This document shows positions 1-64,000 of a DNA stretch of 64,000 nucleotides, in pieces (positions within the stretch are counted from its first letter, which is position 1; the number at the start of each line of letters is the position of its first letter). The notes under the pieces are model-generated. The model searched no databases, was not told where the DNA came from, and was given only the letters and a program-made list of their open reading frames with translations. A program made the position numbers and the translations under genes. This DNA comes from Minisyncoccota bacterium (lineage in GTDB: Bacteria; Patescibacteriota; Minisyncoccia; UBA6257; GWB1-50-10): the NCBI GenBank assembly GCA_020059585.1, contig JAGVBU010000008.1:22163-86162 (forward strand). Reading direction: 5' to 3'.

Positions 1-112
1 ATGGTTATGTTGTCAAGGGATAGGTGTGGAGTTATCCACAAGGCATGGAGAAACAAGTTTCACCATCTCATAAGCACCCTCAACGCAAAAAAGTTTCTGA
101 TTTTATCTATTG

Positions 113-1594
113 TTATTTTACATCCTTCGGGGTATTCCAGAATCCAAGGCGGAATTTTCCGCCGATCATAAGACGCGTCTGCGCTTCAAGCGCCGGAACA
201 CTTCCAAAAACGATAAAAGTCACGGGCGTCAGGATCCATTGAAGGAAATAAAGTGCCGTATGTTTTTTTGTAAATCCCTTCATGTGGGGAGGGAGGAGAA
301 ACACGCTTAATACCGCCGACGTCACAATACCGATCGAAGCTATATTTACAAGCATTCCCGTGATGCGCGGAAGATTATAGGAAAATACCGTCGTGTGAAA
401 GAGATCGTCTCCGAGGATATTCGGGAGCCATCCAAAAAGAAATATAATAAACGAACTTGTGGCCCATGAATAAAATCCGTCAAAAATACGCCATATCCAA
501 AACCTCTTCACTTTCCCCGGAATATCTTTTCTTCGCCAGAACTCTTCCATAACATATGGAAAATTTTCAATCCCCCACGCCCATCGCCTTTGTTGTTTAT
601 AGAGATTCTTAAGCGCGTTCCAAAATCCCGTTCCGGTCACCGCGTCCATATAGATAGGGTAGAGAAGAGGTTCAACCTTCCAATCTCCCTTGTAATGAAG
701 CATACATTGGAAAAAAATTCGGGAATCTTCAGAAGTGACATCGGTATGCCAGTATCCTATTTCCGGAAGCGCGGCAAAAGGCATTGAATGCGAAGAAAAT
801 GTGACGAGTTGTTCGGGGCGTCCCTGCTGCATAAGCTGCCAAAACGTAGAGGTGAAACCGATAAGACGCGCAAACGGAGATACGCGATGCACATTATTCG
901 TAAAAAGAGGAATGGGCTGAAAACTCGAACGCTGCGGCTTTTCAACGGTAAGGAATTTATACGAAAGAATACCGAAATATTGATTTCCCGGGCGGGTGTC
1001 AATATCAAAGACGGATATCATTACGCGCTCATATGGAATGCGATTGGCATCTATCACTTTTTCCTTCACTTCTTTCGTCGCCCACGTCTCGTTTGATCCT
1101 TTTCCTTGTATTTCCCCCGGAAGATCCGCGGGATGAGTTGTTATGAGAAAATGCCCGAATCGGGATCCGAACTCATCCTGAATCCTTTGCGCGATTACCG
1201 CACTTGATTCTCCGCCTCGCGCTTCCGTCGCAAGAACCACGATCATTTTTTCAAGCGGATATGCCGTATTCGTCAGATCGATAAAACTCTCACGCACAAC
1301 CTCATATGGTTCCTTATACATAGGAAACATTACGATATGCCACAATTTTTCCCATTCTCCCGACTTCTCATTTTCTAGTTTCGCGCGCCAATCAATCGCG
1401 GTATTTTTCCGTAATTTCGAAAAAGAATGCTGGAGATAGAAGAAAAGGTAGATTGTCTTCAAGAGCCAGAAGAGATCAAAAAGAATTATAAAAAGGACGA
1501 CCCATATCGGAAATTTCCACGAAAAAAAGACGAGCCCAAGAAGGGTGATCCACGCACTTGCACCGGGTAATATTTCGAAAAATCTTCGCGCCAT
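113..1594 (-). CDS. Family-2 glycosyltransferase, processive (cellulose-synthase-like) membrane protein
   Basis: 493-aa ORF with N- and C-terminal TM helices; FDID (DxD-like) motif and QQRRW (QxxRW) motif typical of processive GT2 synthases. Confidence 0.55.
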   Translation of the reverse strand: MARRFFEILPGASAWITLLGLVFFSWKFPIWVVLFIILFDLFWLLKTIYLFFYLQHSFSKLRKNTAIDWRAKLENEKSGEWEKLWHIVMFPMYKEPYEVVRESFIDLTNTAYPLEKMIVVLATEARGGESSAVIAQRIQDEFGSRFGHFLITTHPADLPGEIQGKGSNETWATKEVKEKVIDANRIPYERVMISVFDIDTRPGNQYFGILSYKFLTVEKPQRSSFQPIPLFTNNVHRVSPFARLIGFTSTFWQLMQQGRPEQLVTFSSHSMPFAALPEIGYWHTDVTSEDSRIFFQCMLHYKGDWKVEPLLYPIYMDAVTGTGFWNALKNLYKQQRRWAWGIENFPYVMEEFWRRKDIPGKVKRFWIWRIFDGFYSWATSSFIIFLFGWLPNILGDDLFHTTVFSYNLPRITGMLVNIASIGIVTSAVLSVFLLPPHMKGFTKKHTALYFLQWILTPVTFIVFGSVPALEAQTRLMIGGKFRLGFWNTPKDVK

Positions 1595-1647
1595 AACTCG
1601 GCGTCAGTATACGAGCACTTTTGCCGTTCGTAAACCCTTTGCTGTCG

Positions 1648-2049
1648 TTAATATAATATTATGCTGAAAAATCCATCAAAATCCGCCGCACCACCGCCAA
1701 CCGCGGCGAGTACCATAAAAGCCGCCAAGAGTACTAGATCGAACTCATATTCTTTCATACTCTTCAATCTCTTTAATTTCACGAGAATCACTAAAAACTG
1801 AATTATAAAAAGAAGGGAAATCGCTTGAGTCAAAAACCCAATCAGGATAAAGACTCCCCCTACGGTCTCGAGAATCCCCGTGATACGCGCCCAGAATATC
1901 CCCGGACGAAATCCCATCTTTGAAAAAGATTCTCCCGTCATGGATGGATTTTTTAACTTAGGAATCCCGTGATAAATCATCACCGCGGCAAGTACGATTC
2001 GGAGGATAAAAAATGCCCAATCGCTGAATACAAAAAATGGTTGAATCAT
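1648..2049 (-). CDS. DoxX-family small membrane protein
   Basis: 133 aa with 3-4 hydrophobic helices; DoxX-like conserved segment RIVLAAVMIYHGIPKL. Confidence 0.45.
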   Translation of the reverse strand: MIQPFFVFSDWAFFILRIVLAAVMIYHGIPKLKNPSMTGESFSKMGFRPGIFWARITGILETVGGVFILIGFLTQAISLLFIIQFLVILVKLKRLKSMKEYEFDLVLLAAFMVLAAVGGGAADFDGFFSIILY

Positions 2050-2114
2050 AAAGATAGTATACAGTATTGAGCGTTGTACTTGATACCAAGTACCAAATGC
2101 TGAATACTTTCCCT

Positions 2115-3158
2115 ATGAGAATACTCTCTATAGAGACATCGTGCGATGACACCGCGCTTGCGCTTATAGACGCGTCGGGGGGCATCCGTTCTCCAAAATT
2201 TAAAATATTGGAAAGCATCATATCTTCACAGATAGACACCCATCGCCCATGGGGAGGCGTCGTTCCGAATCTCGCAAAAAGAGAGCATATTGCGAACCTC
2301 CCAAAGATTTTTAAAAAAATGAATACAGGAAAAAGGAATGTTGATGCGGTCTCCGTCACCGTTGGACCAGGATTGGAACCCGCACTTTGGGCCGGAATCT
2401 CGTTTGCAAAAGAAATATACGACGAGCTGAAGAAAAAAAATCCAAAATTGAAACTGATGGGAGTGAATCATCTTGAGGGGCACCTATACAGTTTTTTGCT
2501 TTCGCAAAAAACTGAATTTCCAAATTCCAAATTCCAATTTTCGAAACAAAAATTATTCCCAGCGGTCGCACTCATCGTTTCAGGAGGGCACACCATCCTC
2601 CTAAAAATGGATTCACTCACAAAATGGAAAAAACTCGGAGAGACGCGCGATGATGCGGTTGGAGAATCATTTGATAAGGTGGCAAAAATGCTCGGTTTTC
2701 CCTATCCCGGCGGACCGGAAATCCAGCGCGCGGCGGAAAAAGGAGATCCAAAAAGTATTTCGTTCCCCCGCCCCATGATAGGGACCAAAGATTACGACTT
2801 TAGTTATTCAGGACTTAAAACCTCAGTACTCTATTATCTTCGCGACCATATACGAGCAAAAAAAACTGACGTTGCGGCAAGTTTTCAGGAAGCCGCGCTT
2901 GACGTTCTTATAAGAAAAACAGAACGCGCCGCGCTTGAGTTTAATGCAAAAAGCATCTTTCTCTCCGGCGGTGTCGCGGCAAACAAAGAACTGCGAAAAA
3001 AGCTTGGTATTATAAGCAAGAAATTGGATATTAATTTCATTGCCCCTCCCCAAAATTTCAACACCGACAACGCGGTCATGATCGGGGTTGCGACGTATAT
3101 GGGAATACTCAAGAAAAAAAAGTACGCGCTCACCGCACACGGAAACTTAAACATATAA
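2115..3158 (+). CDS. tsaD: tRNA N6-adenosine threonylcarbamoyltransferase (Kae1/TsaD)
   Basis: Motifs ILSIETSCDDTA, GVNHLEGHL, VSGGHT, GGVAANKELR; start placed at internal ATG matching the conserved N-terminus (ORF-track start 2067 is the alternative). Confidence 0.8.
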   Translation: MRILSIETSCDDTALALIDASGGIRSPKFKILESIISSQIDTHRPWGGVVPNLAKREHIANLPKIFKKMNTGKRNVDAVSVTVGPGLEPALWAGISFAKEIYDELKKKNPKLKLMGVNHLEGHLYSFLLSQKTEFPNSKFQFSKQKLFPAVALIVSGGHTILLKMDSLTKWKKLGETRDDAVGESFDKVAKMLGFPYPGGPEIQRAAEKGDPKSISFPRPMIGTKDYDFSYSGLKTSVLYYLRDHIRAKKTDVAASFQEAALDVLIRKTERAALEFNAKSIFLSGGVAANKELRKKLGIISKKLDINFIAPPQNFNTDNAVMIGVATYMGILKKKKYALTAHGNLNI

Positions 3159-3242
3159 TTCAGGAATCAAACAAAGATTTGAAATTGAATTCATTAAAAG
3201 TACCCTTTATTTTCGATATAAATCAGGGGTATAATCGATGAT

Positions 3243-5435
3243 ATGGAATCAATTTCAGGCGCATACGATCCTAAAAACATCGAGGGTGTGCTCTATAAAA
3301 AATGGGAAGTGTCGGGCTATTTTAATCCCGACAATCTCTCCGAGAATGAAGGTGAAAATTATATCGCCTATATGCCTCTTCCGAATGTAACGGGAACGCT
3401 CCATATGGGACACGCGCTGAATAACACGCTTCAGGACATCCTTATTCGCTTCTATCGTATGCGCGGAAAAAAAACGCTCTGGTTTCCAGGTACTGATCAC
3501 GCGGGAATTGCCACGCAATTTGTCGTTGAAAAACAGCTCAAAAAAGAGGGTACGAGCCGATTCGCGCTTGGACGGGAAAAATTTATAGAGAAAGTGTGGG
3601 AATGGAAAAATCAGTATGGAAATATTATCTATGACCAACTGAAAAAGCTCGGGGTTTCGTGCGATTGGTCGCGGGTACGGTTCACTATGGACGACACGTA
3701 CGCGAAAGACGTGCAGAACGCATTCATTCATTATCATGAAAAAGGTTTTCTCTACAGAGGATATCGAACCGTGAATTGGTGTCCGCGGTGCGCGACAAGC
3801 CTTTCTGAACTTGAACTTGAGTATAAGGAGGAAGAATCAAAACTTTACTTTATAAAATACGGACCCTTTACGCTTGCTACTACTCGTCCTGAAACAAAAT
3901 TCGGAGATACGGGACTCGCGGTGAATCCGCGGGATGCGCGCTATAAGGAATACGTCGGAAAGGAACTTGAGATTGAATCTCTTTCTATTGAAGGGTCTCT
4001 CGACGAACCCTCAAAGAAGAAGAATATAATTATCGTCGTCGCGGATGATGCCGTTGACGTCGAATTCGGCACCGGCATAGTGAAGGTTACTCCCGCACAC
4101 GATCTTGTTGATTTTGAAATCGGATCTCGTCACAACCTTCCTCTCGTGGAAGTGATTAATGAACGGGGAGAAATGAATTCGCGGGCGGGAAAATACGCAG
4201 GAATGAAGACTGGCGATGCAAGAAGGAAGATAGTCGAAGATTTGAAGACAACGGGACTCCTTGAAAAGGAAGAGGCGTACACGCACAACGTCGCCGTGTG
4301 TTATCGGTGCGGACACGTCATTGAACCGATTCCTTCAAGGCAATGGTTCTTGAAAATGGAGGCGCTCGCGGACACCGCGCTTGATGCCGTAAAAAATGGG
4401 AAGGTAAAAATTCATCCTGAAAATTTCGAAAAGCCGTATACCGTATGGCTTGAGCATATAAAAGACTGGACGGTCTCGCGGCAAATCTGGTGGGGACACC
4501 AACTTCCTGTTTATTTTTGCAAAAATAAACAGGAAGCAAGTTCTAATTCTCAATTTCCAATTTCCAATGGAGAGCAGGAAGAAAAATACGTGGTTTCGAT
4601 GAAGAAACCCGAGAAGTGTCCGTTTTGTGAAACATGTGAAATGGAGCAATCACCCGACGTGCTTGACACGTGGTTCTCATCCGCGCTCTGGCCCTTTGCG
4701 GGACTTTCCGAATCGGATAGAAAAAAATATTATCCAGGAACAACGCTCATCACCGCGCGCGATATTTTGAATCTCTGGGTTGCACGGATGATTTATTCGG
4801 GAATCGAATTTCAAAACGAGATTCCTTTCAAAGACGTATTAATCCACGGCACTATTCTCACGAAAGACGGAAAACGAATGTCAAAAAGTCTCGGTACGGG
4901 TATAGATCCCTTAAAGTATATCGAGGCGTATGGCGCGGACGCGACTCGATTCGGAATTGTCTGGCAAGCAAACGGACAGGATATTCGATGGGACGAGACG
5001 GCAATTACCGCGGGAAAAAAGTTTTTAAACAAGTTATGGAACGCGTCGCGGTTTGTGCAAACACAAACAGAAAAAGACGACTCTCGATCGCTTAAAATAC
5101 CCGAAGCAAAAACTGATGCCGATAGAAACATACTGGCGGCGCTTGCTAAAATTACAAAAGACACGGAGACAAATCTCCGCATGTTTGAATTCAGCAAGTC
5201 AATCCGCGATCTTTATGAGTTCTTCTGGCACGACTTCTGCGATACGTATCTTGAGATATCAAAAAAGCAGCTTTCAGAATTATCCACCAAAGAAAATACT
5301 GAACACATACTCCTTTTCACACTTCGCGAAACATTGAAACTTTTTCATCCTTTCGTCCCGTTTATCACCGAAGAAATATATGGACGATTTTCATTTGACC
5401 AAAAAAAGGAATTCCTTATGGTAGAACGCGCATAG
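3243..5435 (+). CDS. valS: Valine--tRNA ligase (short form without C-terminal coiled coil)
   Basis: Class I aaRS motifs PNVTGTLHMGHA, GTDHAGIATQ (ValRS-type) and KMSKS-like RMSKSLGTG; 730 aa. Confidence 0.7.
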   Translation: MESISGAYDPKNIEGVLYKKWEVSGYFNPDNLSENEGENYIAYMPLPNVTGTLHMGHALNNTLQDILIRFYRMRGKKTLWFPGTDHAGIATQFVVEKQLKKEGTSRFALGREKFIEKVWEWKNQYGNIIYDQLKKLGVSCDWSRVRFTMDDTYAKDVQNAFIHYHEKGFLYRGYRTVNWCPRCATSLSELELEYKEEESKLYFIKYGPFTLATTRPETKFGDTGLAVNPRDARYKEYVGKELEIESLSIEGSLDEPSKKKNIIIVVADDAVDVEFGTGIVKVTPAHDLVDFEIGSRHNLPLVEVINERGEMNSRAGKYAGMKTGDARRKIVEDLKTTGLLEKEEAYTHNVAVCYRCGHVIEPIPSRQWFLKMEALADTALDAVKNGKVKIHPENFEKPYTVWLEHIKDWTVSRQIWWGHQLPVYFCKNKQEASSNSQFPISNGEQEEKYVVSMKKPEKCPFCETCEMEQSPDVLDTWFSSALWPFAGLSESDRKKYYPGTTLITARDILNLWVARMIYSGIEFQNEIPFKDVLIHGTILTKDGKRMSKSLGTGIDPLKYIEAYGADATRFGIVWQANGQDIRWDETAITAGKKFLNKLWNASRFVQTQTEKDDSRSLKIPEAKTDADRNILAALAKITKDTETNLRMFEFSKSIRDLYEFFWHDFCDTYLEISKKQLSELSTKENTEHILLFTLRETLKLFHPFVPFITEEIYGRFSFDQKKEFLMVERA

Positions 5436-5459
5436 GAGCTCCTGTATAATAGGAAGTGC

Positions 5460-6170
5460 ATGAATATTCTCTCTCTCGTTCTCGCAATTGTTGCCGCGTG
5501 CATTCCAGGAATCATATGGTTCGCTTTTTTTTCGAAGAAAGACACGAACCCCGAACCGAAACGGCTCATTGTTTATACATTCAGCGCGGGGGTTTTCATC
5601 AGCATCTTCGTACTCATCGTCCAATATTTCTTCCAATCATTCATTCCCATACCCGCGCAATGGGTTCTTCTATCAATAATAGGACTCGCGTTCATAGAAG
5701 AGTTTTTTAAATTCCTTGCAGCATATTGGGCGGTACGGAAAGATCGCGCATTCGACGAACTCGTTGACGCGATGATTTATATGATCGCCGCGGCGCTTGG
5801 CTTTGCAACCGTCGAGAATATTTTTGTCATAGCGAATTCTCTTTGGAGCATTACCGCATCTCCCATAGAAACCGTCCTTGAAACGACTGCTCTTCGCCTC
5901 ATTGGCGCGACACTCCTTCACACTCTTTCTTCCGCAATCATAGGATATTATTGGGCAAAAGGAATCCTTCGAAGAAAAGAAAAAAGATTTGCCACATGGG
6001 GAATCCTTATCGGCACCGCGGTACACGTTGCGTTCAATTACCTTATACTCACCTTTCAAAATAAAAATCTCCTTATATACCCAAGTCTATTTCTTGTGGT
6101 CATCGCGTTCTTTGTGCTTATAGAATTTGACCGATTAAAAGAATTCCGCGCGCGAGCGGGAGAAAAATAA
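5460..6170 (+). CDS. PrsW-family intramembrane protease-like protein
   Basis: Polytopic membrane protein with EExxK motif (FIEEFFKFLAAY), conserved Glu (ATVENIF) and His (HTLSSAIIGYYWA) in the PrsW arrangement. Confidence 0.5.
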   Translation: MNILSLVLAIVAACIPGIIWFAFFSKKDTNPEPKRLIVYTFSAGVFISIFVLIVQYFFQSFIPIPAQWVLLSIIGLAFIEEFFKFLAAYWAVRKDRAFDELVDAMIYMIAAALGFATVENIFVIANSLWSITASPIETVLETTALRLIGATLLHTLSSAIIGYYWAKGILRRKEKRFATWGILIGTAVHVAFNYLILTFQNKNLLIYPSLFLVVIAFFVLIEFDRLKEFRARAGEK

Positions 6171-6193
6171 CGCATATGCTATACTGAACACAT

Positions 6194-6649
6194 ATGGATG
6201 ATTCTAAAAAAGATTCCCGCAATATTTTTATGGAACTGGCAAAGGTGCGAACCCAACCAACCCCCATTAGCGTTGATTCCGAGGAAATTTCAAGCGCGCT
6301 TGATATTGATGACGAAATGGAGGGGCAGCTTACTGTGGATGTGTATCAAGATAAAGATAACATCGTTGTACAATCTACCGTTGCCGGCGTTGAACCGGAT
6401 GATCTCGAAATTAACATTACGAACGAATCAATCACTATACACGGACGCCGTGAGAGAAAAGAAACAATCGAAGAAAAAGATTACTTTTATCAGGAGTGTT
6501 TCTGGGGACGTTTTTCAAGATCTATTATTCTTCCCGCGGAGGTGGATTCAGAACGGTCCGTCGCATCGCTAAAAAACGGAGTTCTTACGGTAAAAATGCC
6601 GAAACTCGAACGACGAAAAGCAAAAAAACTCAAGGTAAAAATAGACTAA
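6194..6649 (+). CDS. Hsp20 / alpha-crystallin small heat-shock protein
   Basis: Alpha-crystallin domain pattern (LTVDVYQDKDNIVV ... GVLTVKMPK). Confidence 0.8.
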   Translation: MDDSKKDSRNIFMELAKVRTQPTPISVDSEEISSALDIDDEMEGQLTVDVYQDKDNIVVQSTVAGVEPDDLEINITNESITIHGRRERKETIEEKDYFYQECFWGRFSRSIILPAEVDSERSVASLKNGVLTVKMPKLERRKAKKLKVKID

Positions 6650-6682
6650 AAAACCTCCGCGTAACGCGGAGGTTTTTTTATT
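6648..6682. terminator. Bidirectional rho-independent terminator between convergent hsp20 and murD
   Basis: A-tract, 8-bp GC-rich stem CCTCCGCG/CGCGGAGG with 3-nt loop, then TTTTTTT. Confidence 0.6.
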
Positions 6683-8117
6683 TTTCCCCGAATATTTTTT
6701 GTACAAGCGCGTTGAATTTCTCGCCACGATCGAATTCATTTTTAAATTTCTCGAAACTCGCCGCTCCGGGACTGAATACTACTGTTGAGAAAAAATCTCG
6801 TCGCATCATTCTTTTTTCCACCGCGCGCATCACTCCACGCAAATCACTGAATATCGCGGGGCGATTTTTTTCGAAGTATCTCATCTTATTGAGTGCGTGG
6901 ATCATTTTTTTTGTCGCGCTTCCTCCAAGAAAGAATAGATTTTCGGGAGGAACATTTTTCTTCACGTGCTTTGCCCATTCTTTATATTCAAGATTCTTGT
7001 CGGTTCCGCCTGTAATAAAGATTGTCTGAAAACTTCCAAAACGATTAATCGCGGCAATCGCTCCTTCGGGAGAGGTTGCCGTCGTATCGTTTACTACCGT
7101 GATACCATTTTTTTTAAAAACAATTTCTTGGCGATATTGTATTGCGGGAAGATTTTCCGCGCGAGTCGCAATGTCTTTCCACGTAATTCCCGCGTGATAA
7201 GCGGCAAGTGCCGCGCAAAGAAAATTATACATATTATGATCTCCTCGCCTATGTATCATATCGACAATACTCGGCGAAAAAACCATTTTCTTTTTTCCAC
7301 GTTCAAAAAAGAATACTCCTCGTGAACTTACAGAAAGTCCATTACGCATATTTTGTCCTTCCTTCGAAATAAAGTATATTCGGCTTTTCGGCTTTGTCTT
7401 GAGAAAATACGTGGTCCATGCGTTATCCTTATTTAAAATCAGTATCTGCCTTGAGGTCTGATACTTGAATATATTTGCCTTCGCGCGCGCATATTCGCGC
7501 ATTGAACCGTGACGATTTAGGTGATCTCGAAAAAGATTCGTAATAATCGCAATATCAGGAGTTCTTTTTGTGTTTTCAGCACATTCAAGTTGAAAAGAGG
7601 AAAGTTCAAGGATCGCGGGGATTTTTTTCTTTTTTTCGATACGCGGAAGAAGTTCTAGAAGCGCGTCGCGTGATGAATTTCCGCTCGCTTTCACTCCTGT
7701 ATATTTTCCAGAGAGAAAATGCGCGATCCAATTTGTTGTAGTCGTCTTTCCACGTGTTCCCGTAACCGCAATGACTGGATTTTTCACTTCATTCAAGAAA
7801 ATACCAAGATCATTAATAATTGGAATTCCTTTTTTCTTCGCGCGCGCGAGGAACGCGTTCCCGCGAATACGGACCGCGGGATTCACCACGACGCCATCGT
7901 GTGAAACGAAATCTTCTTTTTCATGTCTCCCGAACACGAAACGTATCTTCCTCCCCCTCAACCCGATTGCTTTGACGGAATCTTTTAAAAGCTCTCTCGT
8001 CCGAAGGTCAGTCACGGTAACCTGCGCGCCGCGCGCGAGAAGCCATCGCACGGTCGCGATCCCACCGCCAAGCGTGCCTAATCCCACCACGAGAATTTTT
8101 TTATTCTTGAAATTCAT
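6678..8117 (-). CDS. murD: UDP-N-acetylmuramoylalanine--D-glutamate ligase
   Basis: N-terminal Rossmann VVGLGTLGGG and Mur-ligase P-loop VTGTRGKTTTT; 479 aa. Confidence 0.75.
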   Translation of the reverse strand: MNFKNKKILVVGLGTLGGGIATVRWLLARGAQVTVTDLRTRELLKDSVKAIGLRGRKIRFVFGRHEKEDFVSHDGVVVNPAVRIRGNAFLARAKKKGIPIINDLGIFLNEVKNPVIAVTGTRGKTTTTNWIAHFLSGKYTGVKASGNSSRDALLELLPRIEKKKKIPAILELSSFQLECAENTKRTPDIAIITNLFRDHLNRHGSMREYARAKANIFKYQTSRQILILNKDNAWTTYFLKTKPKSRIYFISKEGQNMRNGLSVSSRGVFFFERGKKKMVFSPSIVDMIHRRGDHNMYNFLCAALAAYHAGITWKDIATRAENLPAIQYRQEIVFKKNGITVVNDTTATSPEGAIAAINRFGSFQTIFITGGTDKNLEYKEWAKHVKKNVPPENLFFLGGSATKKMIHALNKMRYFEKNRPAIFSDLRGVMRAVEKRMMRRDFFSTVVFSPGAASFEKFKNEFDRGEKFNALVQKIFGEK

Positions 8118-8128
8118 CTCCTGAAAGG

Positions 8129-8608
8129 TTACCAGATCTTCTTTATGAGAAGTTTTTTTTCTTTCTGCCCTATCTTAAATGATGTTTTCTCTCCTTCCTT
8201 TTTCCCAAGGAGCGCTTTGCCGATAGGCGTATCGGGAGTGATGCTCATATACGAATCGAGCGTCTCATCGTCCCACGCTTCGATGCCCGAACCCCCAGGG
8301 AGCACGATATATCTCTTTTCAATTCCCGAATCTTCGACAAGTACGCACGCTCCTAAATTTATATCGGAAGCCCTTTCGGGAAGTGCTACATTCTTTATTG
8401 CCTCAGATTGAATTTTTTTCTGCTGTATCATTGTCCCGATGTTTCCCTCTGATACCTTATTTTGAAATTTCGAGGTATCGCTATGGGATTGCATTGCTCC
8501 AGGAGCCTCAACACTTGCTTCGTGCGCCGAAGACGCGCTTTCCTCAAGTTCCACAATTTCTTTTTCTAATTTTTCCAATATTTTTCTTATAAGATTTTCT
8601 TTATTCAT
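8129..8608 (-). CDS. greA: Transcription elongation factor GreA
   Basis: N-terminal coiled coil plus C-terminal FKBP-like domain (RYIVLPGGSGIEAWDDETLDSYMSITPDTPIGKALLGKKEGE). Confidence 0.8.
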   Translation of the reverse strand: MNKENLIRKILEKLEKEIVELEESASSAHEASVEAPGAMQSHSDTSKFQNKVSEGNIGTMIQQKKIQSEAIKNVALPERASDINLGACVLVEDSGIEKRYIVLPGGSGIEAWDDETLDSYMSITPDTPIGKALLGKKEGEKTSFKIGQKEKKLLIKKIW

Positions 8609-8660
8609 ACATCACAAAGATACCATATCCGTCAAAAAAAACATCCGCGCGCTCCATATT

Positions 8661-8688
8661 AAAACCCGGCCCATAAGGCCGGGTTTTC
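8661..8688. terminator. Rho-independent terminator downstream of the H+-PPase gene (minus strand)
   Basis: Stem CCCGGCC/GGCCGGG with 5-nt loop flanked by A/T tracts. Confidence 0.55.
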
Positions 8689-8702
8689 GGAAAAAATCAA
8701 TT

Positions 8703-10664
8703 CTAGAACATGAACGGAGCAATAAGAAGCGCGATAATAGACATGAGTTTTATCAGAATATTAAGAGAAGGTCCTGCGGTATCCTTAAATGGATCTCCGA
8801 CAGTATCTCCCACCACTGCCGCTTTATGCGCCGCACTCCCTTTTCCCCCAAGATTTCCTGCTTCAATATATTTCTTCGCGTTATCCCATGATCCGCCCGA
8901 ATTTGCCATAAGCACCGCGAGCATGAATCCGCTTGCTACCGCACCGAGGAGAAATCCTCCAAGCGCCTCCTTCCCCAAAAGGAATCCCACAACAACAGGT
9001 GCAAGTATTGCGATAATTCCCGGCGCGATCATTTCTCTCAATGCGGCCTTCGTGCTGATTGCGACACACTGCGCATAGTCGGGTTTTGCGTTTCCTTCTG
9101 CAAGACCAGGAATTTCTTTCCATTGTCTCCGAACCTCACTCACAATACCAAAGGCCGCGCGCCCAACCGCGCTCATCGAAAAAGAAGAAAAGAGAAAAGG
9201 AAGGAATCCTCCAATAAGCACGCCGACAAGCACATTAATGTCGATCATATTGATCACCTCAAGTTCCGCAATATGCGCATAACTCACTCCAAGCACAACC
9301 GCGGTGAGCGCCGCCGATCCTATTGCGAATCCCTTTCCTATCGCCGCGGTAGTATTCCCCACTGAATCAAGTTCTTCGGCACGGCGGCGCGTTTCTTCCC
9401 CAAGATGCGCCATTTCCGCAATCCCCGCGGCATTATCTGCAACCGGACCATATGTATCAGCGGCAAGCGTAATACCAAGCGTTGAAAGCATTCCAACGGC
9501 CGCCATCGCAACTCCATATACACCGCTCATTTTGTAAGAGATTAATATCGTTGCGGCAATAATAAGTACCGGTATTCCGATACTCATCATTCCAAGCCCC
9601 AATCCCTCGATGATGTTCGTTCCCGCACCCGTTTCTGCCGCCGCGGAAACTTTCTTTGTCGGAGAAAAACGGGCCGATGTGTAGTATTCGGTCACTACAC
9701 CGATAATAATCCCTGCGATAAGTCCCGATGCGATCGCGTAAAACACATACACATTATTCAGAAGATATACCGCACCGAAAAAGGATGCGATAAGCGAAAG
9801 TACCGCAGCAGACCATATTCCAAAGTTCAGCACAAAATGTGGTTTTGCGTTTTTAAGAAACGAAGCGAATATACTCCCAAGAATGCTCGCGAGAATACCG
9901 AATGCCGCGATAACAAGCGGAAATACAACCGCATATCCGCCAAGCGCGACACTTGCGGTTCCTAAAACCATCGCCACAATAATCGAATCAACATAACTCT
10001 CAAAAAGATCCGCGCCCATTCCCGCGACATCACCGACGTTGTCTCCAACATTATCCGCGATAACCGCAGGATTTCTCGGATCGTCTTCAGGAATGCCTGC
10101 CTCAACTTTTCCCACAAGATCCGCGCCCACGTCAGCGGCCTTCGTGTAGATACCTCCCCCGACGCGCGCAAAGAGCGCGATAAGTGACGCTCCAAATCCA
10201 AATCCATAAATGATTTCAGGATCACCGTACATAATATACAAAATGCTCACGCCGAGAAGCCCTAAGCTCACCACAGAAAGTCCCATAACCGTCCCCGACG
10301 AGAACGCAATCCTCAATCCCTTCGAAATATTTTCTTTCACCGCCCATGCTGTTCTTCCATTCGCTGCGGTCGCAATTCTCATTCCGATATTTCCCGATAT
10401 TGCCGAAAAAAGCGATCCCGCAACAAACGCGATCGCGATTCGCGAATCAAGAAGGAACGCGAGAAGCGCCGCTACCACAACCGCGAATATCACGATCACC
10501 TGATATTCTTTCTTAAGAAACGCAATAGCGCCTTCACGGATATATGAGGATATCATCCGTACTTCTTCAGACCCCTCATCCGCTTTTTTTACTTTCCATG
10601 CGAGAACCGCACTAAAAAGCAATCCGAGAACGGATATGCCTATAACAAAAAATTCATTCCACAT
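8703..10664 (-). CDS. hppA: Membrane-bound proton/sodium-translocating pyrophosphatase
   Basis: 653-aa polytopic protein with characteristic [23 protein letters not shown] and [18 protein letters not shown] motifs. Confidence 0.85.
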
Positions 10665-10697
10665 AATTATTGTGTCTTTATATACTACGACTTTGTT

Positions 10698-11882
10698 TTA
10701 TTGTTTTTCCTCCGCGGATTCCTGTTCTTTCGGAGCATCCGCCACTCCTCCTTCCTGTACCTCATCGGGATTCGATTGAGATCGAACATCAATCTTCCAC
10801 CCCGTAAGTCTCGCCGCGAGGCGTACATTCTGCCCACCCTTCCCTATTGCGAGAGAAAGCTGGTCTTCCGCGACAAGTACTCGAGCTTCCCGCCGAGGAA
10901 GCAATTCAACAAGCTTCACCTTCGCGGGCGAAAGTGAATGGGATATGAATTTCTCCACATCCTCAGACCATTCGACGATGTCTATTTTTTCATTTCCCAG
11001 CTCGTTGGTCACCGCCATCACGCGCATTCCTCGCTGCCCCACCGCCGATCCAACCGGATCCACTCCCTCCTGATTCGAGGCAACTGCAATTTTCGTCCTG
11101 CTTCCCGATTCACGCGCAATACCCTTTATTTCCACGATACTTTCCGCCATCTCGGGAATTTCAAGTTCGAATAATTTCACGACAAATCTCGGATGCGCGC
11201 GCGAAAGTATTATTCCGGGTCGGCGCGGATCGTCTTGTACCGCAAGAACAAAAAACCGCATACGCTGACCCACGCGATAATGCTCGCTTGGAATGCTCTC
11301 GTTGGGAAACATAATTCCAATCGCGCGTCCCAAATCCACATACACATTTCCGCGTTCAAACCGCTGAATGATACCGCTCACTATTTCCCCCTCTTTTCCC
11401 GAGAATTCCTGTTGTATTGATTTCCGTTCTGCCTCCCTAATACTTTGCAATATCACCTGCTTCGCGGTCTGCGCGGCAATGCGTCCAAAATCCGCGTGCA
11501 TCTCGAGCGGGAACTCCAATTCTTCTCCGATGACCGCGTCCTTTTTTATTTTCTTTGCATCAGCGAGAAAAATGTGGCGATCCTCGTTGTACCGCGGGAG
11601 CGCCGTTTCGTCCTCTTTCGTCTCTTTCTGTTCTTCCACCTCTTCCTCGTCGGCTACAATGCGCACTTCTTCGGGATCAACGACGGTTTTTATCTGCCAA
11701 AATTTTATATTTCCCGTAGAAAGATCGAACTTCGAGCGGATTACTTCGGTTTTTTTCCTGTATTCGCGCTTATACGCGGCGGCAATCGCCGATTCAACCG
11801 CCTCAAGCACGCGATCCGAAGGAATCCCCTTCTCCGCGGCGATCTGATCAATGGCAGTACCGAGTGATTTTATATCCATCAT
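10698..11882 (-). CDS. nusA: Transcription termination/antitermination factor NusA
   Basis: S1 and tandem KH domains; conserved GQNVRLAARLTGWKIDV. Confidence 0.85.
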   Translation of the reverse strand: MMDIKSLGTAIDQIAAEKGIPSDRVLEAVESAIAAAYKREYRKKTEVIRSKFDLSTGNIKFWQIKTVVDPEEVRIVADEEEVEEQKETKEDETALPRYNEDRHIFLADAKKIKKDAVIGEELEFPLEMHADFGRIAAQTAKQVILQSIREAERKSIQQEFSGKEGEIVSGIIQRFERGNVYVDLGRAIGIMFPNESIPSEHYRVGQRMRFFVLAVQDDPRRPGIILSRAHPRFVVKLFELEIPEMAESIVEIKGIARESGSRTKIAVASNQEGVDPVGSAVGQRGMRVMAVTNELGNEKIDIVEWSEDVEKFISHSLSPAKVKLVELLPRREARVLVAEDQLSLAIGKGGQNVRLAARLTGWKIDVRSQSNPDEVQEGGVADAPKEQESAEEKQ

Positions 11883-12146
11883 ATCTTTATTTATTTTTTT
11901 GACCTTTTTCCCTCTTGCGCGAGGTTTTTAATAAACATCCGCTCACAAGGAGCGGTCGTTTACGGTATGTGAATAGTCTACTCCCAAACACAAAATCAGT
12001 CAACAATCCTCATGTTATCCACAGGGCGCTATATGACCGCATAAATACAACACGGAAAGAGTTTTGTCTTTTTATGAAAATAAACGCGACAACAACACTA
12101 TATCTCCATAAAAATAAAAATCGTCCAAAAAACAGCAGAAAAAGCG

Positions 12147-12518
12147 CTAACAGACGTTTTCGTAGTGATGCGCCACAAAATCATTTCCCACTTTTGCGAG
12201 CGCAATGAGATCTAAACGAAATCCCACCCTATCATCCACAAGATTTTTTCTTGCGTTTGCATAAAGCGAAGAGGAATTCCTGAAATTGTTTATTTTTTGA
12301 GGCGTCATATGATCTTCCGGATGAAATCCTTCCGCGGAAAACTCTCTCGATGTTTTTACCTCAACAAACACAAGCGTTCCGTTTTTATCCCGCGCCACAA
12401 TATCTATTTCTCCGCAACGCATACGCGCGTTTTTCTCAATAATCTCGTATCCTTTCTTTTTCAGAAATTCGCACGCATACGCTTCTCCTTCAGCGCCAAG
12501 GTTGTTTTTCTCCTTCAT
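12147..12518 (-). CDS. yraN: YraN/UPF0102 family endonuclease-like protein
   Basis: 123 aa; conserved core CGEIDIVARDKNGTLVFVEVKTS. Confidence 0.65.
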   Translation of the reverse strand: MKEKNNLGAEGEAYACEFLKKKGYEIIEKNARMRCGEIDIVARDKNGTLVFVEVKTSREFSAEGFHPEDHMTPQKINNFRNSSSLYANARKNLVDDRVGFRLDLIALAKVGNDFVAHHYENVC

Positions 12519-12567
12519 TGTAATAAGTATACCTCTCCAAATGTTTCGATAAAAAAATATCTAAGGA

Positions 12568-12596
12568 TTGACAAATCTGAAACAATATTTTATTTT
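12568..12596 (+). promoter_or_regulatory. Sigma-70-like promoter candidate for the small-ORF pair at 12626
   Basis: Consensus -35 TTGACA, 17-nt spacer, -10 TATTTT; about 30 nt upstream of the ATG. Confidence 0.35.
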
Positions 12597-12625
12597 AATC
12601 TGAGCATCTTTAACAAGGACTCCAT

Positions 12626-12862
12626 ATGGACGCTATCCATTCATTTAAAGACATTCCTCTTTCGCGTATCCAAATCCACCGTTTTGGCGCAACTATCTTC
12701 CATTGCGGAAAGGTTATGAAAAATGTTTCTGTTTCCAGATTTATGCAATGTGAGAAATGCAAAAAAACAATCATGAAAGAACTAAGAAGGTTTTTCGAAT
12801 GTCCACAATGCGGAGAAATAATACCCATTTATACATTAAAAAGAAAAGGAGGTACTCCGTGA
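12626..12862 (+). CDS. Small zinc-ribbon protein (hypothetical)
   Basis: 78 aa with two CxxC pairs (CEKCKK ... CPQCGE); stop overlaps next start (GTGA). Confidence 0.3.
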   Translation: MDAIHSFKDIPLSRIQIHRFGATIFHCGKVMKNVSVSRFMQCEKCKKTIMKELRRFFECPQCGEIIPIYTLKRKGGTP

Positions 12863-13125
12863 TTGAAACTATTGTTTTCTTTTTTATCGTACTCATTACC
12901 CTCTTTGGATATTTTTGGAATGAGGAGAGAAGAAAGATTTATATTCTTCTTTCTATCATCTCAGGTATCGTTGTCTACTTTCTGGTTCCGAAAGGATCGG
13001 AGATGTATATTCTTATGATAATTATGTGTGTATTATTCTTTTTCGGGCATACGTTTATAAAAAAGGCAGTTCTTCTCTTTATGTTAGGGATAGGGAATGT
13101 GCCTGACGGCGAAAAAGAGGAATAA
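12859..13125 (+). CDS. Small two-helix membrane protein (hypothetical)
   Basis: GTG start 5 nt after strong SD AAAGGAGGT; GTGA start/stop overlap with upstream ORF; followed by terminator. Confidence 0.35.
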   Translation: MIETIVFFFIVLITLFGYFWNEERRKIYILLSIISGIVVYFLVPKGSEMYILMIIMCVLFFFGHTFIKKAVLLFMLGIGNVPDGEKEE

Positions 13126-13130
13126 ATTTT

Positions 13131-13160
13131 TAAAAACACCAGATTAATGGTGTTTTTTTT
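13131..13160 (+). terminator. Rho-independent terminator
   Basis: Stem ACACC/GGTGT with 8-nt loop followed by TTTTTTTT, immediately after the stop at 13125. Confidence 0.55.
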
Positions 13161-13202
13161 AAAGAAATAAAAAATTAATTTTTATATGTAAATTTATGTG
13201 TA

Positions 13203-13358
13203 AAAATGTTTATCGGTAAACAATTTTTTCGCCTATTTTTGAAAAATGTAGGTTTTATCGCATTATCAGGTTGTTTATACAAAATGTTTATCGGTAAACA
13301 ATTTTGGGTCATTTTTAATAAAATGTAGGTTTTATCGCATTATCAGGTTGTTAAAAAA
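13203..13358. repeat. Tandem direct repeat, 2 copies of ~78 bp
   Basis: AAAATGTTTATCGGTAAACAATTTT and AAATGTAGGTTTTATCGCATTATCAGGTTGTT each occur twice with period 78; each copy holds the inverted repeat TGTTTA-tcgg-TAAACA. Confidence 0.6.
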
Positions 13359-13450
13359 TTAACCAGTTTTTCTTGATTTTTTCTGTTTTTGAATTTTACA
13401 CAAAAAAAGACCACAAAACGGGCATTTTCTAGATTTCCTATAAACGAGGT

Positions 13451-14131
13451 TTACTTTATTGTTTCTATCCAGACCTTCCCATCCGCAAACGCGATATATG
13501 AAACGGGGGAGTCGGCCCAGGATCCCGAGTTCAGATATCGAACTCCATGTACTACCGTATCCATAGGCTGGTGAGTGTGTCCGCACACCACGTTCTTTAT
13601 GTTTTTATTCAGCGCGTGCGCCGCGGCCCCGCGCGCGACCCTCTTCGAAAGACGTAGCCACGATTTGTATCTTCGTTTTACGAACCTGCTTACAATCTGT
13701 TTCTTCCCCTCAATCTTCTGCAAAAGGCGGTAGGGCACCCCCATCGTCGTTCCCACTATCTCATTTTTTATGAGAAAACGGTCAAATTGATGTCCGTGTA
13801 TCGCAAGATACCGTTCCCCGTTATATGAGAATATATATTCGGAACAAACTTGCGCTCCAACAAGCATAAAGAAGTTCTTCGTGGAAACATCATGATTTCC
13901 CGCAATCCATATTATTTCCGTTCCGTTCCCCGACCTCTCGCGGAGAAGCGAAAGAAATTCCCAGTCCTCATTATGCAAACGGCGCGAATTCGCGCTGTCA
14001 AAGATATCTCCATTCAAAATTATTTTTTTTATCGTCCGTCCACTGAGAAATTCAGTGAGCTCTTTCACGCGCGACATATCAGATCCAAGATGCACATCTG
14101 AAACCACAAGAACGTCTAAGTGAGTGTCCAT
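13451..14131 (-). CDS. Calcineurin-like metallophosphoesterase (LpxH/YfcE-like)
   Basis: Metallophosphoesterase motifs DVHLG, GDIFD, GNHD, GHTH in canonical order. Confidence 0.6.
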   Translation of the reverse strand: MDTHLDVLVVSDVHLGSDMSRVKELTEFLSGRTIKKIILNGDIFDSANSRRLHNEDWEFLSLLRERSGNGTEIIWIAGNHDVSTKNFFMLVGAQVCSEYIFSYNGERYLAIHGHQFDRFLIKNEIVGTTMGVPYRLLQKIEGKKQIVSRFVKRRYKSWLRLSKRVARGAAAHALNKNIKNVVCGHTHQPMDTVVHGVRYLNSGSWADSPVSYIAFADGKVWIETIK

Positions 14132-14145
14132 AAATATAAAAACAC

Positions 14146-15483
14146 TTAGAGTGTACGTGATTTAATAACGCGCGTCAAAGCATTCATTTCTTTCTTTGTT
14201 GTTGCCGCGATAAAAAAGCGAATAAGCGGTTCCGTATTCGCGGGACGCACATTAATCCACGAGGTTTTAAAGATAAATGTTTTTCCATCGGTAAAGTCTA
14301 TCTTCTTTGCCTTTGCGGTTAAAAGACTTTCTATACGCGCAATATCAAGATTTATCAATGGTATGTTTACAAGATTAATAAATAAAGAGGGGAGCTGATC
14401 AAAAAACTTTCCCAATGATCCCTCTTCGTTTGAAAGCGCGGAAAGAAGGGTCATTGCGGCAAGAATTCCCGAGTCGGCAAAGAAAAAGTCTCTGAAATAA
14501 TAGTGTCCCGAATATTCTCCCGCAACCGAGGCGTTCTCTTTTCTCATCTTCTCCTTTATAAAATACGTACCCACTTTCGTCTTGAAAATTTTTCCTGAAA
14601 ATCCCACGCTCCTCAACATGTGATACATCAATATCTCACTCACAAAGGGCTCTTTAAAAACCTTAAGAAAAAGGAACATAGCGGCATATGAGGGAATTAA
14701 TCTTCCTTTTGCGTCTACAAAAAATACCCTGTCCGCATCGGCATCAAATGCAATTCCAATGTCTGCCCCTATGTCTCTCACTTTACGCGCAAGGGGAGTA
14801 AGCGCTCCGGAAGCAAGGGGGTTAGGATTCCTCTTTGGAAAACGTCCGTCGGGATTGGAAAAAAGAAAATACGCATCGATGTTCTTTACGCGCGGGATAA
14901 GCTTTCTCAATACGATACCCGCAACGCCGTTTCCGCAATCGAATATTACGCGCATTGGCCTCTTTATCTTTGTATATGATTCCAGAAAATCTACGTATTC
15001 CGGAATGACATTTTTCCGAATCACCGTTCCTCGTGTTTTTTCTTTTTTCCATTCTTTTTTTTGCATACGCGCGCGCATTACCTCCCTTCCTATCTCCCTC
15101 CCTCCAATCATGCGCGCACCCTTTCCAACCACCTTAAAACCATTCCACTCTCTTGGATTATGCGATGCGGTCACCATAATCCCCCCCGCGGCACGATGCG
15201 TATTCACGGCAAAATAGAACATGGGGGTCGTAGCCATACCTATAGTCCACACGGAAAAATTTTTGTTTTTTCTCAGTTCATCTTGAAGCGCGCGGAAAAG
15301 AGCGGGGGAACTGATACGCGCATCGTACCCGATTATCACAACGCCCTTTTTTACTATCTTTCCGAACGCGCGAGCGACGCAACGAGCCGTCTCGGTATTA
15401 AGATCGCGCCCATATACCCCGCGGACGTCGTACGTCCTGAATATCGAATCATCCATTACATTGAATTTTATTCCAATGTGCAC
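14146..15483 (-). CDS. Phosphohexose mutase family (phosphoglucosamine/phosphomannomutase)
   Basis: Active-site serine loop TASHNPREWNGFK; 445 aa, four-domain PGM/PMM length. Confidence 0.7.
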   Translation of the reverse strand: MHIGIKFNVMDDSIFRTYDVRGVYGRDLNTETARCVARAFGKIVKKGVVIIGYDARISSPALFRALQDELRKNKNFSVWTIGMATTPMFYFAVNTHRAAGGIMVTASHNPREWNGFKVVGKGARMIGGREIGREVMRARMQKKEWKKEKTRGTVIRKNVIPEYVDFLESYTKIKRPMRVIFDCGNGVAGIVLRKLIPRVKNIDAYFLFSNPDGRFPKRNPNPLASGALTPLARKVRDIGADIGIAFDADADRVFFVDAKGRLIPSYAAMFLFLKVFKEPFVSEILMYHMLRSVGFSGKIFKTKVGTYFIKEKMRKENASVAGEYSGHYYFRDFFFADSGILAAMTLLSALSNEEGSLGKFFDQLPSLFINLVNIPLINLDIARIESLLTAKAKKIDFTDGKTFIFKTSWINVRPANTEPLIRFFIAATTKKEMNALTRVIKSRTL

Positions 15484-15506
15484 TTTAATGAAATAGTATC
15501 AATTAT

Positions 15507-17606
15507 ATGAGCAGATCAAAAAAGAACGGGAAACGGAAAGAACAGCGAACGCCACAATCCCAGCAAAGGATAACTATTCGTGAATCAATCCACCCTGATA
15601 TCGCAAAGACCATTATGGTCGTTTTTTTCTTGGGTATCGCCGTACTCTTTATTCTCGCGGGAGTCGGACAGGCGGGGCCATGGGGAGAAGCATCATATCA
15701 CGGACTTTCAAAACTCTTTGGTCTTGGATATTTCCTTTTTCCCCTCATCTTCTTCATTCTCGCGTTCTCTTTTATTTCAAAAGAGGCTTATGAAGACAAT
15801 CGCGTTATTGGCATCACCGCGGGTGCAAGCATATTTCTTTTTCTCTCAGGGCTCGGACTCATTGACCTCATTCTTCCGGACCGCGGGGGATTTGTAGGAA
15901 AATTTGTCGGATCTCTCGAATCTCCATTTGGAATTCCCGCGGCCTTCGTCATTATGCTCGTGGTAGTGATTATCTCATTTCTTGTCGCGTTAAATCGTCC
16001 CCTTAATTTGAATCTTTTCTCATTAAAGAAAAAAAGAGAGATTGAGCCTGAAGAAAAGAAAGTGGCGATAACGCTTCCTGAGGCAATACCCACTTCCACT
16101 AAAAAAGAAGAAGAAAAACCGAAAGAAAAAAAGAGAGATGAGGAGGAAAAGAAAATGACTACTATGGACGACATTCCATCACTCTCCGAAGGAAAGGCAA
16201 AACCGATAAAAAACTATGTCGCGCCGCCCCTCTCACTTCTTTCATCCGTCGTTGAGAAACCGACGATCGGCGATCTCCACGCGAACGCAAATATCATCAA
16301 ACGCACTCTTGAAAGTTTCGGCATTTCCGTTGAGATGGGAGAGATAAACGTAGGACCGACGGTCACGCGCTATACATTGAAACCCGCCGAAGGCGTACGC
16401 CTTTCCCGCATTCTTGCGCTCGGACAGGATCTTGCGCTTGCGCTTGCGGCGCATCCGATCCGCATTGAGGCGCCGATCCCTGGAAAATCCCTCGTCGGCA
16501 TTGAGGTTCCAAACAAGGCCGCGGCAACAGTACGCCTTGGAAGCATTCTCCTTTATCCTGAATTCCAAAAGCTTGGCGCTCTCGCGTTCGGACTCGGAAG
16601 AAATGTGAGCGGAGAACCAATCTTCCAAGACATCGGAAAAATGCCTCATCTTCTTGTCGCGGGAGCAACCGGGAGCGGAAAATCAATCACGCTTCATGCC
16701 GTACTTCTTTCTCTTTTATTTAAAAACTCTCCTGAGATGCTTCAATTTATTATGGTGGATCCCAAACGCGTCGAGCTTTCGATATATGGGGGCATTCCGC
16801 ATCTTTTAACCCCCGTGATCACCGACAATAAAAAAGCTCTCGGTGCGCTTCGGTGGGCAATACAGGAAATGGATCGCCGCTATCAGCTTCTCCTCGAATC
16901 CGGATCGCGTGATATAAAAAGCTATCACAAAAACCACGGAAGTCTTCCTTATATCATTATTGTCATTGATGAACTTGCTGATCTTATGTCCTCATACGGC
17001 AGGGAGGTGGAGGGCGCCATTATTCGGCTTGCCCAGATGGCACGCGCAACGGGAATTCATCTCATTGTTTCAACTCAACGCCCTTCGGTTGAGGTCATCA
17101 CTGGGCTTATTAAGGCAAACATTACGACGCGCATCGCGCTTCAGGTCGCGAGTCAGATTGATTCCCGCACCATTATCGATAGCGCAGGCGCCGAAAAACT
17201 TCTTGGGCGAGGCGATCTTCTCTTTGTTTCCGCCGAACTCTCAAAACCAAAACGCGTGCAAGGAGCCTTTATTACCGAGGACGAAATAAAGAGCGTCGTC
17301 AGTTTTATAAAGAAAAATAATCAAACACTCACCTCGGAACATATAAACACCACGACTCTTGAAGAAGCGAATGATCGGCCATCTTTGAATTTCGAGGATT
17401 TTGAGGCAAAAGGAGATGGTGACGATGATGAATTATACGAAGAGGCGGTTGAGGTGATACGAAACGCGGGAAAAGCATCCGCGTCTCTTCTCCAGCGCAG
17501 ACTTAAAGTCGGATACGCCCGCGCGGCCCGTCTTCTTGATATGATGGAGGAACGAGGCGTAGTGGGACCCGGTGATGGCGCAAAACCGAGAGACGTACTC
17601 TTATAA
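15507..17606 (+). CDS. ftsK: DNA translocase FtsK/SpoIIIE
   Basis: N-terminal TM segments, Walker A GATGSGKS, Walker B IIVIDELADL, C-terminal winged-helix gamma domain (LYEEAVEVIRNAGKASASLLQRRLKVGYARAARLLDMME). Confidence 0.85.
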   Translation: MSRSKKNGKRKEQRTPQSQQRITIRESIHPDIAKTIMVVFFLGIAVLFILAGVGQAGPWGEASYHGLSKLFGLGYFLFPLIFFILAFSFISKEAYEDNRVIGITAGASIFLFLSGLGLIDLILPDRGGFVGKFVGSLESPFGIPAAFVIMLVVVIISFLVALNRPLNLNLFSLKKKREIEPEEKKVAITLPEAIPTSTKKEEEKPKEKKRDEEEKKMTTMDDIPSLSEGKAKPIKNYVAPPLSLLSSVVEKPTIGDLHANANIIKRTLESFGISVEMGEINVGPTVTRYTLKPAEGVRLSRILALGQDLALALAAHPIRIEAPIPGKSLVGIEVPNKAAATVRLGSILLYPEFQKLGALAFGLGRNVSGEPIFQDIGKMPHLLVAGATGSGKSITLHAVLLSLLFKNSPEMLQFIMVDPKRVELSIYGGIPHLLTPVITDNKKALGALRWAIQEMDRRYQLLLESGSRDIKSYHKNHGSLPYIIIVIDELADLMSSYGREVEGAIIRLAQMARATGIHLIVSTQRPSVEVITGLIKANITTRIALQVASQIDSRTIIDSAGAEKLLGRGDLLFVSAELSKPKRVQGAFITEDEIKSVVSFIKKNNQTLTSEHINTTTLEEANDRPSLNFEDFEAKGDGDDDELYEEAVEVIRNAGKASASLLQRRLKVGYARAARLLDMMEERGVVGPGDGAKPRDVLL

Positions 17607-17628
17607 AAAGAAATTACACGCGCTCTTT

Positions 17629-17656
17629 GCCAGCCCATCTATTGCGATGGGCTGGC
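17629..17656 (+). terminator. Stem-loop after ftsK (weak T-tract)
   Basis: 11-bp stem GCCAGCCCATC/GATGGGCTGGC with 6-nt loop. Confidence 0.4.
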
Positions 17657-17696
17657 GAGTATTGAGTGTTCATGATAAAGAATATACTATAAACGC

Positions 17697-18428
17697 ATGG
17701 AGGAACGTTCCGCATCAGAAATATTCACCGACGCCATGAAAGCAAAGGGGCTTTCGGTGGAAAAGCTCGCGCAAATAACCGGAATTTCCGACCGATTTCT
17801 CTCGTTACTCCTCGATGATCGGTTCGATAAACTTCCTTCGGCGCCGTACGTTCACGGATATATACTCAAGATAGCGGAAACTCTCAATCTCGACGGAGAA
17901 GAGTTGTGGCGAACATATTTTAAACACACGGGAATCGTCAAAAAATCAGGAGCAGAAGACGCGCTCCCCAAGAACAGATTTCGTTCGCACGTGATAAACA
18001 AGAAGGTGTTTCTGTGGGGTGTATTCATATTTTTCGTGGCCGCGTACGTGCTTACCCAGCTTTTCTCATTTTTTAAAAATCCAGGCGTCTTTCTCGAGGG
18101 TATTGATGATAATACCGTAGTCACGACATCCTCGTTCCATCTCATAGGTAAAGCCGATCCCAAAGACAATATTATATTAAACGGAGAACAATTATATCCG
18201 CGAGACGACGGATCATTCGAAAAAAACCTTATACTCGCTCCAGGATTTAACACTCTCACATTTGAAGTAAAAAAATTCCTAGGGAAGGAATACTCTTTTG
18301 AAAGACAGTTGTTTTACGAAGCGCCCACAAGCACAGAACGCGAACCAATAATCGAAGAAGCGGAAGTTGAAGAATCAGGAGGGGGATCCTCTTTGGAAGA
18401 TAGTACCGAAACTTCAGACGGGTTATAA
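17697..18428 (+). CDS. RodZ-like HTH membrane protein
   Basis: N-terminal XRE-type HTH ([20 protein letters not shown]), single TM helix, C-terminal extracytoplasmic domain. Confidence 0.45.
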
Positions 18429-18435
18429 TAGCCCT

Positions 18436-19482
18436 ATGGCATTCAAAAAGAAACAAAAAGAAGATAAAAAGGAGCAGCATTCCGTCGGAGACATCACTTC
18501 GCTTATGGAATCGCTTCAATCAAGATTTGGAGAAGGCTCTGTAATGACGCTCGGGAGCCAACTCCACACAAAGGTAGAAACCGTTCCCTCCGGATCATTC
18601 TCTCTTGATATTGCGCTAGGAGGAGGATTTCCAAAAGGGAGAGTCATAGAAATTTTCGGTCCTGAGAGTTCCGGAAAGACGACGCTTGCCCTTCATGCAA
18701 TCGCGGAAGTTCAAAAAAAAGGGGGGAGGGCCGCTTTTATTGACGCGGAACACGCGCTCGATCCTGAATATGCCGCGAAGATAGGGGTAAAAGTTAAAGA
18801 TCTCATTATTTCACAACCAGACAATGGAGAGGAGGCTTTAAACATTCTCGAAAGCGTCGTTCGATCAGGAATTATTAGTATCGTCGTCGTAGATTCTGTT
18901 GCCGCACTCACACCTCGCGCTGAAATAGAAGGAGAGATGGGAGCGTCTCATGTTGGACTCCAAGCTCGTCTTCTTTCGCAAGCACTTCGTAAGCTCACCG
19001 CGATCGCCGCAAAAACAGGGACAATTATCATATTCATCAATCAGCTCCGCATGAAGATTGGAATTATGTTCGGGAATCCGGAAACCACTCCGGGAGGCAT
19101 GGCACTTAAGTTTTACGCATCAGTGCGAGTAGACGTGCGCCGTATCGCGCAGGTGAAAAAAGGAGAAGACGTTATAGGAAACCGCACGAAAGCAAAGGTG
19201 GTAAAAAATAAGGTTGCTCCTCCGTTTAAAATTGCTGAATTTGATATTATGTACGGGGAAGGAATTTCGTATGAAGCTGACGTTCTTACTACGGCACTCA
19301 AATATGGCGTCGTGACGAAAGCAGGCGCAAGTTTCTCGTTTGACACGGAAAAGCTCGGTGTCGGCTTTGATAATGTAAGAATAAAGCTTAAAGAAGAAAA
19401 GAAGCTTCTTGAATCCATAAAAAAGAAAACAAAAGAAATGTCTGAGAAAAAGATAGTAGTAGGGGAAATAGAGGAAAAATAA
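18436..19482 (+). CDS. recA: Recombinase RecA
   Basis: Walker [11 protein letters not shown]1/L2 loops, RecA signature [14 protein letters not shown]; start at internal ATG just after upstream stop. Confidence 0.9.
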
Positions 19483-19528
19483 AAAATCCCCCGCCAAAAC
19501 TTTTAAATATTGGCGGGGGATTTTTTTA
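19481..19528. terminator. Bidirectional rho-independent terminator between recA and folD
   Basis: 12-bp stem ATCCCCCGCCAA/TTGGCGGGGGAT flanked by A- and T-tracts. Confidence 0.6.
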
Positions 19529-19529
19529 A

Positions 19530-20351
19530 TTAATTTTTTTCTTGAGATGACGTTACAAAGAAATTTTCCATAAGTTTCATTACGAGAATAGGCCCCGTTC
19601 CACCCGGAGTGGGGGTATATGATATCGAAGATTCTTCTGGAAGCGATTCCGCGTCGAAATCTCCGCACAGCTCCCCGTCTTCCTTTCCATATCCGAAATC
19701 AATTATGTACGCATCCTTCTTTACCATATCAGGGCGTATAAGCTTCGGAATTCCCGTTCCTAATATCACGATATCCACGTGACGCAACACTTCAAAATCG
19801 TCTCCTTTTTTAAGGATAATAAGTTTCTTGCATTTTTCCTTAAGCCATAAGGAAACAGGAGTACCTATGAGCCTTCCCGTCCCCACTACCGCGACAATTT
19901 TTTCTTTCATCGGAAGGTGTCTCGTTATTTCAAAGACCACTCCCGCGGGCGGTGGAATAATGAAACTCATCCCATCACGAAAATCTGCGCGGGCGTTCGT
20001 ACTTAGCACGTCAACATCTTTCTCTTTGGGAATCGAATCGAGTATGTATTGAGTATCATACGCGCAAGGAAGGGGAAGTTGCACAAGCGCGCCACCGCAC
20101 GCATCTTCTCCCACAATATCCTGTATTTTTTTCCTCAATTGATCACTTGTTGTCGCATTTTCAGAAAAATTATATCTGCGGAAATCAATACCAAGTTCTC
20201 GGGCGACTTTCTCTTTCTGGTGTATAAAACTTTTCGACGCCGCGTCATCTCCCACAGAAAACACAGCGAGAAATTTATCCGTATGCTCTTTCCGGAGACG
20301 CGCGGCAATGTGTTCCGCGATGCTTTTTCCATCGACAATCATATGAACCAA
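19530..20351 (-). CDS. folD: Bifunctional methylenetetrahydrofolate dehydrogenase/cyclohydrolase
   Basis: FolD motifs VVGTGRLIGTPVSLWL and TPTPGGTGPILVMKLMEN. Confidence 0.85.
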   Translation of the reverse strand: MVHMIVDGKSIAEHIAARLRKEHTDKFLAVFSVGDDAASKSFIHQKEKVARELGIDFRRYNFSENATTSDQLRKKIQDIVGEDACGGALVQLPLPCAYDTQYILDSIPKEKDVDVLSTNARADFRDGMSFIIPPPAGVVFEITRHLPMKEKIVAVVGTGRLIGTPVSLWLKEKCKKLIILKKGDDFEVLRHVDIVILGTGIPKLIRPDMVKKDAYIIDFGYGKEDGELCGDFDAESLPEESSISYTPTPGGTGPILVMKLMENFFVTSSQEKN

Positions 20352-20371
20352 TCATACAGTTGTCTTTTCGT

Positions 20372-20406
20372 TTCTTCAAATAAAAACCCCGCAGGAAATG
20401 CGGGGA
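20372..20406 (-). terminator. Rho-independent terminator downstream of the 20417..21790 gene
   Basis: Stem CCCCGCA/TGCGGGG, 5-nt loop; T-tract on the minus strand. Confidence 0.5.
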
Positions 20407-20416
20407 ATGTATTTTG

Positions 20417-21790
20417 CTATCGTATCATATGCGCGGACACTAATGCGTTCCACATCGTTTCTCTTGATGGATTTTTTTCTCCATCGAGAATCGTCGCGAG
20501 AATTTCCGACGGTGAATTCTTCTTATATCTCATAACGAACTCATTGAGCCTCTCGCTTGTATCAATTCCCATAACGCGAAGTCCATATATCGCTCGAGTT
20601 ATCTCCATTTCCAAAGCTTCTTTAATAGAGACGCGCTCCAATAATCCGCCGTTATTTATCCATACAAGAGCATGCGTTCCATAAAGAAGTGCGCTCAGCC
20701 TATTTTCCTTCACGAGTTCAAATGGAAGCAATACCTCTCTCGTATGTGCCGCATAAAGAAGTCTGCCGACGAACGCAAGCGCGAACGATATCTCATCATC
20801 GGGAAACGGCTGCGTGGGAAGCATTCTAAATTCCACCACCGCGTCATTTCCTATTATCTTTAACCGCGTATCAAGCCAATGGAGTCCTATTCCTATGCGC
20901 AACGCCATCTCGGGAGCATACAGAATGAATGGATACCTTGATACACGCGAAAAATAATCTTCAATTCCCAAAAAATATCTCTCCGGAAGCCCTATGCGCG
21001 TTTTCATTCCCCGTATTACGTCGCGTACCGTTCGTGTGTCGTGGCTCGATTCCCACGAGAGAATGCGTATATCGTTTATACCGGTATCAGTACACTCAAG
21101 ATACCGGGAATTTCCGCCGATTCCCATAAGATACGGTCCGATCATAAATGCGTAATTCATAAGCATGACTGCGTCATTAAGAGATGAGGATCCCACATTC
21201 ACCTGAAATGACTGGAAGAGGGATACTATTGACGCGTCTCCTATATTCACCCGCGTTCCGCGTATTCCCATATGAATATCCGTATATTCTCTCCGGTGAA
21301 CATTCTGGAAATCAGGAACTTGCACGTATTTCTCCTTTTTCGTTCTTGGAGTTCCATGAATGCGCACAAACGGGTTTGTCCCGCACCTTAACGTTGAAAA
21401 CCCATGTTTCCTCGCAATGCGTTCGGCGGTATCGGTGATGCTTCGATATTTCTTTTCAAGAGATTCAAGTCCTTCTTGAGAAAAAATCCCTATCGGCGGC
21501 GTGCGGAGTTCAAGCTGAAACGCTCCGAGTTCAACATCCGCGCCCTCACCTCCGACCTCCGCCACTATCGCATCACGCACCGCTACCGTATCGGATTCCG
21601 TACTTTTAAGGTTAAAAACGCCTATTTCAGATTCAAGACCAATCTTCATGTCTTCGGGCCGGCGAACAAAAAGTTGCTTTTGAGAAATGATTCTCTTGGC
21701 TTCCTTATTGAATGCGCTACGCATTTCCCTTTCTTTTTTGCGATTATTCATCACACACCTCTGGTTATTTGTGTAAGAAATTCCGCCCAA
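20417..21790 (-). CDS. Carboxylate-amine ligase, glutamate-cysteine ligase family 2 (GCS2)-like, long form
   Basis: GxExE N-terminal motif (KIGLESEIGVF) and GCS2-like C-terminal signatures (TDIHMGI, AVVEFRMLPTQP). Confidence 0.45.
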   Translation of the reverse strand: MGGISYTNNQRCVMNNRKKEREMRSAFNKEAKRIISQKQLFVRRPEDMKIGLESEIGVFNLKSTESDTVAVRDAIVAEVGGEGADVELGAFQLELRTPPIGIFSQEGLESLEKKYRSITDTAERIARKHGFSTLRCGTNPFVRIHGTPRTKKEKYVQVPDFQNVHRREYTDIHMGIRGTRVNIGDASIVSLFQSFQVNVGSSSLNDAVMLMNYAFMIGPYLMGIGGNSRYLECTDTGINDIRILSWESSHDTRTVRDVIRGMKTRIGLPERYFLGIEDYFSRVSRYPFILYAPEMALRIGIGLHWLDTRLKIIGNDAVVEFRMLPTQPFPDDEISFALAFVGRLLYAAHTREVLLPFELVKENRLSALLYGTHALVWINNGGLLERVSIKEALEMEITRAIYGLRVMGIDTSERLNEFVMRYKKNSPSEILATILDGEKNPSRETMWNALVSAHMIR

Positions 21791-22509
21791 TATATTATTT
21801 CATCTTCGTGCGGCGTTATTCCGAACATCCTGCATTCCACTGTTCCGTGCACACTAATACGCACAAAATGGTAACAGCGTTTCGGATCGTCGGCGAATCC
21901 TTCTCTTAAGGCGGTTTCGAGGAAGTGTTCCGTATTTTCATATGTCGGAGGTTCCCATTTTTCCGCCATTTCCTTATAAAGCGCTATTCGTTCTCCGGAA
22001 GAATGGTCTCCCATGCGGATAAGTTCTTCCATATGTTCCACACACGCGTTATGAGTGGATATCGCGTCTTTAACGGAACCCACTCCGATATGTATATGTA
22101 TTCCCGCGACACGGCACGCGGAACGCAGACGATCAGTGCTGATAGCACGGGAGATATTTTCATATCGTTCCGTGGGAAACACGTCAAGCGGCATATCATA
22201 TGAAGCAACTTCTTCGCACACTAGTTTAGTTCCTATTTTTTCCGCGACAAGGATTCCACTATTCGTATTCCGAATAAGATCATATTTCAACTCAAGAAGA
22301 TTATCTCGCGGATCTGTTCTGTCCTCTACCTGACACGCGGAAAGCTCATACGTCCAGCGCGGATCTTTTATCTCCGAAAGAAACCTCTTTGCCTGAGGAA
22401 CATATATTCCCTCGGTATTTTTTAAGAACCGTTCGCGTTCAACTCCAACATAGTTTCTCATCGCGCCCGAAAATGAGAAATGAGAAAGGAATTTTTCCAT
22501 TGTATTCAT
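21751..22509 (-). CDS. Carboxylate-amine ligase, GCS2 family (YbdK-like), short form
   Basis: YVGVERERF, GIHIHIGVGS and HGTVECRMFG match the YbdK/GCS2 pattern HVHVG...TVEVRVMD. Confidence 0.5.
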   Translation of the reverse strand: MNTMEKFLSHFSFSGAMRNYVGVERERFLKNTEGIYVPQAKRFLSEIKDPRWTYELSACQVEDRTDPRDNLLELKYDLIRNTNSGILVAEKIGTKLVCEEVASYDMPLDVFPTERYENISRAISTDRLRSACRVAGIHIHIGVGSVKDAISTHNACVEHMEELIRMGDHSSGERIALYKEMAEKWEPPTYENTEHFLETALREGFADDPKRCYHFVRISVHGTVECRMFGITPHEDEIIYWAEFLTQITRGV

Positions 22510-22551
22510 TGTGTCTTCTCCATTATTTAGTTTTTAAATTACGCGGAAGAA

Positions 22552-22585
22552 ACAAAAAACCTCTTCCGAGGAAGAGGTTTTAAAA
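22552..22585. terminator. Bidirectional rho-independent terminator
   Basis: 7-bp stem CCTCTTC/GAAGAGG with 4-nt loop flanked by A- and T-tracts. Confidence 0.5.
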
Positions 22586-22672
22586 AGACGAATGAGTTTG
22601 CGTTAAAACACCTTCCCCGAGCGAGGTTTGTTCGTAAACCAATATGAGAAAGCGTGTATTGACTGTTGCATA

Positions 22673-23494
22673 TTACTTTTTCAGTGTACCTCGGCGCCGT
22701 GGAGTTTGTAAAGACCCATTCCATTGGCGCATGAAATTTCTTACTATTTTTCTTCCTACCGCATCCGTCGATCGTATTGAGGAAAGAAAATTCCCAACCC
22801 CCCTCCTTCCCCCGAATCCCTCCTCTTCAAGAGCTTTCATGCGCATACGTCCGATCGCGCGGATGTGAGAAACCCTCATTTCGGGATGAAATTGTAGAAG
22901 TCGAATACACTCACCGATTCCAATCGCCTCAATACGCGTCTTTTCGGAACTTCCGAGAAGCATCCATCCGGGGAGCATTTCTTTCACCATATAGCGATGG
23001 CTTTCCATCGACACAAACGAACTCTTCACTCCGCAGAAAAGATAATCGTCTATTCCTTTTTTTGTGAGAGTAATACGCGTATTTCCGAAATCGCGTCCGT
23101 TTTTATTCTCCACGATATCCCCATTGAGAGCCCGCACCGTAAATTGAAGTCCGCCGCATATTCCGAGAATTGGAATATTTTCTTTTTTTAATTTTCTTAT
23201 AAATGCGTAGGTTTTTTTCATCCATACGCTTTCGGATCCGCGAACAGGATTCTCAACAGACCCTCCGATGAATACCATGCGAATACGCGCCGTATCCGGA
23301 AATCTCCCTCGCGAGGCGTCAATCTCAAAAAAATCATTCTTCGAAATACCCGAAAAACGCCGCACGCTCTCTCCATAGGAAATTCCCCTATATACGGTAG
23401 TAGCGGTGCGTTCTTTTATTTTTTTATCTCCCGAAAGAATATCCAGAAATAATATTTTCTTCATTTGTTTCATGTTGATTGTACAATATATCAC
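22673..23494 (-). CDS. Class I glutamine amidotransferase-like / peptidase C26 (gamma-glutamyl hydrolase, PuuD-like)
   Basis: Nucleophile-elbow ILGICGGLQF and C-terminal His region (LLQFHPE) typical of GATase1/C26. Confidence 0.55.
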   Translation of the reverse strand: MIYCTINMKQMKKILFLDILSGDKKIKERTATTVYRGISYGESVRRFSGISKNDFFEIDASRGRFPDTARIRMVFIGGSVENPVRGSESVWMKKTYAFIRKLKKENIPILGICGGLQFTVRALNGDIVENKNGRDFGNTRITLTKKGIDDYLFCGVKSSFVSMESHRYMVKEMLPGWMLLGSSEKTRIEAIGIGECIRLLQFHPEMRVSHIRAIGRMRMKALEEEGFGGRRGVGNFLSSIRSTDAVGRKIVRNFMRQWNGSLQTPRRRGTLKK

Positions 23495-23521
23495 CCGGGA
23501 GAAGAATCTCCCGGGATATTT

Positions 23522-24445
23522 TTATATGAGGGGACTGAGTATCCTTCGCACAAAAGAAAACTGGTCTTTTATCGAAGAATCTTTCTTTCTCGCGCACGGA
23601 CGTATCTCGACACAGAGCTTTTCTCCGTAGCGCTTCAATCTGAAATGCCACCATACGGATCGTATGAAAAGAGGGATATTGAAAGAGGACGTTTCCTCGT
23701 GCGATATAAGCGTATTTCCGACTACGATAGCATGCTCCGCGAGGCGCGCGCAGTAATCCTCAATGCCGCCGAATAAAAGGGGTCCTCCATACCGATCGCT
23801 GCGATATCCTGCGCGCGATGAAGATATGTATCTTTTCCATAGCGCGTCCTGAGGATAATCCGAGAGGAACGCTTCAACATTCTCTCCAAGCGTATTCAGA
23901 ACATATATTGCATCCTCTGGACGCACATCAACAGTAAACTGGACTGATGAGGTCCGCGCGAGAAGGTTCAGCGCTTCCGGTCCGTCGAGCGCGAGCCATG
24001 CCGCGTCGCGTTCATCCGGCACTACAAGAAGATTCTCATCTGAATCGATGATCGGTCCGAAAAAAGGATACGCACCGCAGGCATTCGCGTTTTCTTCGAG
24101 AATCCACAATCCGCGTTGAGCTTCATCCACCGCGACATTCTTGTGTTTCGGAGAAAAACTGAGCTCTATATTATGCCTTCCAAGCTCATAAAGCATCCTA
24201 TCATTCCTCCATAAAGAAGTGAGTTCGGTGATCATCTTGTTTCTTTTCGCGGTGACAACCCACTCTCCATATCGCGTATCAGAATGAAATAGGTGAAATA
24301 TTTTCTTCGCGGTATCAATTGATATCGGAAAACCGGAACGATCGACAAACTGCGTTTCCACCTCGATCCCTATCATGGTACCGGTTGTGTATGCGCCTAT
24401 CCCCTCGGTAAAATAGCGTACCAACCGTGCTACTGTGTTTTTCAT
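23522..24445 (-). CDS. Carboxylate-amine ligase, GCS2 family
   Basis: N-terminal IGIEVETQFVD (GxExE) and C-terminal CVEIRPC region like the GCS2 RxxxVExRxxD. Confidence 0.5.
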   Translation of the reverse strand: MKNTVARLVRYFTEGIGAYTTGTMIGIEVETQFVDRSGFPISIDTAKKIFHLFHSDTRYGEWVVTAKRNKMITELTSLWRNDRMLYELGRHNIELSFSPKHKNVAVDEAQRGLWILEENANACGAYPFFGPIIDSDENLLVVPDERDAAWLALDGPEALNLLARTSSVQFTVDVRPEDAIYVLNTLGENVEAFLSDYPQDALWKRYISSSRAGYRSDRYGGPLLFGGIEDYCARLAEHAIVVGNTLISHEETSSFNIPLFIRSVWWHFRLKRYGEKLCVEIRPCARKKDSSIKDQFSFVRRILSPLI

Positions 24446-24490
24446 GACATACCTCTATTTATTTATAAATGTTCTTTTCCCTCCGAAAAC

Positions 24491-24517
24491 AAAAATCCCT
24501 CCGAAGGGAGGGTTGGT
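24491..24517 (-). terminator. Rho-independent terminator, likely for glyA
   Basis: Stem CCCTCC/GGAGGG with GAAG loop; T-tract on the minus strand. Confidence 0.45.
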
Positions 24518-24649
24518 TTCGTTCCTAATGATAAAACGTCCGAGGTGCGTCTACGTGCACAAAACCAATCCTCCCCAAAGAGAGATATCAGTATGGTTAC
24601 GATATGTCGCACAAAGCATGCTCATGTGTATAATATGCCATAAATTCCC

Positions 24650-25867
24650 TTATCGAGCAATAGGGAATTTTTTTGCGAGTATTTTTATCATTTTTTTTGT
24701 TTCCGCGACATTTTTCTTCAAAAGAATTGCGTGTATATATCCCGCAATATACCGCATCTCTCTCATCCCCATTCCTCGGGTAGTCATCGCGGGCGTTCCA
24801 ATTCTGATTCCCGAAGGATCTCCCGGCGTACGCGCATCAAACGGTATCATATTTTTATTGAGAATGATTCCCGCCTTTTCAAGCTCCCTGCTTGCGACCC
24901 CTCCTGAAATTCCTCTATGCGCCACATCAACGAGAAAAAGATGCGTATCGGTCCCATTTGAAACAATTCTCCACCCAAGGCGTTCTAATTCGTTCGCGAG
25001 CGCCTTCGCATTCTCAATGACGCGTGATGCGTATTTTCTGAACGCGGGCGTTCCTGCTTCGTGTAACGCAACCGCAATCGCGGCAACCTGATTCATATGA
25101 GGTCCCCCCTGTATTCCCGGAAACACAGCTTTATTGATTGCGGGGGAATAATTTTTCTTCGAAAAAATCATTGCCGCGCGAGGACCACGCAGTGTTTTGT
25201 GCGTAGTTGTTGTCACTACGTCCGCATAGGGGAACGGAGAAGGATACATCTTTCCCGCAACAAGCCCCGCGAAATGAGACATATCCACAAAAAGAATTGA
25301 TCCCGCCTCATCCGCAATCGTTCTCATTCTCTTAAAGTCTATCTTCCGTGCGTATGCGCTGCCTCCCGCGATGATACATTTAGGACGCGCGACAAGCGCG
25401 ATGTGCAGAAGTTCTCCATAATCAATTTCTTCGCGCAATCTATCAACGCCGTATGGAACCTGCTCCCATATTTTTCCGGTGACACTTGCCTTATGTCCGT
25501 GAGTCAGATGTCCTCCCATCGCAAGAGACATTGCCATTATCTTCTCTCCGCGGGGAATAAGCGCATGAAGCACCGCAAGATTTGCGGGAGATCCGGAATA
25601 GGGCTGCACGTTCACATCCCATTCTCCCGAAGAAACAGAAAACAGCTTCCGCGCTCTTTGTATTGCGAGTTTTTCAAGCGCATCAATCACACCGTTCCCC
25701 GCGTAATAACGCTCCGCAGGATATCCTTCCGCGTATTTATCGAGAAAAACGCTCCCAAGGGCTTCCCGTACGTCCTTGGACGCATAATTTTCCGACGCGA
25801 TAAGATTAATAGAATCGTCACGCCTTTGCGTTTCTTCGCGAATAAGTTTTCTTACTTCTTTATCCAT
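24650..25867 (-). CDS. glyA: Serine hydroxymethyltransferase
   Basis: PLP-lysine motif VTTTTHKTLRGPRAAMIF, YAGNGVID, N-terminal DDSINLIASENYAS. Confidence 0.9.
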   Translation of the reverse strand: MDKEVRKLIREETQRRDDSINLIASENYASKDVREALGSVFLDKYAEGYPAERYYAGNGVIDALEKLAIQRARKLFSVSSGEWDVNVQPYSGSPANLAVLHALIPRGEKIMAMSLAMGGHLTHGHKASVTGKIWEQVPYGVDRLREEIDYGELLHIALVARPKCIIAGGSAYARKIDFKRMRTIADEAGSILFVDMSHFAGLVAGKMYPSPFPYADVVTTTTHKTLRGPRAAMIFSKKNYSPAINKAVFPGIQGGPHMNQVAAIAVALHEAGTPAFRKYASRVIENAKALANELERLGWRIVSNGTDTHLFLVDVAHRGISGGVASRELEKAGIILNKNMIPFDARTPGDPSGIRIGTPAMTTRGMGMREMRYIAGYIHAILLKKNVAETKKMIKILAKKFPIAR

Positions 25868-25947
25868 TATATGCGATGATTATTTTCTTCAATGTACTCC
25901 AAAATAAAAAAAACCGCCACTATATATGGCGGGGGAATAACAATTTT

Positions 25948-26046
25948 TCAGAAAAAGACAGGCATATAGGCGAGGATAAGCCCCAATGCAAGAAAAAACA
26001 CAACCACGATCACCAACACTCTGTTCTTTTTTGGGTTAAGAAACAT
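25948..26046 (-). CDS. Possible 32-aa hydrophobic micro-protein, not in the ORF track
   Basis: MFLNPKKNRVLVIVVVFFLALGLILAYMPVFF; stem-loop plus T-tract terminator immediately downstream on the minus strand (25905..25940). Confidence 0.2.
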   Translation of the reverse strand: MFLNPKKNRVLVIVVVFFLALGLILAYMPVFF

Positions 26047-26124
26047 AACAACGTATTTTTATGGACACAAAAAACCTTTTCCTTATAGTATCATATTTCA
26101 ATACGTTTTTCCCTTTAAAACCAT

Positions 26125-26724
26125 CTACCACAAGCTCGCTTGGGGATTTGGCTCCTCCTCCTTGTAAGGAAGGAGCACTCTTGCCATTTCCGGAGAATTA
26201 CGCTGGGGAATCCATAAATATCCTCTCTCTCTGATAAGATCGAAAATATCCTTTGTTATTTTTACATCCTGCGTACAGTATTCTTTCAATTTATCCATCT
26301 CACCGTTCCGATACCAATCAATTGCATCAAGTCCGTGTCCCGTTTTTTTTGCGTTTACATTCGCCTCTCCGAGGAGATCAAGGCTTATGCGCCTCCCCCA
26401 CGCGTTCTCTATTTCCTCAAGAATATCATAATGGGGGATCGCGGCGAGATTGAATTTGAAATATTTATTCAATACAGGTACATCAAATCTCTTACTCGAA
26501 AATCCAACAAGAAGATGCGCGCGCTGAAGTATGTCGCCTAATGCGCTAAATTCATGTTCCTCAAAGCAGGTATACGCATCTTTCTCATATGAATAAATGC
26601 ACACCACCGATACATCGAGTTTGTCGATGTTTCTGTCTCCGCCTACATCCGCGAATGTATTTTTCGTTTCTATGTCAAATACTATTGTGTCCATATTCCA
26701 ATTTATTAAAGGTATGACGTCCAC
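26125..26724 (-). CDS. DEDD-family 3'-5' exonuclease (DnaQ/epsilon-like)
   Basis: Exo I IVFDIETKN, Exo II LLVGFSSKRFDVPVLNK, Exo III HGLDAIDWY...YCTQDVKIT. Confidence 0.5.
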   Translation of the reverse strand: MDVIPLINWNMDTIVFDIETKNTFADVGGDRNIDKLDVSVVCIYSYEKDAYTCFEEHEFSALGDILQRAHLLVGFSSKRFDVPVLNKYFKFNLAAIPHYDILEEIENAWGRRISLDLLGEANVNAKKTGHGLDAIDWYRNGEMDKLKEYCTQDVKITKDIFDLIRERGYLWIPQRNSPEMARVLLPYKEEEPNPQASLW

Positions 26725-27116
26725 GTACTCATGTCAATAAATCACGATGGTTATAATAATAAAATCCCGCCGAGAATATTCCGGCGGGTATCTTTTTAGA
26801 AAAGAAAGTTCTTTTTTTTATCGAAAAAAATCTTCTTTGCTTCGTCTTCATCCCGCGCAACCCCTTCGCGTATGAGGATTCCGTATATACCTCGTTCCAT
26901 AATACATTCCATCGCGTCGTCGAACGAATTGAAAAACGGTTTTCTTTTCATCACGAGGAGGTGATTAAGAAGGAGCAAAAAATTTTTTTCTCCAATTTCT
27001 TCTATTATCTTCTTCACGCTATACTCTCTTATTTATTTCAAAAAACTTTGTTTAGGAAACCATATTTAACACTCGTTGTCAAACAGCTAGGAAAATACTC
27101 ACAGACTCTTGGATGA

Positions 27117-28496
27117 TTATTTTTTCACCTTCTTTATAAGACTTGCAAGTATAGGAGGAGTGAAGAGTGTTGTAAAAACAACCATAACGATAATAACCGA
27201 AAAAAGTTCGTCATTTATAACTCCCAATGTTTTTCCAATTGTCGCAAAAATAAGCCCGACTTCTCCACGGGGCACCATACCCCATCCTACAACCCATTTT
27301 TTTACCTTCCCAGCAACCATCCCAGCCGCTATTTTCCCTATAAATGCTGCTATCGTAATACCAAGCGCAGTCAGAAGCACTGGAAGATTCAATATCGTTT
27401 CTATTCTCACCCCCATCCCCGTAATCACAAAAAAAAGTGGGACCAAAAAAAATGAAAGGGGTTCAATAAGATCCTCAATATGTCGATGGGAGTGATACAT
27501 AAGCGTTTTTTCCATCTTTTCTTTTATAGCGTCCCCTGCGCTCATTATTTCTTTTCTCACGTCTTCTACAACGTGAGGATCTTTAAAATATGCAAAATGA
27601 ACAGGATCTAAAACTAATCCCGCGGCAAATGCTCCAACTATAGGAGCAAGTCCCATTTCCCCGGCCACATACGCAAACACAAGACAAAAAGAAATCGCAA
27701 GAGTGAACTTCATTCCTATCCCTGTGTGTATTTTCGAAAATAACCTTCCCATATATGGCGCGGAAAAATAACCAAGTACAATGGCCCCTACGAGAAATAA
27801 TACTGCTTTTGCTGTAATCCAAGACACTACACCAAGACTTACGGACCCAGCAGACGCAATTGCAGATACAACCGCAAGAATAATGAGTCCAAGCACATCA
27901 TCAATAACCGCGGCGCCAAGTACTATTTGGGCTTCGTTTGATTTGAGAAAGTGTAAATCTTTGAAAACACGCGCGGTGATACCAACAGATGTCGCAGTGA
28001 GCGAAGCACCAAGAAAAAGGTACGCAATAGACTGAAGACCTGGAAACACGAGAGGGCCGACAACATACGTACCAAGAACAAAGGGGAGAATAACTCCCAC
28101 TGCCGCCACAAGAAACGCGCGTAATCCCACCTCTCTCATTTTTTGTATATTACTCTCAAGCCCTATCTGGAAAAGAAGAATTACCACTCCAAGTTCAGCG
28201 AGAAATGAAATTATTTCGTTGCCCCTGAAAGAATCAAAGAAATGAAATCCTACAAGTCCAAGATTTCCGATAATCACCCCTATAATAAGTTCTCCCAACA
28301 CAGAAGGCTGACCGAAGCGCTCTATAAGCCCCCCAAGTTTCGCCGCCATAAGAAGAATTGCAATACCAAAAAACGTGAACGCAACACTACCATGACCCCC
28401 TTCTTCTGCAAATATTAAAGAAGGGATAAGCGTACACAGAAACAAAAGAGTATAAAATATATTTTTTCTTTCTAATATTTTTTTTATGAAATTCAT
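27117..28496 (-). CDS. Monovalent cation:proton antiporter (CPA2/Kef-type)
   Basis: 459 aa, about 12 TM helices, sodium/hydrogen-exchanger-family layout. Confidence 0.7.
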   Translation of the reverse strand: MNFIKKILERKNIFYTLLFLCTLIPSLIFAEEGGHGSVAFTFFGIAILLMAAKLGGLIERFGQPSVLGELIIGVIIGNLGLVGFHFFDSFRGNEIISFLAELGVVILLFQIGLESNIQKMREVGLRAFLVAAVGVILPFVLGTYVVGPLVFPGLQSIAYLFLGASLTATSVGITARVFKDLHFLKSNEAQIVLGAAVIDDVLGLIILAVVSAIASAGSVSLGVVSWITAKAVLFLVGAIVLGYFSAPYMGRLFSKIHTGIGMKFTLAISFCLVFAYVAGEMGLAPIVGAFAAGLVLDPVHFAYFKDPHVVEDVRKEIMSAGDAIKEKMEKTLMYHSHRHIEDLIEPLSFFLVPLFFVITGMGVRIETILNLPVLLTALGITIAAFIGKIAAGMVAGKVKKWVVGWGMVPRGEVGLIFATIGKTLGVINDELFSVIIVMVVFTTLFTPPILASLIKKVKK

Positions 28497-28614
28497 TTTT
28501 TAAAAACAATGTAAAATCTTCTTTTCCCTGACGCGTGTCGAGATCTTATCTATACTCAAATAACTTCCTTAAACCAAGATGGAATCCTTAACTCTTTATA
28601 TATCCCGCGCAAAG

Positions 28615-28688
28615 TGGGCGGCAGAGGACTCGAACCTCTGACCTTCTCGGTGTAAACGAGACGCTCTAACCAACTGAGCTAGCCGCCC
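28615..28688 (-). tRNA. tRNA-Val (anticodon UAC)
   Basis: 74-nt cloverleaf: acceptor GGGCGGC/GCCGCCC, D-arm GCTC..GAGC, anticodon stem TCTCG/CGAGA with loop TTTACAC, T-arm AGAGG-TTCGAGT-CCTCT. Confidence 0.8.
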
Positions 28689-28863
28689 ACTTTAAGCGGA
28701 ATTATGATTTGTTTTTTAAAAATTTTACACTTACTTGAATTTTTAAACAAATCAGAAATAAAGGAACGATCTTCGCCTAAACACACTGTTTGATACAAGC
28801 GAATAACTAACTAAGCGCGCATCGGAAAGGTTTAGGTTGTGCAGAATTCTCACACTCCATCTG

Positions 28864-28935
28864 TCGGTCTGGCAGGATTCGAACCTGCAACCGATCGTGT
28901 ATAAGACGATTGCTCTACCGTTGAGCTACAGACCG
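28864..28935 (-). tRNA. tRNA-Ile (anticodon UAU)
   Basis: 72-nt cloverleaf: acceptor CGGTCTG/CAGACCG, D-arm GCTC-AACGGTA-GAGC, anticodon stem ATCGT/ACGAT with loop CTTATAC, T-arm GCAGG-TTCGAAT-CCTGC. Confidence 0.7.
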
Positions 28936-29075
28936 ATTACACAGACAGGGGTAAAGATACTTGCGCCACCACTAAACTACAGGACATTGATATCATCACA
29001 AGGAAAAACGCAACGCCCATTATCCCGCATCCACTGCGATGTTTTTATACCACGTTCAAAGACGTGAGGCAATTC

Positions 29076-30914
29076 CTATCGTATTGAGATCTGCCTCATT
29101 CCATATTCCTTCATAAGATCCGAAAACTCTTGCTGTTCAATCGTCTCCTTCTCAATGAGGGTTTTTGCAATCGCGTCAAGCGCGTTCTTGTGTCCGATGA
29201 TTATTTTCTTCGCAATATCAAATGATTTTTTCACAAAACGGCTTACCTCCTCATCGATAATTTCGCTGGTCTTTTCTGAATAATCTTTCTCCGCGGAAAT
29301 TTCACGTCCCAAAAATATCATCTCGTGATTTTTTCCAAGCGTCCGCGGTCCGAGTTTTTCACTCATACCGTATTGCGTCACGATTTTGTTCGCGATTTCG
29401 GTAGCGTATTTCAAATCACTTGAAGACCCCGTGCTCACATCTCCAAATACCGTTGATTCGGCAACAAATCCTCCTAACGCAACAGCAAGGTCCGCGAGAA
29501 ATTGGGTCTTTGTTTTCAATCGCCGTTCTTCCGTGGGAAGCTTGAGCGTATATCCTCCCGCAAGTCCGCGGCTGATTATCGTCACCTTATGTACGGGATC
29601 GCTGTCCTTGAGTCCCGCCGCAACAAGCGCGTGCCCCGCCTCGTGATACGCGGTAATTTGTTTTTCGTTTTCCGTTATCGCCCGTGACTTCCGCGCAGGA
29701 CCAAGCATCACTTTCTCAATTGAATTAAAGAAATCGTCTTGTGTGATTATCTTTCGATTCGAGCGTGCCGCAAGAATCGCGGCCTCATTCGCGAGATTCG
29801 CGAGATCCGCGCCGGAGAATCCCGGCGTACGCACCGCAACCGCGCGTAAATCAACATTCTGAACGGGTTTTCCTTTCGCGTGTATCTTGAGAATTTCTTC
29901 GCGATCGTTCAAATCGGGCATATCAAGCACCACGCGCCTATCGAACCTTCCGGGGCGAAGGAGCGCCGCATCAAGTACATCGGGGCGGTTCGTCGCCGCC
30001 ATAATAATTACATTTGTATCTCTTTCAAAGCCGTCCATTTCCACAAGTATCTGGTTTAGTGTCTGTTCACGTTCGTCATGCCCGCCCCCAAGTCCGGTGC
30101 CGCGCTCGCGTCCCACCGCGTCTATCTCGTCAATAAATACAATAGAGGGAGCGGCCTTCTTTGCGGTTTCAAAGAGATCTCTTACGCGCGATGCCCCAAC
30201 GCCGACAAACATCTCAACAAACTCCGATGCCGACATATGGAAAAAAGGAACATTTCCCTCTCCCGCGACGGCACGCGCGAGAAGTGTTTTTCCCGTTCCC
30301 GGCTGTCCCATAAGAAGAACGCCGCGGGGAATTTTCGCCCCCATATCAATGAACTTCTGGGGGTTTCTCAGAAAATCCACCACCTCTTCAAGTTCTTCTT
30401 TCGCCTCTCTTAATCCCGCAACATCCTTAAATTTTATCTTTTCCCCCGCGCCACTCCATAGTTTCATATTTGCTTTCCCGAATGAGAACGCCTGATTGGC
30501 ACCCGTCTTCGCCTGTCGAAATATAAACCAAAAAAGGGCGACCATAAGGATGACCGGAAGGAGAGTCGGAATGAGAATACCCATCCAATATTTAAATCCG
30601 CTTGGTTCCTCAACTGATATCTCCATTGTACGCAACATCTCCGGAGCCACTCCGTAATTTACGATTGTTTCAGAAAACCCCGTCTCGGTTTCTTTCCGTG
30701 ATATCACTTCTCCTCCGTCTTTAAGCGAAACCTTTAATTCCTCTCCATTTACCACAACGCGCGTCACCTCTCCATCGCTTATCTTCGCCGCAAGCTCACT
30801 CAACGTGATAACCTTCGGATCCGCATTATCCGTTTCAGCAAAAAAAGAAAAGACCGCGGTAACCGCGAAGAGGAGAAATACAGCGAAAAATAAATTTTTA
30901 CTCAGATTTTTCAT
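29076..30914 (-). CDS. ftsH: ATP-dependent zinc metalloprotease FtsH
   Basis: Two N-terminal TMs, AAA Walker A GQPGTGKT, Walker B/SRH, zinc motif HEAGHA; start set at MKNLSKNL, internal to ORF-track start 31007. Confidence 0.9.
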
Positions 30915-31028
30915 ATATGATTCATGTGCCCACTCATCATATCGCCCAGTAAAAAAATATGCAAAAAAATGCTGCGGATAAGTCCGCAGCATATGCATAT
31001 TTGTCATGGAAACGGAAAAATAAATGAA

Positions 31029-31280
31029 CTATTCCTCCATTGTATCCAATTTACTCAAAATCATTTTTTTCATCTCGTCAAAGGGCATACCTGCGTGTTC
31101 CTCCGAAAAACGTGATACTTCTTTATTTTTATGAAGCACCACGACTTCAGGAACTCCTTTTTTAGGAACAATCCTTTTCGCCTCTAAAAGAATGTTTTTC
31201 TTTTTCAGGCTTATCGAGACGGAAATCAATGTCCCCATCAGCGCGTTTAACATGTCAGAATTCTTATGCTTTCTCGGCAT
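31029..31280 (-). CDS. Hypothetical small protein
   Basis: 83-aa ORF between ftsH and rpsA, same strand; no recognisable motif. Confidence 0.25.
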   Translation of the reverse strand: MPRKHKNSDMLNALMGTLISVSISLKKKNILLEAKRIVPKKGVPEVVVLHKNKEVSRFSEEHAGMPFDEMKKMILSKLDTMEE

Positions 31281-31375
31281 ACCGCAACTCCATTTTTTTG
31301 AATAAATAAGTTATTTTATTAAAAAGCCAGACCTACTTTATACAATAAAAAAGAGCCCTTTGCAAGGGCCCTTCT

Positions 31376-32467
31376 TTATTTCAATTTCAAAAGTATCTTT
31401 CGCTCCTCGGGGTTCAGCGTTTCGATAATGAATTTATACTGTTCTCCCTGTTGTAATTTCTTCTTCATTTCCTCAACACTCCCAAAAGAAGCAACGTGTA
31501 CCTGCCCCTGTATTTCGCCATCGAGATCAATGATTGCTCCGAATGGATGGAAACTGTGCACTTTTCCTTGTACCTCCTGCCCCTCCTTATATACATCTCG
31601 CATCCGCGTCCACGGATCCACCTTGAGCGCTTTAAGTGAAAGGGATATTCTTCCTTCTTTTATCTCTACTATCTTCGCCCTCACCGCGTCATCAATGTGC
31701 ACGAGCTCCTTCGGATTTTCCACAATCTTGTATCCGAGTTCAGAAATATGAATAAGTCCCTCCACCGCCGGATTATCAGTAAAGCGCACGAATACTCCGA
31801 AATCCGCGATTCCTGAAACCACTCCGTCGATTTCCTGTCCCACGGAATAGTTCTGGACCAATTCCTTCATACTCACTTCCTTAGCTGCCTTTTCTGAAAC
31901 AATAAGCTTGTTTGTTCTTGAATTCACATCAATGATTCTCACCGCTATTTCCTGTCCGATAAGTCCCTCGAGAATCTTCACTATCTCTTCCTTGTTATTT
32001 ATTTCGTCCTTACCTTCAAATCCGTTTACGATTTGCGATACCGGAAGAAATGCCGAAAGTCCGTACAAATCGGCAATAAGCCCTCCCTTGTTGCACGCGG
32101 TCGTCTTTATCTTCAAAATCTCCTCTTGCTCTTTTAGATCCTGTACCAACTCCCATGATTTCTGTTTGTCTGCCTGAGAAAGAGAAAGTTCTATAAATCC
32201 TTCGTCGTTGTCCGTGTCTATGACCTTCCCATTAATAGTGTCCCCCGAATTTAATCCGCGCACTACATCCCGCGCATTTTGAATTTCCCCGCGATACACT
32301 GCCCCCGTTCCATAAGGACCAAGATCAATCGTAATCATTCGACTCCCTTTTTCGAGAATAGTTCCCTCAACAAGATCGCCTATACGAAGCACTTTCAGTG
32401 CTCCGATTTCCGACTTTGTGAGAGACGCAACATTTTGCTCGTCTTGTTTTTGTGCTGTCGTCGTCAT
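31376..32467 (-). CDS. rpsA: 30S ribosomal protein S1-like (four S1 domains)
   Basis: Four tandem S1/OB repeats (GxV..I...G.FV... patterns); 363 aa. Confidence 0.75.
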   Translation of the reverse strand: MTTTAQKQDEQNVASLTKSEIGALKVLRIGDLVEGTILEKGSRMITIDLGPYGTGAVYRGEIQNARDVVRGLNSGDTINGKVIDTDNDEGFIELSLSQADKQKSWELVQDLKEQEEILKIKTTACNKGGLIADLYGLSAFLPVSQIVNGFEGKDEINNKEEIVKILEGLIGQEIAVRIIDVNSRTNKLIVSEKAAKEVSMKELVQNYSVGQEIDGVVSGIADFGVFVRFTDNPAVEGLIHISELGYKIVENPKELVHIDDAVRAKIVEIKEGRISLSLKALKVDPWTRMRDVYKEGQEVQGKVHSFHPFGAIIDLDGEIQGQVHVASFGSVEEMKKKLQQGEQYKFIIETLNPEERKILLKLK

Positions 32468-32600
32468 AATAATAGGTATTGTTCACGCCCCAGAGGGCGT
32501 AAAACACATATAACAATATTGATAAATCAGCGCCATGTCAAATGACACAACGATAATTTCTCATTGAAAAAATGTCCGTGAGACAATACAATGAGTACAT

Positions 32601-33179
32601 ATGATCATTACCCGACAAGAGGAAAATTACATAAAGATCCAATCCGGCGATACTACGCTTCTCATTGATCCCACAAGTCAGCGATCTTTTAAGGGCGCGG
32701 CGGCGGCAATTAATACCGTACGACCCTCCTATATAGAATATGATGGCCTTGGCGACTGTTTTTGGATCGATCACCAAGGAGAATATGAGATACAGGGAAT
32801 CCATATACGCGGATGGAGCGCGGGGAACGAAGAGGGAACTGAAAAAACAATCTATCGTATTGAATTCGACGACATCATACTCTCTATTCTTGGACACATC
32901 ACTCAGGAACCATCAAAGGAGTTTATAGAATATCTCGACGGCACCGATATTATGATCGTCCCCGCGGGGGGAAAACCGTGGGTATCGCAAGTTTCTCTTG
33001 CAAAGTTCATTCGACAAATAGAACCAAGCGTGATTATTCCCTCTCTTTTTAAAGACTTAAAACCGTTCCTTAAAGAATGCAATGTCGCCGAAGCGATACA
33101 AGAAGAAAAATTCGTATTCAAGAAAAAAGATCTCACGACGGGCGCGATGGAAATACGAAATATAGAAGAAAAGAAATAA
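32601..33179 (+). CDS. Metallo-beta-lactamase-fold hydrolase-like protein
   Basis: 192 aa; N-terminal ITRQEENYIKIQSGDTTLLIDP beta-strand pattern of UPF0173/MBL-like proteins; canonical HxHxDH motif not evident. Confidence 0.4.
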   Translation: MIITRQEENYIKIQSGDTTLLIDPTSQRSFKGAAAAINTVRPSYIEYDGLGDCFWIDHQGEYEIQGIHIRGWSAGNEEGTEKTIYRIEFDDIILSILGHITQEPSKEFIEYLDGTDIMIVPAGGKPWVSQVSLAKFIRQIEPSVIIPSLFKDLKPFLKECNVAEAIQEEKFVFKKKDLTTGAMEIRNIEEKK

Positions 33180-33180
33180 C

Positions 33181-33585
33181 ATGAGCGTCCATTCATTCCC
33201 GCAAAAAATACGCGCGTTTACCCGAAAATTGCAACGCGCGAACACCGCGACAAAGCGGCGATGGTTCTTCGGAAGCGCCGCCATTTCTTTTGTGTTTGTG
33301 TTTGCCGCGTGGGTTGTGTACGTCAGTAACGCGATTGTTCCTATATCAGGAAGAACACAATCCGAAAACTCTACGTCTTTTGGAAGCACGTTTAAGGCGG
33401 GAATCGGAAATCTCACGAGAGATCTCGGTCAGAAATATGATGTATTCAGGAAAAATCTCGATAAAAACCTTAAAATTATAGAGGATAAAATCACTGAGAC
33501 GAATACTATCACCATCGATGGATCGGATACGGTGCCGTTTGTTCCCGCGCCGCTTGAAAATACATCCTTAATTCCGCTACCATAA
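33181..33585 (+). CDS. Hypothetical membrane-anchored protein
   Basis: 134 aa with one N-terminal TM helix; ATG overlaps upstream stop. Confidence 0.3.
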   Translation: MSVHSFPQKIRAFTRKLQRANTATKRRWFFGSAAISFVFVFAAWVVYVSNAIVPISGRTQSENSTSFGSTFKAGIGNLTRDLGQKYDVFRKNLDKNLKIIEDKITETNTITIDGSDTVPFVPAPLENTSLIPLP

Positions 33586-33620
33586 AGCACGCAGCACACC
33601 CACACATAACAACCTAACGT

Positions 33621-36116
33621 ATGAAAAAAACTAAAGCGCTCCCCGAAGAAAAAAATCCCTATATCCCCGAGGATCACATACGCGATCGGGAAATCACCAC
33701 GGAATTAAAGGAATCGTATCTCGATTACGCGATGTCCGTCATCGTATCCCGCGCGCTTCCTGATGTGCGGGACGGATTAAAACCCGTACAAAGAAGGATA
33801 CTCTGGAGTATGTGGGAATCCGGATTAAAACATTCGGTGAAGTTCAGAAAATCAGCAAATATCGTCGGAGGCGTCATGGCACACTATCACCCACACGGGG
33901 ATTCTTCCATTTACGATGCGGTTGCGCGCATGGCGCAGGATTTCTCACTCCGTTATCCTCTTGTTCAAGGACAGGGAAACTGGGGGTCGGTCGACGGCGA
34001 CGCTCCCGCGGCAATGAGGTATACCGAAGCGCGTCTTTCAAAAATCGCGGAGGAAATGCTTCTTGATATTGAAAAAGATACCGTTGATTGGAACTCAAAC
34101 TATGATAATTCAAAAACCGAACCAAGAGTCCTTCCCGCAAAACTCCCAAATCTTCTCCTTAACGGATCCGTTGGAATCGCGGTCGGTATGGCGACAAACA
34201 TCCCTCCGCATAATCTTTCTGAAATTGCCGATGCCGTCATTCATATTACAGAAAACCCGGATGCGGACGTGAAGGAGCTTATGAAGTTTGTTCCGGGACC
34301 CGATTTTCCTACGGGAGGAATTATTTACGACAAGAAGGCGATAGAAACCGCGTATACCACGGGGAGGGGAGGTATCACCATGCGCGCGCTCGCGCAGATT
34401 GAAGAGAAAAAGAGCGGCAGTTTCCATATCGTCATCACGGAAATTCCATATCAGGTAAACAAATCCGCCTTACTCGAAAAAATCGCGGAACTTGTGCAAG
34501 AAAAAAAGATAGAAGGCATCCGCGATCTCCGAGACGAATCAGATAGAGAGGGATTGAGAATTGTCGTTGAAATGAAAAACGACGCAGCGCCCCAAAAAAT
34601 CTTGAATCAGTTGTATCAGTACACGGAACTTCAGAAAAATTTTAATTTTAATATGCTTGCCCTCTCAGAAGGAGGACTCCAGCCGCAAATACTTTCTCTT
34701 AAAGAGATTCTTGTCGCGCATATTGATCATAGAAAGATAATTATTCGAAGGCGCACAGAATTTGATTTGAAAAAAGCCGAAGAACGCGCTCATATTCTCG
34801 AAGGACTCGTAAAGGCGCTCGATTCTATCGATAAAATAATCGCCACCATAAAAAAATCAAAAGATAAGGAATCGGCCGCGGAAAATCTCATAAAGAATTT
34901 CAAACTTACTGCCGTACAAGCGCACGCCATTCTTGAAATGAGACTTCAAACGCTTGCGGCTCTCGAACGCAAAAAACTCGAAGATGAGCTTGAAGAAAAA
35001 AAGGCGCTTATAAAAGAACTCCAGCTCATACTCAAAAACCCAAAAAAAATAATAGACATAATTCGCGCCGAGCTTATTGATCTTAAGAAAAACTTCCCTG
35101 ATCCGCGGCGAACAAAAATAGTGCCGTCGAGCCTTACCGAATTCCGTGAAGAAGATCTCGTGCCGAACGAAGAGGCGGTCATTATGCTTACGTTGAGCGG
35201 ATATATAAAACGACTTCCTCCCACAAACTTCCGCGCGCAGAAAAGAGGCGGAAAAGGGCTTATAGGATTCGATTTAAAAGAAGAAGATTTCATAGATCAG
35301 CTCATCTCCGCGAATACGCACGACAACATTCTTTTCTTTACTGATAAAGGAAAAGTATTTCAAACGAAGGTGTATGAAATTCCCGCGGCGTCGCGCACGG
35401 CAAAAGGGAAATCGATACACAATTATCTTGAGATCCCTTCCGAAGAACGAGTGAGTGCTCTTATCGCGTATCCTAATTCATCCTCGGCTATTGAATCGCA
35501 ATTTCTCGTAATGGCGACAAAGAACGGAATAATAAAAAAGACTCCTCTAAAGGATTTCACGAATGTGCGCCGCACCGGTATCATTGCGCTCACCCTCAAA
35601 AACGATCTGCTCCGGTGGGTGAAAATATCCTCAGGAAAAGACGAAATAATCCTCTCAACTTCGAATGGGCAGGCAATCCGCTTTAAGGAGAAGGATATTC
35701 GTCCAATGGGGCGCACCGCGTCCGGAGTGAAGGGAATAGGACTCAAAAAAGGCGACTTCGTCGCGGGACTTGATATAATAAAAACAGGAGAAGTTGATTC
35801 GAAAACACTGAAGAATCTTCGCCTTCTCGCCGTCATGAATAAGGGTTTTGCAAAACAAACACCCCTTAAGGAGTATAAGACGCAAAAGAGAGGGGGGTCT
35901 GGAATAAAGACCGCAAAAGTCACCGAAAAAACTGGCGTAGTCATCGAGACGCATGTTGTCGATGAAACAATTGAGGAGATTCTCGCGTTTTCAAAAAAAG
36001 GGCAGGCGATTCGCACCCACATCAACGATGTCCGTATCGCCGGTCGCGCTACTCAGGGAGTGCGCATCATGAATCTCCCGAAAGACGATGAACTCATAGG
36101 CGTCGTCTGCTTATAA
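33621..36116 (+). CDS. gyrA: DNA gyrase subunit A
   Basis: [10 protein letters not shown] with catalytic Tyr, YHPHGD, C-terminal beta-pinwheel repeats; 831 aa. Confidence 0.9.
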
Positions 36117-36121
36117 AAGCA

Positions 36122-37450
36122 ATGCATACTATTAATACACGAATAATCCTTTTCTCCGTTATCGGAGTGGTAGTTCTTATATTTCTTCTTATTCTTTCGG
36201 GTGTTATTCCGGGATTGAAAAGTAACAACCCTAAAACAGAAGGGCCCTCAGGCACGATCAATATGTGGGTGATCCAAGATCGCCAATCTGCATACGAGGC
36301 CGCGATAAAAAAATTTACAGATGTATACCCGGGAATACGCGTATCCTTTAAAACATTTCCAAATGAAACGACGTATCGCAACGCCCTTCTTGAGGGATTC
36401 GCGACAAATCAGGGTCCTGACATATTCCTTGTTGATAACGCAAGCGTGTTGCGTGACGCCAATAAGATAGAACCGCTCCCGAAACAAAAAATGTCCCTTC
36501 TACAGCTTCAGAATTTCTTTCCACGAGTGGTGGAGCGTGATTTTGTGAGTAAGGACGGGCGCATTTTTGGGATCCCTCTTTCTATCGATACGCTCGTCAT
36601 GATATACAACAAGGATATTTTCGATACGGAACAGATAGCAGAAATTCCCAAAACGTGGGAAGAATTCAACGCTATAGTACCAAAAATCACAAAAATAGAG
36701 GGAGGCACCCGCATTACGCGCGCGGGCGCCGCAATCGGGGGATCGGAAAAAAATATCGAACGCGCAAGCGATCTCCTTCAACTTATTATGATGCAATCGG
36801 GAGTATCTATGATGAAAGCATCGCCGTTTTCAGCATCGTTCTCACCCTCTGGAGAAGATGCGCTTCGCTTTTATGTCGGATTTTCAAATGCAAAAAACAG
36901 CGTATATACATGGAATTCGATCATGCCCTCCGCCATCGACTCGTTTGCGGAAGGAAAAACGGCGATACTTTTTGATTACGCATCATCACTTGATACGATA
37001 AGGAATAAAAATCAGTGGATACACGCGGGCATCGCCCCAGTCCCATATCCCGCGCAAACTAAATGCCAGAACGAATATGAATGCCGTACCGCGTATGCTC
37101 GCTATTACGGGTATACCGTCTCAAAACAAAGCGAATTAAAGAGTGTCGCGTGGGATCTCGTACTCTTTATGACGACTCAAAGCGATACCGCGGGCGATTA
37201 TATGACTAAAACAAAAAAACCTCCCGCGCTCAGATTCCTGATAGGACAAACATCCCAAGATCCCGAACTTGGAGTGCAGGCCGCGCAAGCGCTTATTGCA
37301 AAATCATGGCAGCAGCCCGATCGCGATGCGGTATCCTCTCTCTTTTCTGAAGCAATAGATCTCGTGATCTCAGGAAAAAAAGATGTCTCTTCCGCGCTCC
37401 GCCAGACGCAGGACGGAGTGAATCAACTTATAAAAGAAAAAGGATTATAA
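36122..37450 (+). CDS. Extracellular solute-binding protein (ABC-type, family 1-like), orphan
   Basis: N-terminal TM/signal anchor and bilobed SBP-like layout; no permease or ATPase gene adjacent. Confidence 0.5.
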   Translation: MHTINTRIILFSVIGVVVLIFLLILSGVIPGLKSNNPKTEGPSGTINMWVIQDRQSAYEAAIKKFTDVYPGIRVSFKTFPNETTYRNALLEGFATNQGPDIFLVDNASVLRDANKIEPLPKQKMSLLQLQNFFPRVVERDFVSKDGRIFGIPLSIDTLVMIYNKDIFDTEQIAEIPKTWEEFNAIVPKITKIEGGTRITRAGAAIGGSEKNIERASDLLQLIMMQSGVSMMKASPFSASFSPSGEDALRFYVGFSNAKNSVYTWNSIMPSAIDSFAEGKTAILFDYASSLDTIRNKNQWIHAGIAPVPYPAQTKCQNEYECRTAYARYYGYTVSKQSELKSVAWDLVLFMTTQSDTAGDYMTKTKKPPALRFLIGQTSQDPELGVQAAQALIAKSWQQPDRDAVSSLFSEAIDLVISGKKDVSSALRQTQDGVNQLIKEKGL

Positions 37451-37463
37451 TATTCGATATACT

Positions 37464-37952
37464 ATGAGAAAAAATATCATTCTTCTTTTCATCGCCGTAC
37501 TCGTTGTTATTCCTCTTTCCGCGCACGCGTTATCATTTGATATCTGGGAAAACACCGAAAAGACGATTACTTATGCAAGCGGAACAATGAGAGCAACAAC
37601 CACTGAAAACTGCAACATAGTTGGATCGTGCAATCTCTGCGATGCTCTTCAGGTTTTCAAAAACATCGTGAATATACTTTTCACAATCGCAATACCTCTT
37701 GCGGTTGCGCTCATTATATATGGAGGCATACGCATTATGACGGCAGGAGGATCCGAACAAAACGTAGCGGAGGCGAGAAATATAATCACAAGCGCGCTTA
37801 TCGGTCTCGCAATCGCCCTCGCGGCATGGATGATTGTGAGTGTCGTCATCTCGGTTATTGCTCAATCAAGCTTTCCCACAACCACGGGGAGTACGATTGA
37901 TTTTAAATTTTGGAATAATATCGATTGTACCGTATCCCCGCAGATAAATTAG
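37464..37952 (+). CDS. VirB2/TrbC-like pilin paralog 1
   Basis: Signal peptide then two hydrophobic helices flanking a conserved GGSEQNV loop. Confidence 0.5.
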   Translation: MRKNIILLFIAVLVVIPLSAHALSFDIWENTEKTITYASGTMRATTTENCNIVGSCNLCDALQVFKNIVNILFTIAIPLAVALIIYGGIRIMTAGGSEQNVAEARNIITSALIGLAIALAAWMIVSVVISVIAQSSFPTTTGSTIDFKFWNNIDCTVSPQIN

Positions 37953-37975
37953 AAAAATTGTTTTATAATAAAGTT

Positions 37976-38320
37976 ATGACTCCGAGAAAAAAAATAGTTT
38001 CGATTGCGTGGGGAGGTCTTGCTGCCCTGCTTATAGCTCCATTGAAAGCGCGCGGCGCGCAGATACGGCTTGAAAATCCTTTGAGAACCGACGATCCTAT
38101 CGAGCTTCTGGGATCTATTGTGGATTGGCTCATTATTGCGGGTGCCCCAATCGCGGTTGTTATGGTTATATATGGCGCCTTCCAAATTATGACCGCGCAA
38201 GGAGATACCGAAAAATTCACTTCAGGAAGAAAAACAATTGTGTACGCCATCGTCGGCTATGGTATAATTATTTGCGCATGGGGCATCGTTGCGGTCATCC
38301 AAAGCGTATTAGAGGAATAA
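37976..38320 (+). CDS. VirB2/TrbC-like pilin paralog 2
   Basis: Same topology as paralog 1; loop motif QGDTEKF. Confidence 0.5.
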   Translation: MTPRKKIVSIAWGGLAALLIAPLKARGAQIRLENPLRTDDPIELLGSIVDWLIIAGAPIAVVMVIYGAFQIMTAQGDTEKFTSGRKTIVYAIVGYGIIICAWGIVAVIQSVLEE

Positions 38321-38364
38321 GCCCCGGAAAGGTCGAGAACAGAAACATCATATATATTTATTAT

Positions 38365-38733
38365 ATGTCAAAGAAACTCACTATAATTGTCGCGTCTGCG
38401 CTTGTTCTTTTGCCTGTCCTTGTGGGAGCTCAGGGAGGTGTCACGGTTCCCGACGCATCTCAAACTATTTTGGCGGGAGGGTATCAGGGAATTGCCGATA
38501 CGCTTTCCACGATCGCGAACTGGATGCTTGGTGTTCTCCTTTTACTTGCGGTAATCTTTTTCATCTATGCGGGATTTTTGTATCTCACTTCCGGTGGAGA
38601 GGAAGACAAGGTAAAGAAAGCGAAGGATTTCCTCGTGTACGGACTTATCGCCGTCGCGGTGGGACTTTTAGCGAAAGGTCTTGTTTCCGTTGTCTCAAAC
38701 CTTGTAATAGGAGGAGAGGCTCCGATAAACTAA
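38365..38733 (+). CDS. VirB2/TrbC-like pilin paralog 3
   Basis: Signal peptide; IANWMLGVLLLLAVIFFIYAGFLYLTSGGEEDKVKKAKDFLVYGLIAVAVGLLAKG, closely related to paralog 4. Confidence 0.5.
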   Translation: MSKKLTIIVASALVLLPVLVGAQGGVTVPDASQTILAGGYQGIADTLSTIANWMLGVLLLLAVIFFIYAGFLYLTSGGEEDKVKKAKDFLVYGLIAVAVGLLAKGLVSVVSNLVIGGEAPIN

Positions 38734-38751
38734 TTTCGAATTTATCCGTCT

Positions 38752-39072
38752 ATGAAGAAATTTCTCTATATCCTGTTTTTCCCTCTTGTATTCTTTCCGC
38801 TTATTTCTTCAGCGGCGACGAGCACTATACAGGATGCTCAAGACGTCGTTGATCTCATTACAAAGATAGGAAATTGGATGTACGGGATACTTCTCGGACT
38901 TGCGGTAATATTCATCATCTTTGCGGCATACAATTTCATGACAAGCGGAGGATCTGAAGAAAAAGTGAAAGAAGCGAAAAATCAGGTTCTCTATACGCTT
39001 ATTGCCGTGGCGGTTGCGATGCTTGCGAAGGGATTTATATCGATTATTGAAAGTCTTGTGCTTACGAACTAA
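38752..39072 (+). CDS. VirB2/TrbC-like pilin paralog 4
   Basis: Signal peptide; IGNWMYGILLGLAVIFIIFAAYNFMTSGGSEEKVKEAKNQVLYTLIAVAVAMLAKG. Confidence 0.5.
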   Translation: MKKFLYILFFPLVFFPLISSAATSTIQDAQDVVDLITKIGNWMYGILLGLAVIFIIFAAYNFMTSGGSEEKVKEAKNQVLYTLIAVAVAMLAKGFISIIESLVLTN

Positions 39073-39100
39073 TTTTTGTCCGCTATTGCATTAAGACCGC

Positions 39101-39140
39101 GCGTCCGCCTCTCCGTCAGTTGGAGAGGCGGACTCGTTAT
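39101..39140 (+). terminator. Stem-loop terminator after the pilin array
   Basis: 12-bp stem GTCCGCCTCTCC/GGAGAGGCGGAC with 6-nt loop. Confidence 0.5.
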
Positions 39141-39161
39141 ACGACACAAAAAATTTATCAT

Positions 39162-39243
39162 GCCGAGGTGGCGAAACTGGCAGACGCACTAGCTTTAGGA
39201 GCTAGCACCGAAAGGTATGCGGGTTCAAATCCCGCCCTCGGCA
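39162..39243 (+). tRNA. tRNA-Leu (anticodon UAG), class II with long variable arm
   Basis: 82 nt: acceptor GCCGAGG/CCTCGGC, anticodon stem CTAGC/GCTAG with loop TTTAGGA, extended variable arm, T-arm GCGGG-TTCAAAT-CCCGC. Confidence 0.85.
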
Positions 39244-39265
39244 CAATAAAAACAAAATATCCCCG

Positions 39266-40156
39266 TCACTTTTTTCTCCTTCTTCCATGAAATGCTTTAT
39301 GGATGTCTCTTAGCTCTTTGTTCGTAAGATGCGTATATATCTGCGTTGTAGAAACATTCGCGTGCCCAAGAAGAGACTGGACCGAACGGAGATCGGCGCC
39401 GTTTATAAGAAGGTCTGTCGCGAATGAGTGACGCAACTGATGAGGGTGGATTTTTTTGGGAATTCCCGCCGCGCGGGCATAAAAATCAACAAGACGCTCC
39501 ACCGAACGGGGAGTTATCCGTCCTATCACGTTTCCTGACCTGCTTAAACTTACGAAAAGCGCTTCTTCCGGATCGGTTCTTTTGTCTAGATACTTTCGAA
39601 TTGCTTTTCGCGCGCCCTCAGAGAGAAATACTACCCTAAGTTTGTCTCCTTTTCCCCGCACCGACACCTCACCTCGTTCAAGATCTATATATCGCTTAAG
39701 AGAACAGAGTTCGGAAAGACGGAGCCCCGTAGAAAAGAAGGTTTCAAGGATCGCTTTGTCGCGAAGCGCGCGAAGCGTCTCTCCTTCGGGAGCGCCTATA
39801 AGGCGTTCGAGTTCCCGGTAATCAAGCACCTCAATATCGCGTCTCGATGTTTTTGGTAGTTCTATCCTTTCCGGAGGAAGAGTTTCGTATCCTTGTTTTA
39901 TGAGATATTTAAGAAAATTTCTGATCGCGATCACGTAATATCCCTGCGTGTTTTTTTTAAGTTCTTTCCCCGACAAATGAACGCGAAAGTTTCGTACTTT
40001 TTCCGGAGTAATGTGCGAAAGTTTTCTTATTTTCTGATCCTCGAAAAACGCGAGAAGATACCTACTGTAGTTTTCGCGTGTTTTCCGAGATCTGTTTTTC
40101 TCTATCTCAAGATAATCGAGATACTGCTCAAGAAGTGTATACGCCTCTTCTTTCAT
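39266..40156 (-). CDS. Tyrosine site-specific recombinase, XerC/XerD-like
   Basis: 296 aa; N-terminal core-binding domain (LEQYLDYLEIEKNRSRKTRENY), catalytic R..HxxR..Y set (RDKAILETFFSTGLRLSEL; HQLRHSFAT; IYTHL). Confidence 0.75.
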   Translation of the reverse strand: MKEEAYTLLEQYLDYLEIEKNRSRKTRENYSRYLLAFFEDQKIRKLSHITPEKVRNFRVHLSGKELKKNTQGYYVIAIRNFLKYLIKQGYETLPPERIELPKTSRRDIEVLDYRELERLIGAPEGETLRALRDKAILETFFSTGLRLSELCSLKRYIDLERGEVSVRGKGDKLRVVFLSEGARKAIRKYLDKRTDPEEALFVSLSRSGNVIGRITPRSVERLVDFYARAAGIPKKIHPHQLRHSFATDLLINGADLRSVQSLLGHANVSTTQIYTHLTNKELRDIHKAFHGRRRKK

Positions 40157-40254
40157 ATATTTGCACTATATCACATCTGTCGCACAATAATCATGGGGAG
40201 TTCTTTCCGTGAAAACTTTTGACAATTCCTTGGTTTTGGGGTACGATTGACCAT

Positions 40255-40521
40255 ATGCTTTCAAAGCAAAAAAAACAGGCGGCGACTCGCGAATATAAAC
40301 GGCACGATACCGACACTGGTTCTGCCGAATTTCAAATCGCGCTCCTGACCCGTCAGATAAAAGCACTCGCGGATCATTTGAAAAAGAATTCGAAAGATAA
40401 TCATTCGCGAAGAGGCCTTCTTATGATGGTGGGGAAGCGAAGACGATTTCTTCAGTATCTTGAAAAAAATGACGAAAAAAAATACAGCTCGCTTATCAAG
40501 AAACTGAAATTAGACATGTAA
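40255..40521 (+). CDS. rpsO: 30S ribosomal protein S15
   Basis: 89 aa; conserved TGSAEFQIALLT..I..L..HLKKNSKDNHSRRGLLMMVGKRRRFLQYL. Confidence 0.85.
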   Translation: MLSKQKKQAATREYKRHDTDTGSAEFQIALLTRQIKALADHLKKNSKDNHSRRGLLMMVGKRRRFLQYLEKNDEKKYSSLIKKLKLDM

Positions 40522-40592
40522 AGGCGAGGGCGCTCATTTTTGCTTCCCACAACGGGAAGCAAAAATTTTATCTCTTCACAAAGAACACGAAT

Positions 40593-41150
40593 ATGTATCC
40601 AAACCAACGCGTAGGCATTTTCATTGACGTCCAGAATATTTATCACTCGGCAAAAAACCTTTATCAGGCCCGAGTGAACTTCGATCATTTGATAAAAACA
40701 CTCACTAAAGATCGATTTCTCATACGAACGATCGCGTATGTCGTAAAAAGCGAAGGACTCGTGCCTCAGGAACACCCAGGGGGGGAGGAGTCTTTTTTTG
40801 ACGCGCTTCGTAAAGCGGGTATAGAACTTCGTCTCAAAGACATTCAAGTATTCCCCGGCGGAGCAAAAAAGGCCGATTGGGATGTCGGACTCGCTGTTGA
40901 CGCAATCAGGATGGGGCAAACACTTGATACCATTATTCTCGTTACGGGCGACGGGGACTTCGTTCCTCTTGTGGAATACCTGAAATGGGGTATGGGAAAA
41001 CAAATAGAGGTCGCCGCGTTTTCCCGAACGACATCGGCGCGACTCAAAGAATCCGCAGATACATTTATAGAACTTGAATCAATCCCAAAAATCCTTTTAC
41101 GTATAAGAAAAAACATAAAACAAAATAATAAAAAATATGGAACTACATAG
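40593..41150 (+). CDS. NYN/LabA-like (PIN-fold) domain protein
   Basis: VGIFIDVQNIYHSA N-terminus and TGDGDFVPLVEYLKWGMGKQIEV typical of NYN/LabA. Confidence 0.6.
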   Translation: MYPNQRVGIFIDVQNIYHSAKNLYQARVNFDHLIKTLTKDRFLIRTIAYVVKSEGLVPQEHPGGEESFFDALRKAGIELRLKDIQVFPGGAKKADWDVGLAVDAIRMGQTLDTIILVTGDGDFVPLVEYLKWGMGKQIEVAAFSRTTSARLKESADTFIELESIPKILLRIRKNIKQNNKKYGTT

Positions 41151-43188
41151 AAAAATATTTTCGACGGAAATAGACGGAACTCCCGTCTCAATCGAAGTGT
41201 CCGAACTCGCGGGACAGGCAAACGCCGCGGTTATCGGGAAGCATGGAAATACCATTGTGCTTGCTACGGTCGTTATGGGAAAAGAGGATAAAGGAGGAGA
41301 CTTCTTTCCTCTCACCGTTGATTATGAGGAACGTTTTTATGCCGCGGGGAAAATAATCGGGAGCAGATTTGTACGACGCGAGGGACGTCCTTCTGATGAG
41401 GCCACTCTCTCGGCGCGACTTATTGACCGGACCATCCGCCCTCTTTTTGATCATCGCCTTCGCAGGGAGGTGCAGGTTGTAGTCACGATACTTTCTTATG
41501 ATGAGCAGAACGATCCTGATGTGATCGGTCTTCTGGCGGCATCAACCGCGCTCCATATTTCTGATATCCCATGGAACGGTCCTGTTGCGGGAGTGCAGAC
41601 GGTAAAGAAAGACGCTTCGAATAACCTTCTCTTCAAATCATTTTTTGCGGGACCGGAACAGTATGTAAATATGATCGAATTCGAAGGAAAGGAAATAAAT
41701 GAAGCAGAAGCGACAGCGGCATTCGAAGAATCCCACGAAAAAATTAAAAAACTCGTTGCGTTTCAAAATGACATCAGGAAAGATATAGGGAAAGAAAAGA
41801 CCGAAGTATTACTCCCCGCACACGACGAGGCGTTATATCAAGAGGTATCTTCTTTTCTTGAAAAGGATCTTGGCGCGGCGTTCAAGGAAAAAAGAGTAGA
41901 TTCATTGAAACGGGCGTTATTTGATCATATCAGCGCGCACGAAACACTATGTGAAAAAATTAAAGAGGTGGAAGCGATATTCGAGCAAATTGCGGACTCA
42001 TTCGTCCATACCGAAGCGCTTGTTTATAATCGGCGCGTTGACGGAAGAGCTCTCGATGAGATACGCCCTCTTTATGCCGAAACCAGAATCTTTCCCACCA
42101 CACATGGATCAGGGCTTTTTATCCGAGGAAATACACAGGTTCTTGCGATGACCACGCTCGCGTCATCATCCGCGGAGCAACTCGTTGAGACTATGGAAAC
42201 CACGGGGAGGAAACGTTTTATGCTTCATTACAACTTTCCTAATTTCTCTGTGGGGGAAACAGGCAGATCACGCGGACCTGGGAGAAGGGAAATCGGTCAT
42301 GGCGCGCTCGCGGCAAAAGCGCTCGCGGCAATGATTCCCGACAAAGAAGAGTTTCCCTACACTATCCGAATAGTCGCGGAAACACTTTCTTCAAACGGAT
42401 CATCGTCTATGGCATCAACATGCGCATCATGCCTCTCCCTTATGGATGCGGGTGTCCCTATGAAAAAACATGTTGCGGGAATCGCAATGGGACTCATGCT
42501 TGATACTGAAAAAAATACTTATAAAATACTCACCGATATACAGGGACCCGAGGATCATTATGGAGATATGGATTTCAAAGTCGCTGGAACCGTAGATGGT
42601 ATCACCGCAATACAGATGGACGTAAAAATAAACGGCATCACGGGAACGATATTCAAGGAGGCGCTCGCGGCAGCGAAAAATGCACGTCTTCATATTATTA
42701 ACACCGTCATGCGTCCAGCACTTCCGGCCGCGCGACCGGAGGTTTCTCCTTACGCTCCGAAGATACTTACACTTGTTGTCCCTAAGGAAAAAATAGGAGA
42801 AATAATTGGACCTGGCGGACGTAACATCAACGCGGTTATCGCTGCGAGTCTCGATAAAATAACCATTGACATCGAAGAAGACGGCACCGTCTATATCGCG
42901 GGAGTAGAAAAGGAACTCGTAGAGCGGGCATATAATTCAATAAAGGCGGCGGTACGTGAATATACCGTGGGAGAAATAGTGAACGGGAAGGTGGTTCGTA
43001 TTCTCGAATTCGGAGCAATTGTCGATCTTGGAGGCGGAAGAGATGGAATGATACACGTTTCCGAACTAAAGGAGGGGTTTGTAAAAAAAGTTGAAGATGT
43101 GGTGCATATGGGAGACGAGGTGGTAGCAAAAGTAATCCGCGTCGATCCAGAGGGAAAAATAGGGCTTTCCCTAAAAAATCTCGTATAA
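41137..43188 (+). CDS. pnp: Polyribonucleotide nucleotidyltransferase (PNPase)
   Basis: Two RNase PH domains, KH and C-terminal S1; 683 aa. Confidence 0.9.
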   Translation: MELHRKIFSTEIDGTPVSIEVSELAGQANAAVIGKHGNTIVLATVVMGKEDKGGDFFPLTVDYEERFYAAGKIIGSRFVRREGRPSDEATLSARLIDRTIRPLFDHRLRREVQVVVTILSYDEQNDPDVIGLLAASTALHISDIPWNGPVAGVQTVKKDASNNLLFKSFFAGPEQYVNMIEFEGKEINEAEATAAFEESHEKIKKLVAFQNDIRKDIGKEKTEVLLPAHDEALYQEVSSFLEKDLGAAFKEKRVDSLKRALFDHISAHETLCEKIKEVEAIFEQIADSFVHTEALVYNRRVDGRALDEIRPLYAETRIFPTTHGSGLFIRGNTQVLAMTTLASSSAEQLVETMETTGRKRFMLHYNFPNFSVGETGRSRGPGRREIGHGALAAKALAAMIPDKEEFPYTIRIVAETLSSNGSSSMASTCASCLSLMDAGVPMKKHVAGIAMGLMLDTEKNTYKILTDIQGPEDHYGDMDFKVAGTVDGITAIQMDVKINGITGTIFKEALAAAKNARLHIINTVMRPALPAARPEVSPYAPKILTLVVPKEKIGEIIGPGGRNINAVIAASLDKITIDIEEDGTVYIAGVEKELVERAYNSIKAAVREYTVGEIVNGKVVRILEFGAIVDLGGGRDGMIHVSELKEGFVKKVEDVVHMGDEVVAKVIRVDPEGKIGLSLKNLV

Positions 43189-43284
43189 AAGATCGCAAAA
43201 TACGACATTAATCCCCGCGTTTCCTCGGGGATTTTTGAAAATAGGAGGTGACCACGAATCCTAAATAGTATATAATGATACACA

Positions 43285-44388
43285 ATGAACGAAGGAAATA
43301 ATATGCCTCCATTGGGGAATTTCCCCGCAATAGGAGACGGAGAGGGAGAAATTCCTCTTGCAAAACAACCAAACGAAAAAGTCGATGTGCGCACGATGGC
43401 GTCAGATATCGCGTCCATACAGGAAACGGGTGGTGCCACGCCTCGCCCTTATACCCCCGGAACGAAAGAGAATCTCGGTACACTAGAAGATAAGACCGCG
43501 GAACAGCATGCGTTCGTGCAACCAACCAATCCTCCCGTACCGCCTGAGACGAATGCGCCCCAGACCCTTTCACCAGACACGGCAAAGAAAAAAAATCCAT
43601 TCGGATTAATATTGGGAATTATCGTGCTTATAGGAATTGCGGCGGGAATATATTTCTTCGTTGTTCCTATGTTCACTACTCCCCCCGAAGAGGATCTCTC
43701 AATTGTTACTGAGACGCCCCCAGAAAGTCAGATACCCCAAGAAGAACCTACGGTTCCTCCTGAAAACGAAGTTATTGTTCCAGAGACACAGGGAGACATT
43801 TCAGGAACACCTCTTCCCTCGGGACAAACGCTTGAGGTGCACGCTTCTTTTCTTAAGGATCCCGCAGATCTTGTATTCGACGCAAAACTCTCTTCTTTCG
43901 GACTCGCTGATATGATTGGCGCGCTCGAGTTTACTTCGACTTCAATCCCTGTATTTAAGGAGGTGGTATTCAAGACAATGGAGAACAAGCCCGTGTCTTT
44001 TGAATACGTCGCGTCAAGATTTTTTCCCTCGTTCTTTGTCACGGAAACTATGGAAAAATTCCAAAGCGACGGAACTGTGTTTAGCTATACCAACACAACA
44101 GGGACGTGGCTGGGAATTATCGCGAAATTGAAAGACGGAACCCCCATCGCCCCAGTGCAAGACTCTATGGCGACACTCCAGAAGAGTCCCGATCTTAAAA
44201 ATATATTTATCGTCGATCCGGGCGCGCAGGGTGCGTGGAAAGACGGAAAAATTGCGGAGAAACCAAGTTCGCTTGTTTCGTTTTCTAAAAATGGAGCGAC
44301 GCTTAGTTATACTTGGTTTGATCGTTTCCTTCTCATAGGAACAAATATAGAAGGATCGAATGAAGCGGCAAAAAGACTTGGATATTAA
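43285..44388 (+). CDS. Hypothetical membrane-anchored protein with Pro-rich linker and extracytoplasmic domain
   Basis: Cytoplasmic N-terminus, single TM (FGLILGIIVLIGIAAGIYFFVV), PE/PT-rich linker, ~230-aa C-terminal domain. Confidence 0.35.
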   Translation: MNEGNNMPPLGNFPAIGDGEGEIPLAKQPNEKVDVRTMASDIASIQETGGATPRPYTPGTKENLGTLEDKTAEQHAFVQPTNPPVPPETNAPQTLSPDTAKKKNPFGLILGIIVLIGIAAGIYFFVVPMFTTPPEEDLSIVTETPPESQIPQEEPTVPPENEVIVPETQGDISGTPLPSGQTLEVHASFLKDPADLVFDAKLSSFGLADMIGALEFTSTSIPVFKEVVFKTMENKPVSFEYVASRFFPSFFVTETMEKFQSDGTVFSYTNTTGTWLGIIAKLKDGTPIAPVQDSMATLQKSPDLKNIFIVDPGAQGAWKDGKIAEKPSSLVSFSKNGATLSYTWFDRFLLIGTNIEGSNEAAKRLGY

Positions 44389-44392
44389 AAGT

Positions 44393-44734
44393 ATGCATCT
44401 CACTAATGAAAAAATTGCGGAGTTCAAACGCATTCTCGAAGAAGAACGTGATAATATCGCGGCACAGATACAGCGCGTAGGTACCGGAATGGATTTCGGA
44501 AACGATATCGACGCGGGAGATGAAGAAACCGACGAAGCGGAGGAGATTGGAAATATGGAAGGCGTAAAATTCGTATTGGAGGAAAAATTGAAGAGCGTGA
44601 ATAGGGCTCTGGAAAAAATAGACAGTGGCTCTTATGGAATGTGTGAGACATGCAAGAAGGAAATAGAACCCGAACTTCTGAATATCGCCCCCGAATCTCA
44701 CTTGTGCAAAAACTGTAAACAGCATCCCGACTAA
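44393..44734 (+). CDS. DksA/TraR-family C4 zinc-finger protein
   Basis: Coiled-coil N-terminus and C-terminal CxxC-(17)-CxxC (CETCKKEIEPELLNIAPESHLCKNC). Confidence 0.5.
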   Translation: MHLTNEKIAEFKRILEEERDNIAAQIQRVGTGMDFGNDIDAGDEETDEAEEIGNMEGVKFVLEEKLKSVNRALEKIDSGSYGMCETCKKEIEPELLNIAPESHLCKNCKQHPD

Positions 44735-44744
44735 CAAAAAAACA

Positions 44745-46292
44745 ATGCGGGTCGTTCCAAAAATTTTCTCTGCGGAAATAGACGGAATAGATGCCGAATG
44801 TATTGAGGTGGAGGCCGACTTAAACGTCGGCCTCCATTCTTTTAATATTGTGGGTCTCGCCGATAAAGCGGTAAGCGAGGCGAAAGAGAGGGTTAACTCC
44901 GCATTAAAAAATTCAGGAATAAAACCGCCGTCCAGAGAAAATAGAAAAATTACGATAAATCTTGCTCCCGCGGATATAAAAAAGGCAGGTTCAAGATTTG
45001 ATCTTCCTATCGCAGTCGCGTATCTTCTCGCAACGGGACAAATGCGTCCGTTTGATACGTCTGGTAAAATTTTTGTAGGAGAATTGTCTCTCGACGGAAA
45101 TGTGCGTCCTATAAACGGCGTTCTGAGTATTGCGCGTCTTGCCGCGCGTATCGGCTTTGAAGAAATATTTGTTCCATCCGAAAACTGCGCCGAAGCGGCG
45201 GTGGTGGAATCGATCCGCGCGTTTCCCGTGCGTTCACTCCAGGCGCTTCTTGATCATTTTGAATCGAGAAACACGATTAACCCCATACCCCGTCCAAATA
45301 TCGTTCCCTCCCGCCCGCCTTCAGGTGTTTCTATAGACGATATACGAGGGCAAGATGCCGCGAAACGGGCGCTTACAATTGCGGCAGCAGGAGGACACAA
45401 CATACTCCTTTCCGGACCTCCGGGAACCGGAAAAACCATGCTTGCAGAGGCACTCGCGTCAATTCTTCCCCCTCCCTCCCACGAAGAAATTCTTGAAATA
45501 ACGCAGATTCATAGTATCGCGGGATTCACCGCAAAAGACACTCCTTTTATCTACTGGAGGCCATTCCGTTCTCCGCATCACAGCGCATCAACGGTTTCCA
45601 TAATCGGAGGAGGAGCAAATCCAAAACCAGGGGAGATAAGTCTTGCACATCGCGGCATATTATTTCTTGATGAACTTCCCGAATTTCACAAGGATGTGCT
45701 TGAAAGCCTTCGACAGCCTCTTGAAGACGGCACGGTTCGTGTCGCGCGCGCGAAAAAATCAGTATCGTTTCCCGCCCGTTTTATGCTTGCCGCGGCGATG
45801 AATCCGTGTCCGTGCGGATATTTCGAGGACGCGGAAAAGGAATGCTCGTGCACCGCGCACGAAATCCTCCGCTATCAGAAAAAAATATCAGGGCCGCTTC
45901 TTGATCGCATCGACATCCAAATTCACGTACCCAGAATACCCATTGCCGATTTGCGCGTCCCAAGGGATGCAACACAAAGCACATCGCCTGCGATTGTAGG
46001 AAAGATATCCGCTGCGCGAGCGCTTCAAAGATCCCGATTTTCGTCGATAAAAATCCCGATACATTCAAATTCAGAAATGAGTTCGAAAACAGTAGACGCA
46101 ATGATTCAGCTTGATAACAGCGCCGAAACATTTCTGAAACATGCGCTTGAAAAATCTTTTATCTCTCCTCGTGGATACTACCGCGCGCTGAAAGTGGCGC
46201 AGACAATAGCAGATATTGACGGAGCGCCCTCAATAAAAAAAGAGCACCTTGCGGAGGCGTTCCATTACAGGCTGAAAACGGAAACGTACTGA
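44745..46292 (+). CDS. comM: Mg-chelatase-like AAA+ ATPase YifB/ComM
   Basis: N-terminal Lon-like domain, Walker A GPPGTGKT, Walker B FLDELPEF, C-terminal ChlI domain. Confidence 0.8.
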   Translation: MRVVPKIFSAEIDGIDAECIEVEADLNVGLHSFNIVGLADKAVSEAKERVNSALKNSGIKPPSRENRKITINLAPADIKKAGSRFDLPIAVAYLLATGQMRPFDTSGKIFVGELSLDGNVRPINGVLSIARLAARIGFEEIFVPSENCAEAAVVESIRAFPVRSLQALLDHFESRNTINPIPRPNIVPSRPPSGVSIDDIRGQDAAKRALTIAAAGGHNILLSGPPGTGKTMLAEALASILPPPSHEEILEITQIHSIAGFTAKDTPFIYWRPFRSPHHSASTVSIIGGGANPKPGEISLAHRGILFLDELPEFHKDVLESLRQPLEDGTVRVARAKKSVSFPARFMLAAAMNPCPCGYFEDAEKECSCTAHEILRYQKKISGPLLDRIDIQIHVPRIPIADLRVPRDATQSTSPAIVGKISAARALQRSRFSSIKIPIHSNSEMSSKTVDAMIQLDNSAETFLKHALEKSFISPRGYYRALKVAQTIADIDGAPSIKKEHLAEAFHYRLKTETY

Positions 46293-46298
46293 CATGAT

Positions 46299-47282
46299 CT
46301 ACTGAAGCGCGAAAGGATTTTTCGCGCCAAGAACCTCGAAATGCACATGACATCCAGTCACTCCCTCTGTATTTCCGGTATTTCCCAATAGAGCTATTTT
46401 CGATCCTTGCGCCACCACATCACCAACACTCACAAGGTTTTTTGAAGTGTGCGCATATCGCGTGCGAATCCCATTTTCGTGTTCTATAAGAATAAAGTTT
46501 CCATATCCGCTGTTCCATGAATCATCGGAAGATTCATCAACTATCACTCCCGCTGCCGACGCAAATACCGGAGTGCCACACGCGTTCGCGATATCTACCG
46601 CATTCGTCTCGTGAAGTTTTCCCCAATTCCATCCTTTTGCCGGAAGTGTGAAAAATCCTCTGAGCGTGGGGAGTCCTTCTTCCGTTTCTCCCTCGCGTAG
46701 TACTATTCCTTTTTCTTCCGCATCGGGTATTACAATAAACGCGCCCGGAGTTTCAAAAATCTTCTCATATCCCGCGTTGAATGATTTTATTGCCTCCGCG
46801 TTCACCCTGAAAGAACGCGCCACCTCATACAATGAATCTTCCGTGCGTATCCGATAGAGAATCCCCGAGACCGGAGGTATGGGAATCTCCTTTTTCTCCT
46901 CCAACAATTCACTTCCCTCGTTTGCGGATATGATCGTCTCCGCGCTTACTCCAAATTGCGCGGCAACAGACGCAAGAGTGTCTCCCTTTCGTATTTTATA
47001 CATCTTCATGTCGCGCCGTTTCTGATTTTCTTCCGGTACCGCGCGCGATATCCCCGTCAACGTATCACGATATATCACGTCATCAATAGGTGCGGCAGCA
47101 TATTCATTCATCGACATCGCGTCCGCTTGGGGGCCAAAAAATTCCGAAATAGGTCCGCCGGATCCCCATGAAGCGGAGGTGCTTATATATCCCGAAAAAC
47201 CCCCCTCGGGACGGACAAAAAGAACCGAAAATATCAGTGTTCCCCCAAGAAAAAACAAGGACCACCATTCAGTCGTCTTCAA
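46299..47282 (-). CDS. LysM-domain M23 family metallopeptidase (peptidoglycan hydrolase)
   Basis: LysM (YKIRKGDTLASVAAQFGVSAETIISAN) plus M23 motifs HTSKNLVSVGD..GNTGNTEGVTGCHVHFEV. Confidence 0.75.
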   Translation of the reverse strand: MKTTEWWSLFFLGGTLIFSVLFVRPEGGFSGYISTSASWGSGGPISEFFGPQADAMSMNEYAAAPIDDVIYRDTLTGISRAVPEENQKRRDMKMYKIRKGDTLASVAAQFGVSAETIISANEGSELLEEKKEIPIPPVSGILYRIRTEDSLYEVARSFRVNAEAIKSFNAGYEKIFETPGAFIVIPDAEEKGIVLREGETEEGLPTLRGFFTLPAKGWNWGKLHETNAVDIANACGTPVFASAAGVIVDESSDDSWNSGYGNFILIEHENGIRTRYAHTSKNLVSVGDVVAQGSKIALLGNTGNTEGVTGCHVHFEVLGAKNPFALQ

Positions 47283-47360
47283 TAGCCCGCGTATGTGTTC
47301 TTCTATCTTACGAATACCTTCACGCTACCATAATATCGGAAAATCCTCAATAATAAGGAA

Positions 47361-48140
47361 ATGGGAAGAAAACTTGGACAGCATTTTCTCAAAAACAACG
47401 CCATTCTCGATTCTGTCGCGTCGTCGATCGATATTTCCGGAAAATCGACAATTATCGAGATAGGGCCGGGACATGGGGAGCTGACCGAAAGAATAAAAAT
47501 CCGCCTTCTTAAGGAAGATCCGCAAAAGAAGATTAAGATCGTCGCGATAGAGAAGGATCCTTTTCTTGCCGCGGAGCTTCAAAAAAAGTTTGCAAATGAA
47601 AAACACGTCACCGTTATATGCGGCGACGCGCGAAGCGAATTGAAAAAAATTGCCGATCTAATTTCCACAGAGTACGTTGTTTTGGGAAACATACCGTATT
47701 ACATAACCGGATACATCTTCCGCATTATAGGATCACTCCGCAAAAAGCCGGCGCAGGTGCTCTTTGTGATACAAAAAGAGGTAGCTGAACGCATCGTCGC
47801 AAATCCGCCGAGAATGAATCTTCTCGCGGCGTGCGTTCAGGTGTGGGCATCTCCCGCAATAAAAAAGATAATATCCAAAAAAGAATTTTCACCTCCTCCA
47901 AAGGTGGATTCGGCATTTATCGAACTCTCCGCGAAAGAAATACACGTCCCCGATTCCTATTATCAGACCGCGAAAATCATATTCACTCACCCGAGGAAAA
48001 CACTTCTCAATAATCTTTCATTAAAAATATCCAAAGAAGAAACCGAGGCGTATATGAAAGAACTCGGCATCTCCCCGCGCGCGAGACCTCAGGACATCTC
48101 TATCGCGCAAATATTCCAACTTACAGAAAAAATAAAATAG
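47361..48140 (+). CDS. rsmA: 16S rRNA (adenine1518/1519-N6)-dimethyltransferase
   Basis: KsgA N-terminus GQHFLKN, SAM motif IEIGPGHGELT, NIPYYIT. Confidence 0.85.
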   Translation: MGRKLGQHFLKNNAILDSVASSIDISGKSTIIEIGPGHGELTERIKIRLLKEDPQKKIKIVAIEKDPFLAAELQKKFANEKHVTVICGDARSELKKIADLISTEYVVLGNIPYYITGYIFRIIGSLRKKPAQVLFVIQKEVAERIVANPPRMNLLAACVQVWASPAIKKIISKKEFSPPPKVDSAFIELSAKEIHVPDSYYQTAKIIFTHPRKTLLNNLSLKISKEETEAYMKELGISPRARPQDISIAQIFQLTEKIK

Positions 48141-48158
48141 AGTACAATAAAAACATCT

Positions 48159-48677
48159 ATGAAAACCTATCAAAAAATACTCATTGCGGCATTTCTCTCG
48201 CTTATATTTCTTATGCCGTATAAAACAGACGCAATAGGTATTTTCACGCCGTTTGGGGGAAAAATTTTGACGTGGAGCCCCGTCGCCCCCGGATGCGCTC
48301 CATTTACCACGGCGGTATGCGTTGCCACACTCGGTACGATCTGTCCCACCGTTGAGGAACTCATCATCGCGCCTCCGAAGGGGGGTACGTTCGGAATATT
48401 GCGCGTCGACGGGATGACAATACCCGGACTCACCACAATATACGAAAAATACCTGTATCAGACGCCAGCCATCACCGTTCTCGGGAAATCAATAAATATA
48501 TGCAATATGTGCGATAACCTCTCCGGTATACCAGGGATAGGATCGATCACTGATGTAGTGTGCGACATTCCCGCGGTAAGCGATATCGTGGACACGCTCT
48601 GTGACTTTGTGGGGAGCGCGTGTCCCGTCGGGAACCTCATTTATAAAATGGGAACAAGTGGGGTGCCTTCATTGTAG
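48159..48677 (+). CDS. Cys-rich secreted protein (hypothetical), first gene of the T4SS-like block
   Basis: Signal peptide (cleavage near TDA-IG), 10 Cys in 150 residues, no TM. Confidence 0.4.
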   Translation: MKTYQKILIAAFLSLIFLMPYKTDAIGIFTPFGGKILTWSPVAPGCAPFTTAVCVATLGTICPTVEELIIAPPKGGTFGILRVDGMTIPGLTTIYEKYLYQTPAITVLGKSINICNMCDNLSGIPGIGSITDVVCDIPAVSDIVDTLCDFVGSACPVGNLIYKMGTSGVPSL

Positions 48678-48792
48678 GGTTCTCCGTGCGTGCTGTGTTA
48701 CCCTGTAACGCGTTATGTTGTATAATAAAAAGAGTATCACGCAAGTAAAATAGCGGGAATTCTTGTGAGTGCCGCTTTTTATCTCAACACAC

Positions 48793-49581
48793 ATGACACT
48801 TTCATCAAAAAGCAAAAAACTCACCGCGGCCGTAATTGTGGGCGCGGGAATCATCGGAACATACCTCATACTCTCCTCCGAACGTGCTAATGGAAACGTC
48901 TTTTTTGACGTGGATTTCAAAAAAAACAGCGACGCGGCTCTCGGATTTCAAAAAGGAGATGTTGTTCCGAATAATCCGAATAACACATTTGATCCAAACA
49001 ACCTTACGGACGTATTTCTCAGTAAATACGCGGCCGAGATATTAAAGAAGAACCCCCAAGGACCCCTCGATCTAGAAGGTCAGAGAAAGATAACAATCCC
49101 ATCACAGGAATCGCTCGAAAAAATAATTCAAGAGGAGATGGAACAGGGAGTCGCGATACAAGAAGTCACCTCGCGGGAAATAAAACACACCACCGACGAT
49201 TCTCCGGCGGCAGCGCTTTCATACATACAAAGCATCATCTCAGCGAATGAGCGTATGTCAAAGAAAACAAACAACAACCTTGGGGAGGTGGCGTATTTAT
49301 GGCTTGAAAAAAACAATGCCGATCCCATCACAAAACAGATGGACGCGCTTTCGGTGCTCGTGTCTGATCTTCTCGCGGTGCCGGTACCTCCCTCATGGAA
49401 AGACGTTCATCTCTCCATGATCAACCTCCAGCAAAAAAAAATTACAGTGCTTCAGAGTATCTTTGATATTAACAGCGATCCCGTAAAAGCGCTTGCCGCG
49501 GCGCACATTATAGAAACACTCTCACTTGAAGAGCAGGATGTCGCGCGTATGATCCGGACAAAAGCACAAAAAATCCTCTAA
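48793..49581 (+). CDS. Membrane-anchored hypothetical protein (VirB8-like candidate by topology only)
   Basis: N-terminal TM helix (LTAAVIVGAGIIGTYLILS) followed by ~230-aa extracytoplasmic domain. Confidence 0.35.
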   Translation: MTLSSKSKKLTAAVIVGAGIIGTYLILSSERANGNVFFDVDFKKNSDAALGFQKGDVVPNNPNNTFDPNNLTDVFLSKYAAEILKKNPQGPLDLEGQRKITIPSQESLEKIIQEEMEQGVAIQEVTSREIKHTTDDSPAAALSYIQSIISANERMSKKTNNNLGEVAYLWLEKNNADPITKQMDALSVLVSDLLAVPVPPSWKDVHLSMINLQQKKITVLQSIFDINSDPVKALAAAHIIETLSLEEQDVARMIRTKAQKIL

Positions 49582-49584
49582 ACG

Positions 49585-51276
49585 ATGAAAAATCCGTATC
49601 TCAAAATATTTACCTCTTTCTTTATATCGGTGTTTCTCGCAACGAACGTCTTTTTACTTATCCCTCCAAAGCCGGTTCAGGCACAGGGACTTGTCGCTGA
49701 TCTTGCGGAAGCGTGCGTGGGAGGACTCGTAAAAACTCTTCTTGGAGATGAAATTGCGGGAGCTCTGGAAGACGCGGTAGATTGGGCAAAGGGAGCGCTG
49801 GGGCTCAGCGTGCTGGATAATAAGGTCCCCACAGACGATTCAAAAACACAGGGACAGATAAAGCTCTCAACTATTGAGGTGTGTCTCACCGCGGTGAAAG
49901 AAATTGCGATCCGTATCGCGCGGGCAATTTTGAAGAAGCAGCTTCTCGATCAGATTGTTGATCAGACTATCCAATGGATACAGGACGGCACTCAGCCGAA
50001 ATTCGTAGGTAACTTCGGGGAATTCTTCAACGATGCAGTTGATGCGGGAATAGGAGAAACAATACGAGAGATAGGACTCGGAGAATTTTGCGACGGACCC
50101 GTAAAGGCGAAAATACAGATAAACCTCACGAAGCCGGCGCGATTTTATGAACGCGCATCCTGTACTCTGAGCGATGTGGTGGGAAACATAGAGGCATTCA
50201 AGGAAAATTTCAAAAACGGATCATGGATAGGGATTCAGGAGGCGGTAAGTCCCCAAAACAACAGACACGGCATATATCTCCTCGCGATGGAAAAAATGCT
50301 TGAGGAGACCGAGAAAGAGGATAAGGCGGCGCAGGCCGAAATCGTAGGAAGCGGGGGATTCAACGCGCAAAAAACATGCGTGCTCTGGGTGCTTACCGAT
50401 ATCAATAAACGATATCTCGCTGACACAAGCGGAAGTCTTATATATGACTACACTGAGAAAAGCATCAATGATCCGCCGCCACCGCCCGCAAACGCGCCAG
50501 CAGGAAGTACGTTTATCTGCGATCCTATGGGAGAGGTTGTTGTCACGCCCGCAAAAACAATCGGTGATTCCGTATCGAAAGCGGTGACTTCTGATATCGA
50601 CTACATATTGAATGCCGAGGATCTCGAAACGTACGCGAGCGCGATTCTTGATGCCGCGATAAACCGTCTCACGAAAGATGCGGTAACAGGAATCAGAAAT
50701 CTCGGCACCACATCACAATCAGATCACCAACAAAACATAACTAATGCGTCTGGTGAATATAATAATGCGATGAGCGGGCAGAGTCTCGCGGCAGGAATTG
50801 AGGCGGGAGTGCGCGGACAAATTACAGCTCAAGCGAACGGGCTCTCGGGAGGACTCGATCAGGCATCCTCAACTCTCGACGCGATTGCGATCGCGAACGA
50901 AGCGCTTATAAAGGTTCTTGATAATTCAGGGACTCCGCGCGGACTCACTCAATGTATAGCAACCAACGCACAATTCGTGATAACCCCCTCTACATTCTCT
51001 CCGAATGCGGTGCTCTCCGACGCGCTTTCAAGGAAAAACACGTGGATTCCTCAGGAAATACAGAACCTTGCGCAGGCGCGGCAATCAACGGCTCAACTCA
51101 TATCAAATCTCGGCGGAAATTCAATGACGGTGAATATACTTTCCCAGATACTGCAGGGATTACAGGAAACGGTAACTGAGAAAAACGCGGAATATCAATC
51201 CATACTCTCAGAGATTACCGCTGACACGGGCACGGCCACCACAAACAGGGACGCGTGCGGAGGCGGAGGAAATTAA
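49585..51276 (+). CDS. Large secreted protein (hypothetical)
   Basis: Signal peptide (…KPVQA-QG), 563 aa, PPPPPANAPAG linker, C-terminal GGGGN. Confidence 0.4.
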   Translation: MKNPYLKIFTSFFISVFLATNVFLLIPPKPVQAQGLVADLAEACVGGLVKTLLGDEIAGALEDAVDWAKGALGLSVLDNKVPTDDSKTQGQIKLSTIEVCLTAVKEIAIRIARAILKKQLLDQIVDQTIQWIQDGTQPKFVGNFGEFFNDAVDAGIGETIREIGLGEFCDGPVKAKIQINLTKPARFYERASCTLSDVVGNIEAFKENFKNGSWIGIQEAVSPQNNRHGIYLLAMEKMLEETEKEDKAAQAEIVGSGGFNAQKTCVLWVLTDINKRYLADTSGSLIYDYTEKSINDPPPPPANAPAGSTFICDPMGEVVVTPAKTIGDSVSKAVTSDIDYILNAEDLETYASAILDAAINRLTKDAVTGIRNLGTTSQSDHQQNITNASGEYNNAMSGQSLAAGIEAGVRGQITAQANGLSGGLDQASSTLDAIAIANEALIKVLDNSGTPRGLTQCIATNAQFVITPSTFSPNAVLSDALSRKNTWIPQEIQNLAQARQSTAQLISNLGGNSMTVNILSQILQGLQETVTEKNAEYQSILSEITADTGTATTNRDACGGGGN

Positions 51277-51289
51277 TTTTCAGAATCTG

Positions 51290-53449
51290 ATGAAATCGCA
51301 TATACAAAAAATACTCGGATCGGCGCTTACGCTTTTCTTTGCGTTTCTTGCGATCCCTTTCCCCGCTGACGCGCTCTTTTTCCTCGGACCGCTCGCCGTC
51401 GCGGCAATCGCGTACGCGGTACTCTATATCCTCCAATACATTGGCGCGATGTTCTTCAGTCTCGCGGGATATCTCGTTGGATTTTTCCTCGATTTCAATT
51501 ACCAGATACTCTCGCCGAATAATATGGTGGTTACGATTGGATGGGAGATCACACGTGACATCGCAAACCTCGGGTTCGTGCTTGTAATCATAATTATTGC
51601 GCTCGCAACCATCATCCGTTATCAGGATTACGGCGCGAAAAAACTTCTTCCCCGTCTCATCGGAGCCGCGCTCCTCGTAAATTTCAGTCTCTCTCTTGCG
51701 GGAGTGTTTATCGGGTTCTCTCACGTGATCACGCGCTATTTCTTTAACGCGGTTGCGGAGAAGGATAATATTGTCGATCTCGTAAAGACACTTTCTGGCG
51801 CGTTTGATCCGCAGGCGCTTTTTACCGAACCATCGGAACCAGAGCCTGTTGATCCCGATGAAGAAGCGGGAGGGCTTTCGGGATTCGGCACCGCGGTGCT
51901 TATGAACATCACGGGATTATTCTTCGTGGTAATTTTCACATTCATCGCATCGTTCGTGCTTCTCGCGTTCGCCCTTATGCTTCTTATCCGCTACGTCGCG
52001 CTCTCATTTCTTATGATCCTCGCTCCAATCGCGTGGCTTTTCTGGGTGATTCCCTCACTTGAAAGCCAATTCTCTAAATGGTGGAGCAGGTTTCTTAAAT
52101 GGGTATTTTTCGCCCCCGCCGTTTCCTTCTTCTTTTATCTCGCGCTGGTGAGCATTGGAAGAATGAAACAGGGTACGGGCGCCGTCACTCCCACTCAATT
52201 TTTCAAAAACGGATTTATATCGGCGATGATGCAGCAGGGCGCGCGCATGGCGATTCTTATCGGACTCCTCATTGGGGGACTTATGGTTGCCGACAGTATG
52301 GGCACCACGGGCGCCAAGGGCGCGATGAACCTCCTGAACAAAGGTGTGGATAAGAGCAAGAAATGGCTTGGAGCAAAGGCAAAGGAGGGCGCGACACGCG
52401 CCGCAACCGCGCCTCTCAGGACCGATACGGGAAGGAGTTTTGTAAACAAGCTTCAGACCCTCGGCAAGGATAGTAAATGGGGTGGTGCAGCCGCACCGTT
52501 ACGAATGATGGGATCAAGCCTTGCTGGTGTTACCGCAAAAGCGGAACAACAATACCAAACAACGAAGGCGAAGTTTGAAAAAATGAGTACGGAAAAAATT
52601 GCGGCGGGACACGCAAACGCAAACGACGAGGAACGCGCAGCAGGCGTTGACGTAATCGCGGAGAGAGGAAAGAAAATCGGAGACGCGCTTATTGACGCAG
52701 AAAAAGAGATTGAACGGTCCGTGAGAGCACTCGAAAAAGCGAAAGAAAGCGGCGATCAAAACTCTATAGTTGCCGCGGAAGAGCGTCTCGATAAGGCAAA
52801 CGAGAAGAAAGGAGCGGTTAAGAAGGAACAATATCAATACGAGGAAGCGCTCAAGAATCTCCCCGCAAATACTCGTGATGGAATTGGAAATATAGGACAA
52901 TATGTCTCCGACAAACAAAATAAAGTCCCCACAAAACAATTTGATATTGCTAACATTACAACGAAAGAGGATGGTGTCCTCTTCCGAAGAACAAAGAGGG
53001 GAGCACGGTACATCGCAACACGAAAAGCCCCCACCGAAGGAGAATTAAACGATGCGCGACAAGCAATACCTTCCGCCCAAAATAAACTGAACGCCTCTGT
53101 TGCGAATGCCGCAACAGCACGGACAAATCTTGCTGGATTTAGAACCGCAAGAACAACCGCAGAAGCAGATAAGAGAAATGCCCAGATAGAGCATGATAGA
53201 TTTGCAAACCAAAAAACATTCAATCAAGCGGATGAAAACGCGAGACTAAATAACCTCGCGGCGGCAAAAAGAAGATTAGATAATGCAACGCAACAAACAA
53301 AGGATATTGAAGAGGAGATAAAAGATACCGAGCAAAAGATACGTGAAGAAACAAAGGCTCGTGATGATCTTGCAAAAGCCCAGCAAAAACTACAAAATCT
53401 TGAACGCCAGAATCGAGAAGGATGGAGAAGAAAAGAGCACAAGCCATAA
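51290..53449 (+). CDS. VirB6/TrbL-like polytopic membrane protein with C-terminal coiled-coil tail
   Basis: ~330-aa N-terminal domain with at least 6 TM helices, then ~390-aa Ala/Lys/Glu/Gln-rich predicted coiled coil. Confidence 0.5.
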   Translation: MKSHIQKILGSALTLFFAFLAIPFPADALFFLGPLAVAAIAYAVLYILQYIGAMFFSLAGYLVGFFLDFNYQILSPNNMVVTIGWEITRDIANLGFVLVIIIIALATIIRYQDYGAKKLLPRLIGAALLVNFSLSLAGVFIGFSHVITRYFFNAVAEKDNIVDLVKTLSGAFDPQALFTEPSEPEPVDPDEEAGGLSGFGTAVLMNITGLFFVVIFTFIASFVLLAFALMLLIRYVALSFLMILAPIAWLFWVIPSLESQFSKWWSRFLKWVFFAPAVSFFFYLALVSIGRMKQGTGAVTPTQFFKNGFISAMMQQGARMAILIGLLIGGLMVADSMGTTGAKGAMNLLNKGVDKSKKWLGAKAKEGATRAATAPLRTDTGRSFVNKLQTLGKDSKWGGAAAPLRMMGSSLAGVTAKAEQQYQTTKAKFEKMSTEKIAAGHANANDEERAAGVDVIAERGKKIGDALIDAEKEIERSVRALEKAKESGDQNSIVAAEERLDKANEKKGAVKKEQYQYEEALKNLPANTRDGIGNIGQYVSDKQNKVPTKQFDIANITTKEDGVLFRRTKRGARYIATRKAPTEGELNDARQAIPSAQNKLNASVANAATARTNLAGFRTARTTAEADKRNAQIEHDRFANQKTFNQADENARLNNLAAAKRRLDNATQQTKDIEEEIKDTEQKIREETKARDDLAKAQQKLQNLERQNREGWRRKEHKP

Positions 53450-53458
53450 CACGCAACT

Positions 53459-55132
53459 ATGGATCAAAAAGACATATTAAACGCGTCACCGGAAAATCTT
53501 TTAACCTCTTTTCCTGTATGGGAAGAAAGCGTGTGGACCGCGCTTCAAAAAAAAGATTATGCGGAAGCGGCGGATAAACTTCAGGACACTCTAGAATATT
53601 TTACCGACGAGGGTCTCTCCCAAATACTATGGAAATCTCTTTTGGAGGGTATTCCTGCAGTTCGTGGCGCCCTTTCTTCTGATGAGTGGAATAGCGAAGT
53701 CCTTCCCTTTCTCGCACTTGCATTCATTAATTTTGCTGATGGACGCGCAATCGCCGATACATATCAAAGAACATCCCTTGAAATAATAAAAAAATTTCAC
53801 CCTCTTGTTGTAGATTCGATTCCCGGAGAAACTCCTGAAGAAAAAGTCGCGCTTCTTAAAACCTCCGCGTCATCAACGTACATCTATCTCACCGCAAGTC
53901 CCGCGCAGATTTTCGGACTCGGACTCTTTCCTATTCCCCAAAAACTCCCCTCGAATGAAAAAAAGAAGCCCGAGTATCAACTTGGATTTCTCTCGGAGAT
54001 ATTACGATATGGAATCTTCTCGTTCGACACCGCCCAAGATCTTTTTCTTATTGCTCAAAATAGAAAATTAGACGAAAAAAAGATGAGCGCGCTCGCGTAT
54101 GCGACGGGATCCGTACTCTTGGGAATTATAGCCCTCGATGATTTTTCCACCGCGCTGAAAGAAATAATTGATACACCTCCCGAAGAATGCGACTTCATCG
54201 CGAAAGAAATACGGGAAAAGATATTGGAGAAACACCGAAGGGAGATAAAGGAATTATTTGAAGGAACAAAAGAGGCCACAATCCCATCCGGAGAAACCGT
54301 CTCTCTGGAAGTGTTCGGATTTGACGGAGAAAAAGCAAAAGAAGCCGCTCCCGTGAAAATCACGCCGGAAAAAACGAGCGCGCCAGAAACGGCTCCTCTT
54401 GTGATACACAGAGAAAAACCGTCTCCTTTCGGATTTCAGAACGCGGGATCAAAACAATCATCCGGAAAAAGCTTTTCGCTTCCTTTTGGTTTTTTCAAAT
54501 CCAAATCGGATAATGCTTCTCCGAATCCGGTGCGCGCCACGATAGAGCTTCCAAAAATCCTCAAGCCGGAGGAAAAGAAAACTATTCATTATAGTGAACT
54601 CAGAACTCCCATTACTCCGTTTCAAAAAGAAAAGGCATTTATCAGTACCGACACGGAAAAGAGCGGGAAGGGTGATGATCAGAAAAAAACACCCGCGGAT
54701 ATCATACAGAAAAAAGAGGATAACGCGCTTAATCTTTCTTTAGTAGACACGAAAAAAGATCTTCAAAAAGAGAGGGCTCGCGTGAAAGAGGTGTTTTCCT
54801 CTATTTCTGCCGGTTCCGCGTCCTCGCAGAAAAACATTATAAAAGAAGATACCCGTCCGACGGCTATTTTGAAAAAAGAATATACTCTTATAAACAAATC
54901 TCCGGAAAAAATACCCCCATCTTCTAATATATCCTCCGATACCCCCCTTAAGAAACAGGTTCAGGCAGATTTGAAAAACGTCAGCGCAAAAACCCCGCAA
55001 GAAAAACCCCAACTCACCGGAAAGGGATTCTTTTGGGGGTTTCCAAAAAAGAAACCCGCCGAAGCACCCGCCGTTAAAAGACCCGAAACAGGTCCGGAAA
55101 TCGAGGGAAATAAACTTAATCTCAAAAAATAA
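53459..55132 (+). CDS. Hypothetical protein; structured N-terminal half, disordered K/E/P-rich C-terminal half
   Basis: 557 aa, no signal peptide or TM; low-complexity C-terminus. Confidence 0.35.
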   Translation: MDQKDILNASPENLLTSFPVWEESVWTALQKKDYAEAADKLQDTLEYFTDEGLSQILWKSLLEGIPAVRGALSSDEWNSEVLPFLALAFINFADGRAIADTYQRTSLEIIKKFHPLVVDSIPGETPEEKVALLKTSASSTYIYLTASPAQIFGLGLFPIPQKLPSNEKKKPEYQLGFLSEILRYGIFSFDTAQDLFLIAQNRKLDEKKMSALAYATGSVLLGIIALDDFSTALKEIIDTPPEECDFIAKEIREKILEKHRREIKELFEGTKEATIPSGETVSLEVFGFDGEKAKEAAPVKITPEKTSAPETAPLVIHREKPSPFGFQNAGSKQSSGKSFSLPFGFFKSKSDNASPNPVRATIELPKILKPEEKKTIHYSELRTPITPFQKEKAFISTDTEKSGKGDDQKKTPADIIQKKEDNALNLSLVDTKKDLQKERARVKEVFSSISAGSASSQKNIIKEDTRPTAILKKEYTLINKSPEKIPPSSNISSDTPLKKQVQADLKNVSAKTPQEKPQLTGKGFFWGFPKKKPAEAPAVKRPETGPEIEGNKLNLKK

Positions 55133-55203
55133 GGGGAAATTGTGAGAATCAGCGAACGGCGATATACTAAAGATGATATATTGCCGTTTTTTTTCATACC
55201 ATT

Positions 55204-55704
55204 ATGGCAACCTTTCAAGTTCCCCAATTTATAGATCAGAAACCGAAAATCGTAGGTCCCCTTACGCTCCAGCAATTTGCGTTTGTCGGAAGCGCGGCGC
55301 TTCTCAGTTTTATCTTCTATTACACATTTGATACGTTTCTCTGGATATTTTTTTCCATTGTTCTTGGATCAATCGCCCTCCTCCTCGCGTTCGGAAAAGT
55401 GAACGGGCAGGAGGCAACCATCGTCCTGAAATCCCTTTTTAAATTTCTTCTTGAGCCCAGGCTTTTTCTTTGGGAAAAAAACTTCTCCGAGAAAAAAAAG
55501 GAAGAGTCAGCGGAAAGTATCGCATCGGTCAGAAACACAATGAGCATCCAGCAGAAACTCAAATCGATAACACTGAACATAACGACGGGGAAGGCGTTTT
55601 CACCAAAAATATCCCAAGAAACGCAGAAAAAGGAGGGCTTCCAAGTGGCTACATTTTCCACCGGAGAGAAAAAATTTGTAAAAAAAGTCGACTACAGCGA
55701 ATAG
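55204..55704 (+). CDS. PrgI/VirB3-like small membrane protein
   Basis: N-terminus MATFQVPQFIDQKPKIVGPLTLQQFAFVGSAALLSF then a second TM, matching the PrgI-family signature and position immediately upstream of VirB4. Confidence 0.5.
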   Translation: MATFQVPQFIDQKPKIVGPLTLQQFAFVGSAALLSFIFYYTFDTFLWIFFSIVLGSIALLLAFGKVNGQEATIVLKSLFKFLLEPRLFLWEKNFSEKKKEESAESIASVRNTMSIQQKLKSITLNITTGKAFSPKISQETQKKEGFQVATFSTGEKKFVKKVDYSE

Positions 55705-55746
55705 GAATTCTTCGCATAACAAAAAGGAATCGATTACAATATCAAT

Positions 55747-56400
55747 ATGCCACCAAAGAGCCAACCAGACGCAAAGCCATCACAAGAATTTGTTGCGGTG
55801 AAGAAAATACACGATGGCGTTCTCTACCTGAAAAAGGGTGGAATTTGCCGCGTACTTATTGTAAGCGGGATTAATTTTGATCTGAAATCAGAAGCGGAAC
55901 AAAATATGATACTTTCAAGTTTTCAAAATTTCCTCAACACCCTTGACTTCTCCGTCCAATTTTTCATCCACTCAAGAAAAGTAAATATTGAAGAATACAT
56001 GGAGAAAATGAAAGAACGGAAAGAGCAGGAAACAAATGAGCTCCTAAAAATACAAATCGAAGAATACATGAATTTTATACAATCCTTCGTTGATCAAAAT
56101 GATATTGTGACAAAATCCTTTTTCATTGTGGTGCCCTATGAATCAGTACACGTCGTCAATCAAGCACGGGGAGTATTGTCCCTCTTCAAAAAATCAGCCC
56201 CCCAATCCACGGAAACTATCGCCCAAGAGGATATACAACAATTAAACCATCGGGTGGATCAGGTAACCCTAGGACTCGAGCAAATAGGTCTCCGCGTAGC
56301 CCCTCTCGAAGACGATGAGCTTCTCGAGTTGTTCTACAACCTTTACAATCCTCGCCTCGTCGAAAAAAAAGGACTTGAGTTGTCACATAAAGAAAAATAA
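55747..56400 (+). CDS. VirB4/TraE-family N-terminal domain, separate ORF
   Basis: 217 aa resembling the N-terminal domain of Gram-positive VirB4 (VAVKKIHDGVLYLKKGGICRVLIVSGINFDL...); TAA stop 4 nt before the ATG of the ATPase ORF. Confidence 0.55.
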   Translation: MPPKSQPDAKPSQEFVAVKKIHDGVLYLKKGGICRVLIVSGINFDLKSEAEQNMILSSFQNFLNTLDFSVQFFIHSRKVNIEEYMEKMKERKEQETNELLKIQIEEYMNFIQSFVDQNDIVTKSFFIVVPYESVHVVNQARGVLSLFKKSAPQSTETIAQEDIQQLNHRVDQVTLGLEQIGLRVAPLEDDELLELFYNLYNPRLVEKKGLELSHKEK

Positions 56401-56404
56401 CACC

Positions 56405-58147
56405 ATGCCCACACCATATACCCCCTCGTCAGAAGATCTTCCAAATATTATCGCTCCCGCGGGAATAGAGGTAAATTCCAATTATCTTAAAATAGGGGAT
56501 TATTACGCTAAAACATTTTTCATATTCACATATCCGCGATACATCTCAAGCGGATGGTTCTCTCCCATACTTAATCTTTCCGAAATGATGGATATCTCCA
56601 TTTTTATGCATCCAATGGATACCGCGCTGACACTCCGCAATCTCACAAAGAAAGTTGCTCAAATAGAGGCGGAAATGAATGAAAAACAGGACAAAGGAAT
56701 TGTCCGCGATCCAGTGCTTCAGACCGCGCATGAAGACGTCGAGTCACTTCGCGACGCGATTCAACAGGCACGGGAGAAGTTATTTCAGGTTGGAGTATAT
56801 ATCACTATATACGGAGCCGATATAAAGAAGTTGGAACAACTCCAGAATAAAGTTGAATCAATGCTTGAAAGTAAGCTTGTTTATATAAAACCAGCGCTTT
56901 TCAGGCAGATTGAGGGGATGAACACCACATTTCCTTTCGCGAAAGATGAGCTTTCCGTTCTCACCCCTCTCAATTCAGGTCCCGCATCGTCTCTTTTTCC
57001 CTTTATATCTCCCGATCTTTCTTCCGAAAAAGGCGTTCTTTTCGGGGTAAATATGCACAACAACAGCCTTATCATCTTTGATCGTTTTTCGCTTGAAAAC
57101 GCGAACTCAGTCATCTTTGCAAAATCAGGATCCGGAAAATCATATTCCACAAAATTACAAATACTCAGATCCCTTATGATGGGAACAAACGTTGTGGTGT
57201 TGGATCCTGAAAATGAATACAAAAACCTTGCGGATGCGATTGGGGGAAGTTATTTCAAAATATCACTCACATCGGAAAGTCATGTGAATCCATTCGATAT
57301 TCCTGTTATTCCAGAGGGTGAGGATCCCGCTGACGTATTTAAATCGCACGTATTAAATCTTGCTGGACTTCTTAAATTAATGTTCGGAGAAATCACTGCG
57401 GAAGAAGAATCTATTATCGATCGTGTGCTTATAGAAACCTACGCGTCACGTGATATTACCGCCGAAAATTTCGGAGCAACGAGGGAATTAAATCCTCCAC
57501 TCCTCGAAGACCTTCAGGTGGTACTCGAAAACACCGAGGGAGGATCAGCGCTCGCGAAACGCCTTGAAAAATATACCCGCGGATCATATGCGGGATTCAC
57601 AAACGTCCCCACGAACGTTGATATTAAAAACAGACTTATCGTGTTCTCGATCCGCGATCTCGAAGAGGAGCTCCGCCCCATCGCGATGTATATTATCTTG
57701 AACTTCGTGTGGAATCTCATTCGTTCAGAATTAAAACAGCGTATTCTCGTCATTGATGAGGCGTGGATAATGATGAAAAACAAAGACAGCGCGTCATTTC
57801 TCTTTGGACTCGTAAAAAGAGCACGGAAATATTATCTCGGCGTGACGTGTATTACGCAGGACGTGGAGGATTTCCTCAAATCAGAATACGGGAAGCCTAT
57901 TATAACAAATTCCTCAATGCAGATTCTCCTCAAACAATCGCCGACAAGTATTGATTCTGTAGGAAAAACCTTCAATCTCACCGAAGGGGAGAAGGCTTTT
58001 CTCCTTGAGTGCAGCGTTGGAGAAGGATTGTTTTTTGCGGGAATGAAACATGTTGCGATAAAAATAATTCCCTCATACACCGAAGACCAGATTATCACCA
58101 CCAATCCGGAACAGATGCTTGCGATAAAAGGCCTCACTCAGCGATAG
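56405..58147 (+). CDS. VirB4/TraE-family type IV secretion ATPase, C-terminal ATPase portion
   Basis: YLKIGDYYAKTFFIFTYP signature, Walker A FAKSGSGKSYST, Walker B RILVIDEAWIMM, C-terminal CagE/TrbE region. Confidence 0.75.
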   Translation: MPTPYTPSSEDLPNIIAPAGIEVNSNYLKIGDYYAKTFFIFTYPRYISSGWFSPILNLSEMMDISIFMHPMDTALTLRNLTKKVAQIEAEMNEKQDKGIVRDPVLQTAHEDVESLRDAIQQAREKLFQVGVYITIYGADIKKLEQLQNKVESMLESKLVYIKPALFRQIEGMNTTFPFAKDELSVLTPLNSGPASSLFPFISPDLSSEKGVLFGVNMHNNSLIIFDRFSLENANSVIFAKSGSGKSYSTKLQILRSLMMGTNVVVLDPENEYKNLADAIGGSYFKISLTSESHVNPFDIPVIPEGEDPADVFKSHVLNLAGLLKLMFGEITAEEESIIDRVLIETYASRDITAENFGATRELNPPLLEDLQVVLENTEGGSALAKRLEKYTRGSYAGFTNVPTNVDIKNRLIVFSIRDLEEELRPIAMYIILNFVWNLIRSELKQRILVIDEAWIMMKNKDSASFLFGLVKRARKYYLGVTCITQDVEDFLKSEYGKPIITNSSMQILLKQSPTSIDSVGKTFNLTEGEKAFLLECSVGEGLFFAGMKHVAIKIIPSYTEDQIITTNPEQMLAIKGLTQR

Positions 58148-58153
58148 CACCAC

Positions 58154-58540
58154 ATGGAAGACAAGGGAAACAATCGCGTTGAAACACCTCGAAACGAGGA
58201 ACGGAATGATGTCACTGAAGCGGAAGCTATTGTGTGGCTCTCATTCCTTATCGGATTCGACGGAATATGCATTTTACTCGATCTCACGGGAGTCGGGATG
58301 GGTATTGCCCCATTCCTTCAGGGATTCGGCACGTTTTCTTCGGGTATGTGGTTCGAAAAAACAAAAGGAGACAAGAACGCGATGAAAATGCAGAGACAGC
58401 TTATAAAATACATCTCAAATGTCGCGCCATTCCTTCCTACACTCTCGATTGCGTTTGCGATTGAAGCGTATATGCACAACCATCCGGAAAAATTCGAGAA
58501 GATAGAGAAGGCCTTAAACACGAAAACTCCCTCGAAATAG
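58154..58540 (+). CDS. Small membrane protein (hypothetical)
   Basis: 128 aa with two or three hydrophobic helices. Confidence 0.3.
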   Translation: MEDKGNNRVETPRNEERNDVTEAEAIVWLSFLIGFDGICILLDLTGVGMGIAPFLQGFGTFSSGMWFEKTKGDKNAMKMQRQLIKYISNVAPFLPTLSIAFAIEAYMHNHPEKFEKIEKALNTKTPSK

Positions 58541-58555
58541 TGTATAATAAATGGA

Positions 58556-59245
58556 ATGAGGACACGGTTTCTTGTGATTTTTCTTGGAGTAATCGCGCTC
58601 TGCCTCGCGTCTTTTAACGTAACACAAAGTCAGACCGCGGCGCCGCAGGAAGAGGTGATATTATCGTGGCAGGCGCTTAATTTTTTCCCCGCGAATTTCG
58701 AGGGGAAGGCTCTTGCGTCTCCTTTTAGCCCTATACTTGCAAGCGTTGAGGTTATTGAAAACGGAAAATTTACCGACCTTTCTCAGTCATCAATATCATG
58801 GAAGATTGATAATAAATTTCTTCAAAGCGGTGTTGGACTCAAGGAAGTTTTATTCAGAATACAGAAAAATAAGGGTGATTTTCATATCATACAGGTTTCT
58901 ATAGAAAAAAACGGGAAGAAAAGTCAGGGAAGCGTTCTTATACCGATCGCCCCGCAGACAATTGTGGTGGAACTTCCATATTCCGGGAACACGATATTCT
59001 CCAATGTAGAGAACACCATAAAAGCGATTCCTTATTTCTTCAATATAAAAACCTTAAACGAGCTTTCTTTTTTCTGGCAGATAAACGAAAGGAAGGAGGG
59101 CGGAAAAGATAATAATGTGCTTATCCTGAAAACGAGCGCGCCTCAGACAAAAAGCCAAAGTCTCATTGAAATCACTTCATCGGCCCAAAACAACACAAAT
59201 CCCTTGGAGTTCGCGAAAACGAAGATTTGGTTGAATGTAAAATAG
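58556..59245 (+). CDS. Secreted protein (hypothetical)
   Basis: Signal peptide (CLASFNVTQS-QTA), 229 aa, beta-rich composition. Confidence 0.35.
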   Translation: MRTRFLVIFLGVIALCLASFNVTQSQTAAPQEEVILSWQALNFFPANFEGKALASPFSPILASVEVIENGKFTDLSQSSISWKIDNKFLQSGVGLKEVLFRIQKNKGDFHIIQVSIEKNGKKSQGSVLIPIAPQTIVVELPYSGNTIFSNVENTIKAIPYFFNIKTLNELSFFWQINERKEGGKDNNVLILKTSAPQTKSQSLIEITSSAQNNTNPLEFAKTKIWLNVK

Positions 59246-59260
59246 ATATAAACACCACTT

Positions 59261-60490
59261 ATGAAAACGTGGCATAAAATACTCATCATAGTAATCCTTC
59301 TCGGTATCGGAATTTTCGCGCTATTTTATTTCTTTAATAAGATAGCCGTCCCCGTCCCCATAGAGGAATCGCAGGGTGTTCTTTTTCCTGGATTTGAAAA
59401 AAACGGAGGCACCCAAGGGTTGGGGGATGTAGGGAGTCCATCCACGGAAAAAACTGCCGTACTCTCGAAAATATCAGACGTGCCTGTATTTGATTTCTGG
59501 ATATCGAAAGACACGGGAGAGTTGTATTACATCACCAACAAAGGAAGGATTTTTTCTGGGAAGGACGGATCTGATATCGATATGAATACTCAGGAACTCA
59601 GCTCCCTGAATATGATTATCCCAAGCGAAACAGGAAAGAAAATCATCGCGTCTTTCGGGGATCCGCAGAAACCCCGCTGGGGAGTGTTTGATGTTGTTGA
59701 TGGGGTGTGGAAGCCTCTTTCTGATAAAATAACTTCCGCCATGTGGGGGAAGGATGAGGATACGCTTATAGGAACCATTCAAAATGAAGATGGACATTCG
59801 ATCGCGTCTTTTGATATTTCAAAAAATCCCATAAAAAGCTCCGTCATCCTTAAGGATTTTCGGATAAAAGATGTGTCATTTTCATGGAAGAATCCCGACT
59901 CAATAATGATTCTTGAACGCTCAAGCGCGACAATAAAAGGGCGTCTTTGGGAGTTTAATACAAAAAATCTTCTCGTAAAACAGGTAGATCCCGGAACAAG
60001 CGGGCTCTCATTTCTTTGGAGCGCATCCAGAGAGTACGCGCTTAGATTTTCAAATCCAAACAATCTCCTTGTGCTTAATGGAAATCTCGAACCGGTAAAT
60101 CCTCTGACTATTACCTCCATCCCTCAAAAATGCGGATTCAGTGAGGACGCGCTCTATTGTTTTATCCCGCAGGATACCGACTCTTTTTTGGAATTCTCGC
60201 TTCCTGATGATTATTTCCAGAATAAATTTTATTCCACGGATACATTGATCTCTATCAATCTCGAAACCGATAAGATGGAAACGCTTCTACAAAGCGGTGT
60301 GGGAAATTTTTCTCCGATTGACGGACGGCATCCGCGGGTACACGAAGGAGATGTATTTTTCGTGAATAAATATGACTGGTTCGTGTATCGCGTCCATATT
60401 TCAGAAGAGGGAGAGGGACTAGAAAAATCTAATGAAGTAAACCAAAACGAAGAAAACCAAATTTACAATGAACCTTCCCCGTTTAATTAA
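59261..60490 (+). CDS. Membrane-anchored extracytoplasmic protein (hypothetical; possible beta-propeller)
   Basis: N-terminal TM anchor (ILIIVILLGIGIFALFYFF), 409 aa, repeated beta-strand-like segments. Confidence 0.35.
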   Translation: MKTWHKILIIVILLGIGIFALFYFFNKIAVPVPIEESQGVLFPGFEKNGGTQGLGDVGSPSTEKTAVLSKISDVPVFDFWISKDTGELYYITNKGRIFSGKDGSDIDMNTQELSSLNMIIPSETGKKIIASFGDPQKPRWGVFDVVDGVWKPLSDKITSAMWGKDEDTLIGTIQNEDGHSIASFDISKNPIKSSVILKDFRIKDVSFSWKNPDSIMILERSSATIKGRLWEFNTKNLLVKQVDPGTSGLSFLWSASREYALRFSNPNNLLVLNGNLEPVNPLTITSIPQKCGFSEDALYCFIPQDTDSFLEFSLPDDYFQNKFYSTDTLISINLETDKMETLLQSGVGNFSPIDGRHPRVHEGDVFFVNKYDWFVYRVHISEEGEGLEKSNEVNQNEENQIYNEPSPFN

Positions 60491-61919
60491 ATTTATTGTA
60501 CTTTTCGCGTGTGTGGCGGTGTTTTTTACGCCTGCGGTGTTTGCGCAAACCCCCATCACGATTGATACTACGTTTCTCACTCCCGATACAAACGCTTCGA
60601 GCGTCCCACAATTCATATCGAAATTTTATGAGCTCGGACTCGGTATTGCTGGTATTATCGCGGTCGGGATGATTGTTGTGGGCGCAATATTTTACACAAT
60701 ATCAGGCGCAAGCCCTCAGAAAAAAGGGGAGGCAAAAGATATTATTTTTTCGGCCATATGGGGGGTAGTGCTTCTTTTCGGCTCGTATGTAATATTGAAA
60801 TCAATAAACCCTCAACTTATAGAGCTCCGCGATCCAGGAAGCGGTCTTGGGGGAGAATTGCCGAGTCCTATGGATACAGGAAACTGTTCTTCAACAACTC
60901 CTATTGTTGATATAAATGGAAATCCAAATCCAAACGGGGCGACCTTAAATCCGTGCGCTGAAGGAGAACCACCAATAAATCCGGAGACAGGATACTGCCA
61001 ATGTTACAAAAGAGAAATAGCACCCATAGCGTGTCCCATCGAACTTGAGCCTGTCTCATATAGAAACAACGATGGAAGTCTCCCGACATATCGATGGACG
61101 ATGTCAGGAGAAAAAGTAAATTCAACAAATACGCACCCCCCAGGAAGAACAAGTGCTGGTGACAATATATGCGCGAGGAAGGTTCTTATTCCTGAGCACA
61201 CCGACTTCTACACTGTTGATTGCGATCCGTGTGAAGAGGGATGGCCGAGTAGTGGGTTCTTTGGTTATGCGGACGATGAACACAACTTCGAAAAGAACAC
61301 CACAGGATGGGTGTGGCCGTACTATCCTAAACTAGCGGGAGGTTCCGCTGAAACAGCACCACAGTACGCGCTTTGCGTGATGTATGCCTACTATGATCCT
61401 GAAGACGAGGAGATTGTCCGCGCGGATCTCGATGGATTGAAACCTTGTGTTGAATTTTCCTCATCCACACCAAGAGCAACAGGGAATTACGAGCAAGCTG
61501 GGTGGGAATCAAGAAATAACGAGATTCTCCAAAGATTACAAAACGCCGGTATATCTGTCACAAGTAGTGGAAATTGCGGAGATCCGAACAATCCTAGTTG
61601 CACCAATGTTGGGGGGCTCCCTGATTATGCCGTCGATCAGATTATCTATATAAAACAGAATTGCAACTGTGAGGTGAGGGTTACAGGGGGAGCTGAGACA
61701 GGACACCAATCACACGGATTAAACCGTCCTGTGTTTGATCTTGCATCAAATCAGACGCTTGCCCAATATCTCTTCAATAATCGAACAGGAAATGGGCTTG
61801 GTTTCGTCCAACAAATATGCACTACAAACGCATACAGCCAGTATCGATTTAATTGTGGAAGTTACACCGAAGCACAAGAACACCTCCATGTGAAAACTGG
61901 AATAAATTGGAGTCCTTAG
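60468..61919 (+). CDS. VirB2/TrbC-like pilin module fused to a ~370-aa Cys-rich extracellular domain
   Basis: N-terminal 115 aa repeat the pilin-paralog topology and loop motif (TISGASPQKKGEAKD); C-terminal domain has 16 Cys and a possible HxnD...ExxH metal-site pattern. Confidence 0.5.
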   Translation: MNLPRLIKFIVLFACVAVFFTPAVFAQTPITIDTTFLTPDTNASSVPQFISKFYELGLGIAGIIAVGMIVVGAIFYTISGASPQKKGEAKDIIFSAIWGVVLLFGSYVILKSINPQLIELRDPGSGLGGELPSPMDTGNCSSTTPIVDINGNPNPNGATLNPCAEGEPPINPETGYCQCYKREIAPIACPIELEPVSYRNNDGSLPTYRWTMSGEKVNSTNTHPPGRTSAGDNICARKVLIPEHTDFYTVDCDPCEEGWPSSGFFGYADDEHNFEKNTTGWVWPYYPKLAGGSAETAPQYALCVMYAYYDPEDEEIVRADLDGLKPCVEFSSSTPRATGNYEQAGWESRNNEILQRLQNAGISVTSSGNCGDPNNPSCTNVGGLPDYAVDQIIYIKQNCNCEVRVTGGAETGHQSHGLNRPVFDLASNQTLAQYLFNNRTGNGLGFVQQICTTNAYSQYRFNCGSYTEAQEHLHVKTGINWSP

Positions 61920-61922
61920 TTA

Positions 61923-61950
61923 CAAAAAACCGCCCTTCGGCGGTTTTTTA
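61923..61950. terminator. Bidirectional rho-independent terminator between the cluster and jag
   Basis: A-tract, stem CCGCC/GGCGG with CTTC loop, then TTTTTT; overlaps the jag stop codon. Confidence 0.55.
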
Positions 61951-62376
61951 TTCGATCCTCCGTATCACCACTCTCCTTTCCTTTCCCTCTCCCGTGCTTT
62001 CCGTACGAAGCTCAGGATGGGTTGCTATTTCCATATGGACAAGTCTTCGCTCATATCCATTCATAGAAGGAAGTTCTACGTCCTGCTTTGTAATTATTGC
62101 TTTTTTCGCGGCCGCGCGCGCGAGTTCTGATATTAGGCGCTCCCGCTCTTTCCGATAATAATTCACGTCAATCACAAACGGATTCTGTTTTTCCTTTCTG
62201 AAGATAAGCCCAAGAAGGTGATCGAGCGCAGGAAGAAATGTGGTCACATTTTCAGAGACAACCCTATCTTCGATCATAAAGGATATTTTTCTATGTTCCT
62301 CATCGATGTGTGTTTCCACACCTTGGAACCCTCCAAGTTCCACTATTTTTTTAACTTTTTCGAATAATTCTTGCAT
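61948..62376 (-). CDS. jag: RNA-binding protein Jag/KhpB (KH + R3H)
   Basis: C-terminal R3H signature (LPSMNGYERRLVHMEIATHPELRTESTGEG); conserved position next to yidC. Confidence 0.75.
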   Translation of the reverse strand: MQELFEKVKKIVELGGFQGVETHIDEEHRKISFMIEDRVVSENVTTFLPALDHLLGLIFRKEKQNPFVIDVNYYRKERERLISELARAAAKKAIITKQDVELPSMNGYERRLVHMEIATHPELRTESTGEGKERRVVIRRIE

Positions 62377-62386
62377 AGTGACAATG

Positions 62387-63070
62387 TTATTTTTTCTCCG
62401 TTGCCGACTTCTCGTTTATCTTCTTATTGATGTATACCTGCTGGCCTATAGAGAACAGCGTAGAGACTATCCAATATACACCAAGCGCGGATGGAAGGGA
62501 AAAGAGTATTACAAGCGTGATTGCGGGCCCTATTATCACCATCATCTTTCCTATGGACGCCGCGGGATTGTTATTCCCCGATCCCGCAGTCGCAAGCGCC
62601 ATTTTCCCCTGTATATATTGGAGTCCCGCGGCAATAACCGCGAGGACAACACTCTTCTCACTAAGATTAATTAAGCCGAAAAGAGCGACGCTGTCAAACG
62701 CGACGTTCGAGAGTTCGCGAGAAAATATCTGGAAAAGCGCGAGAAAAATAGGAAGTTGCACAAGAAGGAGAAGGAATCCCGAAAATGGATTCAGGTTGTT
62801 TTCTTTATAAAGCGCCATTAAAGCCTGCGCCTGCGCCTCCTTGTTTCCCTTGAATTTCTCCTGTATCTCTTTCATCTTCGGTTGTATCTTCTGCATTAGC
62901 GTCTGATCTTTCGCGCTTTTATAGAAAATAGGGAAAAGGATTATCCTTGTGGCAATCGTAAGTATCGCGATGGCGATTCCCAAATCGTGGAATGCCATGT
63001 TTTCATATATAAAAACAAGCGCCCCAAGTATCGGTGCGTATATATACACGTGAAATATATTAGATATCAT
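62387..63070 (-). CDS. yidC: Membrane protein insertase YidC, short form
   Basis: 227 aa with 5 TM helices and conserved YidC/Oxa1 core; rnpA-yidC-jag synteny. Confidence 0.8.
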   Translation of the reverse strand: MISNIFHVYIYAPILGALVFIYENMAFHDLGIAIAILTIATRIILFPIFYKSAKDQTLMQKIQPKMKEIQEKFKGNKEAQAQALMALYKENNLNPFSGFLLLLVQLPIFLALFQIFSRELSNVAFDSVALFGLINLSEKSVVLAVIAAGLQYIQGKMALATAGSGNNNPAASIGKMMVIIGPAITLVILFSLPSALGVYWIVSTLFSIGQQVYINKKINEKSATEKK

Positions 63071-63074
63071 GGTA

Positions 63075-63350
63075 TCAGAGTCTAGGAAAGTCTTTCTTCA
63101 ACTCCTCGAATGATACCATGCGAGCTGCGGGTTTTACAACAACACAGTACGATCCTTGTATTTTTCCGATTGATCGAAAAATCGCGCGCACCCTTCTTTT
63201 CAGGAGATTGCGCGTTACCGCTTCTTTTGCGACATTTTTTGATACAGAAACAAAAAACGGCTTCTTTCCGCCGCGTACCCTATGTATAGCAAAAAACCTC
63301 GTGGTGATTACACCGAAAGCTTCTTTCTTCCCTTTGCTCGGCGGCGTTGC
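63075..63350 (-). CDS. rnpA: RNase P protein component; 5' end unresolved
   Basis: Conserved RnpA core GKKEAFGV...[38 protein letters not shown] aligns with the RNR-box region of bacterial RnpA; no canonical start codon between the conserved N-terminus and the rpmH stop. Confidence 0.6.
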
Positions 63351-63442
63351 AGCACATTCTTTCCCCCTGGAGTTCTCTTTCGCACGAGAAATCCGTGTGT
63401 TTTCTTTCTTTTTCTCTTGTTTGGTTGGTATGTTCTTGACAT
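63308..63442 (-). CDS. rpmH: 50S ribosomal protein L34
   Basis: Hand translation of the minus strand gives [44 protein letters not shown], a complete L34; it lies in a different frame inside the 151-aa ORF-track entry 63075..63530. Confidence 0.85.
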
Positions 63443-63448
63443 AATCCA

Positions 63449-63457
63449 TTATCCACA
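63449..63457. promoter_or_regulatory. Perfect DnaA box TTATCCACA in the divergent rpmH/dnaA intergenic region
   Basis: Exact match to the consensus 9-mer, 7 nt upstream of rpmH and ~130 nt upstream of dnaA. Confidence 0.5.
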
Positions 63458-63499
63458 ATTCATCAACAATTAAATCACATATCTCTTTCCAAATCAATA

Positions 63500-63527
63500 T
63501 TGAAACAGTGTAGAATAAGGGTATCAT
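63500..63527 (+). promoter_or_regulatory. Candidate dnaA promoter
   Basis: TTGAAA (-35), 16-nt spacer, TATCAT (-10). Confidence 0.35.
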
Positions 63528-63589
63528 CAATACATGCTGTGAAGAAAAAGTTTTTCGACACGCATCACTTTGATCGTATTTCTAAACGT

Positions 63590-64000
63590 ATGCAACACCA
63601 CGAATTATGGCAAGCGGTTCTCGGAGAAATAGAACTCCAGATATCAAAACCCAATTTCCTCACGTGGATGAAACACAGCCAACTCATCGAGAAAAAAGAG
63701 GAGAGTGGAGTTGCTCTTGTGGGACTTCCGAATAACTTCGCAAAGGAGTGGGTAAAAAACAGATATCATAAAATTATACTTGGATCACTTCGTAATTTTG
63801 ATTCTTCAATCAAGAATGTGACGTATGCGGTTGTACATCAAAATACCGCTCCCATAAAGGAGGTTGTTTCCGCGTCTGATAAAAAACACGATGATTCTCC
63901 AAACACACCCCTTCCTCTCGAATTGAAAATAGATCCTAAATCAAACCTCAACCCTAAATACGATCTTTCTTCGTTTATCGTAGGATCATCAAACGAACTC
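63590..64000 (+). CDS. dnaA: Chromosomal replication initiator DnaA, N-terminal part; continues beyond the window
   Basis: MQHHELWQAVLGEIELQISKPNFLTWM matches the DnaA N-terminus; ends with NPKYDLSSFIVGSSNEL, the start of the AAA+ domain. An in-frame GTG at 63539 is the alternative start. Not in the ORF track because it has no stop. Confidence 0.85.
   Translation, partial: MQHHELWQAVLGEIELQISKPNFLTWMKHSQLIEKKEESGVALVGLPNNFAKEWVKNRYHKIILGSLRNFDSSIKNVTYAVVHQNTAPIKEVVSASDKKHDDSPNTPLPLELKIDPKSNLNPKYDLSSFIVGSSNEL

What the first reader, a model, noticed from the sequence alone, without database searches (positions are those of the whole stretch)
60468..61919. Pilin module fused to a 16-cysteine extracellular domain with a possible zinc-hydrolase motif
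Residues 1 to ~115 repeat the pilin-paralog topology and loop motif. They are followed by ~370 residues with 16 Cys, Gly/Pro/Asn-rich loops and, near the C-terminus, GHQSHGLNRPVFD ... EHLHV. That pattern is reminiscent of the HxnD / ExxH metal site of LAS-type (M15-like) peptidoglycan peptidases. The cluster contains no VirB1-like lytic transglycosylase. A pilin-tethered cell-wall hydrolase or adhesin would fill that role, or could act on a host cell wall. The assignment is tentative.
Basis: inference. Interest (0 to 1): 0.65.

Follow-up and report, generated by a model that had tools for sequence, protein, structure and literature searches.

The report
Pilin fused to cell-wall zinc peptidase
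The last gene of a type IV secretion operon in an ultrasmall (Patescibacteria/CPR) bacterium encodes a pilus-subunit-like membrane anchor joined, through a disulfide-rich stalk, to a probable zinc enzyme of the kind that cuts bacterial cell walls; this may explain how these secretion machines get through a cell wall without the usual wall-cutting protein.

Summary
ORF 60468-61919 (483 aa) has four parts:
- a signal peptide;
- a VirB2-like pilin hairpin (Pfam PF18895, above threshold);
- a 228-residue stalk with 10 Cys;
- a 140-residue C-terminal domain with 6 Cys.

- **Conservation:** E410, H413, H416, D424 and H472 are kept in 107-108 of 108 homologs. Position 474 is always H or D.
- **Sequence:** profiles hit only Hedgehog N-domains in the PDB, weakly.
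- **Structure:** a confident AlphaFold model (pLDDT 87.7) has the LAS endopeptidase MepA as its best solved match. Its viral matches are enriched in M15A peptidases. All these scores are modest.

The stalk matches no known family and could not be modelled.

The gene closes a conserved chromosomal Patescibacteria T4SS operon (VirB6-like, PrgI, split VirB4) beside rnpA-yidC-jag. Pilin plus LAS-type domain is a large family: 81 of 95 representatives carry the pilin module, as do 12 of 12 CPR genome loci and 0 of 10 non-CPR loci.

A published precedent exists: the essential Southlakia protein SEML1_0007, next to virB4, has a Hedgehog/DD-peptidase domain. I found no description of the pilin fusion itself.

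The most likely role is a pilin-anchored peptidoglycan peptidase serving the T4SS. Activity, substrate and location are untested.

The parts
60468..61919 (+). Whole ORF (483 aa + stop): signal peptide, pilin hairpin, Cys-rich stalk, LAS-type domain
60468..60545 (+). Predicted signal peptide, residues 1-26 (...PAVFA|QT)
   Evidence: Hydrophobic segment 1-32. The cleavage site is inferred from the sequence and was not predicted with a dedicated tool.
60546..60812 (+). VirB2-like T4SS pilin module, residues 27-115: two hydrophobic helices with the Lys-rich loop SGASPQKKGEAK
   Evidence: PF18895 matches residues 45-105, E 1.2e-8, 35.3 bits against cut-off 26.6. Hydropathy segments 52-82 and 91-113. 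AF2 helices 46-78 and 83-113. The module is 53-96% identical in orthologs, more conserved than the stalk.
60813..61496 (+). Linker plus Cys-rich stalk, residues 116-343: 10 Cys; conserved TGWVWPYYPK and CVMYAYYDPE..ADLDGLKPC; unknown fold
   Evidence: 10 Cys in 228 residues. Invariant Cys listed. No Pfam or PDB match. Only about 7 of 1.84 billion representatives cover it in full. AF2 pLDDT is mostly below 60.
61497..61916 (+). C-terminal LAS-type (hedgehog/DD-peptidase-like, M15-like) domain, residues 344-483: 6 Cys
   Evidence: AF2 pLDDT 87.7, pTM 0.83. Foldseek top PDB match is MepA. BFVD matches include M15A peptidases. Profiles hit only Hedgehog in the PDB. hhalign to the other pilin-fused subtype gives E 1.6e-6.
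61683..61739 (+). Motif 1, residues 406-424, TGGAETGHQSHGLNRPVFD: E410, H413, H416 and D424 (H-x7-D)
   Evidence: E410 108/108, H413 108/108, H416 107/108, D424 107/108. Aligns with Shh [23 protein letters not shown].
61869..61889 (+). Motif 2, residues 468-474, EAQEHLH: E-x3-H-x-H
   Evidence: H472 108/108. Position 474 is H in 16 and D in 92. A Glu 3-4 residues upstream of H472 is conserved. The spacing equals my reading of Shh E177-x3-H181-x-H183, based on PMC6027127 and the Shh-N sequence recalled from memory.
59261..60490 (+). Conserved partner gene: 409 aa, N-terminal transmembrane segment, no known family
   Evidence: Adjacent to the pilin-LAS gene in every locus examined. 32-42% identical to the partners in L001, L004 and L005. 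The L003 and L009 partners are related to each other.
56315..58147 (+). VirB4-type ATPase of the T4SS operon
   Evidence: PF19044 E 1e-28, plus AAA_10 and DUF87.
55747..56400 (+). TraC-like N-terminal VirB4 fragment, encoded as a separate gene
   Evidence: PF11130 E 3e-6. 64% identical to the 'TraC-like' gene of L001.
55204..55704 (+). PrgI (VirB3-like) protein
   Evidence: PF12666 E 1e-8.
51290..53449 (+). VirB6/TrbL-like polytopic membrane protein
   Evidence: 51% identical over 614 aa to the L001 protein annotated PF19590 TrbL_3.
37464..39069 (+). Array of four short T4SS pilin paralogs, separate from the operon
   Evidence: All four match PF18895, E 1e-11 to 1e-13.
46299..47282 (-). LysM + Peptidase_M23 gene near the operon: a second candidate wall hydrolase
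   Evidence: PF01551 E 1.1e-24 and LysM E 1.2e-14.

Best explanation
The gene encodes a membrane-anchored, outward-facing zinc peptidase that belongs to the Patescibacteria type IV secretion system.

**Proposed mechanism**
- After signal-peptide cleavage, the VirB2-like hairpin sits in the membrane with its Lys-rich loop inside and both ends outside.
- The C-terminal 368 residues are therefore extracytoplasmic.
- A lineage-specific stalk of 228 residues and 10 Cys, presumably disulfide-bonded, holds a 140-residue LAS-type domain away from the membrane.
- By homology, H416, D424 and H474 would bind Zn2+. H413, E468 and H472 would complete a hedgehog/DD-peptidase-type active site.
- I infer that the enzyme cleaves peptide stems or cross-links of peptidoglycan at the site of the machine. 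It would then do the job that VirB1/PrgK-type hydrolases do in other T4SSs.
- The highly conserved pilin module would dock the enzyme to the VirB6/VirB3/VirB4 apparatus that handles pilins.

**Shown:** domain composition, topology signals, conservation of the catalytic motif, operon membership, and the breadth of the fusion family.

**Inferred:** zinc binding, peptidase activity, peptidoglycan as the substrate, and action at the T4SS.
For: - **Pilin module:** above the Pfam threshold, with signal peptide, hairpin and basic loop.
- **Catalytic residues:** essentially invariant in 108 homologs and in ten full-length relatives.
- **LAS assignment:**
  - Profile searches of the PDB return only Hedgehog N-domains (20 of 20 and 22 of 22 hits).
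  - Relatives hit HH_signal and Peptidase_M15_4 in Pfam.
  - The model is confident (pLDDT 87.7). Its strand-helix order is beta(VRVT), His loop, beta(VFDL), alpha, beta, beta(HLHV), which I judge from memory to fit the LAS core.
  - The top solved match is MepA, and the BFVD matches are enriched in M15A, MepK and M15.
- **Link to peptidoglycan:** relatives of the same domain are fused to PG_binding_1/PG_binding_3 (P0172, P0244) and to SLT (2 of 95).
- **Operon:** the gene is the last of a conserved VirB6 / PrgI / TraC-like / VirB4 operon in the window, L001-L006 and L010.
- **Fusion family:** 81 of 95 representatives found with a pilin-free profile carry PF18895. All 12 CPR loci have both parts in one ORF.
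- **Pilin conservation:** the pilin module is 53-96% identical among orthologs, against 33-47% for the stalk. This argues for specific protein contacts rather than a passive anchor.
- **Literature:**
  - Most Patescibacteria with VirB2 lack VirB1 (PMC12102498).
  - In Southlakia the essential gene next to virB4, SEML1_0007, has a C-terminal 'Hedgehog/DD-peptidase' domain (PMC10633639 Table S2).
Against: - The window protein's LAS domain hits no Pfam or NCBIfam peptidase family, even at E <= 1.
- All matches to solved LAS structures are weak: Foldseek E 0.04 and TM 0.44, HMMER E about 0.1, hhalign to Shh-N probability 20%.
- The best HMMER hit, 4c4m_A, appears to be inflated by what looks like a C-terminal His-tag in the chain (my reading of the alignment).
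- The spacing is H-x7-D, not the canonical H-x6-D.
- I could not inspect model coordinates, so the metal-site geometry is unverified.
- In 5 of 7 further CPR loci with enough flank, no VirB4 lies within about 10 kb of the fusion gene. The link to the T4SS is therefore frequent, not universal.
- A LysM-M23 peptidase near the operon could be the T4SS hydrolase instead.
- Hedgehog itself shows that this fold can serve as a ligand.
Confidence: 0.6

Rival explanations
1. The protein is incorporated into a T4SS pilus, probably as a tip or minor subunit. It carries the peptidase and the Cys-rich module out to the host bacterium, where it binds the host surface and cuts the host cell wall. It would then be an attack or attachment tool of an epibiont rather than a tool for remodelling the cell's own wall.
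For: - The pilin module is a true PF18895 match and is more conserved than the ectodomain.
- The stalk varies between lineages and is sometimes absent. There are 285-aa forms, a different duplicated Cys-rich insert in P0009 and P0010, and swapped LAS subtypes. This is the pattern expected for host-facing parts.
- Patescibacteria T4SS and pilins are essential for epibiotic growth, and a pilus is suspected (PMC10633639, PMC12857230).
- Stand-alone relatives of the domain are secreted proteins of actinomycetes and even of some animals, which would fit an antibacterial role.
Against: - A 368-residue globular extension on every subunit seems incompatible with the tight packing of VirB2-type filaments. 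This rests on established pilus structures, not on a test here.
- No pilus has been shown in these organisms.
- Nothing here separates the cell's own wall from the host wall as target.
- The short forms have only about 30 linker residues, which would keep the enzyme close to the cell's own membrane.
Confidence: 0.25
2. The C-terminal domain is not an enzyme. It would be a binding module, as Hedgehog is a ligand. Together with the Cys-rich stalk it would make the protein a pilin-anchored adhesin.
For: - Sequence matches are closest to the Hedgehog signalling domain.
- The stalk is Cys-rich, and one relative has a marginal EGF-like hit.
- No adhesins of the PrgB type were found in Patescibacteria T4SS clusters (PMC12102498).
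Against: - Every residue expected for catalysis, not only the metal ligands, is conserved in 107-108 of 108 homologs, including the Glu upstream of H-x-H. Lineages in which the fold lost its activity, such as Drosophila Hh, lost these residues (PMC6027127).
- Fusions of the domain to peptidoglycan-binding and SLT domains point to a wall enzyme.
Confidence: 0.1
3. The His/Asp motifs are a chance resemblance. The C-terminal domain would then be an unrelated small disulfide-bonded fold.
For: - No match to any LAS structure or family reaches conventional significance for the window protein itself.
- Foldseek also lists Amuc_1100 and histidine-kinase ATP-binding domains at similar E-values.
Against: - Independent lines converge on the same superfamily: two profiles, Pfam hits in relatives, two structure libraries and motif spacing.
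- The motif residues are the most conserved positions of the domain.
Confidence: 0.05

Closest known systems
SEML1_0007 of Candidatus Southlakia epibionticum ML1 (Wang et al. 2023, PMC10633639, Tables S1 and S2)
   Same: - It is encoded in a Patescibacteria T4SS cluster downstream of virB4, near dnaA/dnaN.
- Its C-terminal domain (residues 951-1105) is assigned to the ECOD 'Hedgehog/DD-peptidase' group by structure-based annotation.
- It is essential in Tn-seq.
- It shows that a LAS-type peptidase is a functional part of these systems.
   Different: - It is an 1113-aa protein with no reported pilin module. In that organism the pilins are separate short genes (SEML1_0014-0019).
- In the window the peptidase is fused directly to a pilin.
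LAS metallopeptidases: Hedgehog N-domain / bacterial Hh-like M15A, D-Ala-D-Ala carboxypeptidase M15, MepA (M74), MepK
   Same: - Small alpha/beta domain.
- A His and an Asp on the loop and strand after the first beta-strand, H-x-H on the last strand, and a Glu four residues before it, as in Shh E177-x3-H181-x-H183.
- Extracytoplasmic location.
- Best structural matches are MepA and M15A proteins.
   Different: - H-x7-D instead of H-x6-D.
- Three presumed disulfides.
- No Pfam, NCBIfam or PDB match at significant E for this protein.
- It forms its own uncurated family, with consensus TGGTE.GH..H....D ... E..H.[HD].
VirB1 / PrgK / TraG(pIP501)-type T4SS peptidoglycan hydrolases
   Same: It is encoded in a T4SS operon, is extracytoplasmic and membrane-anchored (as the monoderm hydrolases are), and is presumed to open the wall locally for the machine (PMC12102498).
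   Different: - Those enzymes use SLT/lysozyme-like and CHAP domains, which cut the glycan strand or act as amidases. This one has a metallopeptidase fold and no SLT or CHAP domain.
- Its anchor is a pilin hairpin rather than a single transmembrane helix.
- It is a functional analogue, not a family member.
VirB2/TrbC conjugative pilins and the Patescibacteria pilin arrays (PF18895)
   Same: Signal peptide, two hydrophobic helices, a short basic loop, a Pfam match above threshold, and a location near virB4.
   Different: - Known VirB2-type pilins are about 70-130 residues with no large extra domain. This one carries a 368-residue C-terminal extension.
- It forms its own orthologous group at the end of the operon, distinct from the array paralogs at 37464-39069.

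Membership tests
T4SS pilin (Pfam PF18895; VirB2/TrbC-like) | Match to the family HMM above the curated gathering score | tested here: met
   35.3 bits against cut-off 26.6, E 1.2e-8, residues 45-105. PF04956 TrbC is only marginal (E 0.086).
T4SS pilin (Pfam PF18895; VirB2/TrbC-like) | Signal peptide followed by two hydrophobic helices joined by a short basic loop | tested here: met
   Hydrophobic segments 1-32, 52-82 and 91-113, with loop SGASPQKKGEAK. AF2 helices 46-78 and 83-113.
T4SS pilin (Pfam PF18895; VirB2/TrbC-like) | Encoded with virB4 and other T4SS genes | tested here: met
   It is the last gene of the operon with VirB6-like, PrgI, TraC-like and VirB4 genes. The same arrangement occurs in L001-L006 and L010. 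In five other CPR loci the fusion gene has no virB4 within about 10 kb.
T4SS pilin (Pfam PF18895; VirB2/TrbC-like) | Polymerises into an extracellular pilus | not testable with these tools
   Needs microscopy or biochemistry. The weak Foldseek match of the hairpin to an archaeal conjugation pilin (8dfu, E 2.8) is not informative.
LAS zinc peptidases (M15 / Hedgehog-DD-peptidase / MepA) | H-x(6)-D zinc-binding motif | tested here: inconclusive
   The window protein has H416-x7-D424. The wider family of the same domain has H-x6-D (SH.NGYK.DI). Both residues are conserved in 107 of 108 homologs.
LAS zinc peptidases (M15 / Hedgehog-DD-peptidase / MepA) | H-x-H (or H-x-D) motif on the last strand, with a catalytic Glu upstream | tested here: met
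   E468-x3-H472-L-H474. H472 is 108/108. Position 474 is H in 16 and D in 92. A Glu 3-4 residues upstream is conserved.
LAS zinc peptidases (M15 / Hedgehog-DD-peptidase / MepA) | Significant match to a curated family model (Peptidase_M15, M15_2/3/4, HH_signal, M74) | tested here: not met
   There is no hit for the window protein at E <= 1 in Pfam or at E <= 0.1 in NCBIfam. Only relatives give sub-threshold hits: HH_signal in 3 of 10 and 9 of 95, best E 3.7e-4, and M15_4 in one.
LAS zinc peptidases (M15 / Hedgehog-DD-peptidase / MepA) | LAS fold: similarity to a solved LAS structure | tested here: inconclusive
LAS zinc peptidases (M15 / Hedgehog-DD-peptidase / MepA) | Zinc binding and peptidase activity on peptidoglycan peptides | not testable with these tools
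   Biochemistry is required. Model coordinates could not be inspected.
VirB1/PrgK-type T4SS cell-wall hydrolases | SLT/lysozyme-like and/or CHAP catalytic domain | tested here: not met
   There is no SLT, lysozyme or CHAP match. It is therefore not a member and can only be a possible functional analogue.

The most novel reading that the evidence does not exclude
A whole family of conjugative-type (VirB2-like) pilins in Patescibacteria carries its own wall-cutting zinc peptidase. The T4SS would place it at the tip or base of a pilus, so that the filament breaches the peptidoglycan of the host bacterium, or of the producer. This would be the first enzyme-bearing T4SS pilin. It would explain why these essential T4SSs lack VirB1. 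The interchangeable stalks and LAS cassettes would then be host-range determinants.
Probability: 0.22. Interest if true: 0.8.

Novelty: new variant of a known kind. Interest (0 to 1): 0.6.

Why it matters
The Patescibacteria T4SS is essential for epibiotic growth in the one species tested, and its function is described as completely unknown (PMC11665869, PMC12857230). A recent survey notes that most of these genomes have VirB2-like pilins but no VirB1, and leaves open which protein opens the wall (PMC12102498).

A conserved, operon-encoded pilin that is physically fused to a hedgehog/DD-peptidase-type domain gives a concrete candidate that can be tested. There are at least several hundred 50%-identity clusters of such proteins.

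The work also defines an uncurated LAS-like domain family. Stand-alone members occur in actinomycetes, Chloroflexota, myxobacteria and a few eukaryotes.

The variable stalk and the swapped peptidase subtypes suggest a host-facing part that evolves quickly.

Tried and rejected
- **Full-length AlphaFold model** with 10 sequences: pLDDT 48, so unusable for the stalk. Its Foldseek search gave only generic helical hairpins.
- **Direct searches with the protein:** phmmer against the PDB found nothing relevant. Pfam and NCBIfam gave no peptidase family for the window protein.
- **Word-indexed homolog search** with the pilin-free profile returned only the same seven proteins. The exhaustive representative search was needed to see the family.
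A 5-sequence alignment worked.
- **One 370-residue domain?** Considered and rejected. BLAST by parts shows that the stalk and the LAS domain have different sets of relatives.
- **Strength of the Hedgehog hits:** the best one, 4c4m_A at E 0.016, aligns the H-x-H motif to a terminal run of His. I read that run as an expression tag, so I did not rely on this hit.
- **Promoter and terminator scan** around the gene found nothing above shuffled expectation.
- **Literature:** searches found no description of a pilin-peptidase fusion. This covers open-access text only.
Full report
**1. What is in the sequence**

ORF 60468-61919 (+) encodes 483 residues. Its ATG lies 23 nt inside the end of the upstream gene (59261-60490), so the two are probably co-translated as part of one operon.

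Hydropathy shows three hydrophobic segments: 1-32, 52-82 and 91-113. The loop between the last two is SGASPQKKGEAK.
- The first segment ends in ...PAVFA|QT and looks like a signal peptide.
- The other two coincide with long helices in the AlphaFold model (46-78 and 83-113).
- With the basic loop inside, everything after residue ~115 is extracytoplasmic. This topology is an inference from the positive-inside rule.

Residues 45-105 match Pfam PF18895 (T4SS_pilin) at 35.3 bits, above the 26.6-bit cut-off.

The remaining 368 residues hold exactly 16 Cys. That is 4.35% against 0.46% in 36 other long ORFs of the window (P = 4e-11). The quoted motifs are at residues 412-424 and 471-475.

**2. The extracellular part is two modules with different histories**

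BLAST by parts against the homologs gave the pattern below.

| Part | Residues | Relatives detectable by BLAST |
|---|---|---|
| Stalk, 10 Cys | 116-343 | P0001-P0008, P0011, P0026, P0027 (33-47% identity, except the 96%-identical near-duplicate P0001); short fragments in P0016, P0017, P0020 |
| C-terminal domain, 6 Cys | 344-483 | P0001, P0009, P0010, P0012-P0019, P0022, P0024, P0025 (33-50% identity, except P0001 at 99%) |

- Only the window protein and its 98%-identical twin P0001 combine this stalk with this C-terminal subtype.
- The other stalk-bearing proteins end in a different subtype (ITSLTGG.H..NS.HYKG.A.DI ... HIHI, or TEAFPPT..H...CH..G.CVDI ... GGH.H).
- The two subtypes are nevertheless homologous: hhalign gives E 1.6e-6, probability 90%, with the motifs in register.
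- Other lineages have no stalk (285-aa proteins P0012, P0013 and P0015). P0009 and P0010 have an unrelated duplicated Cys-rich insert.

The architecture is therefore pilin, then a variable stalk, then an interchangeable LAS-type cassette.

The stalk matches nothing in Pfam, NCBIfam or the PDB. Only about 7 of 1.84 billion representatives cover it fully. It could not be modelled (pLDDT mostly below 60). Its fold and role remain unknown.

**3. Is the C-terminal domain a LAS-type metallopeptidase?**

*Conservation.* The figures below come from 108 homologs of the window's subtype.

| Residue | Conservation |
|---|---|
| E410 | 108/108 |
| H413 | 108/108 |
| H416 | 107/108 |
| D424 | 107/108 |
| H472 | 108/108 |
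| 474 | H in 16, D in 92 |

- A Glu lies 3-4 residues before H472.
- In ten full-length relatives with the other subtypes, H416, D424, H472 and H474 are invariant.
- In 95 representatives, the equivalent His and Asp are the only invariant columns.

*Sequence similarity.*
- Profiles of both subtypes, searched against all PDB sequences, return Hedgehog N-domains and nothing else among the top hits (20 of 20 and 22 of 22).
- They align ..TGG.TE.GH....H..G...D with Shh [23 protein letters not shown]. E-values are only 0.02-0.2.
- The best hit, 4c4m_A, aligns the H-x-H motif to a terminal run of His that I read as an expression tag, so I discount it.
- hhalign of the 108-sequence profile against Shh-N gives E 1.1e-3 but probability 20%.
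- Relatives give sub-threshold Pfam hits to HH_signal (3 of 10 and 9 of 95; best E 3.7e-4) and one to Peptidase_M15_4.

*Structure.*
- With a 108-sequence alignment, AlphaFold gives a confident model of residues 335-483 (pLDDT 87.7, pTM 0.83).
- The element order is helix, helix, beta(VRVT), loop with H413/H416, beta(VFDL, with D424), helix, beta, short helix, beta(HLHV). From memory of known LAS structures, this fits the LAS core.
- Foldseek against the PDB puts E. coli MepA, a LAS murein endopeptidase, first (E 0.043, prob 0.87, TM 0.44).
- Against BFVD, the top three hits have probability 0.98-0.99, and one of them is 'Peptidase M15A, C-terminal'.
- Further down the BFVD list are microvirus peptidases, a protein annotated after Sonic hedgehog, 'Peptidase M15', 'Murein endopeptidase K', tape-measure proteins and a D-Ala-D-Ala carboxypeptidase.

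*Motif.* The LAS definition is H-x6-D plus H-x-H, with Shh ligands H141, D148 and H183 and catalytic E177 (PMC6027127). The window protein has H-x7-D and E468-x3-H472-x-H474. The wider family has H-x6-D.

Taken together, I regard the LAS assignment as well supported (about 0.85). It is not proven, and the protein does not qualify as a member of any curated M15 or Hedgehog family.

**4. Evidence that the substrate is peptidoglycan**

This evidence is indirect.
- The same domain occurs fused to PG_binding_1/PG_binding_3 (P0172, P0244), to an SLT lytic transglycosylase (2 of 95) and to a C39-like peptidase (P0025).
- All characterised bacterial LAS enzymes act on peptidoglycan peptides (established knowledge; PMC6027127).

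**5. Genomic context**

The window carries a Patescibacteria-type chromosomal T4SS operon on the + strand:

| Coordinates | Gene |
|---|---|
| 48159-51276 | Three secreted or membrane proteins without a known family |
| 51290-53449 | VirB6/TrbL-like, 51% identical to a TrbL_3-annotated ortholog |
| 53459-55132 | 557-aa protein |
| 55204-55704 | PrgI / VirB3-like |
| 55747-56400 | Separately encoded TraC-like VirB4 N-fragment |
| 56315-58147 | VirB4 ATPase |
| 58154-59245 | Two small proteins |
| 59261-60490 | 409-aa membrane protein (partner gene) |
| 60468-61919 | The pilin fusion |

- Convergent genes follow: jag (R3H), yidC and rnpA.
- ksgA lies just upstream of the operon (47361-48140).
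- This is the arrangement described for Patescibacteria T4SS near the replication origin (PMC12102498).
- Gene-for-gene synteny holds in a Jorgensenbacteria contig (L001/L002).
- With the last two genes swapped, it holds in three more distant contigs, whose fusion proteins have no stalk or a different stalk (L003-L005). L006 and the Brennerbacteria locus L010 also have virB4, a VirB6-like gene and prgI upstream of the fusion gene.
- The ~380-409-aa neighbour is homologous across these loci and always adjacent.

The link is not universal. In five other CPR loci with 7-10 kb of upstream flank, no VirB4 is nearby. In L009 the pair sits between ribonucleotide reductase and a Wzy/yidC region.

**6. 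Size of the family**

An exhaustive search with a profile that excluded the pilin module found 690 representatives (50%-identity clusters) at E <= 1e-3. Nearly all matched only the C-terminal domain.
- Of 95 examined, 81 carry PF18895.
- In species-representative genomes, all 12 CPR loci have the pilin and LAS parts in one ORF, and none of 10 non-CPR loci does.
- Non-CPR relatives of the window's subtype are stand-alone secreted proteins of 130-200 aa. They occur in Streptomyces and other actinomycetes, Ktedonobacteria, Polyangia and Deinococcus. A few eukaryotes also have them: a tardigrade, a nematode, a mollusc and a mushroom.

**7. How it most likely works**

My best reading, at 0.6, has four steps.
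- The pilin hairpin anchors the protein in the membrane, and probably docks it to the pilin-handling part of the machine.
- The docking idea rests on conservation: the hairpin is 53-96% identical among orthologs, against 33-47% for the stalk.
- The stalk acts as a disulfide-stabilised spacer or binding module.
- The LAS domain cleaves peptidoglycan peptides locally, doing what VirB1/PrgK hydrolases do elsewhere.

This fits two published observations.
- Most Patescibacteria with VirB2 lack VirB1 (PMC12102498).
- In Southlakia epibionticum the essential gene immediately downstream of virB4, SEML1_0007, has a C-terminal 'Hedgehog/DD-peptidase' domain by structure-based annotation. Next to it is an essential lysozyme/CHAP protein (PMC10633639, Tables S1 and S2).

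The main rival, at 0.25, keeps the chemistry but moves the protein into a pilus, as a tip or minor subunit, and makes the host wall the target. The variable stalk and the swapped cassettes favour a host-facing role. The size of the extension argues against incorporation along a VirB2-type shaft.

A non-catalytic adhesin (0.1) is disfavoured by the full conservation of the catalytic residues. A chance motif (0.05) is disfavoured by the convergence of independent lines of evidence.

A LysM-M23 peptidase at 46299-47282 (-) is a second candidate wall hydrolase near the operon. It weakens the 'missing VirB1' argument for this particular genome.

**8. Novelty**

All the components are known kinds: the VirB2-like pilin, the LAS peptidase fold, and T4SS-associated wall hydrolases. 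A Hedgehog/DD-peptidase domain in a Patescibacteria T4SS cluster is already recorded in a supplementary table.

What I did not find described in the searchable literature is three things:
- the direct fusion of a T4SS pilin to such a peptidase;
- its breadth, at hundreds of clusters;
- its modular stalk and cassette variation.

The C-terminal domain family is absent from Pfam and NCBIfam. I therefore rate the finding as a new variant of a known kind, with interest 0.6.

Noticed in passing
window 37464-39069 (+); 39266-40156 (-): There is an array of four divergent short T4SS pilin genes, all PF18895. It lies 10 kb upstream of the start of the T4SS operon (18 kb from virB4). It sits between a solute-binding protein gene and a tyrosine recombinase (Phage_integrase) gene. 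It resembles the pilin arrays reported for Saccharimonadia and Microgenomatia.
   Followed up: partly
window 46299-47282 (-): A LysM + Peptidase_M23 gene, itself a LAS-type enzyme, lies about 1 kb upstream of the T4SS operon on the opposite strand. It is a second candidate T4SS wall hydrolase. L003 has a LysM-LysM-CHAP gene in the equivalent place.
   Followed up: partly
window 55747-56400 and 56315-58147 (+): VirB4 is encoded as two genes: a TraC-like N-terminal part and the ATPase. In the window they overlap by 86 nt. The same two-gene split is present in all related loci (L001-L005).
   Followed up: partly
proteins P0171-P0270; loci L014-L085: The window's LAS subtype defines an uncurated family of small secreted proteins. 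Its consensus is SSG.C....CTS...TGGTE.GH...SH.NGYK.DI...E.SHWDI. It is abundant in Streptomyces and other actinomycetes, Ktedonobacteria, Polyangia and Deinococcus. It is also present in a tardigrade, a nematode, a mollusc and a mushroom, which may reflect horizontal transfer.
   Followed up: no
proteins P0009, P0010: These pilin-LAS proteins carry an unrelated insert between the pilin and the LAS domain. It is internally duplicated and Cys-rich (WGWDE..SCC....GG.A.C..GGWGYD...CC). The stalk has therefore been invented more than once.
   Followed up: no
window 59261-60490 (+); L001 8822-9994; L003 10897-12036; L004 11261-12457; L005 10886-12052; L009 10370-11509: A conserved membrane-anchored protein of about 380-409 aa, with no known family, is always adjacent to the pilin-LAS gene. 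This holds even where no virB4 is nearby. It is probably a functional partner.
   Followed up: partly
window 48159-48677 (+): The first gene of the operon encodes a 172-aa secreted protein with 8 Cys and no family match. It is another disulfide-rich extracellular component.
   Followed up: no
window 60600-60806 (residues 48-113 of the target): The pilin module has a weak, sub-threshold match to NCBIfam NF045849, 'Mbov_0395 family pilin-like conjugal transfer protein' of Mycoplasma ICEs (E 3.4e-4). This hints that pilin-like proteins also exist in monoderm MPF-FATA-type systems.
   Followed up: no
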